52,558 nucleotides of DNA from Candidatus Dojkabacteria bacterium (GTDB lineage Bacteria > Patescibacteriota > Dojkabacteria > SC72): NCBI GenBank assembly GCA_034002865.1, contig JAVEZR010000004.1, positions 1-52,558 of the forward strand, given 5' to 3'. The position numbers and the translations under genes were made by a program. Below are positions 1 to 52,558 of the stretch, piece by piece. The stretch's first letter is position 1. Every line of letters starts with the position of its first letter. The notes beneath the pieces were generated by a model, which was given only the letters and a program-made list of their open reading frames with translations, did no database searches and was not told the origin of the DNA.

Positions 1-866
1 ACAGGAGAAGACTCATTCATATCAATAACCTTCTTCCATGTACCTAAAGGCCCTAGATCTATTAATAACTCACCATATATATTTGTAATAGTTTGACTAT
101 ATTTCTCAAAAAAGTACTCTCCATCTTTATCTACTGCAGTAGCTATATCAATATACCAACCACCACTTTCATTTAATGAGCTAGAAAATACATTACTTCT
201 CTCCTGTGTACTCTCATCTAAATAGTTAAAATATACTACTCCATCTGTAACAGGCTTTAATTCATCAATAGCTATATCCTCATTCTGTGCATCCTTTATC
301 TGTCCATATGCTGGAAGAGGAGTATCCATAGCTTCAGGAATGGTAGTAGTCTTTACACTCTTCGCATCAGAAAAGTTCTTACTATTTAAAAACAGTAAAC
401 CATCTCCAACCATTACACTATACTCTTTCTCTTGATCTAAACCCTTAACCTGTATGTGATGTGTATAGTAGGTACCTCTTTCAGTAACAACTCTCTCTGT
501 TACAAAATCACTTACCTTTACTCCAAAAGAATTACTATTCCAAACAGTCTCAGCAGTCTCTTGAGCAGAAATTAACTCAGATATTCTTACATCCCTAGTA
601 TCATTAAAAATCTCTTTCTCAAATATATTAAAAGATATTGGTAAATTGTTATTACTCTCTATTACTCTAACAGCACCCTTTGTAGGAGTTTTAGTTGTCC
701 AACTTACAGTAAAAGAGCTAGAGCTAACATTAGAGTATTTTATATCTTTAGGTAATATCCTTACATAACCATATATAACTAATCCTATTAATGAGAGAAA
801 AAGAACAAGAGTAAATATCTTTAAATACTTCTTTACTCTATACTTAGTAATAACGGTGGTATCCAT
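1..866 (-). CDS. FN3-like-domain membrane-anchored/secreted protein, N-terminal part only (C-terminus lies beyond window start)
   Basis: Not in the ORF track because it runs off the edge. My minus-strand translation from ATG 866 (alternative in-frame ATG at 875) gives MDTTVITKYRVKKYLKIFTLVLFLSLIGLVIYGYVRILPKDIKYSNVSSSSFTVSWTTKTPTKGAVRV...RGTYYTHHIQVKGLDQEKEY and stays open to position 1. It has a TM helix followed by an FN3/purple-acid-phosphatase-N-like signature, the same layout as the N-terminus of the 716-aa protein at 4313-6463. Confidence 0.6.
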   Translation of the reverse strand, partial: MDTTVITKYRVKKYLKIFTLVLFLSLIGLVIYGYVRILPKDIKYSNVSSSSFTVSWTTKTPTKGAVRVIESNNNLPISFNIFEKEIFNDTRDVRISELISAQETAETVWNSNSFGVKVSDFVTERVVTERGTYYTHHIQVKGLDQEKEYSVMVGDGLLFLNSKNFSDAKSVKTTTIPEAMDTPLPAYGQIKDAQNEDIAIDELKPVTDGVVYFNYLDESTQERSNVFSSSLNESGGWYIDIATAVDKDGEYFFEKYSQTITNIYGELLIDLGPLGTWKKVIDMNESSP

Positions 867-933
867 ACAAAACATAGATAATGTTAATTATGAATATAGT
901 ACACAGGAATATATAATAGTGCAAGATATCAGT

Positions 934-961
934 TTGACAACATATTGAAATCCTTTAAAAT
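934..961 (+). promoter_or_regulatory. Candidate sigma70-type promoter for the 994-3974 gene pair
   Basis: TTGACA (934-939), 16-nt spacer, TAAAAT (956-961), 32 nt upstream of ATG 994. It lies in one of the few real intergenic gaps, a divergent region. Confidence 0.35.
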
Positions 962-993
962 TACTAAGTAAATATACTTAAACAACAAACAGT

Positions 994-1557
994 ATGATAT
1001 TTCAAAGAAACTTTTTTAAATATATATCTTCCCTACTAATAGCTGTAATGCTGTTTACAAGCATAGTAAATATATACGCACAAGACCTACTGTATACACC
1101 TCATCCTAACTTTAATAGTGTGGCTATTAATAATGAAGTTGTTAGAAAAGAGGATGAAGGCTTTGTAAAAGTAAAGTATTTAGATGCTGTAAAGATAGCT
1201 GGAAGTGGTAATCCAGGTAGTACAGTAGAGCTATATTTTGGTGATCAATCGTATGAGAGTACAGTAGATGAATATGGTAATTGGTTTGTACTCTTTAGTA
1301 TTATGAATTTGGATGAAGGTAGCTATCCTGTAGAGGTAAAACTTAATAACTTGAATCAAAGAGAACACTTTATTACATTAGTTGTAGTTGAGGATAGTCC
1401 AATAGAGGGTAGTAACTCACAGGAGGTGGTTCCTGAGAAAGAGGTTGATAGTGCTTCTCCATCTTTCTTTGTATATGCAACATCCGTAATTATATCTTTC
1501 ACTTTAGGTTGGGTATTTAGCTTTCTTTATTACAGAGATAAAAAAGGAAGAAGATGA
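994..1557 (+). CDS. Small secreted Ig-like protein with C-terminal TM anchor (hypothetical)
   Basis: Signal peptide (LLIAVMLFTSIVNIYAQ), a beta-sandwich-looking core (GSTVELYFGDQSYESTVDEYGNWFV), and a C-terminal ASPSFF + TM helix + basic tail RDKKGRR. The stop overlaps the next start (ATGA at 1554-1557). Confidence 0.6.
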   Translation: MIFQRNFFKYISSLLIAVMLFTSIVNIYAQDLLYTPHPNFNSVAINNEVVRKEDEGFVKVKYLDAVKIAGSGNPGSTVELYFGDQSYESTVDEYGNWFVLFSIMNLDEGSYPVEVKLNNLNQREHFITLVVVEDSPIEGSNSQEVVPEKEVDSASPSFFVYATSVIISFTLGWVFSFLYYRDKKGRR

Positions 1558-3974
1558 TGATAAGTAAGAATATCGAAAAAAATCCTTCTTCTGAATATAT
1601 CGTTAAGATTGAATGGGAAATGAAGGAAATAGCGAAAGCTTTAGGTATCATACTTTTTGCTGCACTTATCTTTTCAGCTTTTCTATTCTATCAGAGAGAT
1701 AGTACACCAATATCATATGCTGCATGTCCTGATGGTTGTTACCCACACGCTGTCTGTGGATGTACTGGCTATAACGGTTGTAGTGGTCCAAGCTGTAGTA
1801 CTTGCGATAATGGTCCCTGTGGAAGCTGTACTCCAGATCCTTGTAGTACCTACTATACTGAAACAAATACAGGTTGTTCACAATCGAACCAATATTGTAC
1901 TAGAACATACTGTACTGGAGGCTCCTGTGGTACATCAACTCGCTCCTGCTATCTAGTAAAATATACACTCACATACAGTGCTGGTACAGGCGGATATATA
2001 TCAGGAACGACTCCTCAAGGAGTATGTAGAGGAAGCAACGGTACGCAAGTCACAGCGGTTCCTAACAGTGGCTATCACTTTGTTAATTGGAGCGACTCAG
2101 TATCTACAGCCTCAAGAACTGATACTAGTGTAGTTGCAGATAAGAGTGTAACTGCTAACTTTGCTGTTTCAAACCAAGCCCCTACTTCACCAACAGAGCT
2201 GAAAACAAACAACATTACGAATCCTAGTGGAGTAACTGGGAACCCACTATTTAAAGCTAAGTTCCAAGATCCTAATACAGGTAATACAGGAATCTACTAC
2301 CGTATTCAAGTAAACACAACCTCTGCTTTTAATGGTACAGATTACTGGTATAGTGCACAAACCAGTATGACTGCAACAGCAATTGGGTCTTACTCCCCAG
2401 ATATTACATATGCAGGGACAACACTTCCTTTAAATGGCTCAACCTTTTACTGGAGGATACAGTTTTGGGATAACTACGGTGCACAGGGAGCTTGGTCTAC
2501 AGGTACAAATACCTTTACTATGAATACACCACCTAGCTCTCCTACTGGACTTCAAACTAATGGTGCTACTAATCCAACAGGGATTACTCTACCACCTCAA
2601 TTTAGAGCTATATTTCAGGATCCTAATACAGGGAATACAGGAACAAAGTATGAGATAGAGGTTAATACCAACTCTGCTTTCACTGGTACTATGATGTGGC
2701 AAAGTGGTTTACAAAATATGACTACTACAGCAATAGGGGCATACTCACCACAGATTACATATGCAGGTTCTACTCTTACTGAAAATGGTGCTACATACTA
2801 TTGGAGAATTAGATTTGCAGATAACTATGGTACTGTAGGCTCTTGGTCAACAGGTACAAATACCTTCACTATGAATACACCACCTAGCTCACCAACTGAA
2901 TTACAAACTAACAGTGCTGCAAATCCGATAGGGCTAGTAGCATCTCCTCAGCTTAGAGCTAAATTCCAAGATCCAAACTCTGGTAATACTGGTACAAAAT
3001 ATGAAATACATGTTAATACGAACTCTTCTTTTACAGGTACATCTATGTGGCAAAGTGGGTTGCAGAACATGACTTCAACAGCAATAGGGGTATACTCACC
3101 CCAAATTACATATGCAGGTACAGCACTACCTTTAACTGGAGTAACATACTACTGGAGAATTAGATTTGCGGATAACTATGGAACTGTAGGTTCATGGTCT
3201 CCTGCTGCACAGTTTACAATGAATACTGCTCCTTTAGCTCCTAGCTCTATGTATACAGAGGGCAGTACTAACCCTGCAAATGTTACTGATATAACTCCAG
3301 AGTTTAGTGCAATATTTCAAGATTCAGACACAGGAAATACTGGAGTACACTATGAAATTCATGTTAATACAGCCTCTGATTTTACCGGTACATCTATGTG
3401 GCAAAGTGGTAAAACAGCTATATCTCCAATCGCTATTGGTGCAAGATCAACTGACATCTCATACGCTGGAACTACATTGAGTACAAATGGTACTACATAT
3501 TATTGGAGAATGAAGTTCTGGGACAACTTAGGTACAGAGAGTGCTTGGTCATCTACAGCTCAATTTATAATGCAAGGTGCTCCATTAGCACCTACAGATT
3601 TACTTACAGATGGTAGTACAAATCCTCAGTTTCTTCTTACCCTTACTCCAACCTTAAGTGCTGTATACAATGATCCTAATGGGCACAATGCAAGTGCGTA
3701 TGAAATAAATATAAATACAAATTCCTCTTTCACTGGTACTGTAATGTGGAATAGTGGGAAAGTAAATACTACTGTCTCTGAAGGAAGTAGATCTCCTAAC
3801 TATACATATAACGGTACAGCTCTTTTACCTGATAGCACGACATACTACTGGAGAATTAGATTCTGGGATGTTGATAATTTACAGGGTGCATGGTCTGCAA
3901 CTAATAGCTTTGTATCAAACCTTAATAGACAGTATTACAAGGGATTAAGAATGAAAGGATTACAGTTAAGGTAA
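1554..3974 (+). CDS. Signal-anchored surface protein: Cys-rich knot + InlB-type B-repeat + 5 tandem FN3-like repeats
   Basis: 806-aa ORF. It has an N-terminal TM (ALGIILFAALIFSAFLFY) and 15 Cys in about 80 aa (1719-1960). A Listeria-Bacteroides/InlB B-repeat-like segment follows (YTLTYSAGTGGYISG...AVPNSGYHFVNWSD...VTANFA, about 1957-2170), then five repeats carrying the YYWRIRF-D-G--G-WS signature. Confidence 0.85.
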   Translation: MMISKNIEKNPSSEYIVKIEWEMKEIAKALGIILFAALIFSAFLFYQRDSTPISYAACPDGCYPHAVCGCTGYNGCSGPSCSTCDNGPCGSCTPDPCSTYYTETNTGCSQSNQYCTRTYCTGGSCGTSTRSCYLVKYTLTYSAGTGGYISGTTPQGVCRGSNGTQVTAVPNSGYHFVNWSDSVSTASRTDTSVVADKSVTANFAVSNQAPTSPTELKTNNITNPSGVTGNPLFKAKFQDPNTGNTGIYYRIQVNTTSAFNGTDYWYSAQTSMTATAIGSYSPDITYAGTTLPLNGSTFYWRIQFWDNYGAQGAWSTGTNTFTMNTPPSSPTGLQTNGATNPTGITLPPQFRAIFQDPNTGNTGTKYEIEVNTNSAFTGTMMWQSGLQNMTTTAIGAYSPQITYAGSTLTENGATYYWRIRFADNYGTVGSWSTGTNTFTMNTPPSSPTELQTNSAANPIGLVASPQLRAKFQDPNSGNTGTKYEIHVNTNSSFTGTSMWQSGLQNMTSTAIGVYSPQITYAGTALPLTGVTYYWRIRFADNYGTVGSWSPAAQFTMNTAPLAPSSMYTEGSTNPANVTDITPEFSAIFQDSDTGNTGVHYEIHVNTASDFTGTSMWQSGKTAISPIAIGARSTDISYAGTTLSTNGTTYYWRMKFWDNLGTESAWSSTAQFIMQGAPLAPTDLLTDGSTNPQFLLTLTPTLSAVYNDPNGHNASAYEININTNSSFTGTVMWNSGKVNTTVSEGSRSPNYTYNGTALLPDSTTYYWRIRFWDVDNLQGAWSATNSFVSNLNRQYYKGLRMKGLQLR
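2175..3920 (+). repeat. Five in-frame tandem coding repeats of 348/351/348/351/348 nt
   Basis: Unit boundaries are 2175, 2523, 2874, 3222, 3573 and 3920. The recurring DNA string atgaatacaccacctagctc occurs at 2520 and 2871. Protein units follow the pattern P-F-A-FQDPN-GNTG--Y-I-VNT-S-FTGT-MWQSG...Y-G--L---G-TYYWRIRF-DN-G--G-WS. Units 2 and 3 are the most similar by eye. Confidence 0.9.
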
Positions 3975-4013
3975 TATACATATTCTAAGTACTGTGATAA
4001 AATCTTGTGTCTA

Positions 4014-4090
4014 CGGGGAGTAGTTCAGTTGGCTAGAACGCTGCGTTTGGGACGCAGAGGCCGCAGGTTCAAGTCCTGTCTCCCCGACCA
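4014..4090 (+). tRNA. tRNA-Pro (anticodon UGG), CCA encoded
   Basis: Hand-folded cloverleaf: acceptor CGGGGAG/CTCCCCG, D arm GTTC-AGTTGGCTA-GAAC, anticodon stem CTGCG/CGCAG with loop TTTGGGA, T arm GCAGG-TTCAAGT-CCTGT, discriminator A + CCA. Length 77 nt. Confidence 0.9.
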
Positions 4091-4118
4091 CTATATATAA
4101 TTTCTACTCTCTATATTT

Positions 4119-4310
4119 ATGAAAAAAGATATGCTCTCTAAGTTTAGAACTGTAGCATTCGTTTTAACCGTACTAACTATAATCCCCCTATTTATAAAAT
4201 ACCTTACGGGACAAGAAAGTAGTAATACCCTTATTATAGATTTACATGTTTGGATTGGATTAGCTTTCGTAATACTCGCTACTGTAAGTATGATAAAAAA
4301 GAGAAAGTAA
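4119..4310 (+). CDS. Small two-TM membrane protein (hypothetical)
   Basis: 63-aa ORF with two hydrophobic helices (VAFVLTVLTIIPLFI; VWIGLAFVILATVSMI) and a basic C-terminus. It starts 28 nt after tRNA-Pro. Confidence 0.45.
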   Translation: MKKDMLSKFRTVAFVLTVLTIIPLFIKYLTGQESSNTLIIDLHVWIGLAFVILATVSMIKKRK

Positions 4311-4312
4311 GG

Positions 4313-6463
4313 CTACTTTTTTAGAAATATACCCTGATTACTCTCTAGCTTTAGATCATCTCCATATACTGTACTATCCTCTTCCTCTCTTCTGTAGTTA
4401 AATAGACCTAATTCTTTTGACCATACTGCTACTACATCCACACCTATATCGCTTTTCTTTAGGTTAGAGATTAAGGTAGACGCTTTGTATGACTTAGAAT
4501 ATAAAGAGCCACCTACTAGATTCCATCCCTCACTTAATGGTAAGTACTTAGATGCACTATCTTTCCAACCATCAATATTTAGCACTGTATCTTCACTACT
4601 TATAATTAGATATCCTTTATTCTGTTTAAATACAAAATCATTACCAGCAAATGGTACTGTTTCAGACTTCTTTACAATATCCTTCCACTCATAGCCCTCA
4701 AAGTTAGCTATTAAAAGAATACTGCTATTCGTTTCAATTAGATTAGATGCATGCATACCAGTAGCTTTATATGTAGGTTCAAAATCAAAACCAACAAAGT
4801 TGACTCCCTTTTGAAGCTCAATTTTATAAGTAGAGAGCTTATTCCTACTCTCACACTGTGATTGAGTTGTAACACTCTCATCAAAATCTTTACCTACTGA
4901 TTTTGGCAACCATTGATATATACCCTCTCTAAAGAAACAGCCTTTATCATTAGCATACTCTTTACATGCTTGGCTAGTGGTAATATCTGGTACTACCTTT
5001 GTACATACTGATTTTGGATACCACATAACATCGTTACCAACCTCACAACAAACAGCCTCATACTTAACCTCACAAGCACTCTCTACCTTACCTTTAATCT
5101 CTACAGAGTACTCTAGCTTACCATCATATATACTTCTTCCACTCTTCCATATATCAGAACAGCTTTTACCCTCTGCGTTGTTTTCATAGTCCCCCTGGAA
5201 CTGTTCCTGGTTATCTATCTTTAGGGCACAACATAGTGGTCCACTTGGTTTCTCCCATCCACCACCACCATCATCATCTCCTCCTCCTGATTTTGGTAAA
5301 CCTGTAACTTGGGATGGTAACTTTCTTCCGTTTGTTACCCATCCATACACCATCTCTATACCTTTGTAGTAATCTATTCCGACTTGTCTCTTTACTGCAT
5401 CATTCTCATTACAGCTTCCCCATCTATACATATTTCCCCACGCTTCCCAGGCAGAGAGTTCTGGACAAGTGTATGTGTGCTTTAGTTTAAGAAAGTAAGT
5501 AATCTGAGCATTAAAGTCCTGTGGTGGTGCAGATGCTTGTCCATGTATTCCGAAGTCTTCTACTATTCCAGAGATATCAGAATTCTGAGTATAGTTGCTT
5601 GCTCCAGATTCATTTAACCAAATTGTTAGTGCAAATGCAGGATCTACTCCCTCTCTTTTAGCACGCAGTATTACATCATTGTAGCACTCTTGAGCATAGT
5701 TTTTACCCCTATTTCCTACCCATCTGGATGCTAACTCTTCAAACTTCTCTTTACTTACACCATCAAAAGTTTGAGCAGGAGCATTCTGATTACAATTTAT
5801 CTCAGCAGCAGTAACAGAGAGTGGGTTCATTGAAAGATTACTTGTAGGAGTAAAATACTCAATCTTTTTTAATTGTGTACTCTCTTTATCCCACTCTACA
5901 TTAAACTCCTCTTTATCTATCACCACACCACCAAACCTATTTGCATATTCACTCCTTACATCTGAGTACTCCCTTGTTTTAGTATTGTACAAAGCAACAT
6001 ATATTAACTCATTAGGGAGAGCTGCTATCTCTTCTACAAGAGGTAGTGAGATTTCATCTTTACTCTCTAAAGTTTGAAAGTAAAACTCTTTAAGAGCAAA
6101 AGCCTCTATCTCATCAGTAGTAGACTCTTTAGAAGCACTCCACTCTCTATTACTGTCTGAAATATTAAAATTGTACTTACTAAGCTCATTTAATCCACTT
6201 AGTACAACCCTATGTGAATTCGTTAAAGTATCGCTACCTAATAGCTTCTCACTCTCTCCAATTTTAATGTATGAAGGTGTATTAACATCTGTTTTCCATG
6301 ATACTGTTACAGAGTCACTTGAAACATCAGATATTAATACATCATATGGTGTAGCCTTCACATACTCCCAATGCTGTATATATCTAAAAGCAGCGTAACC
6401 AAAGAGTGAAAGTACAGAGATACTTAATATTAACCAAACAAAAAGTTTTTTAGGTACTCTCAT
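4313..6463 (-). CDS. Secreted mosaic protein: N-terminal FN3-like domain, possible lysozyme-like core, Gly/Asp linker, Cys-rich region, C-terminal beta domain
   Basis: 716-aa ORF. Signal anchor (LFVWLILSISVLSLFGYAAF). FN3-like segment (VLISDVSSDSVTVSWKTDVNTPSYIKIG...HRVVLSGLNELSKYNF). The segment GVDPAFALTIWLNESGASNY resembles a transglycosylase/lysozyme Glu-Ser motif (weak). Linker SGGGDDDGGGGW, followed by a Cys-rich stretch (LCCALK...AVCCEVG...). Confidence 0.75.
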   Translation of the reverse strand: MRVPKKLFVWLILSISVLSLFGYAAFRYIQHWEYVKATPYDVLISDVSSDSVTVSWKTDVNTPSYIKIGESEKLLGSDTLTNSHRVVLSGLNELSKYNFNISDSNREWSASKESTTDEIEAFALKEFYFQTLESKDEISLPLVEEIAALPNELIYVALYNTKTREYSDVRSEYANRFGGVVIDKEEFNVEWDKESTQLKKIEYFTPTSNLSMNPLSVTAAEINCNQNAPAQTFDGVSKEKFEELASRWVGNRGKNYAQECYNDVILRAKREGVDPAFALTIWLNESGASNYTQNSDISGIVEDFGIHGQASAPPQDFNAQITYFLKLKHTYTCPELSAWEAWGNMYRWGSCNENDAVKRQVGIDYYKGIEMVYGWVTNGRKLPSQVTGLPKSGGGDDDGGGGWEKPSGPLCCALKIDNQEQFQGDYENNAEGKSCSDIWKSGRSIYDGKLEYSVEIKGKVESACEVKYEAVCCEVGNDVMWYPKSVCTKVVPDITTSQACKEYANDKGCFFREGIYQWLPKSVGKDFDESVTTQSQCESRNKLSTYKIELQKGVNFVGFDFEPTYKATGMHASNLIETNSSILLIANFEGYEWKDIVKKSETVPFAGNDFVFKQNKGYLIISSEDTVLNIDGWKDSASKYLPLSEGWNLVGGSLYSKSYKASTLISNLKKSDIGVDVVAVWSKELGLFNYRREEEDSTVYGDDLKLESNQGIFLKK

Positions 6464-7176
6464 TACCTTTTAGCTAATATTAAATATGTAGTTGGTATAT
6501 CTGTAATTTTAAAATCTTTAACCATTCTCCAGTCAGAGATACTCAATGTTTTAATATACTCATCCTTACCTGTAATATCAACAGAGATACATAGGTCGGT
6601 ATTTGGATTACATACCTCTAAGATATCTCTAAACAGAGAGCTATTTCTGTATGGGGCTTCTATAAAGAGCTGGGTTTGATTCCTACGTAAAGACTCTCTC
6701 TCTAGCTGTTTAATCTTACTCTTTCTTTTCATAGGGTCTCTTGGTAGATATCCATGAAAGAGAAAAGATTGACCATTTAGTCCTGAACCCATTAAAGAAA
6801 GGAGTATAGAGGAAGGACCAACCATAGGGACAACCTTAATACCAAGCCTATGACACTCTCTTACAACCATACTGCCAGGGTCTGCTACTGCAGGAGAGCC
6901 TGCATCACTCATTAAACCAACATCAAAACCAGCGATAAGGGGCTCTATTAAATATGCAATATCGCTATTCCTAGAGTGTTCATCTAAAACTCTCATATCT
7001 ATATCTTGAATTACAATATCTAAACCAGATAGATGTCTTCTAGCTACCTTAGCTGTTTCAACTATGTAATACTTCAAACCCTTTACTATCTCTAAATCAG
7101 AGCTTTTTAGTTCATCCTTAATAGCTCTATTACTTAAAGATGTTGGTACTAAGTACAGAGTTCCTAAATTTTTCAT
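6463..7176 (-). CDS. rsmI: Tetrapyrrole-methylase-family SAM-dependent methyltransferase, RsmI-like (16S rRNA C1402 2'-O-methyltransferase)
   Basis: LYLVPTSLSN...MSDAGSPAVADPGSMVV...VVPMVGPSSILLSLMGSGLNGQSFLFHGYLP matches the RsmI/TP-methylase motifs. It is shorter (237 aa) than typical RsmI. It shares 1 nt (TAATG) with both neighbours. Confidence 0.7.
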   Translation of the reverse strand: MKNLGTLYLVPTSLSNRAIKDELKSSDLEIVKGLKYYIVETAKVARRHLSGLDIVIQDIDMRVLDEHSRNSDIAYLIEPLIAGFDVGLMSDAGSPAVADPGSMVVRECHRLGIKVVPMVGPSSILLSLMGSGLNGQSFLFHGYLPRDPMKRKSKIKQLERESLRRNQTQLFIEAPYRNSSLFRDILEVCNPNTDLCISVDITGKDEYIKTLSISDWRMVKDFKITDIPTTYLILAKR

Positions 7177-8972
7177 TAATATGTTCTTTCAAAATTCATA
7201 TCTATCTCACTCAATTTTAATTTCCATACAGCAGGTCTACCGTGTGGACAGCTATACGGATTCTCACATACAATTAATCTTTTATACATATCTACCATCT
7301 CTTGCCTATGAAGAGCTTGACCACTCCTCACACTACTATGACAAGACATTGTTGCATATATATCCTCTTTTAATCTAGTAATCTCCTTTGAAATGCTACT
7401 TACATTCTCACTTAGAGAGAATATTTCATCTAGAAATTTCTTAAAATCAGTATTTACAAACTCAACAGGTACGGTTGTAATAGATATGTGATCTTTAAGT
7501 ACATCATACTTAATACTTACCTCTTCAAAGAATTTCTTTAGCTCTTCCATTTCAGTTAACTGCACCTTAGACATTTCAATCTGTATTGGTACTAGTAAGT
7601 TCTGGCTCTCTATTTCATTCTTTTTAGCATTCTTAAGCTTCTCAAATGTAATTCTCTCTGCTGCAGCGTGCTGATCTATTACCCAAAGGGTTTCATTTTC
7701 AAACTCTATAACTATGTATTTGTTAAATATCTGAAAAATGTTTCTAAATGAAGCAAACTCTGTTTTCTCAAATTCAAAAGGTCTTGGTTTAACAAAAGAG
7801 CCCTCCCTTTCTCTAACATACCCATCACCACTACTATCTAATACCTCTTTACTAAAAAGAAGACTATCCTTTACAGAGCTACTTCTACTTTGCCCAAAAG
7901 AGATATCCCTACTTGGAGTTGATGGCGTATACTCCCTACTCTCTACTCTGTATGAAGTAACACCCTCTACTGCCTTCTTAACAGCCTCCTGTACTGCAGA
8001 GTAGACACGATATGGGTTAAGGAATCTAACTTCCTCTTTCCTTGGATGAACATTTACATCAATTAGCTCTGGATTAATATTTAGAAGAAGTATATATGGG
8101 ACTCTCTGTCCATGAGGAATATATCTTTCAAAACCTTGGTACACTGCCCTTGCAATCCCGTTATCTTTAATGGGTCTAGCATTTACAAATATATACTGAT
8201 GATTAGCTCTCTTTTGATGATCAGAAGGGTGTCCGACATATCCAGATATTTTAGTTCCACTACCATCATAGAAGACCTTTATCATTCTCTTCACAAAATC
8301 CTCTTTTAGTAATGACTCTATTCTCTCTTTCTCAATCGTATTTGGTTTAGAATTAGGAATACTCTTTAAATCAAATATCGCCTTACTATCCCTCTCTAAG
8401 ATGAAGTGGATGTTGGGATATATTAAGAAATATGGAAAGAGCATCTCTAACACTCTCTTGTACTCAGTTTGGGCACTCTTAAGGAACTTTCTTCTTGCTG
8501 GTACATTCTCAAAAAGGTTTTCAACAGTAATAGCGGTACCAGATTCCCTTGCACTACTTTTTACAGTACCCTGTTTACCATCCTTAGTAACAAGTTGACT
8601 ACCTACCTCTTCATCACTGTACTTAGATATTACTTTTATATTGGATACTGAAAGTATTGTAGAGAGAGCCTCTCCTCTAAAGCCCATTGTCAAAAGATTG
8701 TTTAAATCCTCAAAAGATGAAATCTTACTAGTAGTATGTGCAGTAAATATCTCTGAGATATTCTCTCTTGGAATACCTACCCCGTTATCACTTACCTCTA
8801 TCAAATCCATACCACCATTCACAACCTTTATCCTAATCTCTGTAGCCTTAGCATCTATACTGTTATCCAGTAACTCTTTAACAACAGATGCAGGTCTTTC
8901 AATGACCTCTCCCGCCGCTATCTGATTTACTAACTCCTGTGGTAATTTGTTTAATACAACTGTTGTATTCAT
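7176..8972 (-). CDS. mutL: DNA mismatch repair protein MutL (endonuclease-type)
   Basis: GHKL ATPase N-terminus (LPQELVNQIAAGEVIERPASVVKELLDNSIDA...SDNGVGI). C-terminal DQHAAAERITFE (DQHAxxExxxxE), SCH and CPHGRP endonuclease motifs. I place the start at ATG 8972 (MNTTVVLNKLP); the track's 9017 start would add a non-conserved 15-aa extension abutting uvrB. Confidence 0.92.
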   Translation of the reverse strand: MNTTVVLNKLPQELVNQIAAGEVIERPASVVKELLDNSIDAKATEIRIKVVNGGMDLIEVSDNGVGIPRENISEIFTAHTTSKISSFEDLNNLLTMGFRGEALSTILSVSNIKVISKYSDEEVGSQLVTKDGKQGTVKSSARESGTAITVENLFENVPARRKFLKSAQTEYKRVLEMLFPYFLIYPNIHFILERDSKAIFDLKSIPNSKPNTIEKERIESLLKEDFVKRMIKVFYDGSGTKISGYVGHPSDHQKRANHQYIFVNARPIKDNGIARAVYQGFERYIPHGQRVPYILLLNINPELIDVNVHPRKEEVRFLNPYRVYSAVQEAVKKAVEGVTSYRVESREYTPSTPSRDISFGQSRSSSVKDSLLFSKEVLDSSGDGYVREREGSFVKPRPFEFEKTEFASFRNIFQIFNKYIVIEFENETLWVIDQHAAAERITFEKLKNAKKNEIESQNLLVPIQIEMSKVQLTEMEELKKFFEEVSIKYDVLKDHISITTVPVEFVNTDFKKFLDEIFSLSENVSSISKEITRLKEDIYATMSCHSSVRSGQALHRQEMVDMYKRLIVCENPYSCPHGRPAVWKLKLSEIDMNFERTY

Positions 8973-8987
8973 ACAAAATATTCTAAC

Positions 8988-9013
8988 ACAGATTTGATTT
9001 AATCTGTTAAAAT
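8988..9013. promoter_or_regulatory. Palindrome plus -10 box in the mutL/uvrB divergent region
   Basis: ACAGATT (8988-8994), 6-nt spacer, AATCTGT (9001-9007), immediately followed by TAAAAT (9008-9013), which lies 6 nt before the uvrB ATG at 9020. Confidence 0.3.
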
Positions 9014-9019
9014 GCATGT

Positions 9020-10987
9020 ATGAAAGAAGAAAAATTCATATTAAAAACAAAATTCAAACCATCTAAAGATCAAAAGATTGCAATATCATCCTTAACAGAA
9101 AATATACAACAGGGTAAAGAGAAGCAGGTACTACTTGGAGTTACAGGCTCTGGTAAGACCTTTGTAATGGCTAACATTGTTAATCAACTAAACAGACCTA
9201 CACTTGTACTCTCACATAACAAAACATTAGCAGCTCAGCTATATGAGGAATTTAAAGAGTTCTTTCCAGAGAATGCAGTTAAGTATTTTGTATCCTACTA
9301 TGATTACTACCAACCAGAGGCATATATTCCCTCTAGAGATCTTTACATTGAGAAAGAATCTCAGGTAAATGAAGAGATAGAGAAGCTGAGATTGAGTGCA
9401 ATGAATGCTGCTAGAACACGAAGAGATACCATTGTAGTTGCTTCAGTATCATGTATTTACAATATTGGCAGTCCTGATAACTATGAAAACAAATCTATGG
9501 AGATATATATTGGACAGAAGATAGATATTGCTACACTTACACGAAAGCTTTCATTCTTAAGATATGAAAGGGAGTCAGTAGACTTGATATCAGGAACATA
9601 CATTGTTAGAGGAGATACAGTAGAGATATATATGCCGTATGAGGAGTTTCCAGTAAGAATTGAATTCTGGGGTAATGAAATAGAGGAGATATCATATATA
9701 GAGGGGATATCTAAACAGAAGCTCTCTCAGGTAGATAACTTAGATATATTCCCTGCTACTCCTCTTGTATATGATGCGGATACAATGGCACATGCAGTGG
9801 ATAGCATAGAGAGAGATTTAGTAAAAAGGGTTACATTTTTAAGAAATATTGGTAAAGAGGTAGAGGCTCAAAGACTTGAGCAAAAGACTAGATATGATAT
9901 GGAGATGATGAAAGAGATAGGGTTTTGTAAAAGTATGGAGAACTACTCCATATATTTTGATGGTAGAAGGACCGGAGAGCCTCCTTACACACTCTTAGAC
10001 TACTTCCCAGATGATTACCTACTCTTCATTGATGAATCCCATATTACGATTCCCCAGGTAGGTGGTATGTACAATGGGGATAGGGCAAGAAAAACGAATC
10101 TCATTGAGCACGGCTTTAGATTACCCTCTGCATATGATAACAGGCCACTAAATTTTAATGAGTTTAGAAAAAAGCAGAAAGATACAATATATTACTCTGC
10201 AACTCCAAATGAATGGGAAATTATAGATAGTAATAAAACGGTAGTAGAGCTACTTACAAGACCTACAGGTCTATTAGATCCTGCACTAGAGGTTAGAAAG
10301 AGTGAAAACCAAATAGATGATGTAATAAATGAGGTAAGAGAGAATGTAAAAAGAGGAGAGAGAGTACTAATTACTACCTTAACTAAAAGAATGGCTGAAG
10401 ATCTTACAGAGTATCTTAAAGAGTACGATATGAAAGTAGCATATCTGCACTCAGACATAGATACTGTAGAGAGAGTAGAAATATTAAGAGATTTAAGATT
10501 AGGAGAGTACGATGTACTAGTAGGTATTAACCTACTAAGAGAGGGTATAGACTTACCAGAGGTCTCTCTTGTAATTATTCTTGATGCAGATAAAGAGGGG
10601 TTTCTTAGATCTAAGACTAGCTTAGTACAAACTATTGGTAGAGCAGCTAGACATCTTAATGGTAGAGTCATTATGTATGCAGATAAGCAAACAGAGAGTA
10701 TGAAATATGCAATAGAGGAAACAAACAGAAGAAGAGAGTATCAAAGACAGTACAATAAAGAGAATGGTATTACACCTCAATCTATTAAAAAAGCAATTAG
10801 AGATCGTTTAGTAGAGAAAGAAGATATTGAGAAGAAAAGTTTAGATATTGAGGTAGAGAAGTTAAGTAAGAAACAGCAAAAGCTCCTAATTAAAGATTTA
10901 AGAGCTAAGATGTTACTAGCAGCAGATAACTTACAGTTTGAGAAAGCAGCACAGATAAGGGATAAAATAAAAGAGCTGAGTATTTAA
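9020..10987 (+). CDS. uvrB: Excinuclease ABC subunit B (UvrB)
   Basis: 655 aa. Walker A GVTGSGKTF, YYDYYQPEAY, helicase motifs (FIDESH, TLTKRMAEDL, LREGIDLPEVSLV, QTIGRAAR) and the C-terminal UVR motif (FEKAAQIRDKIKEL). Confidence 0.96.
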   Translation: MKEEKFILKTKFKPSKDQKIAISSLTENIQQGKEKQVLLGVTGSGKTFVMANIVNQLNRPTLVLSHNKTLAAQLYEEFKEFFPENAVKYFVSYYDYYQPEAYIPSRDLYIEKESQVNEEIEKLRLSAMNAARTRRDTIVVASVSCIYNIGSPDNYENKSMEIYIGQKIDIATLTRKLSFLRYERESVDLISGTYIVRGDTVEIYMPYEEFPVRIEFWGNEIEEISYIEGISKQKLSQVDNLDIFPATPLVYDADTMAHAVDSIERDLVKRVTFLRNIGKEVEAQRLEQKTRYDMEMMKEIGFCKSMENYSIYFDGRRTGEPPYTLLDYFPDDYLLFIDESHITIPQVGGMYNGDRARKTNLIEHGFRLPSAYDNRPLNFNEFRKKQKDTIYYSATPNEWEIIDSNKTVVELLTRPTGLLDPALEVRKSENQIDDVINEVRENVKRGERVLITTLTKRMAEDLTEYLKEYDMKVAYLHSDIDTVERVEILRDLRLGEYDVLVGINLLREGIDLPEVSLVIILDADKEGFLRSKTSLVQTIGRAARHLNGRVIMYADKQTESMKYAIEETNRRREYQRQYNKENGITPQSIKKAIRDRLVEKEDIEKKSLDIEVEKLSKKQQKLLIKDLRAKMLLAADNLQFEKAAQIRDKIKELSI

Positions 10988-10993
10988 CTCAGC
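10975..10993. terminator. Weak hairpin between convergent uvrB and the RRM gene
   Basis: GCTGAGT (10975-10981), loop ATTTA, ACTCAGC (10987-10993). It spans the uvrB stop codon. There is no strong T-run. Confidence 0.3.
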
Positions 10994-11023
10994 CCTTTAA
11001 TCGATCTTAGCTTTTACAAACCA

Positions 11024-11335
11024 TTACCTATATAGATCTGCTCCACCACTGTCATTACCCCTATCATTCCTATACCCACCATCCTCTCTAGGAGGCTTAG
11101 CAATAGAAACATTAATCTCTCTTCCATCTACTTCCTTACCGTTTAATTGCTCAATTGCCGTCTGAGCTAGTTCCTCTGTAGCCATAGTTACAAAACCAAA
11201 TCCTTTAGATCTGTTCTTAAACTTATCTACAATTACCTTTGCCTCTACAACCTCTCCAATTTCAGAGAATACTGCAAGCAAAGACTCATCTGTCATACCC
11301 CATGAAAGGTTTCCAACAAAAAGTTTGTTCTGCAT
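11024..11335 (-). CDS. RRM-type RNA-binding protein
   Basis: 103 aa with RNP-2 LFVGNLSW and RNP-1 KGFGFVTM, plus a Gly/Arg/Asp-rich C-terminal tail. Confidence 0.88.
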   Translation of the reverse strand: MQNKLFVGNLSWGMTDESLLAVFSEIGEVVEAKVIVDKFKNRSKGFGFVTMATEELAQTAIEQLNGKEVDGREINVSIAKPPREDGGYRNDRGNDSGGADLYR

Positions 11336-11396
11336 TTATATATAAATAATAAATAAAAAGACTACGGATAAGCACACTAAAAGGTTACCTACACAG

Positions 11397-11416
11397 GGTA
11401 TTAATAAATTAATACC
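11397..11416. promoter_or_regulatory. Perfect 20-bp palindrome in the leader of the RRM gene, downstream of tRNA-Gln
   Basis: GGTATTAAT-AA-ATTAATACC. A minus-strand TATAAT lies at 11442-11437, which would give a roughly 95-nt 5' UTR containing the palindrome. Confidence 0.3.
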
Positions 11417-11473
11417 TTTCTTAACATAGACTATTGATTATAACATAGGGAGTAGAAAAGAAAAGAAGGGGAA

Positions 11474-11547
11474 TGGTTGCGGGACATAGATTCGAACTAT
11501 GATTCTCGGCTTCAAAGGCCGGTGTCCTACCATTAGACGATCCCGCA
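11474..11547 (-). tRNA. tRNA-Gln (anticodon UUG), CCA encoded
   Basis: Minus-strand fold: acceptor TGCGGGA/TCCCGCA (the U1:A72 pair typical of bacterial tRNA-Gln), D arm GTCT-AATGGTA-GGAC, anticodon loop CTTTGAA, T arm CATAG-TTCGAAT-CTATG, A + CCA. Length 74 nt. Confidence 0.85.
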
Positions 11548-11646
11548 ATACTGGCTATTATATCATTAAGAGCTTACTTCTTAAAACTCTTCTTACCTAC
11601 AAAGATTCACATTGAATTCTTTCTGTATTCATAATAACCTATTAAA

Positions 11647-12741
11647 ATGAAAAGAGCTAAGAGAGATAAAAAACATGCAAGCCCTATTAAAATGCCAAAA
11701 GGTAGTAATAGAAGAACCTTTGTTAAAAGAAAAAAGAAATTTCAATTTCCTCAGATATTTAAAAAGGATAAATACTCAAGAAGAAGGAAGATACAGTTAA
11801 ATAGTAAAGCCTTTGTAATACCACTATTAATACTACTATTCTTTGGATTAATATTTATCTCTGTCAAATACATCACCTTTATTAGAAGTAATGCGTTCGA
11901 TGATAAAGAAACATATACTGTTGGAGAGGTTACAGGTTTAGAGGGCATACCTGAATATGAAGGCTCTGAATTTATCTTTAAAAACAATATAGAGGATTCT
12001 GTAGTGAAAGAGTTTCTCTCTGGTGGTAACTCCGCATACAGAGTACTTAAAAGCTCTACATTGGAGGAGATAGAGAGCTACTACCTTGAGAAGTTGCCTC
12101 CATTAGGTTGGGAGTTAGTTGCACAGGTACCACTCGGCACTGAGGATAAGAAGTATGGTCAGTATTGGATTAAGGATGGCAAAGGGTTAAGGATATACAG
12201 TAAATTTAAAGATATATGGTATGAAACTATAACAGAGCAAGAGGCTAAAGACGCTCTCTCAAATAGGGTAAAGGAGGAGATAGAGAGAGAAATGCTAATG
12301 GCTAGTGGTGATCAGCAAGATTTACTTCCTGATTATCCATGGAGAATTCAAATACCTAAGGAGTATATAATAAAATACTCTGCTACAAGTATTAAAGATT
12401 TTAGAGCAGTATCTTTTCAAAAGTTGGGTGGTAGTGATCTTGTAGAAATATATCCCGTTGGGAAGTTAGGCTCTAAAGAGCTAGACTACCTATTAGAAAA
12501 TTACTGTAAAGAGAAAAGTACAGAAGGTATTACATACTCTGTTGTAAATACTGTACCTGTTGGCTTTAGAGAGTATTTAGCTCTTAGAGGAAGTATAACT
12601 TCTGGAGGTAGTAATATGCAGGTAATTGTAATTCCAAATAGCTTTAATAATATGGTATACGTACTATCATCTACAAAAGAGAATGACCCACTGTTAGAGT
12701 ATATATTTGAGAATATTAAACCGCTAGGTGCTAAGGATTAA
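11647..12741 (+). CDS. Membrane-anchored protein with highly basic cytoplasmic tail (hypothetical)
   Basis: 364-aa ORF. The first 50 or so aa are very Lys/Arg-rich, followed by a TM helix (AFVIPLLILLFFGLIFISV) and a roughly 290-aa extracytoplasmic domain with no motif I recognise. Confidence 0.6.
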   Translation: MKRAKRDKKHASPIKMPKGSNRRTFVKRKKKFQFPQIFKKDKYSRRRKIQLNSKAFVIPLLILLFFGLIFISVKYITFIRSNAFDDKETYTVGEVTGLEGIPEYEGSEFIFKNNIEDSVVKEFLSGGNSAYRVLKSSTLEEIESYYLEKLPPLGWELVAQVPLGTEDKKYGQYWIKDGKGLRIYSKFKDIWYETITEQEAKDALSNRVKEEIEREMLMASGDQQDLLPDYPWRIQIPKEYIIKYSATSIKDFRAVSFQKLGGSDLVEIYPVGKLGSKELDYLLENYCKEKSTEGITYSVVNTVPVGFREYLALRGSITSGGSNMQVIVIPNSFNNMVYVLSSTKENDPLLEYIFENIKPLGAKD

Positions 12742-14216
12742 GTAATACGCTCTTTTATTCTCTTAGCTACATTACTATTTTTAACTATATTAGTAATATC
12801 TTCTAAGGAAGCCTCCTTAAGCGCATCTATACTACCGTAATTTTTTATTAATGCTTTCTTACGCTTCTCTCCTACACCAACTACAGAATCTAATACAGAC
12901 CTTCTGCTCTCTTTTATACTCTGTTTTCTGTAATGAGATATTGCAAACCTGTGAGCCTCGTTTCTTAAGTCTATTAATATCTCAGGACTATTTATCTCTA
13001 TCTGATATATCTGTCCATCTCTTAATATCCAGTACTCATCTATTTTACTTCCACCCTTCCTTTTAAGATGTTTACCCTTAGAGATACCCATTAGAAGAGT
13101 ATCTTTTGGAATACTATTCATTACAGAGGATAGCTGACCTACTCCTCCATCGATGAGGATAATGTCTGGTTTCTTTGTTAAACTACTGTCTGTATTTTTA
13201 CCCATATTGGAGAATCTCCTCTCTAATACCTCTTTTAACATAGCGAAATCGTCAGGAGTATCCTTACCCTTTATTTTAAAAATTCTGTACTCAGATCTCT
13301 TTATTTCACCCTCCTGTGCTACTACCATAGAGCCATATGCATGCTTACCTTGCATATTAGATATGTCATAGCATTCAATTCTCTTTAATCCTTTTACTCC
13401 TAACTCTAGTTCTAAGTATCCAAAACTTTTCTCTCTAGCTTTCTCTCTCCTATTCTTGTAACTGAGAGTATCATCGTAATATGTAAAATCAATACTCTCC
13501 CCAATATATTTTAAATCTTTAACCCTATCTCTTAACTGACTAGCTTTTTCAAATTCCTCTTTCTTAGAATATTCATTCATCTCTCTCTCTAACCTCTTAA
13601 TATGGTTTACCTGCTTACCATTAAGAAATCTTATTATATTATCAATATTCTCTCTGTACTCCTCCTGCGTTATTGCACCTGCATACGGTCCAGGGCATAA
13701 CCCTATATGGTAATTTAATGATGATTTACAATCTTTGTTCTTACATGTACAGAATGGATATATCTTTCTAAGGTATGTATATACCCTCTTAACAGTGTAT
13801 CCACTTGGATATGGACCAAACATACGACCTTTATTAAAATCTCCCTTCTTAATGCTTCTTACAATCTTAACAGTAGGGAATTTCTCTTTTGTAGTTATAT
13901 ATATCCATGCATATGACTTATCATCTTTCAAAACAGAGTTAAATTCAGGTTGCAACTCTCTTACAAGCGCAGATTCAAGTATTAATGCCTCTATCTCATT
14001 ATTAGTCTCCTGTATCTTAATATCTGCAACAAGAGGCATCATGGGCAGTATACGTGGCCTATCGTATAGCGGCTGTTTAAAGTATGAATTTACTCGAGAG
14101 TGAAGATTAATAGCTTTACCTACATACAGAACAGTGCCCTCTTTATCTAGAAATTTATAAATTCCAGGGGTATTGGGTAAGCTTTCTAATTTTAATTTTA
14201 AGGTATCTATTATCAT
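12738..14216 (-). CDS. uvrC: Excinuclease ABC subunit C (UvrC), compact 492-aa form
   Basis: GIY-YIG N-terminus (GIYKFLDKEGTVLYVGKAINLHSRVNSY), UVR motif (FEKASQLRDRVKDL), endonuclease core (IECYDISNMQG) and C-terminal HhH2 (VVGVGEKRKKALIKNYGSIDALKEAS). Confidence 0.92.
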   Translation of the reverse strand: MIIDTLKLKLESLPNTPGIYKFLDKEGTVLYVGKAINLHSRVNSYFKQPLYDRPRILPMMPLVADIKIQETNNEIEALILESALVRELQPEFNSVLKDDKSYAWIYITTKEKFPTVKIVRSIKKGDFNKGRMFGPYPSGYTVKRVYTYLRKIYPFCTCKNKDCKSSLNYHIGLCPGPYAGAITQEEYRENIDNIIRFLNGKQVNHIKRLEREMNEYSKKEEFEKASQLRDRVKDLKYIGESIDFTYYDDTLSYKNRREKAREKSFGYLELELGVKGLKRIECYDISNMQGKHAYGSMVVAQEGEIKRSEYRIFKIKGKDTPDDFAMLKEVLERRFSNMGKNTDSSLTKKPDIILIDGGVGQLSSVMNSIPKDTLLMGISKGKHLKRKGGSKIDEYWILRDGQIYQIEINSPEILIDLRNEAHRFAISHYRKQSIKESRRSVLDSVVGVGEKRKKALIKNYGSIDALKEASLEDITNIVKNSNVAKRIKERIT

Positions 14217-14229
14217 ACCCTATTATACA

Positions 14230-17200
14230 TTAAAACTTTCTTAACCAACGCTTAGTATCACTATTTAGCTCTATTGTTTTTTCTAATATTACAGCCTTAT
14301 TCTTCCCCTTATCAGTAACTACTATCTTTACAGGCACATCCCCATTAGAAAGTGAAATATACTCTTTAAGTTTTTTTATCTCTTCCTCTGTATGATTCGG
14401 CTTTATCCTAAACGTCACACCTTGAAAATTATCTCCATGCTTTGATTCATCAATATATTTAGCCTTCTCTAGAATTAAACTTTTCTCATTGTTCTTAACA
14501 TTTACACTTGCAGCTATGAGAATTGGCTTACCCTCTTCAAGAACATCCTTAATCTCTTGGTACTTTTGAGGGAAAAGAATAATATCTGTAATTGCGGACT
14601 TATCCTCTACCGTAAGGAATGCCATCATATCTCCCTTCTTAGTAGTAATTCTCCTTATCTTATTCACCATTACTCCTAGAATTACAACAGCCCTGTTTTT
14701 CTTCTCAAGGGCCTCTTTAACAGAGATTACATTTTTAGATTCAAAGAACTCCTGTAAATTATCTAGAGGGTGGCTAGAGAAGTATAGACCTAGGAGATCC
14801 TTCTCCCACTGTAGGATTTGATGCCTAGGAGCCTTCTCTACTTCAGGAAGAGGTGTAACCGATGTCTCTGGGACATACTCTTCACCTTGAGAAAGAGAGA
14901 ATATATCTATCTGACCCATACTTTTAGAAGAGTTACTCTTCTTTGTTCTCTCGAATATAACGGGGGCTATTTGAAGTAAAGCAGCTCTATCTCCAAACTC
15001 ATCCATACTACCGCACATAATTAAGTACTCAATAGCTCTCTTTTGTAAACCCTTATGTGCTGTTCTCTCTATGAAATCATCTAAGTTCTTGTATGAACCA
15101 TTCTCCTTTCTTTCTTTTACAATACTGTTAACAATATCCTCACCAACATTCTTTATACCTCCTAATCCAAACCTAATACCACTATCTCCCTCTATGGTAA
15201 AGAACACCTTACTCTCATTTATAGTAGGGGGTAGTACATCTATCCCAAGCCTTTCACATTCATTTAGATCGATAATGACTCTATCAAAGTTATCTAAATC
15301 TCCCTCAAGTAGTGCAGCCATGAATTCCAAAGGGTAATGTGCTTTTAAATATGCAGTCCAATATGCAATAGTTGCGTATGATGCACTGTGAGCTTTATTA
15401 AATCCGTAGTTAGCAAACTGTACTAACTTATCCCACAACCTTTCTGTTTCTTTAGGATCAAAACCGTTCTTTTTAGCACCCTTAAGAAACTTAGGTTTCT
15501 CTTTCTCCATAATGTCCATCTTCTTTTTACCCATTGCACGTCTTAGTATATCCGCAGTACCAAGACTGTACCCTGCAATTATCTGTGCTATTTTCATAAC
15601 CTGCTCTTGATATGTTATAACCCCATTTGTAACCTCCAAAACTGGCTTAAGCTCCTCAAAGACATAGTCAGGCTCCTGATCTCCCTTCTTAACAGCAATA
15701 TACTCTGAAATATACTGCATAGGGCCTGGACGATACGCTGCGAGTAGATAGCAGATATCCTCCTGAGTCTCTGGCTGAAGGCCACGTATACTCCTTTTCA
15801 TACCTTCACTTTCCAATTGGAATACACCTACTGTATGACCACTTTTAATAAGGTTGAAGGTTGCTTTGTCATTAGGGTCAAGAGTTAGAAGATCAATATC
15901 CCTCTTCCTATTTACTTTTACTTTAGTAATCGCTTCCCCTATTACATTAAGATTTCTAAGACCAAGAAAATCAAACTTCATTAACCCAACATACTCAATA
16001 TCTGACATCTCAAACTGCGTCATACCTATACCTCCACCATGGGAATCCCTTTGTATAGCACAGTAGTTAATAACTGGGTCAGGAGTAACAATAATGCCAC
16101 AAGCATGAGTAGATGTACCTCTACATATTCCAGAAACTTTTCTTACTATATTCGCTAACTCTAATGTCTTCTCCGATGAGTTAATTATCTCCGCAAACTC
16201 TGGATTATGCTCGATCATATGATCTATACCTTTAGCTTTACCAAACACTATCTCCACCATTTTTGCTAACTTATCTGTAACAGCAAGCTCTACACCCAAT
16301 ACTCTACCTACATCTTTAATAGCCTGTCTTGTTTGTAGCTTACTAAAGGTACCAATCTGCTTTACATTATCTATACCATACTTCTCTATGGTGTAATCTA
16401 GTAGTTCATTCCTCCTTTTATCAGCAATATCTATATCAAAATCAGGAGGAGAATCTCTCTCAGGATTAAGGAATCTCTCAAAGTAAAGCTCCCACTCCAT
16501 TGGTTCTATATCAGTAATATCAACACAGTATGCAACAACAGAGCCACAACCAGAGCCCCTCATACCAACAATGATTCCATTCTTTCTACAAAACATCACA
16601 AAGTCTCTAACTACTAAAAAGTAATCATTGTATCTTCTCTCATCTATGATTTCGAGTTCATATGCAATTCTCTCTCTAATCTCTTTCGTTACCTTCCCAT
16701 ACTTCCTCTTAGCTCCCTCTAAGGCAAGTCTCTTAAGATATGTTCCTGATTTTTCCCCTTCAGGAAGATCTAAGAAGTGTGGCTCAACCCTACCGAATGT
16801 AATATCAAAATCCTCAATGCTCTCTGTAATGACCTGAGTATTTTCAATGGCCTGAGGAAGATCATTAAAGAGCTCTTTCATTTCTTCCTGTGTTTTAACA
16901 TAGAACTCGTTAGTAGCCATTTTTCTTCTACTAGGGTCATCCCATGATTTACCATCATTAATACACCAAAGTATCTCTTGAATATATGCATCTTCCTTAT
17001 TTAAGTAGTGAGAATCACATGTAGCAACTAGTGGTAGATTAAGCTCAGTAGATATTTTAATAAGGGAGTCATTAACAAGCTCTTGCTCTTCCATTCCATT
17101 TCTTTGAATCTCAATATAGAAGTTTTCCTTAAATAGTTCACTATATTTCTTTGCAGCCTCTAGTGCTGCATCGTAGTTATTTTCTAGCAAAGGTCTCGCC

Positions 17201-17622
17201 ACAGGACCTGCTAAACAACCAGAGAGGGCAATTATCCCCTCACTATATTTACTAAGTGTATCGAAATCTACCCTAGGTTTGTAGTAGAACCCTTCCATAT
17301 GAGCAATTGAAACAATCTTGATTAAGTTCTTGTATCCTGTAAGATTCTTAGCTAAAAGAACCATATGGTTGTACCTGTTATCTATCCCAAAATCCTTCTG
17401 TTGCATACCTCTTGGCGCGATATATATCTCGCATCCTAAGATTGCCTTAAGACCGGCCTCTTTCATTGCACTTTTAAACTTTAATACCCCATACATATTC
17501 CCATGATCAGTAAGGGCACAAGCCTTCATCCCATCATCTGAAATCTTTTTAACAAGTTCAGGTAAACGAATTGTCGCATCTAACAGAGAATACTCTGTAT
17601 GCAGATGTAAATGTGTAAACAT
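14230..17622 (-). CDS. dnaE: DNA polymerase III alpha subunit (DnaE)
   Basis: 1130 aa. PHP domain (FTHLHLHTEYSLLD), polymerase core (PDFDIDI, GLMKFDFLGLRNL, FNKAHSASYA) and a C-terminal OB region. Confidence 0.96.
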   Translation of the reverse strand: MFTHLHLHTEYSLLDATIRLPELVKKISDDGMKACALTDHGNMYGVLKFKSAMKEAGLKAILGCEIYIAPRGMQQKDFGIDNRYNHMVLLAKNLTGYKNLIKIVSIAHMEGFYYKPRVDFDTLSKYSEGIIALSGCLAGPVARPLLENNYDAALEAAKKYSELFKENFYIEIQRNGMEEQELVNDSLIKISTELNLPLVATCDSHYLNKEDAYIQEILWCINDGKSWDDPSRRKMATNEFYVKTQEEMKELFNDLPQAIENTQVITESIEDFDITFGRVEPHFLDLPEGEKSGTYLKRLALEGAKRKYGKVTKEIRERIAYELEIIDERRYNDYFLVVRDFVMFCRKNGIIVGMRGSGCGSVVAYCVDITDIEPMEWELYFERFLNPERDSPPDFDIDIADKRRNELLDYTIEKYGIDNVKQIGTFSKLQTRQAIKDVGRVLGVELAVTDKLAKMVEIVFGKAKGIDHMIEHNPEFAEIINSSEKTLELANIVRKVSGICRGTSTHACGIIVTPDPVINYCAIQRDSHGGGIGMTQFEMSDIEYVGLMKFDFLGLRNLNVIGEAITKVKVNRKRDIDLLTLDPNDKATFNLIKSGHTVGVFQLESEGMKRSIRGLQPETQEDICYLLAAYRPGPMQYISEYIAVKKGDQEPDYVFEELKPVLEVTNGVITYQEQVMKIAQIIAGYSLGTADILRRAMGKKKMDIMEKEKPKFLKGAKKNGFDPKETERLWDKLVQFANYGFNKAHSASYATIAYWTAYLKAHYPLEFMAALLEGDLDNFDRVIIDLNECERLGIDVLPPTINESKVFFTIEGDSGIRFGLGGIKNVGEDIVNSIVKERKENGSYKNLDDFIERTAHKGLQKRAIEYLIMCGSMDEFGDRAALLQIAPVIFERTKKSNSSKSMGQIDIFSLSQGEEYVPETSVTPLPEVEKAPRHQILQWEKDLLGLYFSSHPLDNLQEFFESKNVISVKEALEKKNRAVVILGVMVNKIRRITTKKGDMMAFLTVEDKSAITDIILFPQKYQEIKDVLEEGKPILIAASVNVKNNEKSLILEKAKYIDESKHGDNFQGVTFRIKPNHTEEEIKKLKEYISLSNGDVPVKIVVTDKGKNKAVILEKTIELNSDTKRWLRKF

Positions 17623-17645
17623 AAATTCAATAGCTCATCTAGTTC

Positions 17646-17654
17646 TGATATACT
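17646..17654 (+). promoter_or_regulatory. Extended -10 box (TGaTATACT) 8 nt upstream of ATG 17663
   Basis: TG at 17646-17647 and TATACT at 17649-17654. It lies in the 40-nt dnaE/17663 divergent gap and implies a leaderless or near-leaderless mRNA. Confidence 0.3.
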
Positions 17655-17662
17655 AGGTTAGT

Positions 17663-18397
17663 ATGGACAAGGGATACATTTCAAGTACAAGAGAAAAAAG
17701 GGTATGGAGAAACACTTTTAAAAAGTCTAACTTAATTAGAGGCTCTCTTATTTTACTTTCTTTTTTAATATACATCCTTTTAATATCCCCTACTGTAGAG
17801 AATTTAACTAAGTCTTTCATATTAAATGAAATACGAGCAAGTAAAGAGATAACGTTAAACTATCTAACCCCACTTTCTAACAGTGAGGTGTATGCACAAG
17901 ATTACAATATTAATACCCTCTCAACACCAGATCTGTTAAAGAAGGTAAACAGTAAAACTCAAATCTTAACAGAAGACCCAAGGATATTAGCAATGGAGAA
18001 GTTCCTCCTTTCTTATAACTCTCCAATGTATCCGTTTGCCAAGAATTTCATTGAAGAGGCAGACACGTACGGTTTAGATTGGAGGCTAGTAGTCTCTATC
18101 TCTGGTGTGGAATCTGCATTTGGGAATCTAATACCAAAAGGTACGAACAACGCCTGGGGCTGGAGAGGGGCAAATCCAACAGAGAGAGGATGGAGTCAAT
18201 TTGATACATGGGGACATGGTATAGCGGAGGTTACAAGAAGAATGGCCCTTGGATATGGTACTACTCTCACTCCTTTTCAAATAGAGGCTACATACTGTCC
18301 TCCTTGTGGTGAAAATCCTGCACATGCATGGGCAAACGGTGTTGCTAGATATATGAGAGAGTTAGATTACTATGTTGACAACTTAGATACTTTTTAA
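17663..18397 (+). CDS. Membrane-anchored lysozyme/transglycosylase-like protein (putative cell-wall hydrolase)
   Basis: 244 aa with an N-terminal TM. DWRLVVSISGVESAFGNLIPKGTNNAWGW resembles the Glu-Ser catalytic motif of lysozyme-like folds. The product call is tentative. Confidence 0.55.
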   Translation: MDKGYISSTREKRVWRNTFKKSNLIRGSLILLSFLIYILLISPTVENLTKSFILNEIRASKEITLNYLTPLSNSEVYAQDYNINTLSTPDLLKKVNSKTQILTEDPRILAMEKFLLSYNSPMYPFAKNFIEEADTYGLDWRLVVSISGVESAFGNLIPKGTNNAWGWRGANPTERGWSQFDTWGHGIAEVTRRMALGYGTTLTPFQIEATYCPPCGENPAHAWANGVARYMRELDYYVDNLDTF

Positions 18398-18409
18398 TAA
18401 AAGATATAT

Positions 18410-18700
18410 ATGCTTACATTCATTTTTAAAATTCTATATACGGTTACTACCTTCATTCAAACATTAATAGTGTTTAGGATAATACTGAAGGTAATAAATG
18501 CAGATTCAGCAAATTCATTAGTAAGTTGGGTGTACAATCTCTCTCAGAATTTTATAACTCCTTTTAATGGTATCGTTCCTGAGGAGATGGTTATTGATAA
18601 ATTCTCAATAGAGCTTACACCAATAGTTGCCTTAGTATTCTTCTCAATTGTTGGTTTTGTATTCTCTGAGCTAACAAAAGCGTTTAAACAAGCCAATTAA
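18410..18700 (+). CDS. YggT-family small membrane protein
   Basis: 96 aa with two TM segments. The LIVFRIILKVI...LVSWVYNLSQNFITPFNGIVP pattern resembles YggT. Confidence 0.55.
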   Translation: MLTFIFKILYTVTTFIQTLIVFRIILKVINADSANSLVSWVYNLSQNFITPFNGIVPEEMVIDKFSIELTPIVALVFFSIVGFVFSELTKAFKQAN

Positions 18701-18709
18701 TAGATATTG

Positions 18710-18718
18710 TGGTATAAT
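18710..18718 (+). promoter_or_regulatory. Extended -10 box (TGgTATAAT) 8 nt upstream of ATG 18727
   Basis: tgGTATAAT with TATAAT at 18713-18718. There is no room for a leader or a Shine-Dalgarno sequence. Confidence 0.35.
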
Positions 18719-18726
18719 AGCAACAT

Positions 18727-19461
18727 ATGGCTAGAATAGATTTAAAGCGATCCTCAGGATTGCCTCTTTTTTACAGTGGAGAAGAATTACAGCCCCAAGG
18801 ATTAACACTTTCAGGTACAACGACTGTTTGTATTGACGATATTCGTTCACAGCTTCTTAATGAAGATCTTAACTGTCCAGAAATATTCTATAAGAAGTAT
18901 AAAGATTTGGATAAGGATGAGGTATTTAAAAGTAAGAATCTAAAAATTAATATCTATCTTATCTTCCCCAACCTTGCTGGTATAGAGTATACAAAAACAT
19001 TTGCAACAAAGTGTCTTAAAAGACCAAGAATCTTAGAAGTAATATACGGAGGAGGAACAGTTTTACTTCAAAAGTATGACTCCCCTATTAAAAATAGAAT
19101 AATAAAATCACAGATAAAGAAAGGCCAAAAAATTATAGTACCTCAAGGATATACCTGTTCTATTGTTAATTCTAGACAAACATCTAACCTAATAGTGCTT
19201 GAATTAATATCAAGAGATGCATCTCCAAGAATAGTGCTTGATGACAGAGGAGGAATGGCCTATTATATTATTAGGAAAAATGCTAAACAGGAGATAGTAC
19301 GAAATCCTGAATACAAGATAGTAAATGATCCAGAGAAAGTAGATTGGGATACTGTCATCTCTAAGTATGGTATTACAGCAAAGACACCAATTGTAAAGCA
19401 AGTAATGAGAAAGTATGAGAAATTTGAATGGATATTTAAAGATAACTCAGTGGATATTTAG
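18727..19461 (+). CDS. Cupin-type glucose-6-phosphate-isomerase-like protein lacking the His metal ligands
   Basis: 244 aa. INIYLIFPNLAGIEYTKTFATKCLKRPRILEVIYGGGTVLLQK...KGQKIIVPQGYTCSIVN parallels the archaeal cupin PGI core (..G.E..T.GH.H......EVY....G.G..LLQ...PP..AH..VN), but there is no His in the ligand segment. Confidence 0.5.
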   Translation: MARIDLKRSSGLPLFYSGEELQPQGLTLSGTTTVCIDDIRSQLLNEDLNCPEIFYKKYKDLDKDEVFKSKNLKINIYLIFPNLAGIEYTKTFATKCLKRPRILEVIYGGGTVLLQKYDSPIKNRIIKSQIKKGQKIIVPQGYTCSIVNSRQTSNLIVLELISRDASPRIVLDDRGGMAYYIIRKNAKQEIVRNPEYKIVNDPEKVDWDTVISKYGITAKTPIVKQVMRKYEKFEWIFKDNSVDI

Positions 19462-21301
19462 CTTTCTTTTAGCCTTATTTTTTTCTTTATCCTTCTCTCC
19501 GCACAAGGCAGATGCATTAGATGGTTTTGATATCCAATCTGATTTTCATCATATATGGGATGGGCAGGAGATTAACTCAACTATCTATCTTACTATTACC
19601 ACTACTGCTAATCCTAGGGTCTTAACCTACTACACTGTGACAATTCCTGAAGAAAATCTTAGACCAGAGGTGTTCTCTATTACAAAAAATTCTAAACTAG
19701 AGCCTACATATTACGATAGGCAATCAGCTACCGATTTAGTTATTGATTTAGAGAATACATTAGTATCTAAAGAGAAACCTGTTACCCTGAAATTAACATA
19801 CAGTACAAAACACTCTCAAGAAACACTCTCCCTTATATCCTCTGTTAAAGATACAACCTCTAGAGGCTTTACATTCACATACCCTCACTCTCTTGGAGAT
19901 ATTGGCTGGAGCTCTACCCCTATTATTAACTTAACCCAGAAGGGTCAAAACATTGAGATTGAGACTGCACCTCCTAAAAGTAGTAAGGTGAGTATTTCTC
20001 TTGGAGATAAAATTATTTATCAATTTGCAATAAGTAGGAATTTAATAAATAGCAGTGATGAAATTATCTCCTCTGAAATAAGTATCCCACCAAGTACGAA
20101 TACACAAAAAATTCTTCTCATCAATGTACAACCTAAACCAAATAGAAGCTATAAAGATATAAATGGGAATTACATATTGCAGTATGAAATAGCACCGCAA
20201 AGTAATATTGCTGTCTCAATAGAGGGCTCCCTACAGATGGAAAAATCCATTTCTATAAATCCCTCTACACCAAGGATAGAGACAAAGAATCTTTGGGAGC
20301 TTAAAGATACTGATTTAGAAAAAAGAGTAAATAAATGGCTGAAGGATTCTGGTCTTACAGATACTGATATAGAGAGTATATACGATATAAAGAGTGAATC
20401 TAGACAGCAGATGATATACAAAGAGCTGTATCAATTTGTAATTAAGAACTTACAGCCAAATACATTAACAATAGGATCTCTCACTGGTTCCGTAAGATTA
20501 GGAGGGGAAAGAGCATTAAGTGAACAAGCTGACTCAACAAGTGAAGATTATGCAGATGCTATGATAACGCTCTTTAGATACTTCGATATACCTGCAAGGC
20601 TTGTAATAGGGTATGTAACAAATATATCTGACTATCACCCAGATGGTATGTATCATTACTGGGTTGAGTATTTTGATTTACAAAAAAAAGATTGGATACA
20701 GGTAGATCCATTCCTTGAAGATTACTCTAATACATCTCTTTGGTCACGACCACTACCAGATCATATATCACTTCTGTTTAGATATGATAATCCTAATACT
20801 CCTAAACTCCCATATTACACAGAAAATGATTTTAAAATTAGTATACAGGAGAGTACACCAGAACCTGTATACAGCATGAACGCAGATATCTTTCTTAAGC
20901 CTTACAATGTTCTTAACTCACATTTACAAGGCTCTATACGCATAGAAAACAGTGGTAATACAGTATTAGATTCCATTAACTTTGTTAAATCAAAACCTAA
21001 TCTTAATCTGTATACCGACTATATAGAGAACAACAGTAGTACAATACTACTCCCTGGAGATATAACTGAGATACAGTTTAATATCCCATCTGACAAGATA
21101 GAGTCACCCCTCTATGCTGTACTAAGTGCTCAAAGTGGAACAGAGCTTACAAATGAGGAGTATCTAGAAACAGAGATAGACTTAATTGAGGATAGTACAC
21201 TCTTAAATATTCTTTCTAAGATTTTCTCAATCTTAATATATATAGCAATGGCAATACCTATGTATTTCTTAATTAAAAAATTTACGAATAGAAATGGATA
21301 A
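19415..21301 (+). CDS. Transglutaminase-like-domain envelope protein (Cys position occupied by Ser), N-signal + C-terminal TM
   Basis: 628 aa. Signal peptide (IFSFLLALFFSLSFSPHKADA). Core TSEDYADAMITLFRYFDIPARLVIGYV...HYWVEYFDLQKKDWIQVDP. C-terminal TM + basic tail. It overlaps the upstream gene by 47 nt and the downstream gene by 8 nt. Confidence 0.7.
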   Translation: MRNLNGYLKITQWIFSFLLALFFSLSFSPHKADALDGFDIQSDFHHIWDGQEINSTIYLTITTTANPRVLTYYTVTIPEENLRPEVFSITKNSKLEPTYYDRQSATDLVIDLENTLVSKEKPVTLKLTYSTKHSQETLSLISSVKDTTSRGFTFTYPHSLGDIGWSSTPIINLTQKGQNIEIETAPPKSSKVSISLGDKIIYQFAISRNLINSSDEIISSEISIPPSTNTQKILLINVQPKPNRSYKDINGNYILQYEIAPQSNIAVSIEGSLQMEKSISINPSTPRIETKNLWELKDTDLEKRVNKWLKDSGLTDTDIESIYDIKSESRQQMIYKELYQFVIKNLQPNTLTIGSLTGSVRLGGERALSEQADSTSEDYADAMITLFRYFDIPARLVIGYVTNISDYHPDGMYHYWVEYFDLQKKDWIQVDPFLEDYSNTSLWSRPLPDHISLLFRYDNPNTPKLPYYTENDFKISIQESTPEPVYSMNADIFLKPYNVLNSHLQGSIRIENSGNTVLDSINFVKSKPNLNLYTDYIENNSSTILLPGDITEIQFNIPSDKIESPLYAVLSAQSGTELTNEEYLETEIDLIEDSTLLNILSKIFSILIYIAMAIPMYFLIKKFTNRNG

Positions 21302-21710
21302 TAGCATATTACTTACAGTAACTATTGTAGTTTTAATAGTACTCCTTGTTATAATGGCAAGATACAACAGTAAGCGTGTACCTGTTGAAAAAAAGAGTAA
21401 GATATTAAAAAAGCTAGATGATTTAAGAGAGCAAAGCGAAAGTGATGAAATGTATGCAAGACGAGATGCTATTATTAAACTAGATAATCTCTTAAGTAAA
21501 TCATTACAGATTAGATATAGCAATGAAAGTAGCTGTGGGGATAATCTTAAGAATGCTAAAACTCTCTTTAGAAAAGATTACTACCAAGATATTTGGGATG
21601 TTCATAAATTAAGGAATGAGATAGTACACAAAGATGCAGATGTAAGCTATGATAGTGCACAACAGGCATATAAGATATATAAAATGGCTATAACAAAAAT
21701 ATTAAAATGA
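21294..21710 (+). CDS. TM-anchored small protein with Rx4H (HEPN/DUF4145-like) motif
   Basis: 138 aa. N-terminal TM (ILLTVTIVVLIVLLVIMA), then a helical domain ending in WDVHKLRNEIVHKDADVSYDSAQQAYKIY. The R-N-E-I-V-H codons lie at 21612-21629. Confidence 0.5.
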   Translation: MDNSILLTVTIVVLIVLLVIMARYNSKRVPVEKKSKILKKLDDLREQSESDEMYARRDAIIKLDNLLSKSLQIRYSNESSCGDNLKNAKTLFRKDYYQDIWDVHKLRNEIVHKDADVSYDSAQQAYKIYKMAITKILK

Positions 21711-22339
21711 AATACCTAAAGATATTACTCCTACCAATACTTTTCTTCTCCTTAACAACAATCCTTTCTGCTCAAGATCAAGAGGTAGTTGTTGATAAAG
21801 ATGTCGCAAAGAGTGAATCATTACCCATTGTAAATGAAAATCCTGAGAAGAAAACAGTAACTAGTAAGAATAACTACTTTGAATTAGAGCTAATCAGAGG
21901 AACACAGAGTGCTCTTACTAAAAATATCCCATATACCCTATACATAACTCCTAAAATAGACTCTCAGAAGACTCAAATACTTTGGGAAGTACCATCTACG
22001 ATATTAGTAAAAAGATCACATAAGGAGTTTGTGAGCCTAAATAAGGATGAAACATATAAATTCAAGATAAATGTAGACCCACAAAGAGCAGGAACATACG
22101 ATGTATCTGCAAGTGTAATATCATGGCAATATGATACAAACTATACCAACAGTGTAAGCTCAACAGTTACATTGAGTGATAACCTTGTGGTACAGCCTGT
22201 TGATTCTGAATACTCTGTAAGTATTATGCTAATGGTAGCTCTTGTAGTTATACTAGCAGGTATTGGAGTATTTCTACTTTATAAAGCCTCTGGGAAATTG
22301 ATTAAAAAGCTTAAACTGTGGCTTACTCCACCTTTTTAA
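21707..22339 (+). CDS. Secreted beta-sandwich-like protein with C-terminal TM anchor (hypothetical)
   Basis: 210 aa with a signal peptide (LLLPILFFSLTTILSAQD) and a C-terminal TM (IMLMVALVVILAGIGVFLLY) + basic tail. The start overlaps the previous stop (ATGA). Confidence 0.6.
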   Translation: MKYLKILLLPILFFSLTTILSAQDQEVVVDKDVAKSESLPIVNENPEKKTVTSKNNYFELELIRGTQSALTKNIPYTLYITPKIDSQKTQILWEVPSTILVKRSHKEFVSLNKDETYKFKINVDPQRAGTYDVSASVISWQYDTNYTNSVSSTVTLSDNLVVQPVDSEYSVSIMLMVALVVILAGIGVFLLYKASGKLIKKLKLWLTPPF

Positions 22340-22634
22340 GTAAATCCTTTAAAGTATCTAACTCTTTACCTAGCTCCTCTTGCTTACGTAATATCCTATA
22401 CAGCTGATCTGAGATCTTTACCTCCTCTGTTACTGATGAGAGAAAATAGCCTACCGGTTTTTTTAGAACCTCTGATATTTTCTTTAATATCTCTAAATTG
22501 GGATATGATCTGGATGATTCATATGAACTAATTGTCTTATCCGAAAGCCCTATGCTTAATCCAAGACTCCTTTGAGACAGGCCTGTTTCTAATCTAGCAC
22601 TCTTTAATTTCCCCCCGAACTCTTTTGTTGACAT
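22323..22634 (-). CDS. XRE-family helix-turn-helix transcriptional regulator
   Basis: LKSARLETGLSQRSLGLSIGLSDKTISSYESSRSYPNLEILKKISEVLKKPVGYF is a classic Cro/C1 HTH. It has a C-terminal coiled tail. Its 3' end overlaps the convergent gene by 17 nt. Confidence 0.82.
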   Translation of the reverse strand: MSTKEFGGKLKSARLETGLSQRSLGLSIGLSDKTISSYESSRSYPNLEILKKISEVLKKPVGYFLSSVTEEVKISDQLYRILRKQEELGKELDTLKDLLKKVE

Positions 22635-22635
22635 A

Positions 22636-23187
22636 CTACTTAACTATCATATTAAAGATATTTTTTAATATATCCATTACACTTTTCTTTTCTATCTCAT
22701 TTCTCTCTTTAGCTCTTACAGTACCATATACATCAAAGCCCTCTTCATATTTCTGTATCTGAGATGGTAGATTGTATGGATTCTGTAGCTGCTCTCTAAG
22801 CTCTATTATAATGTTATTTCTCTCGTTTAATAACATTTGACTCTCATCAATTTGCTTACCTAAATCTACTACCTGCTGGGCTAGTTTTTTCTCATTGATT
22901 TGGCTACTCCTAAGTTCATTCTCTACTCCCTTTATCCTTTGAGCATCCTCTATAATATCCTTATGCTCTTGAGATTCTAAAAGCTTAATACGAATCTCAT
23001 CCTCACTTAGTGGACTATATTTATAATATGCATTTTCTCTACTACTTGGTTTTCTTCCAAGTATTAATTCATATATCTGCTCTATCATCGGAATTCTAGA
23101 AGAAGGTATACCTCTAAAGCTACCTCCCGAGTTTGAACTGTAATCATCATTTTTGTCTTTAAAGAAATCTTCCCCTCCTTTAATCAT
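22636..23187 (-). CDS. DUF4214-like + coiled-coil protein (hypothetical)
   Basis: 183 aa. IEQIYELILGRKPSSRENAYYKY resembles the DUF4214 signature. It is followed by a roughly 90-aa heptad-rich segment. It lies 1 nt upstream of the XRE gene. Confidence 0.5.
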   Translation of the reverse strand: MIKGGEDFFKDKNDDYSSNSGGSFRGIPSSRIPMIEQIYELILGRKPSSRENAYYKYSPLSEDEIRIKLLESQEHKDIIEDAQRIKGVENELRSSQINEKKLAQQVVDLGKQIDESQMLLNERNNIIIELREQLQNPYNLPSQIQKYEEGFDVYGTVRAKERNEIEKKSVMDILKNIFNMIVK

Positions 23188-23247
23188 ACCTAATTATACC
23201 TTACAAAGAGGAAAATTACACCAAAACACACATTGCTGATATCAATC

Positions 23248-23323
23248 TGGAGCGGGAGACGGGACTCGAACCCGCAACCCTCTGTTTGGAAAACAGATAT
23301 TCTAACCATTGAACTACTCCCGC
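23248..23323 (-). tRNA. tRNA-Gly (anticodon UCC), CCA encoded
   Basis: Minus-strand fold: GCGGGAG/CTCCCGC acceptor, D arm GTTC-AATGGTTA-GAAT, anticodon stem TCTGT/ACAGA with loop TTTCCAA, T arm GCGGG-TTCGAGT-CCCGT, discriminator U + CCA. Length 76 nt. Confidence 0.9.
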
Positions 23324-23334
23324 TTGAGTAGATT

Positions 23335-23760
23335 TTACTCTACAGTTTCCTCTTCTACAACCTCTTGCTCTTCTCCTACTGTAGGAACTTCTATCTCATC
23401 TGTAAGATATACATCCTTAAGCAAACCAACCTTTAAAGCTCTCCTTCCAACCCTATCTCTAAGGTAGAACAGTTTAGATCTTTTAACAGTACCTCTTTTA
23501 ACAACCTCCATCTTCTCTAAAAGATTTGATTGTAAAGGTATTACTCTCTCTACACCTACTCCGTAAGATATCTTCCTTACAGTAATTGTTCTATTTGCTC
23601 CTGTAGCTTTCATACCGATAACTACACCCTCAAATATCTGTATCCTTTCCTTGTTCCCCTCTCTAATCTTCATATGTAATCTAACAGTATCTCCAACCCT
23701 TGCATCAGGTCTTTTCTTACTATCTGCCCCCTCTATTATCTTTGTAATCTTTGTATCCAT
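23335..23760 (-). CDS. rplS: 50S ribosomal protein L19
   Basis: From ATG 23760: MDTKITKIIEG...RPDARVGDTVRLHMKIREGNKERIQIFEGVVIGMKATGANRTITVRKISYGVGVERVIPLQSNLLEKMEVV is canonical L19, with an acidic roughly 25-aa C-terminal tail. The track's longer ORF (to 24069) is a spurious upstream extension overlapping gpmI. Confidence 0.9.
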   Translation of the reverse strand: MDTKITKIIEGADSKKRPDARVGDTVRLHMKIREGNKERIQIFEGVVIGMKATGANRTITVRKISYGVGVERVIPLQSNLLEKMEVVKRGTVKRSKLFYLRDRVGRRALKVGLLKDVYLTDEIEVPTVGEEQEVVEEETVE

Positions 23761-23860
23761 ATCATTTGTTGTAATATATAAAAAGCATAAATATAAATAT
23801 GCATCGGCTATTATAGAATAATTTCCGAAATTATGCCACAATGTATAATTAAAAACTGCC

Positions 23861-25396
23861 ATGAACATTAAACAAAAAGTATTACTAATAATATTGGACG
23901 GAGTAGGATCAGCACCTGATTCACCAGGAAATGCCGTAGTAAAGGCCAATCCACGTAACCTTTCAACCCTTTGGAGTACATCCCCACATACATATTTACT
24001 TGCATCCGGAGAGGCTGTAGGACTTCCTAAAGATGTAAAAGGTAACAGTGAGGTAGGACATACTAACATTGGAGCAGGTAGAGTAATATTTCAGACCTTA
24101 CCTAGAATAGATCAATCAATATCAAAGGGTCTGTATTTTAAGAATTCAATACTACAAGAATCTCTTAAGTATGCATCTAAACAGAAATCAAGAATACACC
24201 TTCTAATATTACTAAGTGATGGAAGTGTACACTCACATATTAATCACCTAAAAGCCACTATTAAATACTTTGCAGAGAGTAATTTTAACGGAGAACTTTT
24301 TGTACATGCATTCACTGACGGAAGAGACTCCCCACCCAATTCATCAAGAAAATATCTAGACGATTTACAAAAAACATTAAATCAGTACTCCATTGGTAAG
24401 ATAGCGACAGTATGCGGAAGGGCATGGGCAATGGATAGGAATGGTAATTGGGGTAGAACAAAGAAGGCGTATGATTTAATTACACAAAATATTGGGAATA
24501 AATGTGGTACATATCAGGAGTGTATAGAGAAATCATATGCAAGGAATATCACAGATGAGTTTGTAGAGCCTACCGTATTAGCTCAAGGTAGTGAAATTAG
24601 AAGTAAAGATGTAGTCATATTCCTTAACTTTAGACCAGATAGGGCACTACAGCTTACAAGAGCTCTTGTTGATAGTAACTTTACAGAATTCCAAAGAGCA
24701 AACATATACCCAATCTTTTTTGCAAGTATGGTGGAGTACAGGAAGAGCTTTCCACCTAAGGTACTCTTCCCAAAGCAATATATAGCTCTCCCTATTGGAA
24801 ATATAATAGCTTCACAAGGGTTAAGACAGTTACGAATATCTGAGTCAGAGAAGTTCCCTCATGTTACGTACTTCTTTAATGGTGGAGCCTCTATCAGATA
24901 TACCAATGAAGATCGTATAGAAATACCCTCCCCCTCTGTAGCAACATATGACTTAAAGCCTGAAATGAGTGCACTACAGATGACAAATGTTTTGCTTAGT
25001 AAGATTGAGTCTGATCTCTATGACTTCATAGTTGTAAATTTTGCTAATCCTGATATGGTAGGACACTCAGGAAATCTGGAAGCCACGGTAAAGGCTGTCT
25101 CTGTTGTAGATTACTGTGTAGGGGAATTAGTTAAAAATTTTACAGTAAGAGGAGGAGCAGTAGTAATTACAGCAGATCATGGAAATGCAGAAGAGGTAAT
25201 AAATCTTGATACTGGAGAGATGGATACAGAGCACTCTCTTAATCCAGTACCACTCATACTCTCTGGAATAAATATGGCACCGAGAAATCTTCAATATGGA
25301 GCTTTAAAGGATATCACACCTACAATACTTGATATAATGGGGTTACCAATACCTTCGGATATGACAGGGGTCTCTTTACTTAAGAGCTTACGTTAG
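23861..25396 (+). CDS. gpmI: 2,3-bisphosphoglycerate-independent phosphoglycerate mutase
   Basis: 511 aa. LLIILDGVGSAP...GNSEVGHTNIGAGR, FTDGRDSPP and ADHGNAE motifs. TATAAT at 23844-23849 lies 11 nt before the ATG. Confidence 0.93.
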   Translation: MNIKQKVLLIILDGVGSAPDSPGNAVVKANPRNLSTLWSTSPHTYLLASGEAVGLPKDVKGNSEVGHTNIGAGRVIFQTLPRIDQSISKGLYFKNSILQESLKYASKQKSRIHLLILLSDGSVHSHINHLKATIKYFAESNFNGELFVHAFTDGRDSPPNSSRKYLDDLQKTLNQYSIGKIATVCGRAWAMDRNGNWGRTKKAYDLITQNIGNKCGTYQECIEKSYARNITDEFVEPTVLAQGSEIRSKDVVIFLNFRPDRALQLTRALVDSNFTEFQRANIYPIFFASMVEYRKSFPPKVLFPKQYIALPIGNIIASQGLRQLRISESEKFPHVTYFFNGGASIRYTNEDRIEIPSPSVATYDLKPEMSALQMTNVLLSKIESDLYDFIVVNFANPDMVGHSGNLEATVKAVSVVDYCVGELVKNFTVRGGAVVITADHGNAEEVINLDTGEMDTEHSLNPVPLILSGINMAPRNLQYGALKDITPTILDIMGLPIPSDMTGVSLLKSLR

Positions 25397-26012
25397 TAGA
25401 CTTCCTCTTCCTTAAATACCCTCTTAAAAAGTAAAGTACGACAAGAAGGACTCCTACTACTAATATCCCCTTCTCATATTTCCCTATCCATGCACCAACA
25501 CTCTCCCAGCTATCTGCAAGTAGATATCCAGCATACGCTAAAAGAGTATTCCAAAAGAAAGCCCCAATTAAGGTATATATAGAGAAAACTACAAACTTCA
25601 TTTTAGCTACACCTGCAGGAAATGAAATAAGGGTTCTTACAATGGGAATTAATCTCCCTCCAAGTACAATCTTGTTACCATGTTTTTCAAACAATCCAAA
25701 AGCCCAATCTACATCCCCCCTATCAATAAATAGATACTTTCCATACTTATCCAGAAATGTAAAAACATACTTCTCACCCCATCTACCAATAAAGTAGAAA
25801 GGTAATGTTCCAAGATATGCAGCTAAGGTAGCCACCACTATTACCCAATATATATTTAAAGCTCCAGTAGATGCTACAAAGCCAGAGAATGGAAGTATAA
25901 TTTCACTAGGTATGGGTGCAAAGAAGCTCTCAATAAATACAGAGAGTGCTACACCAGGATATCCAAGTGTAGTAATAATTGATACTAACCAATCAATAAA
26001 GGTCTGAATCAT
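25380..26012 (-). CDS. DedA-family membrane protein
   Basis: 210 aa. GYPGVALSVFIESFFAPIPSEIILPFSGFVA together with the RLIPIVRTLISFPAGVAKM motif. Confidence 0.85.
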   Translation of the reverse strand: MIQTFIDWLVSIITTLGYPGVALSVFIESFFAPIPSEIILPFSGFVASTGALNIYWVIVVATLAAYLGTLPFYFIGRWGEKYVFTFLDKYGKYLFIDRGDVDWAFGLFEKHGNKIVLGGRLIPIVRTLISFPAGVAKMKFVVFSIYTLIGAFFWNTLLAYAGYLLADSWESVGAWIGKYEKGILVVGVLLVVLYFLRGYLRKRKSTNVSS

Positions 26013-26033
26013 ACAAGATATCTAATATATTAA

Positions 26034-26573
26034 CTAATCCATAGATGATATATTAAATATCACGCTATTTCCAACCCTTACTCTGTTACTTTCACTAAAC
26101 CCCTCATTAACCTCTAATACATATTTAAATGGTTCATTAGAGTAAACTGTTGGACAGTAATTAACCTCACACGGTTTTAAATTCTCCTTAATATCAACAA
26201 TAAAACCCTTAGAATCTATATATATAATATCTAAACCAATATACATATCCTTCATCCAGAAACCAGAGATAGCCTCACTGTCCATAATAAAAAGCATACC
26301 TTCATAATCACCAAGATTTCTTCTACCAGAAAGCCCAGTCATTCTCAGTAGCTCTGTATCCGCAACCTCAACTGTTACTAAAATAGTTTTACCATCCTCA
26401 TTGTACAGCTCTACACTCTCCCTCTCGCCTTCTGTTTTCTCCTCTCCTACATCTTCCTCATTACCTCCACTATCTCTAAAATCAATATCAAAGATATTAA
26501 ATCTGTCCTGTACAAACAGAAATATCACTGCTACGAAGAGAATATACAGAAGTAATTTAATAGATCCATTCAT
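26034..26573 (-). CDS. DUF192-domain protein with N-terminal anchor
   Basis: 179 aa. GLSGRRNLGDYEGMLFI...FWMKDMYIGLDIIYIDSKGFIVDI...YVLEVNEGF matches the DUF192 pattern. Confidence 0.75.
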   Translation of the reverse strand: MNGSIKLLLYILFVAVIFLFVQDRFNIFDIDFRDSGGNEEDVGEEKTEGERESVELYNEDGKTILVTVEVADTELLRMTGLSGRRNLGDYEGMLFIMDSEAISGFWMKDMYIGLDIIYIDSKGFIVDIKENLKPCEVNYCPTVYSNEPFKYVLEVNEGFSESNRVRVGNSVIFNISSMD

Positions 26574-26672
26574 ATTTAATGATACAGAGAGAAAGGAAAT
26601 AATAAAAGTATGTAGACAATAAATATTAGATAATGTAAAATGCCGATGCCATAAATTTGCATCTCGAAATCA

Positions 26673-28880
26673 ATGCAAACATTTGAAAAAGAACTAAACC
26701 CAATATATACACGGGTAGATGAAATTAATGATTTCAGAAATGTATCCCCAGAAACAAACAGTGAGAAAGAGGAGTATCCTCACCTTATCAAAGTTACCGA
26801 TATCAATGCACAAACCTCTAAGAAGATGATTAAAAGATTAGAGGAATTAGAAATAGAGCTTGAAGAGCAGGTTAAAGTCATTGCAATGGAAACAGACCTA
26901 GATGCAAGAGCAGATGCTGCAGGAGTATATAACAAAATATTAAGAAGTATAGAGGAATGTATAGAGAGGATAAATAGGGAGTTAATAAAGTTAGATACAC
27001 CATACTTTGGTAAGATAGTTTTCCAAACACAACTAAGAGGTAATGAGAGAGATCTACCAATATATATTGGCAAGTTCGCATTAATGGATAGAGATACATA
27101 CAAGCCATTAATAAGTGACTGGAGAGCACCGATAGCAAACCTTTACTATGAAAATAGTGGCCCTGCAAACGACCTACAGTATGATAGCCCTACAGGTATT
27201 AGAGAGGGAAATTTAATCCAAAAAAGACAGTTTAATATCTCAGAGGCTAGAATAAAGCATATATATGATGCAAAGAGTGGTAATATCGCTGCTGATGAAT
27301 TCTTACTTGCTCAATTAAATGAAAGATTAGGTCAAAAGTTACAAGATATTGTATCTACAATCCAAGCACAACAAAATCAAATTATCAGAGAAGAAATTAA
27401 CAAGCCCGTAGTTATTCAAGGCGTAGCAGGTAGTGGTAAAACAACAATCTTACTACATAGGTTAGCCTACCTTTTCTACGCTTACAAAGATCATATTAGA
27501 TCGAACAAGAGTTTAATCATTGGTCCAAACAAAATGTTTCTTGATTACATTACAGATGTACTACCAAGCTTAGGTATAGAAAATGTACTGGCTAATACAT
27601 ATATGTTCTGGGCTAAAAGTGTATTAGGTTGGGATAACACATACATACTCCATCCCTCACAGGAAGATTTAAAGATCAAAGAGTATAAGGGCTCTCTCCA
27701 CTTCATAGAGCTTCTAGATTCTTACTTTGAGGATTTTGAATCAGAGCTTTTAGAAAATATTCCCTACTCTAGAAAAGATATTGTAAGAAGAAGGTACTAT
27801 GAATTAAAAGATACATATCCATATATAACAATGGATGAGAGATTAAATCTCTCATTAGAGTATGCCTTTGCTCAAAAACAGTTTAAGGAGAAAAGAACAG
27901 GATTTTTAACAGATACCCATCAAACAGATATGTTAAAGAAAAAAGAAATATTAAAGTACTTTGAGAAAGCAACCCTCCCTATTGAGGTGTATAGAAATAT
28001 GTTTAAGAAAGGATATAGCACTAAAGAAATCTCTAAATATACATTAGAAGCTGTATCAAGAAGTGGTAAACAGAAAACATATAGAATGGAAGACCTAGCA
28101 CCGATTGTATACCTCTCTTTAAAGATACACGGTTACAAGGAGCATGAGAAAGAGTATGTGATGATAGATGAGGCCCAAGATTTAAGCTTAGTTCAAATAC
28201 TTACTCTCTTACAAATCTCTAAGAATCAAAATGTCACTGTCGCAGGTGACCTTGCCCAATCCATTATCCCTCCCTTTTACATTAAAGATTGGGAAGATGT
28301 AATATCTCTATTTAAGAAATTTAGTATAGAGAAATACTCATATCATCAACTTAATAGGTGTTACAGAACTACCCTTGAAATAATAGAGTATGCAAACAGT
28401 ATCTTTAGAGAAAGATTCCCTAAAAGCTATAAACTACCAGAGGCTGTACTAAGACATGGTGAGGATATTAGGATAATAGAGCATAAGAAAGATATTAAAG
28501 ATTTAGATAAAGAATCCTTAGATACCCTTATAGAAATAATAAAGAAAGATTTTGATAAAGGCTCTGTAACCTGTGCATTAATATGTAGAGATAAGGAACA
28601 TACGAAACAAACGTATGAGAAGATAGTTGAATATGAATCATATCTTGAGAAAGATATTGTAGATTATACCCTTAATGATTATAAAACAGGATTACTACTA
28701 CTCCCCATAGAAGACGCAAAAGGTTTAGAGTTTGATACTGTAATATTACTAGATGTAAATGATATCAACTATCCAGATACAGAGCTCTCTACAAGATTAC
28801 TCTACGTTGCAATTACAAGAGCTTTGCATAGGTTAATAATAGTAGAGAATAGTAATAGATCTCCACTATTAAACATATGA
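26673..28880 (+). CDS. helD: UvrD-superfamily helicase, HelD-like (RNA polymerase-associated helicase IV type)
   Basis: 735 aa. N-terminal coiled-coil arm, PYFGKIVF...IYIGKFALMD...LISDWRAPIANLYYE (HelD-type N-domain), Walker A GVAGSGKTT, and a C-terminal UvrD_C-like GLEFDTVILL...LLYVAITRALHRL. Confidence 0.8.
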   Translation: MQTFEKELNPIYTRVDEINDFRNVSPETNSEKEEYPHLIKVTDINAQTSKKMIKRLEELEIELEEQVKVIAMETDLDARADAAGVYNKILRSIEECIERINRELIKLDTPYFGKIVFQTQLRGNERDLPIYIGKFALMDRDTYKPLISDWRAPIANLYYENSGPANDLQYDSPTGIREGNLIQKRQFNISEARIKHIYDAKSGNIAADEFLLAQLNERLGQKLQDIVSTIQAQQNQIIREEINKPVVIQGVAGSGKTTILLHRLAYLFYAYKDHIRSNKSLIIGPNKMFLDYITDVLPSLGIENVLANTYMFWAKSVLGWDNTYILHPSQEDLKIKEYKGSLHFIELLDSYFEDFESELLENIPYSRKDIVRRRYYELKDTYPYITMDERLNLSLEYAFAQKQFKEKRTGFLTDTHQTDMLKKKEILKYFEKATLPIEVYRNMFKKGYSTKEISKYTLEAVSRSGKQKTYRMEDLAPIVYLSLKIHGYKEHEKEYVMIDEAQDLSLVQILTLLQISKNQNVTVAGDLAQSIIPPFYIKDWEDVISLFKKFSIEKYSYHQLNRCYRTTLEIIEYANSIFRERFPKSYKLPEAVLRHGEDIRIIEHKKDIKDLDKESLDTLIEIIKKDFDKGSVTCALICRDKEHTKQTYEKIVEYESYLEKDIVDYTLNDYKTGLLLLPIEDAKGLEFDTVILLDVNDINYPDTELSTRLLYVAITRALHRLIIVENSNRSPLLNI

Positions 28881-30136
28881 ACATATATGGTGTATTAATA
28901 GGTATAGCTGTAATAATTGGTATAGAGCTTTTTAGGAGAAAAAACACCTCATTAAAAGAATTAGATATTCTTTTTGTTTTACTAAGTACACTCATTGGAG
29001 CACGCCTTCTATTTCTTCTTCACAGTATAGAGGAGATATCAGAGGGTATAGTAAACCCTTTTAAGATATGGGATGGAGGTTTAGCAATATACGGTGCATT
29101 AATAGGAATAATCATCTCTCTTTACATACTCTCTAAAAAGAAAAAGCTTTCATTCTTTAATCTTTCAGACTCCCTCTTTCTGTTTCTTCCAGTACTTCAA
29201 GCAATTGGAAGAGTAGGCAATTTCTTTAATCATGAACTTTACGGTAAACCAAGTAATCTACCATGGTCAATATATATACCCTTAGAGAGTAGATTACATG
29301 GATATGAAAGCTATTCCCATTTCCATCCAGCATTTCTCTACGAATCTATACTAAACATACTACTCTTTACCACCCTACTCTTTATTAACAGAAAAAATCC
29401 TAAAAAGGGATATATAACAGGGGTATATTTAATTGGTTACTCAATCATTAGACTGCTTCTTAATACAGTAAGAATAGATAAGGAGTATATATATATGATT
29501 GAGACTTCTAATCTCCTTTCTGTTATATTCATATGTATAGGAGTATCAATATTAATGTCACAATCAAAATTTAAAAAACAAATTGCTACCTTTTTCTCTA
29601 GAACAGTAACCCTCTCTTTAATACTAATTTCGTTTCTCTCAATACTTTTCACTATCCAAATCCCAACTATATATCTCTTACTCTTCTCCTTTTTAACTTT
29701 CATAATTCCAATATCCGCTATCTTACTGTTTAAAAGATTAGGTATTACATCTGATTACAATGTAACTAAAAGAGAGGAAAGGCCTAAGCTCTTTCTAATC
29801 TTTTCAATATCATTTCTACTCTCTTTACTGCTAAGTATTAAATTAGGTAATATGCAGTTAATAACAATATTTTCTGTACTCAATCTTACCTTCTTTCTAG
29901 GATTTCTAATTACTCTGTTCTGGAAGATTAGCTTCCATATGATATGGAGCACATTAGCAATCTTTATCATCTACTACCTTACAAACAACCCATACCTTTT
30001 ACTCCTAGGAGTACTAATCCCATTTATAGGGTGGTCTAGAATTGAACTGACCAAACACAACTTAAAACAGGTACTGTCTGGTTTACTTCTCTGTTTACTG
30101 TGTGTACTGTTTGTTTCAACATTGCTTAAATTCTGA
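28877..30136 (+). CDS. lgt: Prolipoprotein diacylglyceryl transferase (Lgt) fused to a C-terminal PAP2-like membrane module
   Basis: 419 aa. Residues 1 to about 230 are canonical Lgt (IWDGGLAIYGALIG, AIGRVGNFFNHELYGKPSNLPWSI, HPAFLYES). The extra roughly 185 aa carry 5 or so TM helices and KREERP / KISFH / SRIELTKHNLKQ motifs. The start overlaps the helD stop (ATGA). Confidence 0.85.
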   Translation: MNIYGVLIGIAVIIGIELFRRKNTSLKELDILFVLLSTLIGARLLFLLHSIEEISEGIVNPFKIWDGGLAIYGALIGIIISLYILSKKKKLSFFNLSDSLFLFLPVLQAIGRVGNFFNHELYGKPSNLPWSIYIPLESRLHGYESYSHFHPAFLYESILNILLFTTLLFINRKNPKKGYITGVYLIGYSIIRLLLNTVRIDKEYIYMIETSNLLSVIFICIGVSILMSQSKFKKQIATFFSRTVTLSLILISFLSILFTIQIPTIYLLLFSFLTFIIPISAILLFKRLGITSDYNVTKREERPKLFLIFSISFLLSLLLSIKLGNMQLITIFSVLNLTFFLGFLITLFWKISFHMIWSTLAIFIIYYLTNNPYLLLLGVLIPFIGWSRIELTKHNLKQVLSGLLLCLLCVLFVSTLLKF

Positions 30137-30162
30137 TAGAATTCATGTATTAATCTCAATAT

Positions 30163-31596
30163 TTGTTACTTGTGGAAAATTTAAGTATTGTAAAAATTAG
30201 AGAGAAGTTACTAAAGAAAGAGCTCTCAGCCCAAGAGCTAGTACAGTATTACCTTAAAAATATCAAAGAGAAAGACTCAAAACTTAATTCATATATCACG
30301 GTATGTGAACAGGAAGCACTCTTAAATGCTAAGCAGTTTGATAGCGAATTTGAAAGTATGAAAGAGAGAAAGCTAGGAGGTATACCTCTTGGTATTAAGG
30401 ATATATTCTCAACAGAAGGCATACTTACATCTGCTGCCTCTCATATATTAAACGGCTACAAACCTGTATATGAATCTACTGTTACAAGTAAACTACTAAA
30501 AGAGGGAGCTATAATATTAGGGAAGACAAACTTAGATCAGTTCTGTCATGGATCATCTACAACAACATCATACTACGGTACTACACGTAATCCACATGAC
30601 TTAGATAGGCTACCAGGGGGCTCTAGTGGTGGCTCTAGTAGTGCAGTGGCTGCAGATCTATGTGCAGGTGCCATCGGTACAGAAACTGCAGGATCAATTA
30701 GATTACCTGCATCATGGTGTGGAGTTGTAGGACTGAAACCAACATATGGAAGAGTATCAAGATATGGAGTCATTGCAATGGGCTCTTCACTAGATAGCCC
30801 TGGACCAATAGTTAAGTCTGTAGAAGATAGCGCTTTACTACTCTCTGTAATCGCAGGATATGACCCTAAAGATTTCACTACATACAGGGACACTACTACA
30901 GATTACTTAGCAAACTTAAATCCTTTAAATATTAAAGGTATGAAATTAGCCATACCTAAGGAGTATATGGAATTACAGCTTGAAGATGGAGTAAGAAGAA
31001 ACTTTGATAACAGTGTAGAGATATTAAAAAAACTAGGAGCAAAGATTGAGTATGTAAACATCCTAAATCCTAAATTCGGAATGGCAGTATATACAATTAC
31101 ATGTAGAAGTGAAGTGTCTTCCAACCTTTCAAGATTTGATGGTACAAGATTTGGATTAGAAGGGAGTGATAGCTCTACAGTTAAAACTTACTTTGAATCT
31201 ACAAGAGGGGAAGGATTAGGTGAAGAAACAAAAAGAAGGATAATGACAGGAACATACTCACTCTCTGCAGGATATGCAGATGAATACTTTAAGAGATCTG
31301 AACAGGTAAGACAGTTAATAAAGGAGGATTTGGATAAGGTATTAAAACAGTATGACTGTATAATATCCCCTACAACACCATCCATTGCACTAAAGGATAA
31401 GGATGCTGATAACCCACTCTTTGGCGAGATAGCGGATATATTAGCAGAGGGAAGCTCAGAGGCAGGATTACCTGCAATCTCAATTCCTAATGGAGTATCA
31501 GAGAGTATGCCTACAGGTATACAAATAATTGGGAAACATTTAGCAGAACAAACTATTCTAGATGCTGCAAAAGCTCTTGAAGAGAATCAATCTTAA
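30163..31596 (+). CDS. gatA: Glu/Asp-tRNA amidotransferase subunit A
   Basis: 477 aa. Amidase signature GIKDIFSTEG...GGSSGGSSSAVAADL...GTETAGSIRLPAS. Non-ATG start (TTG 30163 or GTG 30172). Confidence 0.94.
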   Translation: MLLVENLSIVKIREKLLKKELSAQELVQYYLKNIKEKDSKLNSYITVCEQEALLNAKQFDSEFESMKERKLGGIPLGIKDIFSTEGILTSAASHILNGYKPVYESTVTSKLLKEGAIILGKTNLDQFCHGSSTTTSYYGTTRNPHDLDRLPGGSSGGSSSAVAADLCAGAIGTETAGSIRLPASWCGVVGLKPTYGRVSRYGVIAMGSSLDSPGPIVKSVEDSALLLSVIAGYDPKDFTTYRDTTTDYLANLNPLNIKGMKLAIPKEYMELQLEDGVRRNFDNSVEILKKLGAKIEYVNILNPKFGMAVYTITCRSEVSSNLSRFDGTRFGLEGSDSSTVKTYFESTRGEGLGEETKRRIMTGTYSLSAGYADEYFKRSEQVRQLIKEDLDKVLKQYDCIISPTTPSIALKDKDADNPLFGEIADILAEGSSEAGLPAISIPNGVSESMPTGIQIIGKHLAEQTILDAAKALEENQS

Positions 31597-32480
31597 GGTT
31601 GCAATATGTCCTCTATTTGACCATCTATAGAGATAATTACACTGTTTACTGTAGGAAACTGTTTGAGAGTCTCCTCTATCTGTGCCCTAATACTGGTAAC
31701 CTTACAGCTACCACCAACTCCTTCATCCAACTTACTACTAAAATCTGCCCTAGCAACACCATTAGATATAGTTAAGCTCTGTATTACTACTCCATCATTA
31801 AGATTGGTATAGTACCCAGAGGAAGTTTCCTCTTTAGTTAAACCATTAAAAAGCTCCTCTAAAGATGCTTTACCTACAGCTAAAGTTTCTGGAATAGTTC
31901 TAATCACAGGGTATACCAATGAACAATCCTCTGTTGACCCCATACCCTCATTTGGAAAGAATACTTTAACCTCAATACTCTTGCTCTCTACTTCTAACAT
32001 AACAGGAAAATCTATATAATCATCATTCTCAACAAGACCAGAAGGATTACTCCTCTCAAATCTTAAAATAACCTTACTACTCTCATGTATATCAATATCT
32101 AACTTTAATTCAAAAGAAACATCTTCCTCAGTCATCCAATCCTCTGTAGCCTTTGCTAAAAGAGTATCTAATATCTCCATATCCTCATTAAGAACTCTTA
32201 CAGGAAACTCACCTTCAAAAAACCATCCTCCTTTTATACTCCCGCTTAGTGTACTACCTACCTGTACAGTATCATTTTCCTTAATATCATTAATATATAG
32301 CTTAACCCCCTTCTCACTCTTACTGTATAGTACTTGAGCCTTATCTTCACATATGCTTGTTAACTTTGTACATAGCTCATACTCACAGCATAGATCAGGG
32401 TCTTTAAGAAGATATGCAAAGAGAATAAGGAGGATAGATAGTAAAACTATACTAACAATTAATACTAAATTCTTTATCAT
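31593..32480 (-). CDS. Gmad2 Ig-like + GerMN domain lipoprotein-like protein
   Basis: 295 aa with an N-terminal anchor. GSIKGGWFFEGEFPVRVLNEDMEIL is Gmad2-like. VKVFFPNEG...CSLVYPVIRTIP...GKASLEELFNGLTKEE...TSIRAQIEETLKQFPTVNSVIISIDG is GerMN-like. Confidence 0.72.
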   Translation of the reverse strand: MIKNLVLIVSIVLLSILLILFAYLLKDPDLCCEYELCTKLTSICEDKAQVLYSKSEKGVKLYINDIKENDTVQVGSTLSGSIKGGWFFEGEFPVRVLNEDMEILDTLLAKATEDWMTEEDVSFELKLDIDIHESSKVILRFERSNPSGLVENDDYIDFPVMLEVESKSIEVKVFFPNEGMGSTEDCSLVYPVIRTIPETLAVGKASLEELFNGLTKEETSSGYYTNLNDGVVIQSLTISNGVARADFSSKLDEGVGGSCKVTSIRAQIEETLKQFPTVNSVIISIDGQIEDILQP

Positions 32481-32536
32481 TACACCTAAAGGGTAATATA
32501 ATAATTAAGTATACCTAAATATTTATAAACTTTCCA

Positions 32537-33064
32537 CTATTTAATATGCCCATATCTACCAGATATTGGATCTTTAAAAAGGAATATTTTTGGTGGAAAG
32601 AATGTAAAGAAACTGAATAAAAGAAAGAGAAGTATTAAAGAAAAGAAGCTGTAAAGTTCACCAAGATACGAAATATTAGAACTAATTAAATAGTACATTA
32701 ATAGATAACCAAGGATTACAGATAGTATAAAGATTAATATACTTACAAATAGTACCTCTCTTTTTAGAAAAAGTCTTACAGAGTAATATAGCAGTGGTAT
32801 TAAAATAAGGACAAGAAGGATACCGTATAAATTACTCTCTAATACATTCAAATACTCCCCTTTTAGAATGAAGTACTGTATAAAAGAGATAAATAGCATA
32901 GGTATGAAAGCAAGCTTAAGATGCTCCCACGTACTCTCATTTACTGCAGAGAAAAGATGTAACATTAAACTACCTGTACCCTTCCTATGTGTGAAGTGTA
33001 GTATTACACCAAACATATTTGCACAAAGCATACTTATTACTATTACCCAAAACAACATAGTCAT
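32537..33064 (-). CDS. Polytopic membrane protein (hypothetical; NESTWEHLKL motif)
   Basis: 175 aa with 5 or so TM helices. I have no firm family assignment. Confidence 0.55.
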   Translation of the reverse strand: MTMLFWVIVISMLCANMFGVILHFTHRKGTGSLMLHLFSAVNESTWEHLKLAFIPMLFISFIQYFILKGEYLNVLESNLYGILLVLILIPLLYYSVRLFLKREVLFVSILIFILSVILGYLLMYYLISSNISYLGELYSFFSLILLFLLFSFFTFFPPKIFLFKDPISGRYGHIK

Positions 33065-33160
33065 TATCTAACATGTTATATGAATCTATATTAACAGAAA
33101 ACATGTCTATAGATATACTGATTATGTTATACTTTTTCAATAAAATCTTTTTAGTAAAAA

Positions 33161-34081
33161 ATGTCAGAAAATTTTGAATTCTCCCAAGAGTCGAAAGAAA
33201 TCCGTACAGGAAATTTTGCTAAGGTCCAAATGTTAGACACAGAAGTTATTGTACAGCCTCGGAGCCCACTACCTGCATCAATTACTGATGTAAATGAAAA
33301 AATGAACAATCAAGAAATATTTAATCAGATGTTTTCTAACTTTGATGGAATTAAGATCTGCCCTATAAAAGAAAAAGACTCCACTCAAGGTAGGTATGTA
33401 GTGCAAAGAGCCGAAGGTATTAATCTTACAAATATTCAAAATGAACAAGAGGGAGATATTAAGAGTTTCCTAACCTTGTCTACTGATATAAAGACAAATG
33501 GAATATTAATATATCTTAGAATGCTCAAAGAACTAAACAGTAAAGGCTACTCTTTCCAAGATCATAAAGGAGATAGTATATTTATACAGAAAGTACCTGA
33601 AAATAAATCCTCTAGTACTCTCTCTATAATAGATGCAGGGTCACTAACTAAGAATAATAATTCAGAAGATAGTTGGAGTGCAGAGCTTAAGGGGGGATTA
33701 AAAGAAACATTGGAATCCTTCTTTACAAGAGGAAATAATATAAAAGAAATAGAGTCTTTAATTCCAACTGGTATAAGAACTATTCTTAATAGAATAGATA
33801 GCTATCCTAATGCCGATTCTCTTCTTTCAGATGTAAGGGCATATGTTAGGGGTGGAAAAAATATAAATACCTTTGACCATAATGAAAGAAAAAATAGTAT
33901 ATTGATAAGACTAAGATATTTGAAAGATTCTACATCATTAAATAACGCTATTGTAGGAAGAGATTTTAGTCAGCTCTCACAATATGAAATAGATAGATGG
34001 GAAATATTTATAAACAGTAACCTTACACTAGAAAATATCCCACTTATGAATGTTCTAGAAGGGAAATATCATAAGAAGTGA
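33161..34081 (+). CDS. Atypical protein-kinase-like fold protein (hypothetical)
   Basis: 306 aa. GNFAKVQM (P-loop/Lys-like), VVQRAEGINL (hinge-like), YSFQDHKGDSIFIQ (catalytic-loop-like, 33554-33589) and LSIIDAGS (DFG-like, 33626-33643). The stop TGA overlaps the 3' end of the convergent tRNA-Lys. Confidence 0.5.
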   Translation: MSENFEFSQESKEIRTGNFAKVQMLDTEVIVQPRSPLPASITDVNEKMNNQEIFNQMFSNFDGIKICPIKEKDSTQGRYVVQRAEGINLTNIQNEQEGDIKSFLTLSTDIKTNGILIYLRMLKELNSKGYSFQDHKGDSIFIQKVPENKSSSTLSIIDAGSLTKNNNSEDSWSAELKGGLKETLESFFTRGNNIKEIESLIPTGIRTILNRIDSYPNADSLLSDVRAYVRGGKNINTFDHNERKNSILIRLRYLKDSTSLNNAIVGRDFSQLSQYEIDRWEIFINSNLTLENIPLMNVLEGKYHKK

Positions 34082-34152
34082 GCCGCCTGAGACTCGAACT
34101 CAGCACCTACTGCTTAAAAGGCAGTTGCTCTAACCTGATGAGCTAGCGGCCC
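34079..34152 (-). tRNA. tRNA-Lys (anticodon UUU), no encoded CCA
   Basis: Minus-strand fold: GGGCCGC/GCGGCTC acceptor, D arm GCTC-ATCAGGTTA-GAGC, anticodon stem ACTGC/GCAGT with loop CTTTTAA, T arm CTGAG-TTCGAGT-CTCAG, discriminator A. Length 74 nt. Confidence 0.88.
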
Positions 34153-34188
34153 GTAACGGTTATGATTATAACCCCTTAAGTTATCTTT

Positions 34189-34827
34189 TTACAAGTCTTT
34201 TACTAAAAGCTGTTTAACAGGTGAAAACGATTTTCTATGGATTGCACATGGCCCATACTTACGTAACAGCTCTATATGCTGTTTAGTACCATACCCTACA
34301 TGCTTTTCAAATAGATAATCAGGGTACTCTTTAGAGATCTCTTTCATAAACCTATCTCTTGTTACCTTTGCTAATATGGATGCTGAAGATATAGAGTAAT
34401 GTTTAATATCCCCTGACTTAATCTTCTCCATATGATATCCAGATATTGTGCTAACATTAGTACCATCTACAATAAGGTAATCAGCTTTACACTTAATCAT
34501 ATCCTCTACCTGCTTAAGAGCACCCTCCATAGCCATTTTAACAGCCTCCTGTATACCCAGCTCATCTATAATTACAGAATCTATCATACATATACCGTAT
34601 GCAACAGAGCTCTCCTTTATATACTCAAATATCTCTTCTCTTTTCTTCTCACTCATCATTTTACTATCTCTAACAAAAGGATGAAGTTTAGTATCACTAT
34701 TAATAACCACAGCACCTGCACATACAGGTCCTGCAAGTGGTCCTCTTCCTGCCTCATCAATACCTACTATATATTTAAAACCTTTATTCCAAAGCTTACT
34801 TTCTAATTCAATATCAGGAAATTGCAT
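34189..34827 (-). CDS. rnhB: Ribonuclease HII
   Basis: 212 aa. VGIDEAGRGPLAGPV, DSKMMSEKKRE and ASILAKVTRD motifs. Confidence 0.93.
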   Translation of the reverse strand: MQFPDIELESKLWNKGFKYIVGIDEAGRGPLAGPVCAGAVVINSDTKLHPFVRDSKMMSEKKREEIFEYIKESSVAYGICMIDSVIIDELGIQEAVKMAMEGALKQVEDMIKCKADYLIVDGTNVSTISGYHMEKIKSGDIKHYSISSASILAKVTRDRFMKEISKEYPDYLFEKHVGYGTKQHIELLRKYGPCAIHRKSFSPVKQLLVKDL

Positions 34828-34846
34828 AGTACAAATATGTATAAAT

Positions 34847-35119
34847 ATGATATATGATATTACTATGAGAACAGTAATAATAGCAATTTGTATACTCCCT
34901 TTAATATCTTTCTCACTGTTAGGTAATACCTATGCACAGGAAGAAAGTACTGATGTAATAGAGAGTACTCAACAGGAAGTAGTAATGGAGAGTGAACCTA
35001 TTCAAACTCAAGAGATTACCACCCCTACTATCTCTCCATTTTCAATCCTTTTCTCTTTTATAGCAATAGCGCTATTTCTTTCATTAGGATATACCTTAAT
35101 TAAAAGGTTTAATCTTTAA
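34847..35119 (+). CDS. Small secreted protein with C-terminal TM anchor (hypothetical)
   Basis: 90 aa. Signal peptide (IAICILPLISFSLLGNTYAQE), an acidic/Thr-rich linker, then ISPFS + TM helix + KRFNL tail. Confidence 0.45.
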   Translation: MIYDITMRTVIIAICILPLISFSLLGNTYAQEESTDVIESTQQEVVMESEPIQTQEITTPTISPFSILFSFIAIALFLSLGYTLIKRFNL

Positions 35120-35182
35120 TTCTGGAAATTTTTAAAAATCTCATGTACCATATAGATATATTAATTTGTTATTCATAAAAAC

Positions 35183-35542
35183 ATGAGTTCATCAGAAGAT
35201 TTTTTCAAAGGTTTACTTTTCGGTACTGCAGTAGGTCTTACAGCAGGAATACTTCTTGCACCTAAAGCAGGATCAGAGACAAGAGAGGATATTAAAAGAT
35301 TTGCGCAAGAGAGAGTAGATAGTGCAGAGGATTACTACAAGAAAGCTAGAAGGCAGGTAAATAGGAAAATAAAAGAGGTTAAAGAAGCAGGTAAGAATAT
35401 TGATATTGATGGTTACAAGAAGTTAGTAGCAAAGGTTGTTGATGAAATTAAGAGAGATGGAGCATTAACTGCAGATGTTGCAAAACAGATTGGAACGAAG
35501 TTAAATGAAGATTGGAATGATATTAAATCATCCGTTCTTTAA
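35183..35542 (+). CDS. YtxH-domain protein
   Basis: 119 aa. FFKGLLFGTAVGLTAGILLAPKAGSETREDIK is the YtxH signature. The remainder is helical. Confidence 0.8.
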   Translation: MSSSEDFFKGLLFGTAVGLTAGILLAPKAGSETREDIKRFAQERVDSAEDYYKKARRQVNRKIKEVKEAGKNIDIDGYKKLVAKVVDEIKRDGALTADVAKQIGTKLNEDWNDIKSSVL

Positions 35543-35556
35543 ATTAAAATAACCAA

Positions 35557-35585
35557 TTGAATTTTATCCTCTTGAGAGATAATAT
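35557..35585 (+). promoter_or_regulatory. Candidate promoter for tRNA-Gly(CCC) and possibly the giant ORF
   Basis: TTGAAT (35557-35562), 17-nt spacer, TAATAT (35580-35585), 12 nt upstream of the tRNA 5' end. It is embedded in the hairpin ATCCTCTT (35566-35573) / AAGAGGAT (35589-35596). Confidence 0.35.
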
Positions 35586-35597
35586 ACTAAGAGGATT

Positions 35598-35671
35598 GCG
35601 AGAGTAGTTCAGTTGGCTAGAATGCCTCCTTCCCAAGGAGAAGGTCGCGGGTTCGAATCCCGTCTCTCGCT
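35598..35671 (+). tRNA. tRNA-Gly (anticodon CCC), no encoded CCA
   Basis: GCGAGAG/CTCTCGC acceptor, D arm GTTC-AGTTGGCTA-GAAT, anticodon stem CCTCC/GGAGA (one mismatch) with loop TTCCCAA, T arm GCGGG-TTCGAAT-CCCGT, discriminator U. Length 74 nt. Confidence 0.88.
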
Positions 35672-35692
35672 TTTATATTAATTGAGCTGCCC

Positions 35693-38600
35693 TTGGTTGT
35701 GATAAAAAGAATAGAACAATATAAAGTATTTCTTATACTTTTTTCTCTTTTACTACTTACTACAATTATCTCAACCTATAATCCATTCAAGATAAGTCTT
35801 TTGGCGGCAGACAATATTCCTGCATGTATATCTACATGTACAGATTATACTGGTAACTACTATGGTGATTGTGAAAGATTCTGTGATCCATACAGTTCCG
35901 GTTATTACGGTTATGAGAATAGCTGTGCATATCAAAGCTATCCTGAGGGAAATACTGAGCAGTGGTGTTCATCTGTAGAGATGGATGTAGAGATGTGTAT
36001 AGGAGGGTGTATTGCTGAAAATCCTGATGCAACAGACGTAGAATATAGTTGTCGAGACCTTTGTTCTGCCTATAATGATAAGTATGGCTGCGAAAATAAT
36101 TACGGAGCTTATTTACAGGGAGGTTATGATTTTACTCCTAGCACTTCTTTCTGTTCATATTTAGATTTCAGAGATGAGGTTGGCTCATGTTATACCGCCT
36201 GTACTACTGAGCTTGGAGCGGGATATGATATGGATTGCTCTACTTTTTGTAACCCTTATGATCACGGATATTACGGATATGAATGGCAAGTTGGAGGAAC
36301 TGGAGGATGTACAGAGGCAAGTCAGTATTATAACTATGACTATCCACAACCAGGATTGTGGTGTTCTTATTTAGAGAAAAATAGCCAAATGTGTACAGGA
36401 GCCTGTATAGCTCAGAATAGCTCTTATCAAGATCCTGAATTCCCTTGTAATGATATTTGTACTGCATATACCGTAACCTCTGAATGTGCTGCTGATGCTG
36501 GAAGCTACTTTGAATACTTTATCCCTACTACTGATTTCTGTTCATATTTAGAATATGGTGTAGAACATGAAGAGGATGGTATCTATTTAAACGGTACTAT
36601 CCGAGGTTACATGCAAATTGAAACCGGAGGTGTAAAAAACATAACAGGGTATGTTAGACATGCCAACATGCCTGATGATTTTACAATCCTAGGAAACAAC
36701 GATAACAACTATTCTAATGATATAGCTGGTGATTGTACTCTTGTAGCAGGTACAGAATCAGACAAATGGGAATTCTCCTGTCCTACAGATGATATAACTG
36801 GGGAAGGAATATACCAGTATACATTTACAACCTCCAACGATGCTGATTTATGGGAATCTTCAAAGATCTTAACAATAAACTATGGGATTGATGATTTAAC
36901 ATACCTATGGACTTTCGATGAAAGAAATGAAGATTGGGGTAACGAAGTAATAACTAATCTTGCTCCAACAGAGGGTGGTGCTACGCAAACAGACCCAGGT
37001 TTTCATGTAGGAGGTGCTTTAAATGGTTTAGATGAAAAGTATTTAACATACGAGGACCTAGGCGGAGATTTTAATTTTGCTGGTGGAGATGTTCATTTTA
37101 AAATTGAAGCGATGGTAAAGGGAAATGCATATGATAATTATGATCGTATGCTAATTTCAAAGAGAAGTAACGATGAAGAATCTAATACGTGGACAGTCGG
37201 TACAAGTGGCGACAGAGGGGTAAGATGTGCTGTTGAAATTAATGGTGAGCAACAAACTACTCAAACTGAATGGGAGACAGGAGGGCAGCTTACAAACGGA
37301 GAGACATATAAAATTGGATGTGAATGGAATGCTTACACAAGAGAACTTACAGCATATATTGATGACGTGGCAATAATAACAAATACCATTGGAGGGACAG
37401 ACTTTATTCCCCCTTCTACAAGTAATTTAACAATTAATGGAATACCTGGTGTTGGATACGATACGAATGCTTATATAGATAATATAATGATATATTCTTA
37501 CCCTGCAGAAGTTCCTGGAGACGAAACAAATCCCCCAGGGATATTTATTCCTCAAACAGAGAAATTCAAAACTGTTGATTCTACTATTACTACACCTATT
37601 CTTGGAAGAATCTATGACGAATCAACAATAGACTCTGTTGAGATTAAAAGAGTTGACAGTGAGACATGGAATAGCTGTACTGTAGATAGTGAACCATCTC
37701 CTGTTACTCTACCTACTCCCTTAGCAAAATGGAGCTTTGAAGAGGAAAGTGGTACCGGTGCATACTTACTTGATAGTAGTGGAAATGGATACCATGCTAC
37801 TCCTAGTGGAACCACAGTAGGAGAAGGAATTGTTGGAAATGGAAGGTCTATTGGTGCCTGGAATTATATAGAAGTAGATTCAAGTTTGAATAACGATATC
37901 CCCTCTGGCTCAGAAGCTAGGACAGTAAGTGCATGGGTTAAATTTGAAACTAATGAAGGGTGTCCTACCGGTTGGAATCCTGTTTTTAGCTATGGTAGTG
38001 AGGATGAGGTAGGAGAGAATGTTGCTTGGGGTGTAGTAATTGATTGTGATCGTTCTCTTGGTGTTAATGAGGGAACATCTCGTGAATTTGTAGAGGCAAA
38101 AGTCCCTTCTTGGGAATGGACTTTTGTAGCAGTTTCAATGGATAGTAATGGTAATAAAACACATTATATTAATGGAGAAAATGTAGGAACAATTACTACA
38201 GTACCAAACACCATTCCTGATCATAACCCTAAAATAGGTATCCTTTATCATGGCCATCACTCATTCCCAGGAATAATTGATGAGGTCTCACTCTTTGATA
38301 GAGCACTATCAGAAGAGGAAATAATCAATATATTTAGTTCTACAAAAGATAATTATGAATTCTCATGTTCAACAGGACCAATGCTTGATTTGTCAACAAA
38401 TGCATACCAGATAAGGGCGACTGACCAATTTAACAATGTCACAGCAGTAGAAAACTATGAATATGTAGAAAGGGAAGTGGATGCTTTTGGAGGATTAGAG
38501 TTGAAAACTCTTTTGAGATTTGAAAGTGGTAATACACTTCTTGACTCCATAGGAACTCTAATTAATGGATATGCATATGAAGGGGGAACAAACCCTATTA

Positions 38601-41600
38601 CATCAATTCCTAGAACTACTGGAATATATGGTGATGCTGGAGATTTCCAAGATATTAGAAGATTGTTCTTCCCAGACAATAGTCAAATATATGATTTCAA
38701 TGATTATGAAGATAAATTACCACACTTTAGGGTTGAAGCTATCGTAAAAAGATTGTATGAAGATACACATAGATCTATTCTTGTTAAAACACTCTCAGAG
38801 GAAGGAGAGCCCCTATGGAAAATGGGAACTTCAGATACCAGTAACCTACTCTGTTCCGTAGTTACTCTTGGAGGTACCGTAACTGTAATAAGTGATGAGA
38901 CTCTCCCTATAGATGAATGGAGAGCTGTAGCATGTGATTGGAATGCTTTAACAGGAGAGCTTACGGCTTCAATAGATGGGATTGATGTTAAAACTGAAAC
39001 AACAAATATAGATATATCATTAAGACAACTTACTACTTCCACAGGACCTCTTGTTATCAGCGGTATGGGACAAGATAGCTATTATGATCCTTTTAATGGA
39101 TTTATTGATAATGTAAAAATATATAATGAGTATCTTACTATCCCTAAAAAGCCTATTGAATTAAATAGCTCTTCAGCATTAGCTAACTCAGATACTTACC
39201 TCTTACAAGGAAGTGCGAATACCAATACAAGTGATAACATAGTTCAAGTACAGTATAGAGAGTATGCACAGGGACAGAATGAGAACGTGAATTGGAATGG
39301 GTGTACGTGCGATGATGGTACTTGTGATAACCCAACAGAAGATTTCTCATGCTCAATTACAAATATTCCAGAGTCCTCTACTACTACATATGAAATAAGA
39401 TATGTATATGGAGATCCACTCTCATATCTTGCAAGTAACTTATATGGTATCTCTGATATTAGAAGAGACAGCAATAATTCATTAGAAGCATGGTGGAGTT
39501 TCGATAAAGCTACAGAGTTAATAGATTATACTGGGAATGGATTTAATGGAACTTTAATTGGAGTTTCCCCTCTTTATTCTAATCTAACAACTGGTTCTCT
39601 TACCAATATATTCGATGGAAATACATATTTTGAAATAGCTGATACTGAGAGGAAGTTAAACTTCAATGGTTTCTCAGATGAATTCAAAATAGAGCTAGAT
39701 ATCAAACCTGATGCAGGATTAACTACTAACGAAGATTATCATTTTATATACAAAACAAAATCTTCATGGGAGGAAGGTGAACAACCATATGTCTGGGGAA
39801 TAAGAATGTATGTTACACCCAATGGAGATTACGTTGCCAGCGCTAGGGTTGATGATAACGGAGAAAGATCTGTTGGATTTGAAGATAATCCTAATTCTTA
39901 TTTAAATCCAGGACAGTGGAATCATATTGTATTCACATATAGCAATGTAGATGAAGTAATAACCCTTAAGGTTAATGACAATGATACTATCATAAGTGAA
40001 ATTTATCAGAGTATGTCGTTAGATGAGTCTAGCGCACCAGTTACAATAGGATCGCGCGCTACAGATAATAATAAGTTCGTAGGGGAGATTGATGATATAA
40101 AGATTTATAATGAAACATATGTTCCTCCTTATACTCCCTTTGAGTTTAGTACTAGTGCAGCAATAGTAAGTACAAATACATATACCTTGCAGGGTACGGC
40201 TGATACAATAGATAAAGAAATCTCAACTATACAATACAGGTTATTTAACAGTTCACAGGCACAAGGAGATAACTGGAGCAGCTGTACATGCGATGATGGT
40301 ACATGTAATTCTGTAATTGAAGATTTCTCCTGCAATATAGCTGATATCCCTGCTTTTACTTCAACATATGAACTTAGATTGGGATATGGAGAACCTCTTG
40401 AATATATCACAAGTGAGACATATGGCAGATTTGATATTACAAAAGATACTTCAGACAGTTTAGTAACATGGTGGGGATTTGATAGCGATACTAATATTAC
40501 TGATTATGGAGTAAATGAACTTGATGGAACAGTAGTTGGCCATGTGGAGACTTCAATCTCCTCAGAGACAGGTTCTCGAACGAATGTTTTTCATGGTGAT
40601 ACATATTTTGAAATAGCTGATACTGAGAGGAAGTTAAACTTCAATGACGTGGATAGTGAATTCACAGTTGAACTAGATATTAAGCCAGAGATAGGGTTTA
40701 ATACCAATCAAGACTATTACATAATGACTAAAAATGCCCCTGACTCATCTTTTGTATGGGGCATAAAAATTTATGTTACATTAGATGGAGATTATGATAT
40801 TAGGGGTATCATTAATACAGAGAATCAGATAAAAGAAATAGGACATAATGATCTAAGCGCGAATTCTAACACTTACCTAACTCCAGGAGATTGGAACCAT
40901 GTAGTATTCTCCTTTGCAAATCTTGATTCCACAGCCACAATTAAGGTCAATGATAATCCACCTTCTGTATATAGCAACAGTATCTACTTCTTGATGCCTA
41001 CATCAACCTCTCCTATCACAATAGGTGGGAACCCTGCAATAGGAAATAAATTTGAAGGAGAAATAGGAGATATAAAGATTTATAGTACTACCGATGCAAG
41101 AGCACCTCAGATAACCTTTAAAGAATTAGACAATAAAGAGAGAATTACAAATGACCCAAATCAAGAGTTTGAAATTACTGTCACAGATCAAACAGGAGTA
41201 GAATCTTTTGGATACTTCTTCTTCGATATGTCCGGCTCTTGGGATATTCCAGAACCAGGTTATATACCAATAGCTGATAGAGAGTGGACATATGTCGATA
41301 ATCCAACCGAGGGTAATTGGGGAGATAAAGAGGTTGTAATAAAAATTAATGCGGTAGATCTCTCAGATAAACTTTGGTACCTATATACAAGAGCCACTGA
41401 TAGCAATGGCTTTGAATCCTTACTTCCTGATCATTGGTGGTATACCACTTACGCACATCATACTCCTTCAGCAATGCCATACTATCAGTTCTTTGTAGAG
41501 GCACGTGATACTACCCCTCCTCAGATATTTGCTCACTCTATAATCCCGAGCCAAACCGTAGATACTAACCCTGGAGTAAGAGGATATATAAAAGACAACC

Positions 41601-44600
41601 CAAAGGACACAATTAGCGATATTGCCTCTATCGAGTATAAGCTCGAAATAGGTACTCTTGAAGGGGAAGATTGGACTCCAGGAGAAATTGGAACCTGGAA
41701 ACCTATTACACCATTAGGCATAGAGAATATCTTTGATCAGCCAACAGAAGAATTCTATCTAAGACTTGAAGGCCTAACCCCAGGGGATTACAAATTAGAA
41801 ATAAGAGCTGAAGATGCCTCTGGAAATAGCACAGAAGACAATGATACAAATCACACTGGATACTTCACAATATATGAAATAAATCCTAAACCAGATACTA
41901 CAGTATTAATAAAAGAGGAGGACTTTACCTCTCATGCCTACCATGATCAACTCTTTTCTGATGGTGTTTGGGGTAATGGAATCTTAAGACTAAGACAATC
42001 GGTATCATTCCAACAGGAACAAGCTATGTTTACTAACAATAATGACTTTGGATACACATATGGAGAATTCCGTGGGGAAATATTTGATTCTGTAGATGGA
42101 AATTTCTGGATTGTGAATAATGATCAAACCTTTTCTTACTACAATATTGAAAATGATACATATACAAAGTATCCAAAATTAAAAAAGGGATGGTATTTGG
42201 CAGATGTAAATGAATTTGAGTTTGAAGATAGAAGATATCTTGTAATAGACTATGTTTACGAGTCAACTATAATCTATGACATTAATAACACACCTGAGGA
42301 TACAACTGATGACACATATGTTGATTATAAAGATAAAGAAGGATTTGGTAATAACAAGGATTTCGAATTTATAGATATAGACAGAAGAAACAATACCTTA
42401 TCAATATTTGGAAGGGCTGAGCCTGCAGTAGAGAATTTTGTAATCTCAATAGATACAAAAGGAACAATAATGGATATATCAGATGACACGTATACCACAT
42501 GGGGAACAGCAGATAATCTCTTCTATGACGAAGACCTTGAAGAATATCATACAGATCATGATATAGTAGGCTTACTATTAGACCAAGAATTAGATAGTTT
42601 TGTAATGTCTACTTACACTCATGGCTCTTGGATATGTAGTGATGGTGGAGATCCTGAAAACAAAACAAATGATGCATGTAAGTACTACCCAACATGGGGT
42701 AAATTCTCAATAATAAAAGATAACAATGGGTATTACTATCTTGGTGGAAATGGAAGATTGGTAAGAATTAATTCAAACAATACTTCCAATTTAATGGATG
42801 ACACATTAACCGATATTGTCTCCATTGGAGATCCAAGACTTATAGACGATACAGTATCGGATATGGTTATTATCCCAGGCAAATATCCTGTTGGAGATGA
42901 GCTTTGGTTCTTAACAACAAATGGATATCTTAGAGGGGTAGAGTACAACTTCACATATGACGATAAACTAGATGATACTACCTATGTATATAAAATTCCT
43001 ACACACCAAAATAGAGGAGGATCAGGAACCAACTTTAGTCTTAGGGGAGACGATACCTTTTATGTAGCAACTCAAGGGGAGGGAATACAGAAAATAACTC
43101 TTACTAGATCCTTTGAGAGTTTAAACACAATAGAGATGCTCCCTATTCCACCAGATGGTATCTTAGCAATAAACTACATTGACCTAGAGGAAGTTCTTGG
43201 AGCTGTAACAAATGGTAGTCAATATACACTTAATGATCTTGTTACATATGAAGTCTCTAATGACTCAGGAGTAACATGGTTCCCTATTACACAAGGTCAA
43301 AGAGTTAACTTCCCAACACCAGACTATAAACTGAAACTTAAAATAATACTTAGAAGTGGTTCCTCTCCAATCATAGATGCACTTAAACTCTCTTACGTTG
43401 CATATCCTGAGAAAAAAGATGACCAATGTGATATCAAGATTAATGATAAAGCACCACAAATAACTAGTATTAAGCCTAATACAAATAAATCATTCACAGT
43501 AAACTTCGCTACATTAGCTGACCCAACAGTACAAAGCTATACACTAGAATACGGCCTATCTAACAGTAACTTTACTACCGGTTCTCAAACAGTATTAAAA
43601 GATACTAATACATTTACTGTAACAGGTATTCAAGAAGATACAGAGTACTTCTTTAGAGTAAAAGCTGTATCTGATTGTACAAGCAGTCTCTGGTCAAACG
43701 TAATGAGTGCTACAAACACAGGTGAAGCTACACAACCTCCTGTTAAACCTCACAGGCCTCCTAAAGCTACAGACCCAACTACAGAAGAAAATCTCTGTGG
43801 TAACGGAGTACTAGATGAAGGAGAGGAGTGTGACTATGCTAATACAGAGACATATATGTGTGAAGATGGTAGTACAGGTATATGTACAGTTGAATGTACA
43901 TTAGATGTAAATAGCTGTAAGGAAGAGGATTCTGATATTCCAATAATTGATAGAATTAAGGAAAATATTAAAGAAGTAGAAAAAGAGAGGGATGGGGAAG
44001 CCATATCTGCAACACAGGTAGCAAACTGGGCTGTAAAATTAATATCACTCTCTCTACTCACCCTCTCTGTACCACTAATACCTTACTACTTCATGAGGAT
44101 TCTACTTGGTATCCCTTACATAATTGGTATGAGAAAAAGAGATAAAGAGTATGGATATGTATATGACTCAATTACAAAGGAACCAATAAAACAGGCCATT
44201 GTAAGAATATATAGTGGAGATAAGCTAGTACATACGGATGTAACAGGTACATATGGAGAGTTTGGTGGCAATATTGAGCCAGGGAAATACACTCTCTCTG
44301 TTCAGAAACCACAGTACTCATTCCCATCAACAATGGTAGTAGGTAGTACTGATATGCATATTAGTAATGTATATAACGGAACACTAGAAGTTAAGGAGAA
44401 TGCAGAGATAATTACTGCTGTTCCAATAGATAGTAATAAAGCAAAAGTATTTGATATATTCAAAACTATTGTAATAAATAGGACCGCTATCTTACTCCAA
44501 TTTATTAAACTACTACTCTTTGTAGGATTACTTGCATACTCTATATATGCATATAAGACAAATAGTAATACTCTAAACCTCATTGTACTAATTGAATACG

Positions 44601-44905
44601 CTATCGTCTTAGCAGTCTTACTACTCTCTTCTTTAAGTAGAGATATTAAATATGGAAAGATTACGAATGCATATGATGAGCCTGTTGTGGGAGTCAATGT
44701 AGGTCTCTTTGAAAGAGAGTTTGATAAGTTACAAACAGAAAGAGTCACAAATGAGAAAGGCCAATACAGATTTATCATTAAACCAGGAACATATGAGATT
44801 AGATCATTAACACCTGGATATACATTACAGGATAACAACGTTATCACTGTAAATGATAAGCCTTCTATAATAAACAGGGATCTCAAAATTACAAACAGTA
44901 GGTAA
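35693..44905 (+). CDS. Giant (3070-aa) multi-lectin surface protein: Cys-rich modules, 5 LamG/ConA-like domains, Ig/FN3 modules, propeller-like repeats, Cys repeat, 3-TM anchor with two CarboxypepD_reg-like domains
   Basis: Uninterrupted 9213-nt ORF with a non-ATG start (TTG 35693 or GTG 35699) and a signal/anchor (VFLILFSLLLLTTIISTY). LamG-like domains lie at about 36901-37505, 37721-38340, 38513-39130, 39486-40115 and 40464-41093; the clearest contains AKWSFEEESGTGAYLLDSSGNGYHATPSG...FPGIIDEVSLFDRALSEEEI. FN3 at 43443-43722, CGNGVLDEGEECD at 43795, TM/beta-sandwich anchor at 44020-44902. Confidence 0.9.
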   Translation: MVVIKRIEQYKVFLILFSLLLLTTIISTYNPFKISLLAADNIPACISTCTDYTGNYYGDCERFCDPYSSGYYGYENSCAYQSYPEGNTEQWCSSVEMDVEMCIGGCIAENPDATDVEYSCRDLCSAYNDKYGCENNYGAYLQGGYDFTPSTSFCSYLDFRDEVGSCYTACTTELGAGYDMDCSTFCNPYDHGYYGYEWQVGGTGGCTEASQYYNYDYPQPGLWCSYLEKNSQMCTGACIAQNSSYQDPEFPCNDICTAYTVTSECAADAGSYFEYFIPTTDFCSYLEYGVEHEEDGIYLNGTIRGYMQIETGGVKNITGYVRHANMPDDFTILGNNDNNYSNDIAGDCTLVAGTESDKWEFSCPTDDITGEGIYQYTFTTSNDADLWESSKILTINYGIDDLTYLWTFDERNEDWGNEVITNLAPTEGGATQTDPGFHVGGALNGLDEKYLTYEDLGGDFNFAGGDVHFKIEAMVKGNAYDNYDRMLISKRSNDEESNTWTVGTSGDRGVRCAVEINGEQQTTQTEWETGGQLTNGETYKIGCEWNAYTRELTAYIDDVAIITNTIGGTDFIPPSTSNLTINGIPGVGYDTNAYIDNIMIYSYPAEVPGDETNPPGIFIPQTEKFKTVDSTITTPILGRIYDESTIDSVEIKRVDSETWNSCTVDSEPSPVTLPTPLAKWSFEEESGTGAYLLDSSGNGYHATPSGTTVGEGIVGNGRSIGAWNYIEVDSSLNNDIPSGSEARTVSAWVKFETNEGCPTGWNPVFSYGSEDEVGENVAWGVVIDCDRSLGVNEGTSREFVEAKVPSWEWTFVAVSMDSNGNKTHYINGENVGTITTVPNTIPDHNPKIGILYHGHHSFPGIIDEVSLFDRALSEEEIINIFSSTKDNYEFSCSTGPMLDLSTNAYQIRATDQFNNVTAVENYEYVEREVDAFGGLELKTLLRFESGNTLLDSIGTLINGYAYEGGTNPITSIPRTTGIYGDAGDFQDIRRLFFPDNSQIYDFNDYEDKLPHFRVEAIVKRLYEDTHRSILVKTLSEEGEPLWKMGTSDTSNLLCSVVTLGGTVTVISDETLPIDEWRAVACDWNALTGELTASIDGIDVKTETTNIDISLRQLTTSTGPLVISGMGQDSYYDPFNGFIDNVKIYNEYLTIPKKPIELNSSSALANSDTYLLQGSANTNTSDNIVQVQYREYAQGQNENVNWNGCTCDDGTCDNPTEDFSCSITNIPESSTTTYEIRYVYGDPLSYLASNLYGISDIRRDSNNSLEAWWSFDKATELIDYTGNGFNGTLIGVSPLYSNLTTGSLTNIFDGNTYFEIADTERKLNFNGFSDEFKIELDIKPDAGLTTNEDYHFIYKTKSSWEEGEQPYVWGIRMYVTPNGDYVASARVDDNGERSVGFEDNPNSYLNPGQWNHIVFTYSNVDEVITLKVNDNDTIISEIYQSMSLDESSAPVTIGSRATDNNKFVGEIDDIKIYNETYVPPYTPFEFSTSAAIVSTNTYTLQGTADTIDKEISTIQYRLFNSSQAQGDNWSSCTCDDGTCNSVIEDFSCNIADIPAFTSTYELRLGYGEPLEYITSETYGRFDITKDTSDSLVTWWGFDSDTNITDYGVNELDGTVVGHVETSISSETGSRTNVFHGDTYFEIADTERKLNFNDVDSEFTVELDIKPEIGFNTNQDYYIMTKNAPDSSFVWGIKIYVTLDGDYDIRGIINTENQIKEIGHNDLSANSNTYLTPGDWNHVVFSFANLDSTATIKVNDNPPSVYSNSIYFLMPTSTSPITIGGNPAIGNKFEGEIGDIKIYSTTDARAPQITFKELDNKERITNDPNQEFEITVTDQTGVESFGYFFFDMSGSWDIPEPGYIPIADREWTYVDNPTEGNWGDKEVVIKINAVDLSDKLWYLYTRATDSNGFESLLPDHWWYTTYAHHTPSAMPYYQFFVEARDTTPPQIFAHSIIPSQTVDTNPGVRGYIKDNPKDTISDIASIEYKLEIGTLEGEDWTPGEIGTWKPITPLGIENIFDQPTEEFYLRLEGLTPGDYKLEIRAEDASGNSTEDNDTNHTGYFTIYEINPKPDTTVLIKEEDFTSHAYHDQLFSDGVWGNGILRLRQSVSFQQEQAMFTNNNDFGYTYGEFRGEIFDSVDGNFWIVNNDQTFSYYNIENDTYTKYPKLKKGWYLADVNEFEFEDRRYLVIDYVYESTIIYDINNTPEDTTDDTYVDYKDKEGFGNNKDFEFIDIDRRNNTLSIFGRAEPAVENFVISIDTKGTIMDISDDTYTTWGTADNLFYDEDLEEYHTDHDIVGLLLDQELDSFVMSTYTHGSWICSDGGDPENKTNDACKYYPTWGKFSIIKDNNGYYYLGGNGRLVRINSNNTSNLMDDTLTDIVSIGDPRLIDDTVSDMVIIPGKYPVGDELWFLTTNGYLRGVEYNFTYDDKLDDTTYVYKIPTHQNRGGSGTNFSLRGDDTFYVATQGEGIQKITLTRSFESLNTIEMLPIPPDGILAINYIDLEEVLGAVTNGSQYTLNDLVTYEVSNDSGVTWFPITQGQRVNFPTPDYKLKLKIILRSGSSPIIDALKLSYVAYPEKKDDQCDIKINDKAPQITSIKPNTNKSFTVNFATLADPTVQSYTLEYGLSNSNFTTGSQTVLKDTNTFTVTGIQEDTEYFFRVKAVSDCTSSLWSNVMSATNTGEATQPPVKPHRPPKATDPTTEENLCGNGVLDEGEECDYANTETYMCEDGSTGICTVECTLDVNSCKEEDSDIPIIDRIKENIKEVEKERDGEAISATQVANWAVKLISLSLLTLSVPLIPYYFMRILLGIPYIIGMRKRDKEYGYVYDSITKEPIKQAIVRIYSGDKLVHTDVTGTYGEFGGNIEPGKYTLSVQKPQYSFPSTMVVGSTDMHISNVYNGTLEVKENAEIITAVPIDSNKAKVFDIFKTIVINRTAILLQFIKLLLFVGLLAYSIYAYKTNSNTLNLIVLIEYAIVLAVLLLSSLSRDIKYGKITNAYDEPVVGVNVGLFEREFDKLQTERVTNEKGQYRFIIKPGTYEIRSLTPGYTLQDNNVITVNDKPSIINRDLKITNSR
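35816..36572 (+). repeat. Two diverged Cys-rich modules (about 121 and 131 aa) at the N-terminus of the giant protein
   Basis: Module A1 (35816-36178) and A2 (36179-36572) share the pattern C--(A/T)C(T)....G--Y---C--FC-PY--GYYGYE......WCSYLE/SSVE..MC-G-CIA-N.....(Y/F)-C-D-C-AY......FCSYL(D/E). They are similar at protein level but diverged at DNA level. Confidence 0.8.
39621..39668 (+). repeat. 48-nt exact repeat, copy 1 (atacatattttgaaatagctgatactgagaggaagttaaacttcaatg)
   Basis: Base-by-base identical to 40599-40646. It encodes (N/D)TYFEIADTERKLNFN. Flanking cassette DNA is clearly diverged. Confidence 0.95.
40599..40646 (+). repeat. 48-nt exact repeat, copy 2
   Basis: Identical to 39621-39668. 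The offset is 978 nt (in frame, 326 codons). Confidence 0.95.
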
Positions 44906-44933
44906 TATGGTTGTATATTACCCTACTGTTTGT
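44891..44933 (+). terminator. Long hairpin (18-bp stem with one bulge) spanning the giant ORF stop codon; likely intrinsic terminator or processing site
   Basis: ACAAACAGTAGGTAATAT (44891-44908), loop GGTTGT, ATATTACC-C-TACTGTTTGT (44915-44933). The stop TAA is at 44903-44905. It is followed by gttacaatc rather than a classical U-run. tRNA-Thr starts 21 nt later. Confidence 0.5.
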
Positions 44934-44953
44934 TACAATCACGTTACGTAATT

Positions 44954-45026
44954 GCTGATGTAGCTCAGCTGGAAGAGCATTCCCTTCGTAAGGGACAGGT
45001 CGATGGTTCGATCCCATCCATCAGCT
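44954..45026 (+). tRNA. tRNA-Thr (anticodon CGU), no encoded CCA
   Basis: GCTGATG/CATCAGC acceptor, D arm GCTC-AGCTGGAA-GAGC, anticodon loop TTCGTAA, T arm GATGG-TTCGATC-CCATC, discriminator U. Length 73 nt. Confidence 0.88.
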
Positions 45027-45036
45027 TTGCAAAAAC

Positions 45037-46125
45037 ATGACTATACCAAAATATACAATAACAAATCTAATACTTAGTTACATAATAAAATATGAACTCA
45101 GTATTGATAAAATAAGAAATACTCCTATGCCCTCTACAGCACTTGACACCATTAGGGAGAAATATGCTACAGAGGAAATCGACAAATTAGGAGAATTAAT
45201 CTCATACCCAATAGGATACAGTAAGGCACTAACAGTTCAACGTGGCCAGGTATTACCATCATACAAAAATAAGCTAAGAATTTTTACCAACTTTAAGAAC
45301 GCACAAGACTTCTTAGATACATACAATATTAAAAGTGCCCTTAAACCATCAATAGAGCTCTCTACGCACCTAAATAAAATCGTTATGAAAAATATTGTAG
45401 AGGAGTGGGATCTTTCAAGAATAAAGACATTCTCAGAGAAGCCCTTCGACCTTTACGATACATGGTACAACCTTAGAGATTACTACCCTAACATAGATAT
45501 GAAGACACACTTCAATGAACTCTTCGGTTGGATTGCTAACTCCTCTACTGGCACTCATAAGTTAATACAGTTTGCAATCTTACTCTATGAATTTATAGAC
45601 AAAGCACCCTTCTATGCAGGCAATCAGATAACCTCTATACTAACAATCAAAGCATTAGCAAAAATATACAACCTTAACCCTCACAATCTAATCCCCTACT
45701 CCAAAGCGATGTTTTTAATCAGTGAAGATATTAATTCAGCTTTTAAAATCTCTAAAGGTAAAAGAGACCTAACCATCTTCATAGAAGCAGTACTGTACAC
45801 CCTCTCTCTAACTACCATAGATATATCTAAAGAGTTCTTCCAAGCATATGAAGATAAGATGATGATAAATAAAAAGATTGGTAAAGACTTAAACCCAAGA
45901 CAAGCAAAGATAGTAGAATATCTAAATACAAACGCAAGAGTAACTAGACAGCAGTATACCAAGATGATGGGAGTCTCCTTTATGACATCATACAGAGACC
46001 TACAAGAGCTACTAGAGAAGAAATACATCTTACAGAAGGGTCAAGGTCGTGGTACCTACTACATTATTCCAGATGCAAGTGATAACATATCTAGTGATAA
46101 TACAGGGATAGAGATCTTTAATTAA
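45037..46125 (+). CDS. Fic-family protein with degenerate active-site motif + C-terminal winged HTH
   Basis: 362 aa. HKLIQFAILLYEFIDKAPFYAGNQITSIL aligns to the Fic core hP.i.aa..H..F..IHPF.DGNGR..R, with His, Asp, Gly and both Arg replaced (45601-45639). The C-terminal LNPRQAKIVEYLNTNARVTRQQYTKMMGVSFMTSYRDLQELLEKKYI is a wHTH. Confidence 0.7.
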   Translation: MTIPKYTITNLILSYIIKYELSIDKIRNTPMPSTALDTIREKYATEEIDKLGELISYPIGYSKALTVQRGQVLPSYKNKLRIFTNFKNAQDFLDTYNIKSALKPSIELSTHLNKIVMKNIVEEWDLSRIKTFSEKPFDLYDTWYNLRDYYPNIDMKTHFNELFGWIANSSTGTHKLIQFAILLYEFIDKAPFYAGNQITSILTIKALAKIYNLNPHNLIPYSKAMFLISEDINSAFKISKGKRDLTIFIEAVLYTLSLTTIDISKEFFQAYEDKMMINKKIGKDLNPRQAKIVEYLNTNARVTRQQYTKMMGVSFMTSYRDLQELLEKKYILQKGQGRGTYYIIPDASDNISSDNTGIEIFN

Positions 46126-46130
46126 ATTGC

Positions 46131-46153
46131 GATATCATCTATAAATTGATATC
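46131..46153 (+). terminator. Weak hairpin after the Fic-like gene
   Basis: GATATCA (46131-46137), 9-nt loop, TGATATC (46147-46153), then ATTTTAT. It could equally be an operator in front of gatB. Confidence 0.25.
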
Positions 46154-46185
46154 ATTTTATGCCTTAATTAAACAAAATCTTAAAC

Positions 46186-47703
46186 GTGGACACATCAAAA
46201 TACGATGTAATAATAGGGTTAGAAATACACATACAAACTAAAACTAACAGTAAAATGTTTTGTAGCTGTCCTACTAACTACTTTAACAAACAACCAAATA
46301 CCCATGTATGCCCTACATGCTTAGGATTACCAGGAGCACTACCAGTACCAAATAAAAGAGCAATTGAGCTATGCATACTAATGGGCTTAGCTACAAAGTG
46401 CGATATTGATAATGAAATCCATTTTGATAGGAAACATTACTTCTACCCTGATTTACCAAAAGGGTATCAAATTAGTCAGTACAAAAATCCAATCTGTTCT
46501 GATGGATACATCGATATAGATGATGAAGATGGAAAGAAATTTAGAGTTGAAATTGAAAGAATACACCAAGAAGAAGATGTAGCTAAATCAACACACCATA
46601 CAGAAAGCTCTACCGGATCAGAATATACATTAATAGATTACAACAAATCAGGAGTACCTTTAATTGAAATAGTTACAAAACCAAATATAAGGAGTGCATA
46701 TCAAGCAAAAGAGTACGCTACTAAAATTAGACAGTTAGCTAGATATCTAAATATCTCAGACGCTGATATGGAGAAAGGCCAGATGAGATGTGAGCCAAAT
46801 ATCTCTGTACAAGAGAAGGGTAAATGGGAGTACAAAGATGGAAAAATCTCACCAAAACAGGGATATACTCTTAATGCGAAAGTAGAGATAAAAAATATAG
46901 GATCAATATCTGCAGTAGAGAAATCAGTAACATATGAAGTAGAAAGATTAATTAAAGAGATAGAAGCAGGAAAAGAAATAGTACAACAAACAAGAGGTTG
47001 GGATGCAAATAAAGGAATTACAGTATTTCAAAGATCCAAAGAAACTGCAGATGACTACCGATATATGCCAGACCCTGATATCCCAGTAATAGAGATTAAA
47101 GATACAGATATAGAAAGAATTGAGAAAGAAATAATAGAGCTACCTGATGAAAAGAAAAGAAGATATATGCAAGATTACAACCTCTCTTCATATGATGCTC
47201 AAGTACTAACCTCTGATAGAGAGATATCCCTTTACTACGAGTCTACTCTTGCTCTTGTAAGTAAAAATATAGAGATTCTTAAAGCTGCAAAAGCTACAGC
47301 TAACTGGTTAACAGGAGCAGTATTTTCAATAGCAAATGATAATGGTTTACAAATAACAGATGAGAATATTCCACAAGATGATATTGCAACCCTAATTATA
47401 GAGTTTGAAGAGAAAGTATTAACAAGAAACAAGGCAGAAGAGCTACTGAGAGAATCAATTGAGGGTAAGAAAGACTTAGGAGATTTAATATCAAATGCTA
47501 AAAAGCATGCAAAGGATATCACAGGTAATATAGATGAGATTGTACAAGAAGTAATAGATTCTAATCCTAAAGCTGTAGATGATTACAAAGCAGGTAAAGA
47601 GACTTCCATAGGGTACCTAGTAGGTCAGGTTATGCAAAAAACTAAAGGCAGTGCAGACCCTAATAGTACAAGATCAATTTTAATAGAGAAAATAAATGGA
47701 TAA
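46186..47703 (+). CDS. gatB: Glu/Asp-tRNA amidotransferase subunit B
   Basis: 505 aa with a GTG start. IIGLEIHIQTKTNSKMFC, CPTCLGLPGALPV, HFDRKHYFYPDLPKGYQISQ, and a C-terminal GatB_Yqey domain (IGYLVGQVMQKTKGSADP). Confidence 0.94.
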   Translation: MDTSKYDVIIGLEIHIQTKTNSKMFCSCPTNYFNKQPNTHVCPTCLGLPGALPVPNKRAIELCILMGLATKCDIDNEIHFDRKHYFYPDLPKGYQISQYKNPICSDGYIDIDDEDGKKFRVEIERIHQEEDVAKSTHHTESSTGSEYTLIDYNKSGVPLIEIVTKPNIRSAYQAKEYATKIRQLARYLNISDADMEKGQMRCEPNISVQEKGKWEYKDGKISPKQGYTLNAKVEIKNIGSISAVEKSVTYEVERLIKEIEAGKEIVQQTRGWDANKGITVFQRSKETADDYRYMPDPDIPVIEIKDTDIERIEKEIIELPDEKKRRYMQDYNLSSYDAQVLTSDREISLYYESTLALVSKNIEILKAAKATANWLTGAVFSIANDNGLQITDENIPQDDIATLIIEFEEKVLTRNKAEELLRESIEGKKDLGDLISNAKKHAKDITGNIDEIVQEVIDSNPKAVDDYKAGKETSIGYLVGQVMQKTKGSADPNSTRSILIEKING

Positions 47704-47992
47704 GAAAACATTAGAACATATAGCTGAGCTATCTAGAATAAGGCTTACAGAAAAAGAGCTAGAGAAATTTACTCCTCAAATGGAAACTATATTAGATAGT
47801 GCAAAAATATTACAAGAAATAGACACAACTAATGTACAACCAATGAAAAAGCATATCCCTTTTGATAATCTTAGAGAAGATATTCCTAAAGAGTCACTCT
47901 CTCAGGAAGAGGTCTTAGCCAATGCAATACATAAAGAGAATGGATATGTAAAAGTATACGGAAAGATATTTGGTGGTATTGAAGAGAGTTAA
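47696..47992 (+). CDS. gatC: Glu/Asp-tRNA amidotransferase subunit C
   Basis: 98 aa. LEHIAELSRIRLTEKELEKFTPQMETILD...LREDIP is the GatC pattern. It overlaps gatB by 8 nt. Confidence 0.85.
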   Translation: MDKKTLEHIAELSRIRLTEKELEKFTPQMETILDSAKILQEIDTTNVQPMKKHIPFDNLREDIPKESLSQEEVLANAIHKENGYVKVYGKIFGGIEES

Positions 47993-48036
47993 AACTTTGA
48001 AAAAATATCCTTTCTCTAGTAAAATACTCCTGTTTA

Positions 48037-48122
48037 GCCGAAGTGGCGAAACTGGCAGACGCGCATGCCTTAGGAGCATGTTGGGATAATACCCAGTGCA
48101 GGTTCAACTCCTGTCTTCGGCA
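48037..48122 (+). tRNA. tRNA-Leu (anticodon UAG), long variable arm, no encoded CCA
   Basis: GCCGAAG/CTTCGGC acceptor, 3-bp D stem GCG/CGC, anticodon stem CATGC/GCATG with loop CTTAGGA, 17-nt variable arm TTGGGATAATACCCAGT, T arm GCAGG-TTCAACT-CCTGT, discriminator A. Length 86 nt. Confidence 0.88.
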
Positions 48123-48146
48123 TATTTATTTACTTAAACAAATATC

Positions 48147-48389
48147 ATGTATAAAAAACTAGTATCACCCTTCCAGAAAGTACTCTTAGAAAAAAGAATG
48201 TGTGTAGGATGTACAAACCCATTAGATAAAGCAAAAAGAGTTGGTAAAATCTCCGAAAGAAGAGATATGGTCGAATGTAAATGTAAAAGAAGATATATCT
48301 TTAATAAAGAATTAAATGAGTATCAAAGAGCAAGCTTCCAAGAAGAACAGCAATTCTTAAAAGAACTTTCCAAAAGGGCTTCAGTGTAG
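48147..48389 (+). CDS. Small basic zinc-ribbon-like protein (hypothetical)
   Basis: 80 aa with CVGC...CKC cysteine pairs. It is sandwiched between tRNA-Leu (24 nt upstream) and tRNA-Glu (19 nt downstream). Confidence 0.5.
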   Translation: MYKKLVSPFQKVLLEKRMCVGCTNPLDKAKRVGKISERRDMVECKCKRRYIFNKELNEYQRASFQEEQQFLKELSKRASV

Positions 48390-48408
48390 TAAAATCTTTC
48401 ACAGGTAT

Positions 48409-48483
48409 GCCGCTATCGTCTAACGGTTAGGACGACAGGTTTTCATCCTGTAAATCGGGGTTCGATTCCCCGTAGTGGTACCA
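48409..48483 (+). tRNA. tRNA-Glu (anticodon UUC), CCA encoded
   Basis: GCCGCTA/TAGTGGT acceptor (two G:U pairs), D arm GTCT-AACGGTTA-GGAC, anticodon stem ACAGG/CCTGT with loop TTTTCAT, T arm CGGGG-TTCGATT-CCCCG, A + CCA. Length 75 nt. Confidence 0.87.
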
Positions 48484-48508
48484 ATTCTTAAATTTATGCC
48501 CCTAAAGA

Positions 48509-49114
48509 ATGTACGAGTCATCAGAGGTTAATAGTAGTGGAAAAGCAAAAGGAGTTGAAATATTTGCATCCATAGGTAGCTTTATATCCTCCTTTATTGA
48601 AACAGTAGTTGTTGCATTAGTACTTGCGGTTGTACTATATCTTTTCATCATGACACCACATGAGGTAGTTGGTAACTCTATGCACCCTACATACAAGAAT
48701 GGGGAATATTTAATGGCTAATAAGATTACATATAAGTTTGCACTACCACAAAGAGGTGATGTTATTATCTTTAAATACTCTGATACCCAAGACTTTATCA
48801 AAAGAATAATAGGTGTACCTGGGGATGAAGTAATGATTAAAGATGGAGACTATTACATAAACGGAAACAAGTTAGATGAATCTACATACCTCGATGACTC
48901 TGTAATAACCAATGGAGGCTCATATATTCATGAAGGTCAAACAGTTACAGTCTCTGATAACCAGTACTTTGTATCAGGAGATAACAGACCTAATAGCTCT
49001 GACTCTAGAGAGTTTGGCCCTATCTCTAAAGATAGGATTAAGGGTAAAGCATGGATAGTATACTTTCCATTTACAGAATTTAGACTTGTTACTCATCAAG
49101 AGTACAACATGTAG
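48509..49114 (+). CDS. lepB: Signal peptidase I
   Basis: 201 aa. TM anchor, then VVGNSMHPTY (catalytic Ser box), RGDVIIFKY, FIKRIIGVPGDEV (Lys box), VSGDNRPNSSDSREFGPI. Confidence 0.92.
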   Translation: MYESSEVNSSGKAKGVEIFASIGSFISSFIETVVVALVLAVVLYLFIMTPHEVVGNSMHPTYKNGEYLMANKITYKFALPQRGDVIIFKYSDTQDFIKRIIGVPGDEVMIKDGDYYINGNKLDESTYLDDSVITNGGSYIHEGQTVTVSDNQYFVSGDNRPNSSDSREFGPISKDRIKGKAWIVYFPFTEFRLVTHQEYNM

Positions 49115-49146
49115 ACTCTAGTTGTGAAACATGGTAGATTATACAA

Positions 49147-49938
49147 ATGAAAATATTCGTAATAGCTAATCAAAAAGGAGGTGTAGGTAAAACTACTACA
49201 GCTATAAATCTAGGGGCCGCACTAGCAAAGAAAGGTAAAAAAGTACTACTTGTAGACCTTGATCCTCAATCAAATCTCTCTTCTGGTGTTGGCTTTACTC
49301 AGCAATTTGATAGAGAAAGTTGGCATTCATATGAAGAAGCTCCATACAAAAGTATATATGATGTTCTTGTTAATTCTGTAGATATTCCATCTGTATTTGT
49401 ATCTACCTCTACAAAGAATCTATATCTAATACCATCACATCTCTCCTTGGCAGGAGCAGAAATAGAGATGGTTAATATGCTCTCTAGAGAAACATTACTA
49501 AAAAAAGCCTTAGAGAAGGTAGATGATACTATAGATATGGTGTTAATAGATTGTCCTCCATCACTTGGTTTACTTACAATTAATGCACTAAGTGCTGCAG
49601 ATAATTTATTAATTCCAATACAGTGTGAATACTTCGCTCTAGAGGGGCTAGGACAGCTCATAGAGACAACAAGATTAATAAAAGGTATCAACCCCTCACT
49701 TGAAATAGGAGGCGTTATTTTAACCATGTATGACAGTAGAACAAAACTCTCATCAAGTGTTGTAGACGATGTAAGAGATTTCTTTAAAGAAACAGCCTTT
49801 GACTCTGTAGTACCTAGAAATGTAAGACTCTCAGAAGCACCATCTCACGGTAAGACAATATTTCAGTACGATCCTAAATCTTCAGGTGCAAATGCATATA
49901 CAGATTTAGCTAAAGAATTTATAAAAAGATTTTTTTAA
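49147..49938 (+). CDS. parA: Chromosome partitioning ATPase ParA/Soj
   Basis: 263 aa. Deviant Walker [36 protein letters not shown]. Confidence 0.93.
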
Positions 49939-49956
49939 ATTATTACTATATAAAAA

Positions 49957-50820
49957 ATGACAGAAGCAAGATTAGGTAAAGGCTTAGCAGCATTAATAGA
50001 CTCTAAAGAGATAGATAACTCTAGCAGTTCATATAGAGAGAAGTTTGATATTAACAGGATAACTCCTAACCCATATCAACCTAGAATGAACATAGACCCA
50101 GAGGAGTTAATAAGTATTGCAGACTCAATAAGAGAGCATGGCGTCATTCAACCTCTAATTGTAACTAAGGATAAATCATCAGATAACTACTTTATAATCG
50201 CAGGAGAAAGAAGATTTAGAGCTGCTCAATTAGCAGGATTAAAATACATACCAATAGTTATTAAAGAATCTTCTCCACAAGAGATGTTAGAGATTGCATT
50301 AATAGAGAATATCCAAAGGAAAGATCTCAACCCTCTTGAAGAGGCAAACTCCTTTATACAGCTACAGGATGAATTTGGACTCTCGCAAGATGAGATTGCA
50401 CAGAAGGTTGGATTAAATAGAGTAACTATTACAAATAAAATAAGACTACTTAAATTACCTGAAGAGGTTAAAGAGGTAGTATTAAACGAAACTATTAGTG
50501 AAGGACATGCTAGAGCACTACTTGGTATTAGAGATGAAGAATCATTAATAGCAGCCTCCGACATTATCATTAAAAGAGGACTAAGTGTCAGACAAGCAGA
50601 ATCTCTTGTAAGAAAGATAAACTACGGTAAGAGTGCTAAGTATAAGAGAGTGCAAACAAGTAATCCTGATTTACTGCTGTATGCAGAAGAGATAACTAAG
50701 AAGATAGGGTTTTCAACAACCATTAGAAAGATGAGTAAAGGTGGAAGAGTACAGATTAGATATATGACAAAAAGTGATTTAGAACAAATACTTAAGAAGT
50801 TAGGATTAGAAAGTGTATAA
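49957..50820 (+). CDS. parB: Chromosome partitioning protein ParB/Spo0J
   Basis: 287 aa. LGKGLAALI, ITPNPYQPR, HGVIQPLIV, IIAGERRFRAAQLAG, and the HTH LSQDEIAQKVGLNRVTITNKIRLLKL. Confidence 0.93.
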   Translation: MTEARLGKGLAALIDSKEIDNSSSSYREKFDINRITPNPYQPRMNIDPEELISIADSIREHGVIQPLIVTKDKSSDNYFIIAGERRFRAAQLAGLKYIPIVIKESSPQEMLEIALIENIQRKDLNPLEEANSFIQLQDEFGLSQDEIAQKVGLNRVTITNKIRLLKLPEEVKEVVLNETISEGHARALLGIRDEESLIAASDIIIKRGLSVRQAESLVRKINYGKSAKYKRVQTSNPDLLLYAEEITKKIGFSTTIRKMSKGGRVQIRYMTKSDLEQILKKLGLESV

Positions 50821-50821
50821 A

Positions 50822-51571
50822 CTACTTAGTAGACACTTCCTGTCTTAGTTTTTCATACATTAATACTGCAGCACTAACACTTACATTTAAAGACCCAATA
50901 CCCTCTCTCATAGGGATAGAGATTCTCTCATCTGCCCTCTCTAACATACCTGTAGAGATCCCTGTATCCTCCGCACCCACTACAAATGCACATGGGCCTC
51001 TTAAATCGGTATCAAAGTAGCTATCACCATCCATATGTACAGCAAATATCTTTATATCATTCTTAGAGAGTTGTTTTACAGCTGCAAAAAGATTCATCTC
51101 AACAATGGGAATTCTCTCCGCTGCACCCATAGATATTCTTAAGGTTTCATCATTTACTAAACTAGCTTCACTTGGAGAAGATATAATACCGTTTACTCCT
51201 ACAGCAAAAGCTGTTCTCATAATAGCTCCAACGTTCTGAGTATACTTAAGATCATCTAATATCAAAAAGAATGGCAACTTATTCTCCGAATATACACTCT
51301 CAAGTAGCTCTTCTAATGTCCAATGATTTTGAGAAATCATCATACCTACTACACTCTCAGAACCAGATGCTTTTAATCTCCTAGTTAATGTTTTTCTTGG
51401 AACTCTAATAATTGGTACTTTATTCTTAGCAGCTAACTCAACAATCTCTTTAGTCTTTTCATCCCTAAACGCTGTACTAGCAAGATATATACGCTCAAAC
51501 TCTCTACCCTCTTTCAAGAGCTCTAACAGAGCATTCTTACTTTCAATTTGGATAAAGTTTTGTTTAGCCAT
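50822..51571 (-). CDS. rlmB: SpoU/TrmH-family RNA 2'-O-methyltransferase (RlmB-like)
   Basis: 249 aa. N-terminal substrate-binding domain (SKNALLELLKEG) and SPOUT motifs (NVGAIMRTAFAVGV, VVGAEDTGIS, IPMREGIGSLNVSVSAAVLMYE). Confidence 0.8.
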   Translation of the reverse strand: MAKQNFIQIESKNALLELLKEGREFERIYLASTAFRDEKTKEIVELAAKNKVPIIRVPRKTLTRRLKASGSESVVGMMISQNHWTLEELLESVYSENKLPFFLILDDLKYTQNVGAIMRTAFAVGVNGIISSPSEASLVNDETLRISMGAAERIPIVEMNLFAAVKQLSKNDIKIFAVHMDGDSYFDTDLRGPCAFVVGAEDTGISTGMLERADERISIPMREGIGSLNVSVSAAVLMYEKLRQEVSTK

Positions 51572-51579
51572 TATTTACC

Positions 51580-51846
51580 TTAAAGAGATTCTACCACATC
51601 AATGTAGTACTGGCCTCTTTTAAACCCACTCATACGTCTAAATTTAACAACCCCCTCTATCTTAGCATGTATAGAGTAATCCTTAGACATATATGTATTC
51701 TTACCAGGATGATATACAGATCCTCTCTGTTTAATGATAATATTACCTGGTTTTACAATCTCACCCTCAAATTTCTTTACTCCTAATCTCTTACCAGCTA
51801 CATGTCCACTCATTGTGACACTACCTGCTCCTACTACATGTGACAT
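51580..51846 (-). CDS. rpmA: 50S ribosomal protein L27 (non-canonical N-terminal tail)
   Basis: 88 aa. [32 protein letters not shown]...[11 protein letters not shown] is canonical L27 core. The N-terminus [18 protein letters not shown] deviates from AHKK-GGS--NGRDS. Confidence 0.88.
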
Positions 51847-51871
51847 TTCTCTGTATATTTAACTTAAATAT

Positions 51872-52558
51872 TTATCTCTTGGATAGTATGAAAATATTCC
51901 TTGTGATGATACTATTATTCCTCTCCCATTTCAAGTCCCCCTTTGCATATTTTTTATTCAACACCTCCCACTTCTTACCTGTAAATTCACTAATATTCAA
52001 TGTTCTACTGCCCTTTAATGTCTTGTAAGAAGGGAGTATTAAAACAACCCTAAACCCAGAGTTTGAGATATCGTTTAGTACTGTAAAGAGAGAGTTATAC
52101 AATTTCCTAATATCTTCTAAAAGAAGCTCTGCCTTATGTACTGTTAACACTTTCCTTTGTGGAGGACCCATAAAGGGCTCACATACCACTGTATTTACTC
52201 CCGTCCTTTTAATATCCTTCACAATCTTCTTCTCCACATTCTTTATATCCAAAGGGAAGAGATTGTACCTAATATGAGAAATCATACCCTCTTCTCTTAA
52301 CCACTGTATGTTTTCATTTGTATCCGATATCGCTTTATGATCAATGTCTGTACCTAATATATCAAAACCTAGCATTGCAGCTTCCATTAGTACTGTACCA
52401 CTACCACAGAATGGATCCCAAAGAATTCCATCTTTTAGCCCTGTTAAATTACACATTATCCTCGCTAACTTCTGAGGTAACACACCCATATCATAGTTAG
52501 AGAAGGGCTTCTCTAAATCTCTTTTCACAAACCCCTCTACATCCTGTATAGCTAATGT
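51872..52558 (-). CDS. UPF0020/Trm14-type SAM-dependent RNA (guanine/adenine-N) methyltransferase, N-terminus beyond window end
   Basis: LARIMCNLTGLKDGILWDPFCGSGTVLMEAAMLG...GTDID...VVCEPFMGPP carries SAM motif I and a (D/N/E)PP(Y/F)-like motif IV. The frame stays open upstream of the track's GTG 52528 to the window edge (...TLAIQDVEGFV), so the CDS is probably 5'-truncated by the window. Confidence 0.7.
   Translation of the reverse strand, partial: TLAIQDVEGFVKRDLEKPFSNYDMGVLPQKLARIMCNLTGLKDGILWDPFCGSGTVLMEAAMLGFDILGTDIDHKAISDTNENIQWLREEGMISHIRYNLFPLDIKNVEKKIVKDIKRTGVNTVVCEPFMGPPQRKVLTVHKAELLLEDIRKLYNSLFTVLNDISNSGFRVVLILPSYKTLKGSRTLNISEFTGKKWEVLNKKYAKGDLKWERNNSIITRNIFILSKR

Follow-up and report, generated by a model that had tools for sequence, protein, structure and literature searches.

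The window analyzed here is a stretch of 52,558 nucleotides from an uncultured bacterium with a small genome, Candidatus Dojkabacteria (WS6, CPR), and on its forward (+) strand, at positions 35693 to 44905, lies a giant open reading frame (ORF) of 3070 codons free of internal stops. The initial annotation of this DNA described a single open frame of 9213 nt in an AT-rich genome, and we found the frame present and uninterrupted in DNA of 35% G+C, where a 9.2-kb open frame is far longer than expected by chance. The count of 3070 codons begins at a TTG codon (35693); judged from the sequence, the true start is probably the GTG at 35699, which gives a protein of 3068 amino acids (aa). The database copy of the protein is also 3068 aa long, and the N termini of orthologues read MIKRIEQ or MIIKKIVQ. 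At 9.2 kb, this one gene takes up about 1% of a genome of such size, and the largest contigs of relatives are 715 to 869 kb long.

As annotated initially, the giant ORF sits between two tRNA genes, both found with ARAGORN on the same strand: tRNA-Gly(ccc) at 35598 to 35671, 21 nt 5' of the ORF, and tRNA-Thr(cgt) at 44954 to 45026, 48 nt 3' of it. The position of tRNA-Gly is kept at orthologous loci. In the L001 orthologue both tRNAs flank the gene, and in L002, where the contig stops within the gene, the upstream tRNA-Gly is present. Because the same tRNAs border the orthologues, these flanks are not a sign of a genomic island, and we ruled out an island at tRNA genes, with the tRNAs and neighbors kept in L001 and tRNA-Gly and neighbors kept in L002. 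The G+C content of the giant gene equals that of its surroundings. No attachment-related gene adjoins it, the neighbors being housekeeping genes (RNase HII, YtxH, GatB, LepB, and ParAB), and no paralogues were found within the window.

The protein begins with a hydrophobic segment at aa 7 to 32 (35711 to 35788), identified by hydropathy and corresponding to the signal or anchor read there initially; it is a signal peptide or a signal anchor, with a possible cleavage site at LLAA|DN. It is followed by two Cys-rich modules, at aa 40 to 160 (35810 to 36172) and aa 161 to 290 (36173 to 36562), which had also been noted and which prove to be a duplicated pair, 37 to 38% identical with an E value of 1e-19. 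Each duplicate (aa 40 to 159 and aa 161 to 288) contains 12 Cys and four CX3C motifs, arranged in copy 1 as two twin-CX3C pairs. The module had no match in Pfam, NCBIfam, or the PDB, and a sequence search of the PDB with the whole giant protein also gave no match. In an AlphaFold2 model the module is predicted, with low confidence, to be helical.

Five pairs of modules make up the next part of the protein, which we call the head. The initial annotation proposed five concanavalin-A/LamG-type domains, each preceded by an Ig-like module with a recurring W--C...(E/D)FSC motif. Laminin_G_3 (PF13385) matched the entire protein with an E value of 2e-52, and when the five segments were scanned one by one, all exceeded the gathering score of 27.6 bits: domain 1 at aa 471 to 604 (37103 to 37504; 28.4 bits), domain 2 at aa 739 to 877 (37907 to 38323; 67.8 bits), domain 3 at aa 1017 to 1149 (38741 to 39139; 42.6 bits), domain 4 at aa 1309 to 1474 (39617 to 40114; 44.8 bits), and domain 5 at aa 1635 to 1799 (40595 to 41089; 40.8 bits). 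Domain 3 is a paralogue of domain 1 (32% identity). All five copies of the motif were located ahead of the LamG domains, at aa 359, 657, 888, 1201, and 1528. They lie in Ig-like modules 1 (36563 to 36967; KWEFSC), 2 (37535 to 37792; TWNSC), 3 (38345 to 38587; NYEFSC), 4 (39200 to 39562; NWNGCTCDDGTC...EDFSC), and 5 (40175 to 40537; NWSSCTCDDGTC...EDFSC). A beta-rich module carrying the motif therefore precedes each LamG domain, as in module 1, where beta strands are predicted with low confidence, but its assignment as Ig-like finds no Pfam match in the head. Units 4 and 5 are approximately 47% identical, and their paralogy accounts for the only internal DNA repeats in the gene. A LamG/ConA-like fold alone does not imply glycan or cell binding, so the term lectin, used on the basis of sequence, describes a putative activity of these domains.

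Downstream of the head we found a series of domains that we call the base. It starts with a pair of beta-sandwich modules, IgA and IgB (41090 to 41899), of approximately 135 aa each, both of which begin D(A/T)x(A/P)PQI; IgB gave weak matches to Y_Y_Y, Big_13, and DUF4625. Three Ig/FN3-like modules had been counted at 41100 to 41890, but sequence reading together with segmentation of homologues resolves aa 1800 to 2069 into two. The next region, aa 2070 to 2445 (41900 to 43027), is a putative seven-bladed beta-propeller with likeness to Reg_prop and PorZ. Blade motifs of the type DDxGTPxNxxDD recur in it, and a profile of the region matches PorZ with an E value of 0.006, with the motif DDxGTPxxxxDD aligning to that protein. 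Reg_prop (PF07494) has no Pfam match in the giant protein and matches 2 of 22 relatives at E values of at least 2.6e-4. AlphaFold2 models built from three-sequence alignments, which we read for secondary-structure class, had pLDDT values of 42 for the propeller plus the following sandwich and 38 for the Cys-rich cap plus Ig-like module 1. Nearly all of the top 50 Foldseek matches to the pLDDT-42 model were propellers or propeller-containing chains, at TM-scores of 0.19 to 0.35. Thus, the propeller-like region of about 370 aa proposed initially has several pointers in its favor, all of them weak, and we regard a Reg_prop-like propeller in the base as probable.

The base continues with a conserved beta-rich domain (43028 to 43432) that has no Pfam match and contains one Asp-box, SNDSGVTW (aa 2522 to 2529). 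A clear FN3 domain, as annotated, lies at aa 2587 to 2672 (43451 to 43708), where fn3 (PF00041) scores 43.6 bits against a cut-off of 25 (E value, 3.5e-11), and the annotated Pro-rich linker is present at 43733 to 43792 (QPPVKPHRPPKATDP). Next is a six-Cys acidic knot at 43793 to 43927 (CGNGVLDEGEECD...), for which a Myxococcus-type Cys repeat had been proposed. The knot is present and resembles TIGR02232 and DUF4215, but its CGNG...EECD repeat falls below the curated cut-off of TIGR02232 (14.1 versus 20.8 bits; E value, 0.031; model positions 2 to 33 of 38), and a Pfam scan gave no match at an E value of 5 or lower. Because DUF4215 passes its cut-off (28.7 versus 27 bits) in a distant anchor-family protein, L014, the likeness is probably real and the copy here divergent.

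For the C terminus, a three-helix transmembrane (TM) anchor had been described. The hydrophobic helices are there, but the anchor also contains two CarboxypepD_reg domains, between and after them. A first membrane segment (44021 to 44131) consists of a hydrophobic span of approximately 37 aa, divided by a central Pro turn into helix A and helix B, and is followed by RKRDK. It leads into CarboxypepD_reg-like beta-sandwich 1 (44153 to 44437), with the family motif G.VYDS.TKEPI..AIVRIY, then TM2 and TM3 (44483 to 44635), identified by hydropathy and separated by a 7-aa loop, and finally the C-terminal CarboxypepD_reg-like beta-sandwich 2 (44654 to 44860). With the entire protein as the query, CarboxypepD_reg (PF13620) scored 57 to 62 bits over two stretches against a cut-off of 32.3; taken alone, copy 2 scored 38.2 bits and copy 1 fell just under the cut-off at 30.7 bits. 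An anchor profile matched NOMO2, SdrD, and carboxypeptidase D/M in the PDB. Searches of the giant protein found no GGxGxD motif or RTX family match and no LP.[TSA]G motif for sortase anchoring. In 118 anchors of the family, the count of K plus R per 15 aa was 3.7, 3.2, and 3.5 on the sides facing the beta-sandwiches, compared with 0.7 before helix A and 0.6 in the TM2-TM3 loop, and the motifs of the soluble domains are invariant throughout the family. By the positive-inside rule, these counts would place both CarboxypepD_reg domains in the cytoplasm.

The anchor and base belong to a large family in Dojkabacteria. Word-indexed searches, whether the query was the whole protein, the anchor, or an anchor profile of 22 sequences, recovered nothing beyond near-identical orthologues or fragments, and a scan of GTDB species representatives had a sole match, the MAG of P0003. 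The family was seen only with a full HMMER scan, which gave 2960 matches at E values of 1e-3 or lower and 164 at 1e-30 or lower. About 45 protein clusters share a 1,200-aa base in the order IgA-IgB-propeller-sandwich-(FN3)-(Cys knot)-anchor, with differing heads, and more than 100 further clusters, of 282 to 3662 aa, have only the 300-aa C-terminal anchor in common. All eight of the named clusters are Dojkabacteria/WS6. An N-terminal hydrophobic segment is present in 80 of the 98 family members that start with M, internal TM segments are absent from 108 of 118 members, and the anchor is always C-terminal, with a median of 16 aa beyond it. The heads of relatives contain FG-GAP, InlB B-repeat, F5/8 type C, and Big domains, and the NCBI name for relatives is "LamG-like jellyroll fold domain-containing protein." In 29 metagenome loci there was one anchor gene per locus, with no tandem arrays and no conserved partner beside it except in a distant subfamily, whose conserved neighbors, an AI-2E transporter and three ORFs of unknown function, are uninformative. 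The initial annotation was aware of no described family with this exact domain order; there is indeed no curated Pfam or NCBIfam model that spans the whole base or the whole anchor, but the base is shared by the clusters above and, as discussed below, proteins of this kind have already been proposed.

We also compared the gene between strains. It is found in three independent assemblies with identical neighbors, and the survey of orthologues and synteny that had been suggested with the annotation returned intact, collinear orthologues with the same neighbors in two independent assemblies. Compared with a close strain, both ends of the gene are 98 to 100% identical, while the LamG region is 30 to 70% identical and differs in unit content. 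At the nucleotide level, the flanks are 91 to 100% identical to those of L002, the first 540 nt and the last approximately 1,500 nt of the gene are 98 to 100% identical, and the interior is 70 to 84% identical, with no detectable match over 36560 to 38380. The dS values are 0.02 to 0.2 at the gene ends versus 0.7 to 1.8 inside. The unit array here is 1-2-3-4-5; that of P0002 is 1-2-3-(4/5 hybrid) and that of P0003 is 1'-1''-2'-3-(4/5 hybrid). The near-identical ends and the divergent LamG region with altered unit content therefore identify the head as the recombining, variable part of the protein. A 48-nt exact repeat (39621 to 39668 and 40599 to 40646) marks the starts of LamG4 and LamG5, and the orthologues have a single Ig4+LamG5 hybrid unit joined at this repeat, a candidate site, on sequence grounds, of gene conversion or unequal crossover.

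Purifying selection acts on the whole gene, with dN/dS against the orthologue of 0.11 to 0.28 in every domain; by tier, the values are higher in the head (0.2 to 0.46) than in the base and anchor (0.10 to 0.17). Positive selection was not found, with dN/dS below 0.5 everywhere. Since dN/dS is below 1 throughout, the data establish mosaicism and not positive selection, and this mode of head evolution resembles, by analogy, that often seen in adhesins and receptor-binding proteins. Diversification by a DGR was rejected, as Pfam scans of 30 ORFs in the window, among them every ORF of at least 200 aa, contained no reverse transcriptase. A phage origin for the head or base was likewise rejected after tblastn against 50,697 phage records returned nothing.

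With an N-terminal signal, Cys-rich and beta-sandwich ectodomains, a C-terminal TM cluster, and no internal TM segment, the giant protein agrees with its initial description as a membrane-rooted, multi-LamG protein. We consider it reasonably likely that it is a Sec-exported fibre, held in the membrane at its C terminus, that most probably serves multivalent attachment to a cell or polymer surface; a role as an episymbiont adhesin would be one form of this. In this proposal, the protein would be exported by Sec and its C terminus lodged in the cytoplasmic membrane of the Dojkabacteria cell. The lineage-wide anchor of approximately 300 aa (hydrophobic span, CarboxypepD_reg, TM, TM, CarboxypepD_reg) would form a first tier. 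The base would form a second, a membrane-proximal stalk of Cys knot, FN3, Asp-box sandwich, probable propeller, and two Ig-like modules. The third tier, the head, would present five Ig-like plus LamG units outward, under a disulfide-rich helical cap, to bind an external ligand. Estimated roughly from the number of domains, such surface fibres would measure about 70 to 90 nm. Recombination between strains would remake the number and sequence of head units while the base and anchor stay constant, and its breakpoints would be expected at 36.2 to 36.6 kb, at 43.0 to 43.3 kb, and at the 48-nt repeat.

Several other explanations have to be weighed against this one. The internal repeat units might in principle confuse an assembler, but nucleotide identity between the units is only about 69% and the longest exact repeat is that of 48 nt; together with the collinear, intact orthologues in two independent assemblies and the low dN/dS of every domain, this makes a chimeric assembly or a pseudogene in decay extremely unlikely, and the giant ORF is real and intact. 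Instead of binding a host cell, the LamG units and the Reg_prop-like propeller might capture environmental polysaccharide or detrital polymers and keep them at the cell surface for degradation or uptake; environmental polysaccharide was an alternative that the initial annotation already offered. Laminin_G_3 domains are often found alongside glycan-active enzymes, and the nearest bacterial relatives of the propeller handle glycans (the HTCS sensors BT4663 and BT3049, and PorZ). A catalytic domain is absent from the protein, the adjoining genes include neither a glycoside hydrolase nor a sugar transporter, the propeller assignment is weak, and a head replaced from strain to strain is easier to reconcile with a biological target that varies than with a polymer of constant chemistry; we regard such substrate capture as unlikely. 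We give still less credence, considering it quite improbable, to a structural coat, S-layer-like or glycocalyx-like, that spaces or protects the cell and whose head varies through phage or predator avoidance. One anchor serving more than 100 clusters whose ectodomains differ greatly is the pattern that a general surface-display device should produce, and phage-receptor and antigenic surface proteins are typically mosaic as well, but the heads of the family (LamG, FG-GAP, F5/8C, and InlB-repeat) are binding rather than lattice-forming modules, there is one copy per locus, and no self-assembly domain was seen.

The charge asymmetry of the anchor bears on a further alternative, a transmembrane receptor in which ectodomain binding is relayed through the three-helix anchor to cytoplasmic CarboxypepD_reg domains in an integrin-like, outside-in manner. 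Consistent with such a receptor are the invariant soluble-domain motifs and the strength of constraint on the anchor, which exceeds that on any other part of the gene (dN/dS, 0.11). However, the solved homologues of these domains are, every one, extracytoplasmic or lumenal, a hairpin in the first hydrophobic span could place both domains outside, which would make this an ordinary anchor of four helices, and a signaling domain or conserved partner gene was looked for and not found, and we judge a receptor very unlikely. More broadly, we entertain, as a speculative and on balance doubtful idea, that the C-terminal 300 aa are an undescribed, Dojkabacteria-wide surface-display module whose transthyretin-like domains are cytoplasmic and which couples hundreds of ectodomains to an intracellular partner. 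If so, the coupled ectodomains, this giant LamG fibre included, would be linked for anchoring, sorting, or outside-in signaling, and monoderm-like CPR cells would have a novel means of mounting their surface proteins and perhaps of sensing them. CarboxypepD_reg domains that face the cytoplasm would be an unusual arrangement; otherwise, this is one more giant surface protein of the expected type.

CPR bacteria account for a substantial part of bacterial diversity, and attachment to other cells is the presumed way of life of most of them, yet to our knowledge their contact molecules are not known outside Saccharibacteria. Under the attachment reading, this locus provides a specific candidate for Dojkabacteria with a clear division of labor, in which a variable, recombining LamG head could set specificity. 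The conserved base and lineage-wide anchor could also act as sequence handles for listing every surface-displayed protein encoded in any given Dojkabacteria genome.

Among known systems, the only bacterial relatives that we found for the propeller plus sandwich are BT4663 and BT3049, which combine Reg_prop propellers with Y_Y_Y, and PorZ (5m11), and the likeness is weak (E value, 0.006; TM-score, 0.24 to 0.35; pLDDT-42 model). The giant protein differs from them in having one propeller, not two, in the placement of its Y_Y_Y-like module before rather than after the propeller, and in the lack of a kinase, response regulator, or T9SS C-terminal domain. In modular giant adhesins, whether of the RTX/T1SS type (LapA, MpIBP, and SiiE) or LPXTG-anchored MSCRAMMs (SdrD), a stalk of beta-sandwich repeats presents ligand-binding modules. 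The giant protein follows the same logic of a long beta-sandwich stalk, and its CarboxypepD_reg domains are related to the B domains of SdrD, but it has an N-terminal export signal and a C-terminal membrane module of three or four helices in place of RTX or LPXTG features. The name SPEARE stands for a combination of serine protease, adhesion, and restriction-endonuclease domains. In Nanohaloarchaeota, SPEARE proteins lie on the surface of an ultrasmall symbiont, are of very large size, and are believed to bring about contact with the host (PMC9563170); they are archaeal, and a domain search found none of their enzymatic domains in the giant protein.

The closest comparison is with Patescibacteria. 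LamG/concanavalin proteins are named among CPR/DPANN attachment features (PMC11310336), and giant membrane proteins with FN3, ConA, and integrin domains have been proposed as patescibacterial host-attachment factors (PMC8080830, PMC13059738), their adhesin role being, like the one proposed here, inferred. Those of Vampirococcus lugosii (PMC8080830) and Strigamonas methylophilicida (PMC13059738) also come from CPR bacteria with reduced genomes, exceed 1,500 aa, carry signal or TM segments, and contain FN3, ConA/LamG, integrin-like, and Ig-like modules that were read as recognition or attachment proteins. The protein described here has the same general features, at 3070 aa with a signal, a C-terminal TM cluster, and LamG and FN3 domains in a Dojkabacteria genome. 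The comparison is one of descriptions and not of sequences, and both organisms are Absconditicoccaceae, in a different class. A giant LamG/FN3 surface protein is thus of a kind already proposed for CPR host attachment, and what sets the Dojkabacteria protein apart from those descriptions is its base and its TM-CarboxypepD_reg anchor.

We found that the 9.2-kb frame at 35693-44905 on the forward strand is open over all 3070 codons, with no internal stop; at the ~35% G+C of the window, chance does not yield long open frames. It lies 21 nt downstream of tRNA-Gly(ccc) and 48 nt upstream of tRNA-Thr(cgt), so both the single frame and the flanking tRNA genes reported in the initial annotation stand. 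Because the database copy of the protein has 3068 amino acids (aa) and orthologues begin with MIKRIEQ or MIIKKIVQ, the true start is probably GTG 35699; aa positions here are counted from TTG 35693. Two collinear orthologues, each from an independent assembly (P0002, ENA ERZ27247823; P0003, NCBI metagenome-assembled genome GCA_041656215.1, "Candidatus Dojkabacteria bacterium"), are accompanied by common neighbors, with RNase HII, a 90-aa open reading frame (ORF), YtxH, and tRNA-Gly upstream and tRNA-Thr and a 362-aa helix-turn-helix (HTH) protein downstream. The downstream side of orthologous locus L002 is outside view, as its contig stops within the giant gene. Against P0002, dN/dS is 0.11 to 0.28 in every domain (Nei-Gojobori). 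Collinearity in independent assemblies and these ratios together indicate that the gene is functional and rule out an assembly chimera or a pseudogene, so the survey of orthologues and synteny that had been proposed speaks against an artifact. Purifying selection on the 362-aa neighbor (45037-46125, forward strand), whose sole match is a C-terminal DeoR-like HTH, is very strong (dN/dS of 0.03 against orthologous locus L001).

The window is ordinary chromosome, encoding DnaE, UvrB, UvrC, MutL, GatA, GatB, iPGM, Lgt, LepB, and ParAB. Its eight tRNA genes are single and scattered over 52 kb amid housekeeping genes, and GatA (30163-31596) and GatB (46186-47703) are 15 kb apart rather than together in one operon. 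About 200 nt at the 5' end of the iPGM gene (23861-25396, forward strand) are shared with a 244-aa ORF on the reverse strand (23335-24069); probably one start is miscalled or the 244-aa ORF is spurious. An 806-aa ORF (1554-3974, forward strand) probably specifies another surface protein; five Ig_Rha78A_N domains (E = 1.8e-58) accompany a divergent InlB B-repeat there, but the Dojkabacteria anchor module is lacking. A 628-aa protein with a transglutaminase core (19415-21301, forward strand) and a 716-aa ORF (4313-6463, reverse strand) whose sole match is weak and FN3-like (Pur_ac_phosph_N) may be envelope related.

The giant protein begins with a hydrophobic segment (aa 7 to 32), followed by the two Cys-rich modules noted earlier, which are duplicates (aa 40 to 159 and 161 to 288; 37 to 38% identity, E = 1e-19) with 12 Cys and two twin-CX3C pairs per copy. 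This module had no matches in Pfam, NCBIfam, or PDB, and is tentatively modeled as helical. The head comprises five units, in each of which a beta-rich module with the W..C/(E/D)FSC motif precedes a Laminin_G_3 domain; scanned singly, all five LamG domains exceeded the Pfam gathering score, as the initial reading of this array would predict. LamG1 and LamG3 are paralogues, and units 4 and 5 share ~47% identity across 330 aa. GC skew is strongly positive (+0.13 to +0.17) at 36001-40000 within the gene and negative over much of the upstream window, a pattern probably due to Gly/Asp/Glu-rich composition and not to replication.

Below the head, where three further Ig/FN3-like modules had been counted, aa 1800 to 2069 reads instead as two modules of ~135 aa, the second with weak Y_Y_Y, Big_13, and DUF4625 matches. 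The next region (aa 2070 to 2445) is all-beta with blade-like repeats and is probably a Reg_prop-like propeller. The AlphaFold2 model is poor (pLDDT of 42), and nearly all of its top 50 Foldseek matches, including the Bacteroides HTCS sensors BT3049 and BT4663, are beta-propeller or propeller-containing chains at TM-scores of just 0.19 to 0.35. Among 22 relatives, Reg_prop matched in 2 and Y_Y_Y in 6, while a 12-sequence profile matched only PorZ (5m11) in PDB, on a blade motif (E = 0.006). Next, aa 2446 to 2580 form a beta-rich domain of strong conservation whose only Asp-box is SNDSGVTW, and beyond it lie the expected FN3 (aa 2587 to 2672), the expected Pro-rich linker, and an acidic knot of six Cys. 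Previously called a Myxococcus-type repeat, this knot does resemble TIGR02232 but scores below the cut-off of that model.

A full HMMER scan of 1.84 billion representative proteins with aa 1871 to 3070 gave 2960 matches at E ≤ 1e-3 and 164 at E ≤ 1e-30, and mapping segments of the giant protein onto the best 150 revealed two nested families. In ~45 clusters (1.2 to 3.4 kaa) the whole base, IgA-IgB-propeller-sandwich-(FN3)-(Cys knot)-anchor, is retained under differing heads, with a varying number of LamG units and, in some, FG-GAP, InlB B-repeat, F5/8 type C, or Big domains. More than 100 clusters (282 to 3662 aa) have only the 300-aa anchor in common, always C-terminal (median of 16 residues beyond it); these proteins usually begin with a hydrophobic segment and lack internal transmembrane (TM) helices. 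All eight named clusters are Candidatus Dojkabacteria or candidate division WS6. No Pfam or NCBIfam model covers the base or anchor as a unit, in keeping with the earlier view that the family is undescribed, but the architecture is not unique to this protein. A distant subfamily at metagenome loci L014-L025 (e.g., L014, 4032-11191; 950 to 1270 aa, anchor 25 to 30% identical) has a conserved upstream AI-2E family transporter and then three ORFs without Pfam matches; in the L014 protein, a DUF4215 Cys repeat also exceeds its threshold and ~130 aa extend beyond the anchor.

The anchor, for which we found no published description in Patescibacteria, is the most interesting lead, ahead of the LamG array. 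It opens with a ~37-aa hydrophobic span that has a Pro turn at its center. Two CarboxypepD_reg domains follow, separated by a pair of TM helices with a 7-aa joint; the initial annotation gave a 3-TM anchor and left both of these domains unplaced. Conserved motifs are lG.rkk....G.VYdS.tKePi..AivRiy, y.FPS, siP.Dp, and kRvTd..G.YrFiv..G.Y. Across 118 anchors, the count of Lys plus Arg per 15 residues is 3.7 just past the first span, 3.2 ahead of TM2, and 3.5 beyond TM3, versus 0.7 ahead of the first span and 0.6 in the loop that joins TM2 to TM3, which by the positive-inside rule would place both domains in the cytoplasm. The first span could also form a helical hairpin, leaving both domains outside, and their solved homologues (NOMO2, SdrD B domains, carboxypeptidase D/M, T6 pilin, and a TonB-linked receptor) are all extracytoplasmic or lumenal. 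On insertion energetics, we favor the cytoplasmic placement with moderate confidence.

Compared with close strain L002, the flanks of the gene are 91 to 100% identical in nucleotide sequence and its first 540 nt and the last ~1,500 nt of shared sequence 98 to 100% identical, whereas the interior is 70 to 84% identical, 36560-38380 is undetected by blastn, and the LamG1-2 region retains ~30 to 37% protein identity. dS is 0.02 to 0.2 at the ends and 0.7 to 1.8 in the interior. Because the interior differs in history from the ends, these values indicate its exchange by recombination (allelic replacement). Unit content also varies, from 1-2-3-4-5 in the window to 1-2-3-(Ig4+LamG5 hybrid) in P0002 and 1'-1''-2'-3-(Ig4+LamG5 hybrid) in P0003. 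The point at which the hybrid is joined falls on a 48-nt exact repeat at the starts of LamG4 and LamG5 (39621-39668 and 40599-40646) amid ~69% identical surroundings, so gene conversion or unequal crossover is likely there. By tier, dN/dS reaches its maximum in the head (up to 0.46) and its minimum in the anchor (0.11), and is nowhere above 1.

The best-supported reading is a surface fiber, rooted at its C terminus, in which a constant anchor and stalk would present an exchangeable, multivalent LamG head for binding an external target; surface location, ligand, and target are all inferred. The architecture, a base that stays constant while binding heads are swapped, the mosaic nature of the head, and the expense of 9.2 kb in a genome of <1 Mb all fit an attachment or recognition role. 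Its rivals are that the protein captures substrate, forms a structural or protective coat, or acts as a transmembrane receptor. The initial annotation's interpretation is thus plausible, but its "lectin" and "episymbiont" labels overreach the evidence, the latter since Dojkabacteria are not known to have a particular host or lifestyle; passages found by keyword in a 2026 review of the phylum name neither (PMC13293708).

Domain and motif searches rejected an RTX adhesin, as did a motif search an LPXTG protein, Pfam scans of 30 window ORFs, with all those of at least 200 aa among them, a diversity-generating retroelement (DGR) target, and domain searches a SPEARE protein. The Dojkabacteria-wide anchor, conserved base, and twin-CX3C cap had no description in the curated libraries or literature searched. 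The general kind of protein is already known: Vampirococcus and Strigamonas encode proposed host-attachment factors that are very large membrane proteins carrying FN3, ConA, integrin, and PKD domains (PMC8080830, PMC13059738), and LamG/concanavalin proteins are routinely included among the attachment features of CPR and DPANN organisms (PMC11310336, PMC9563170).
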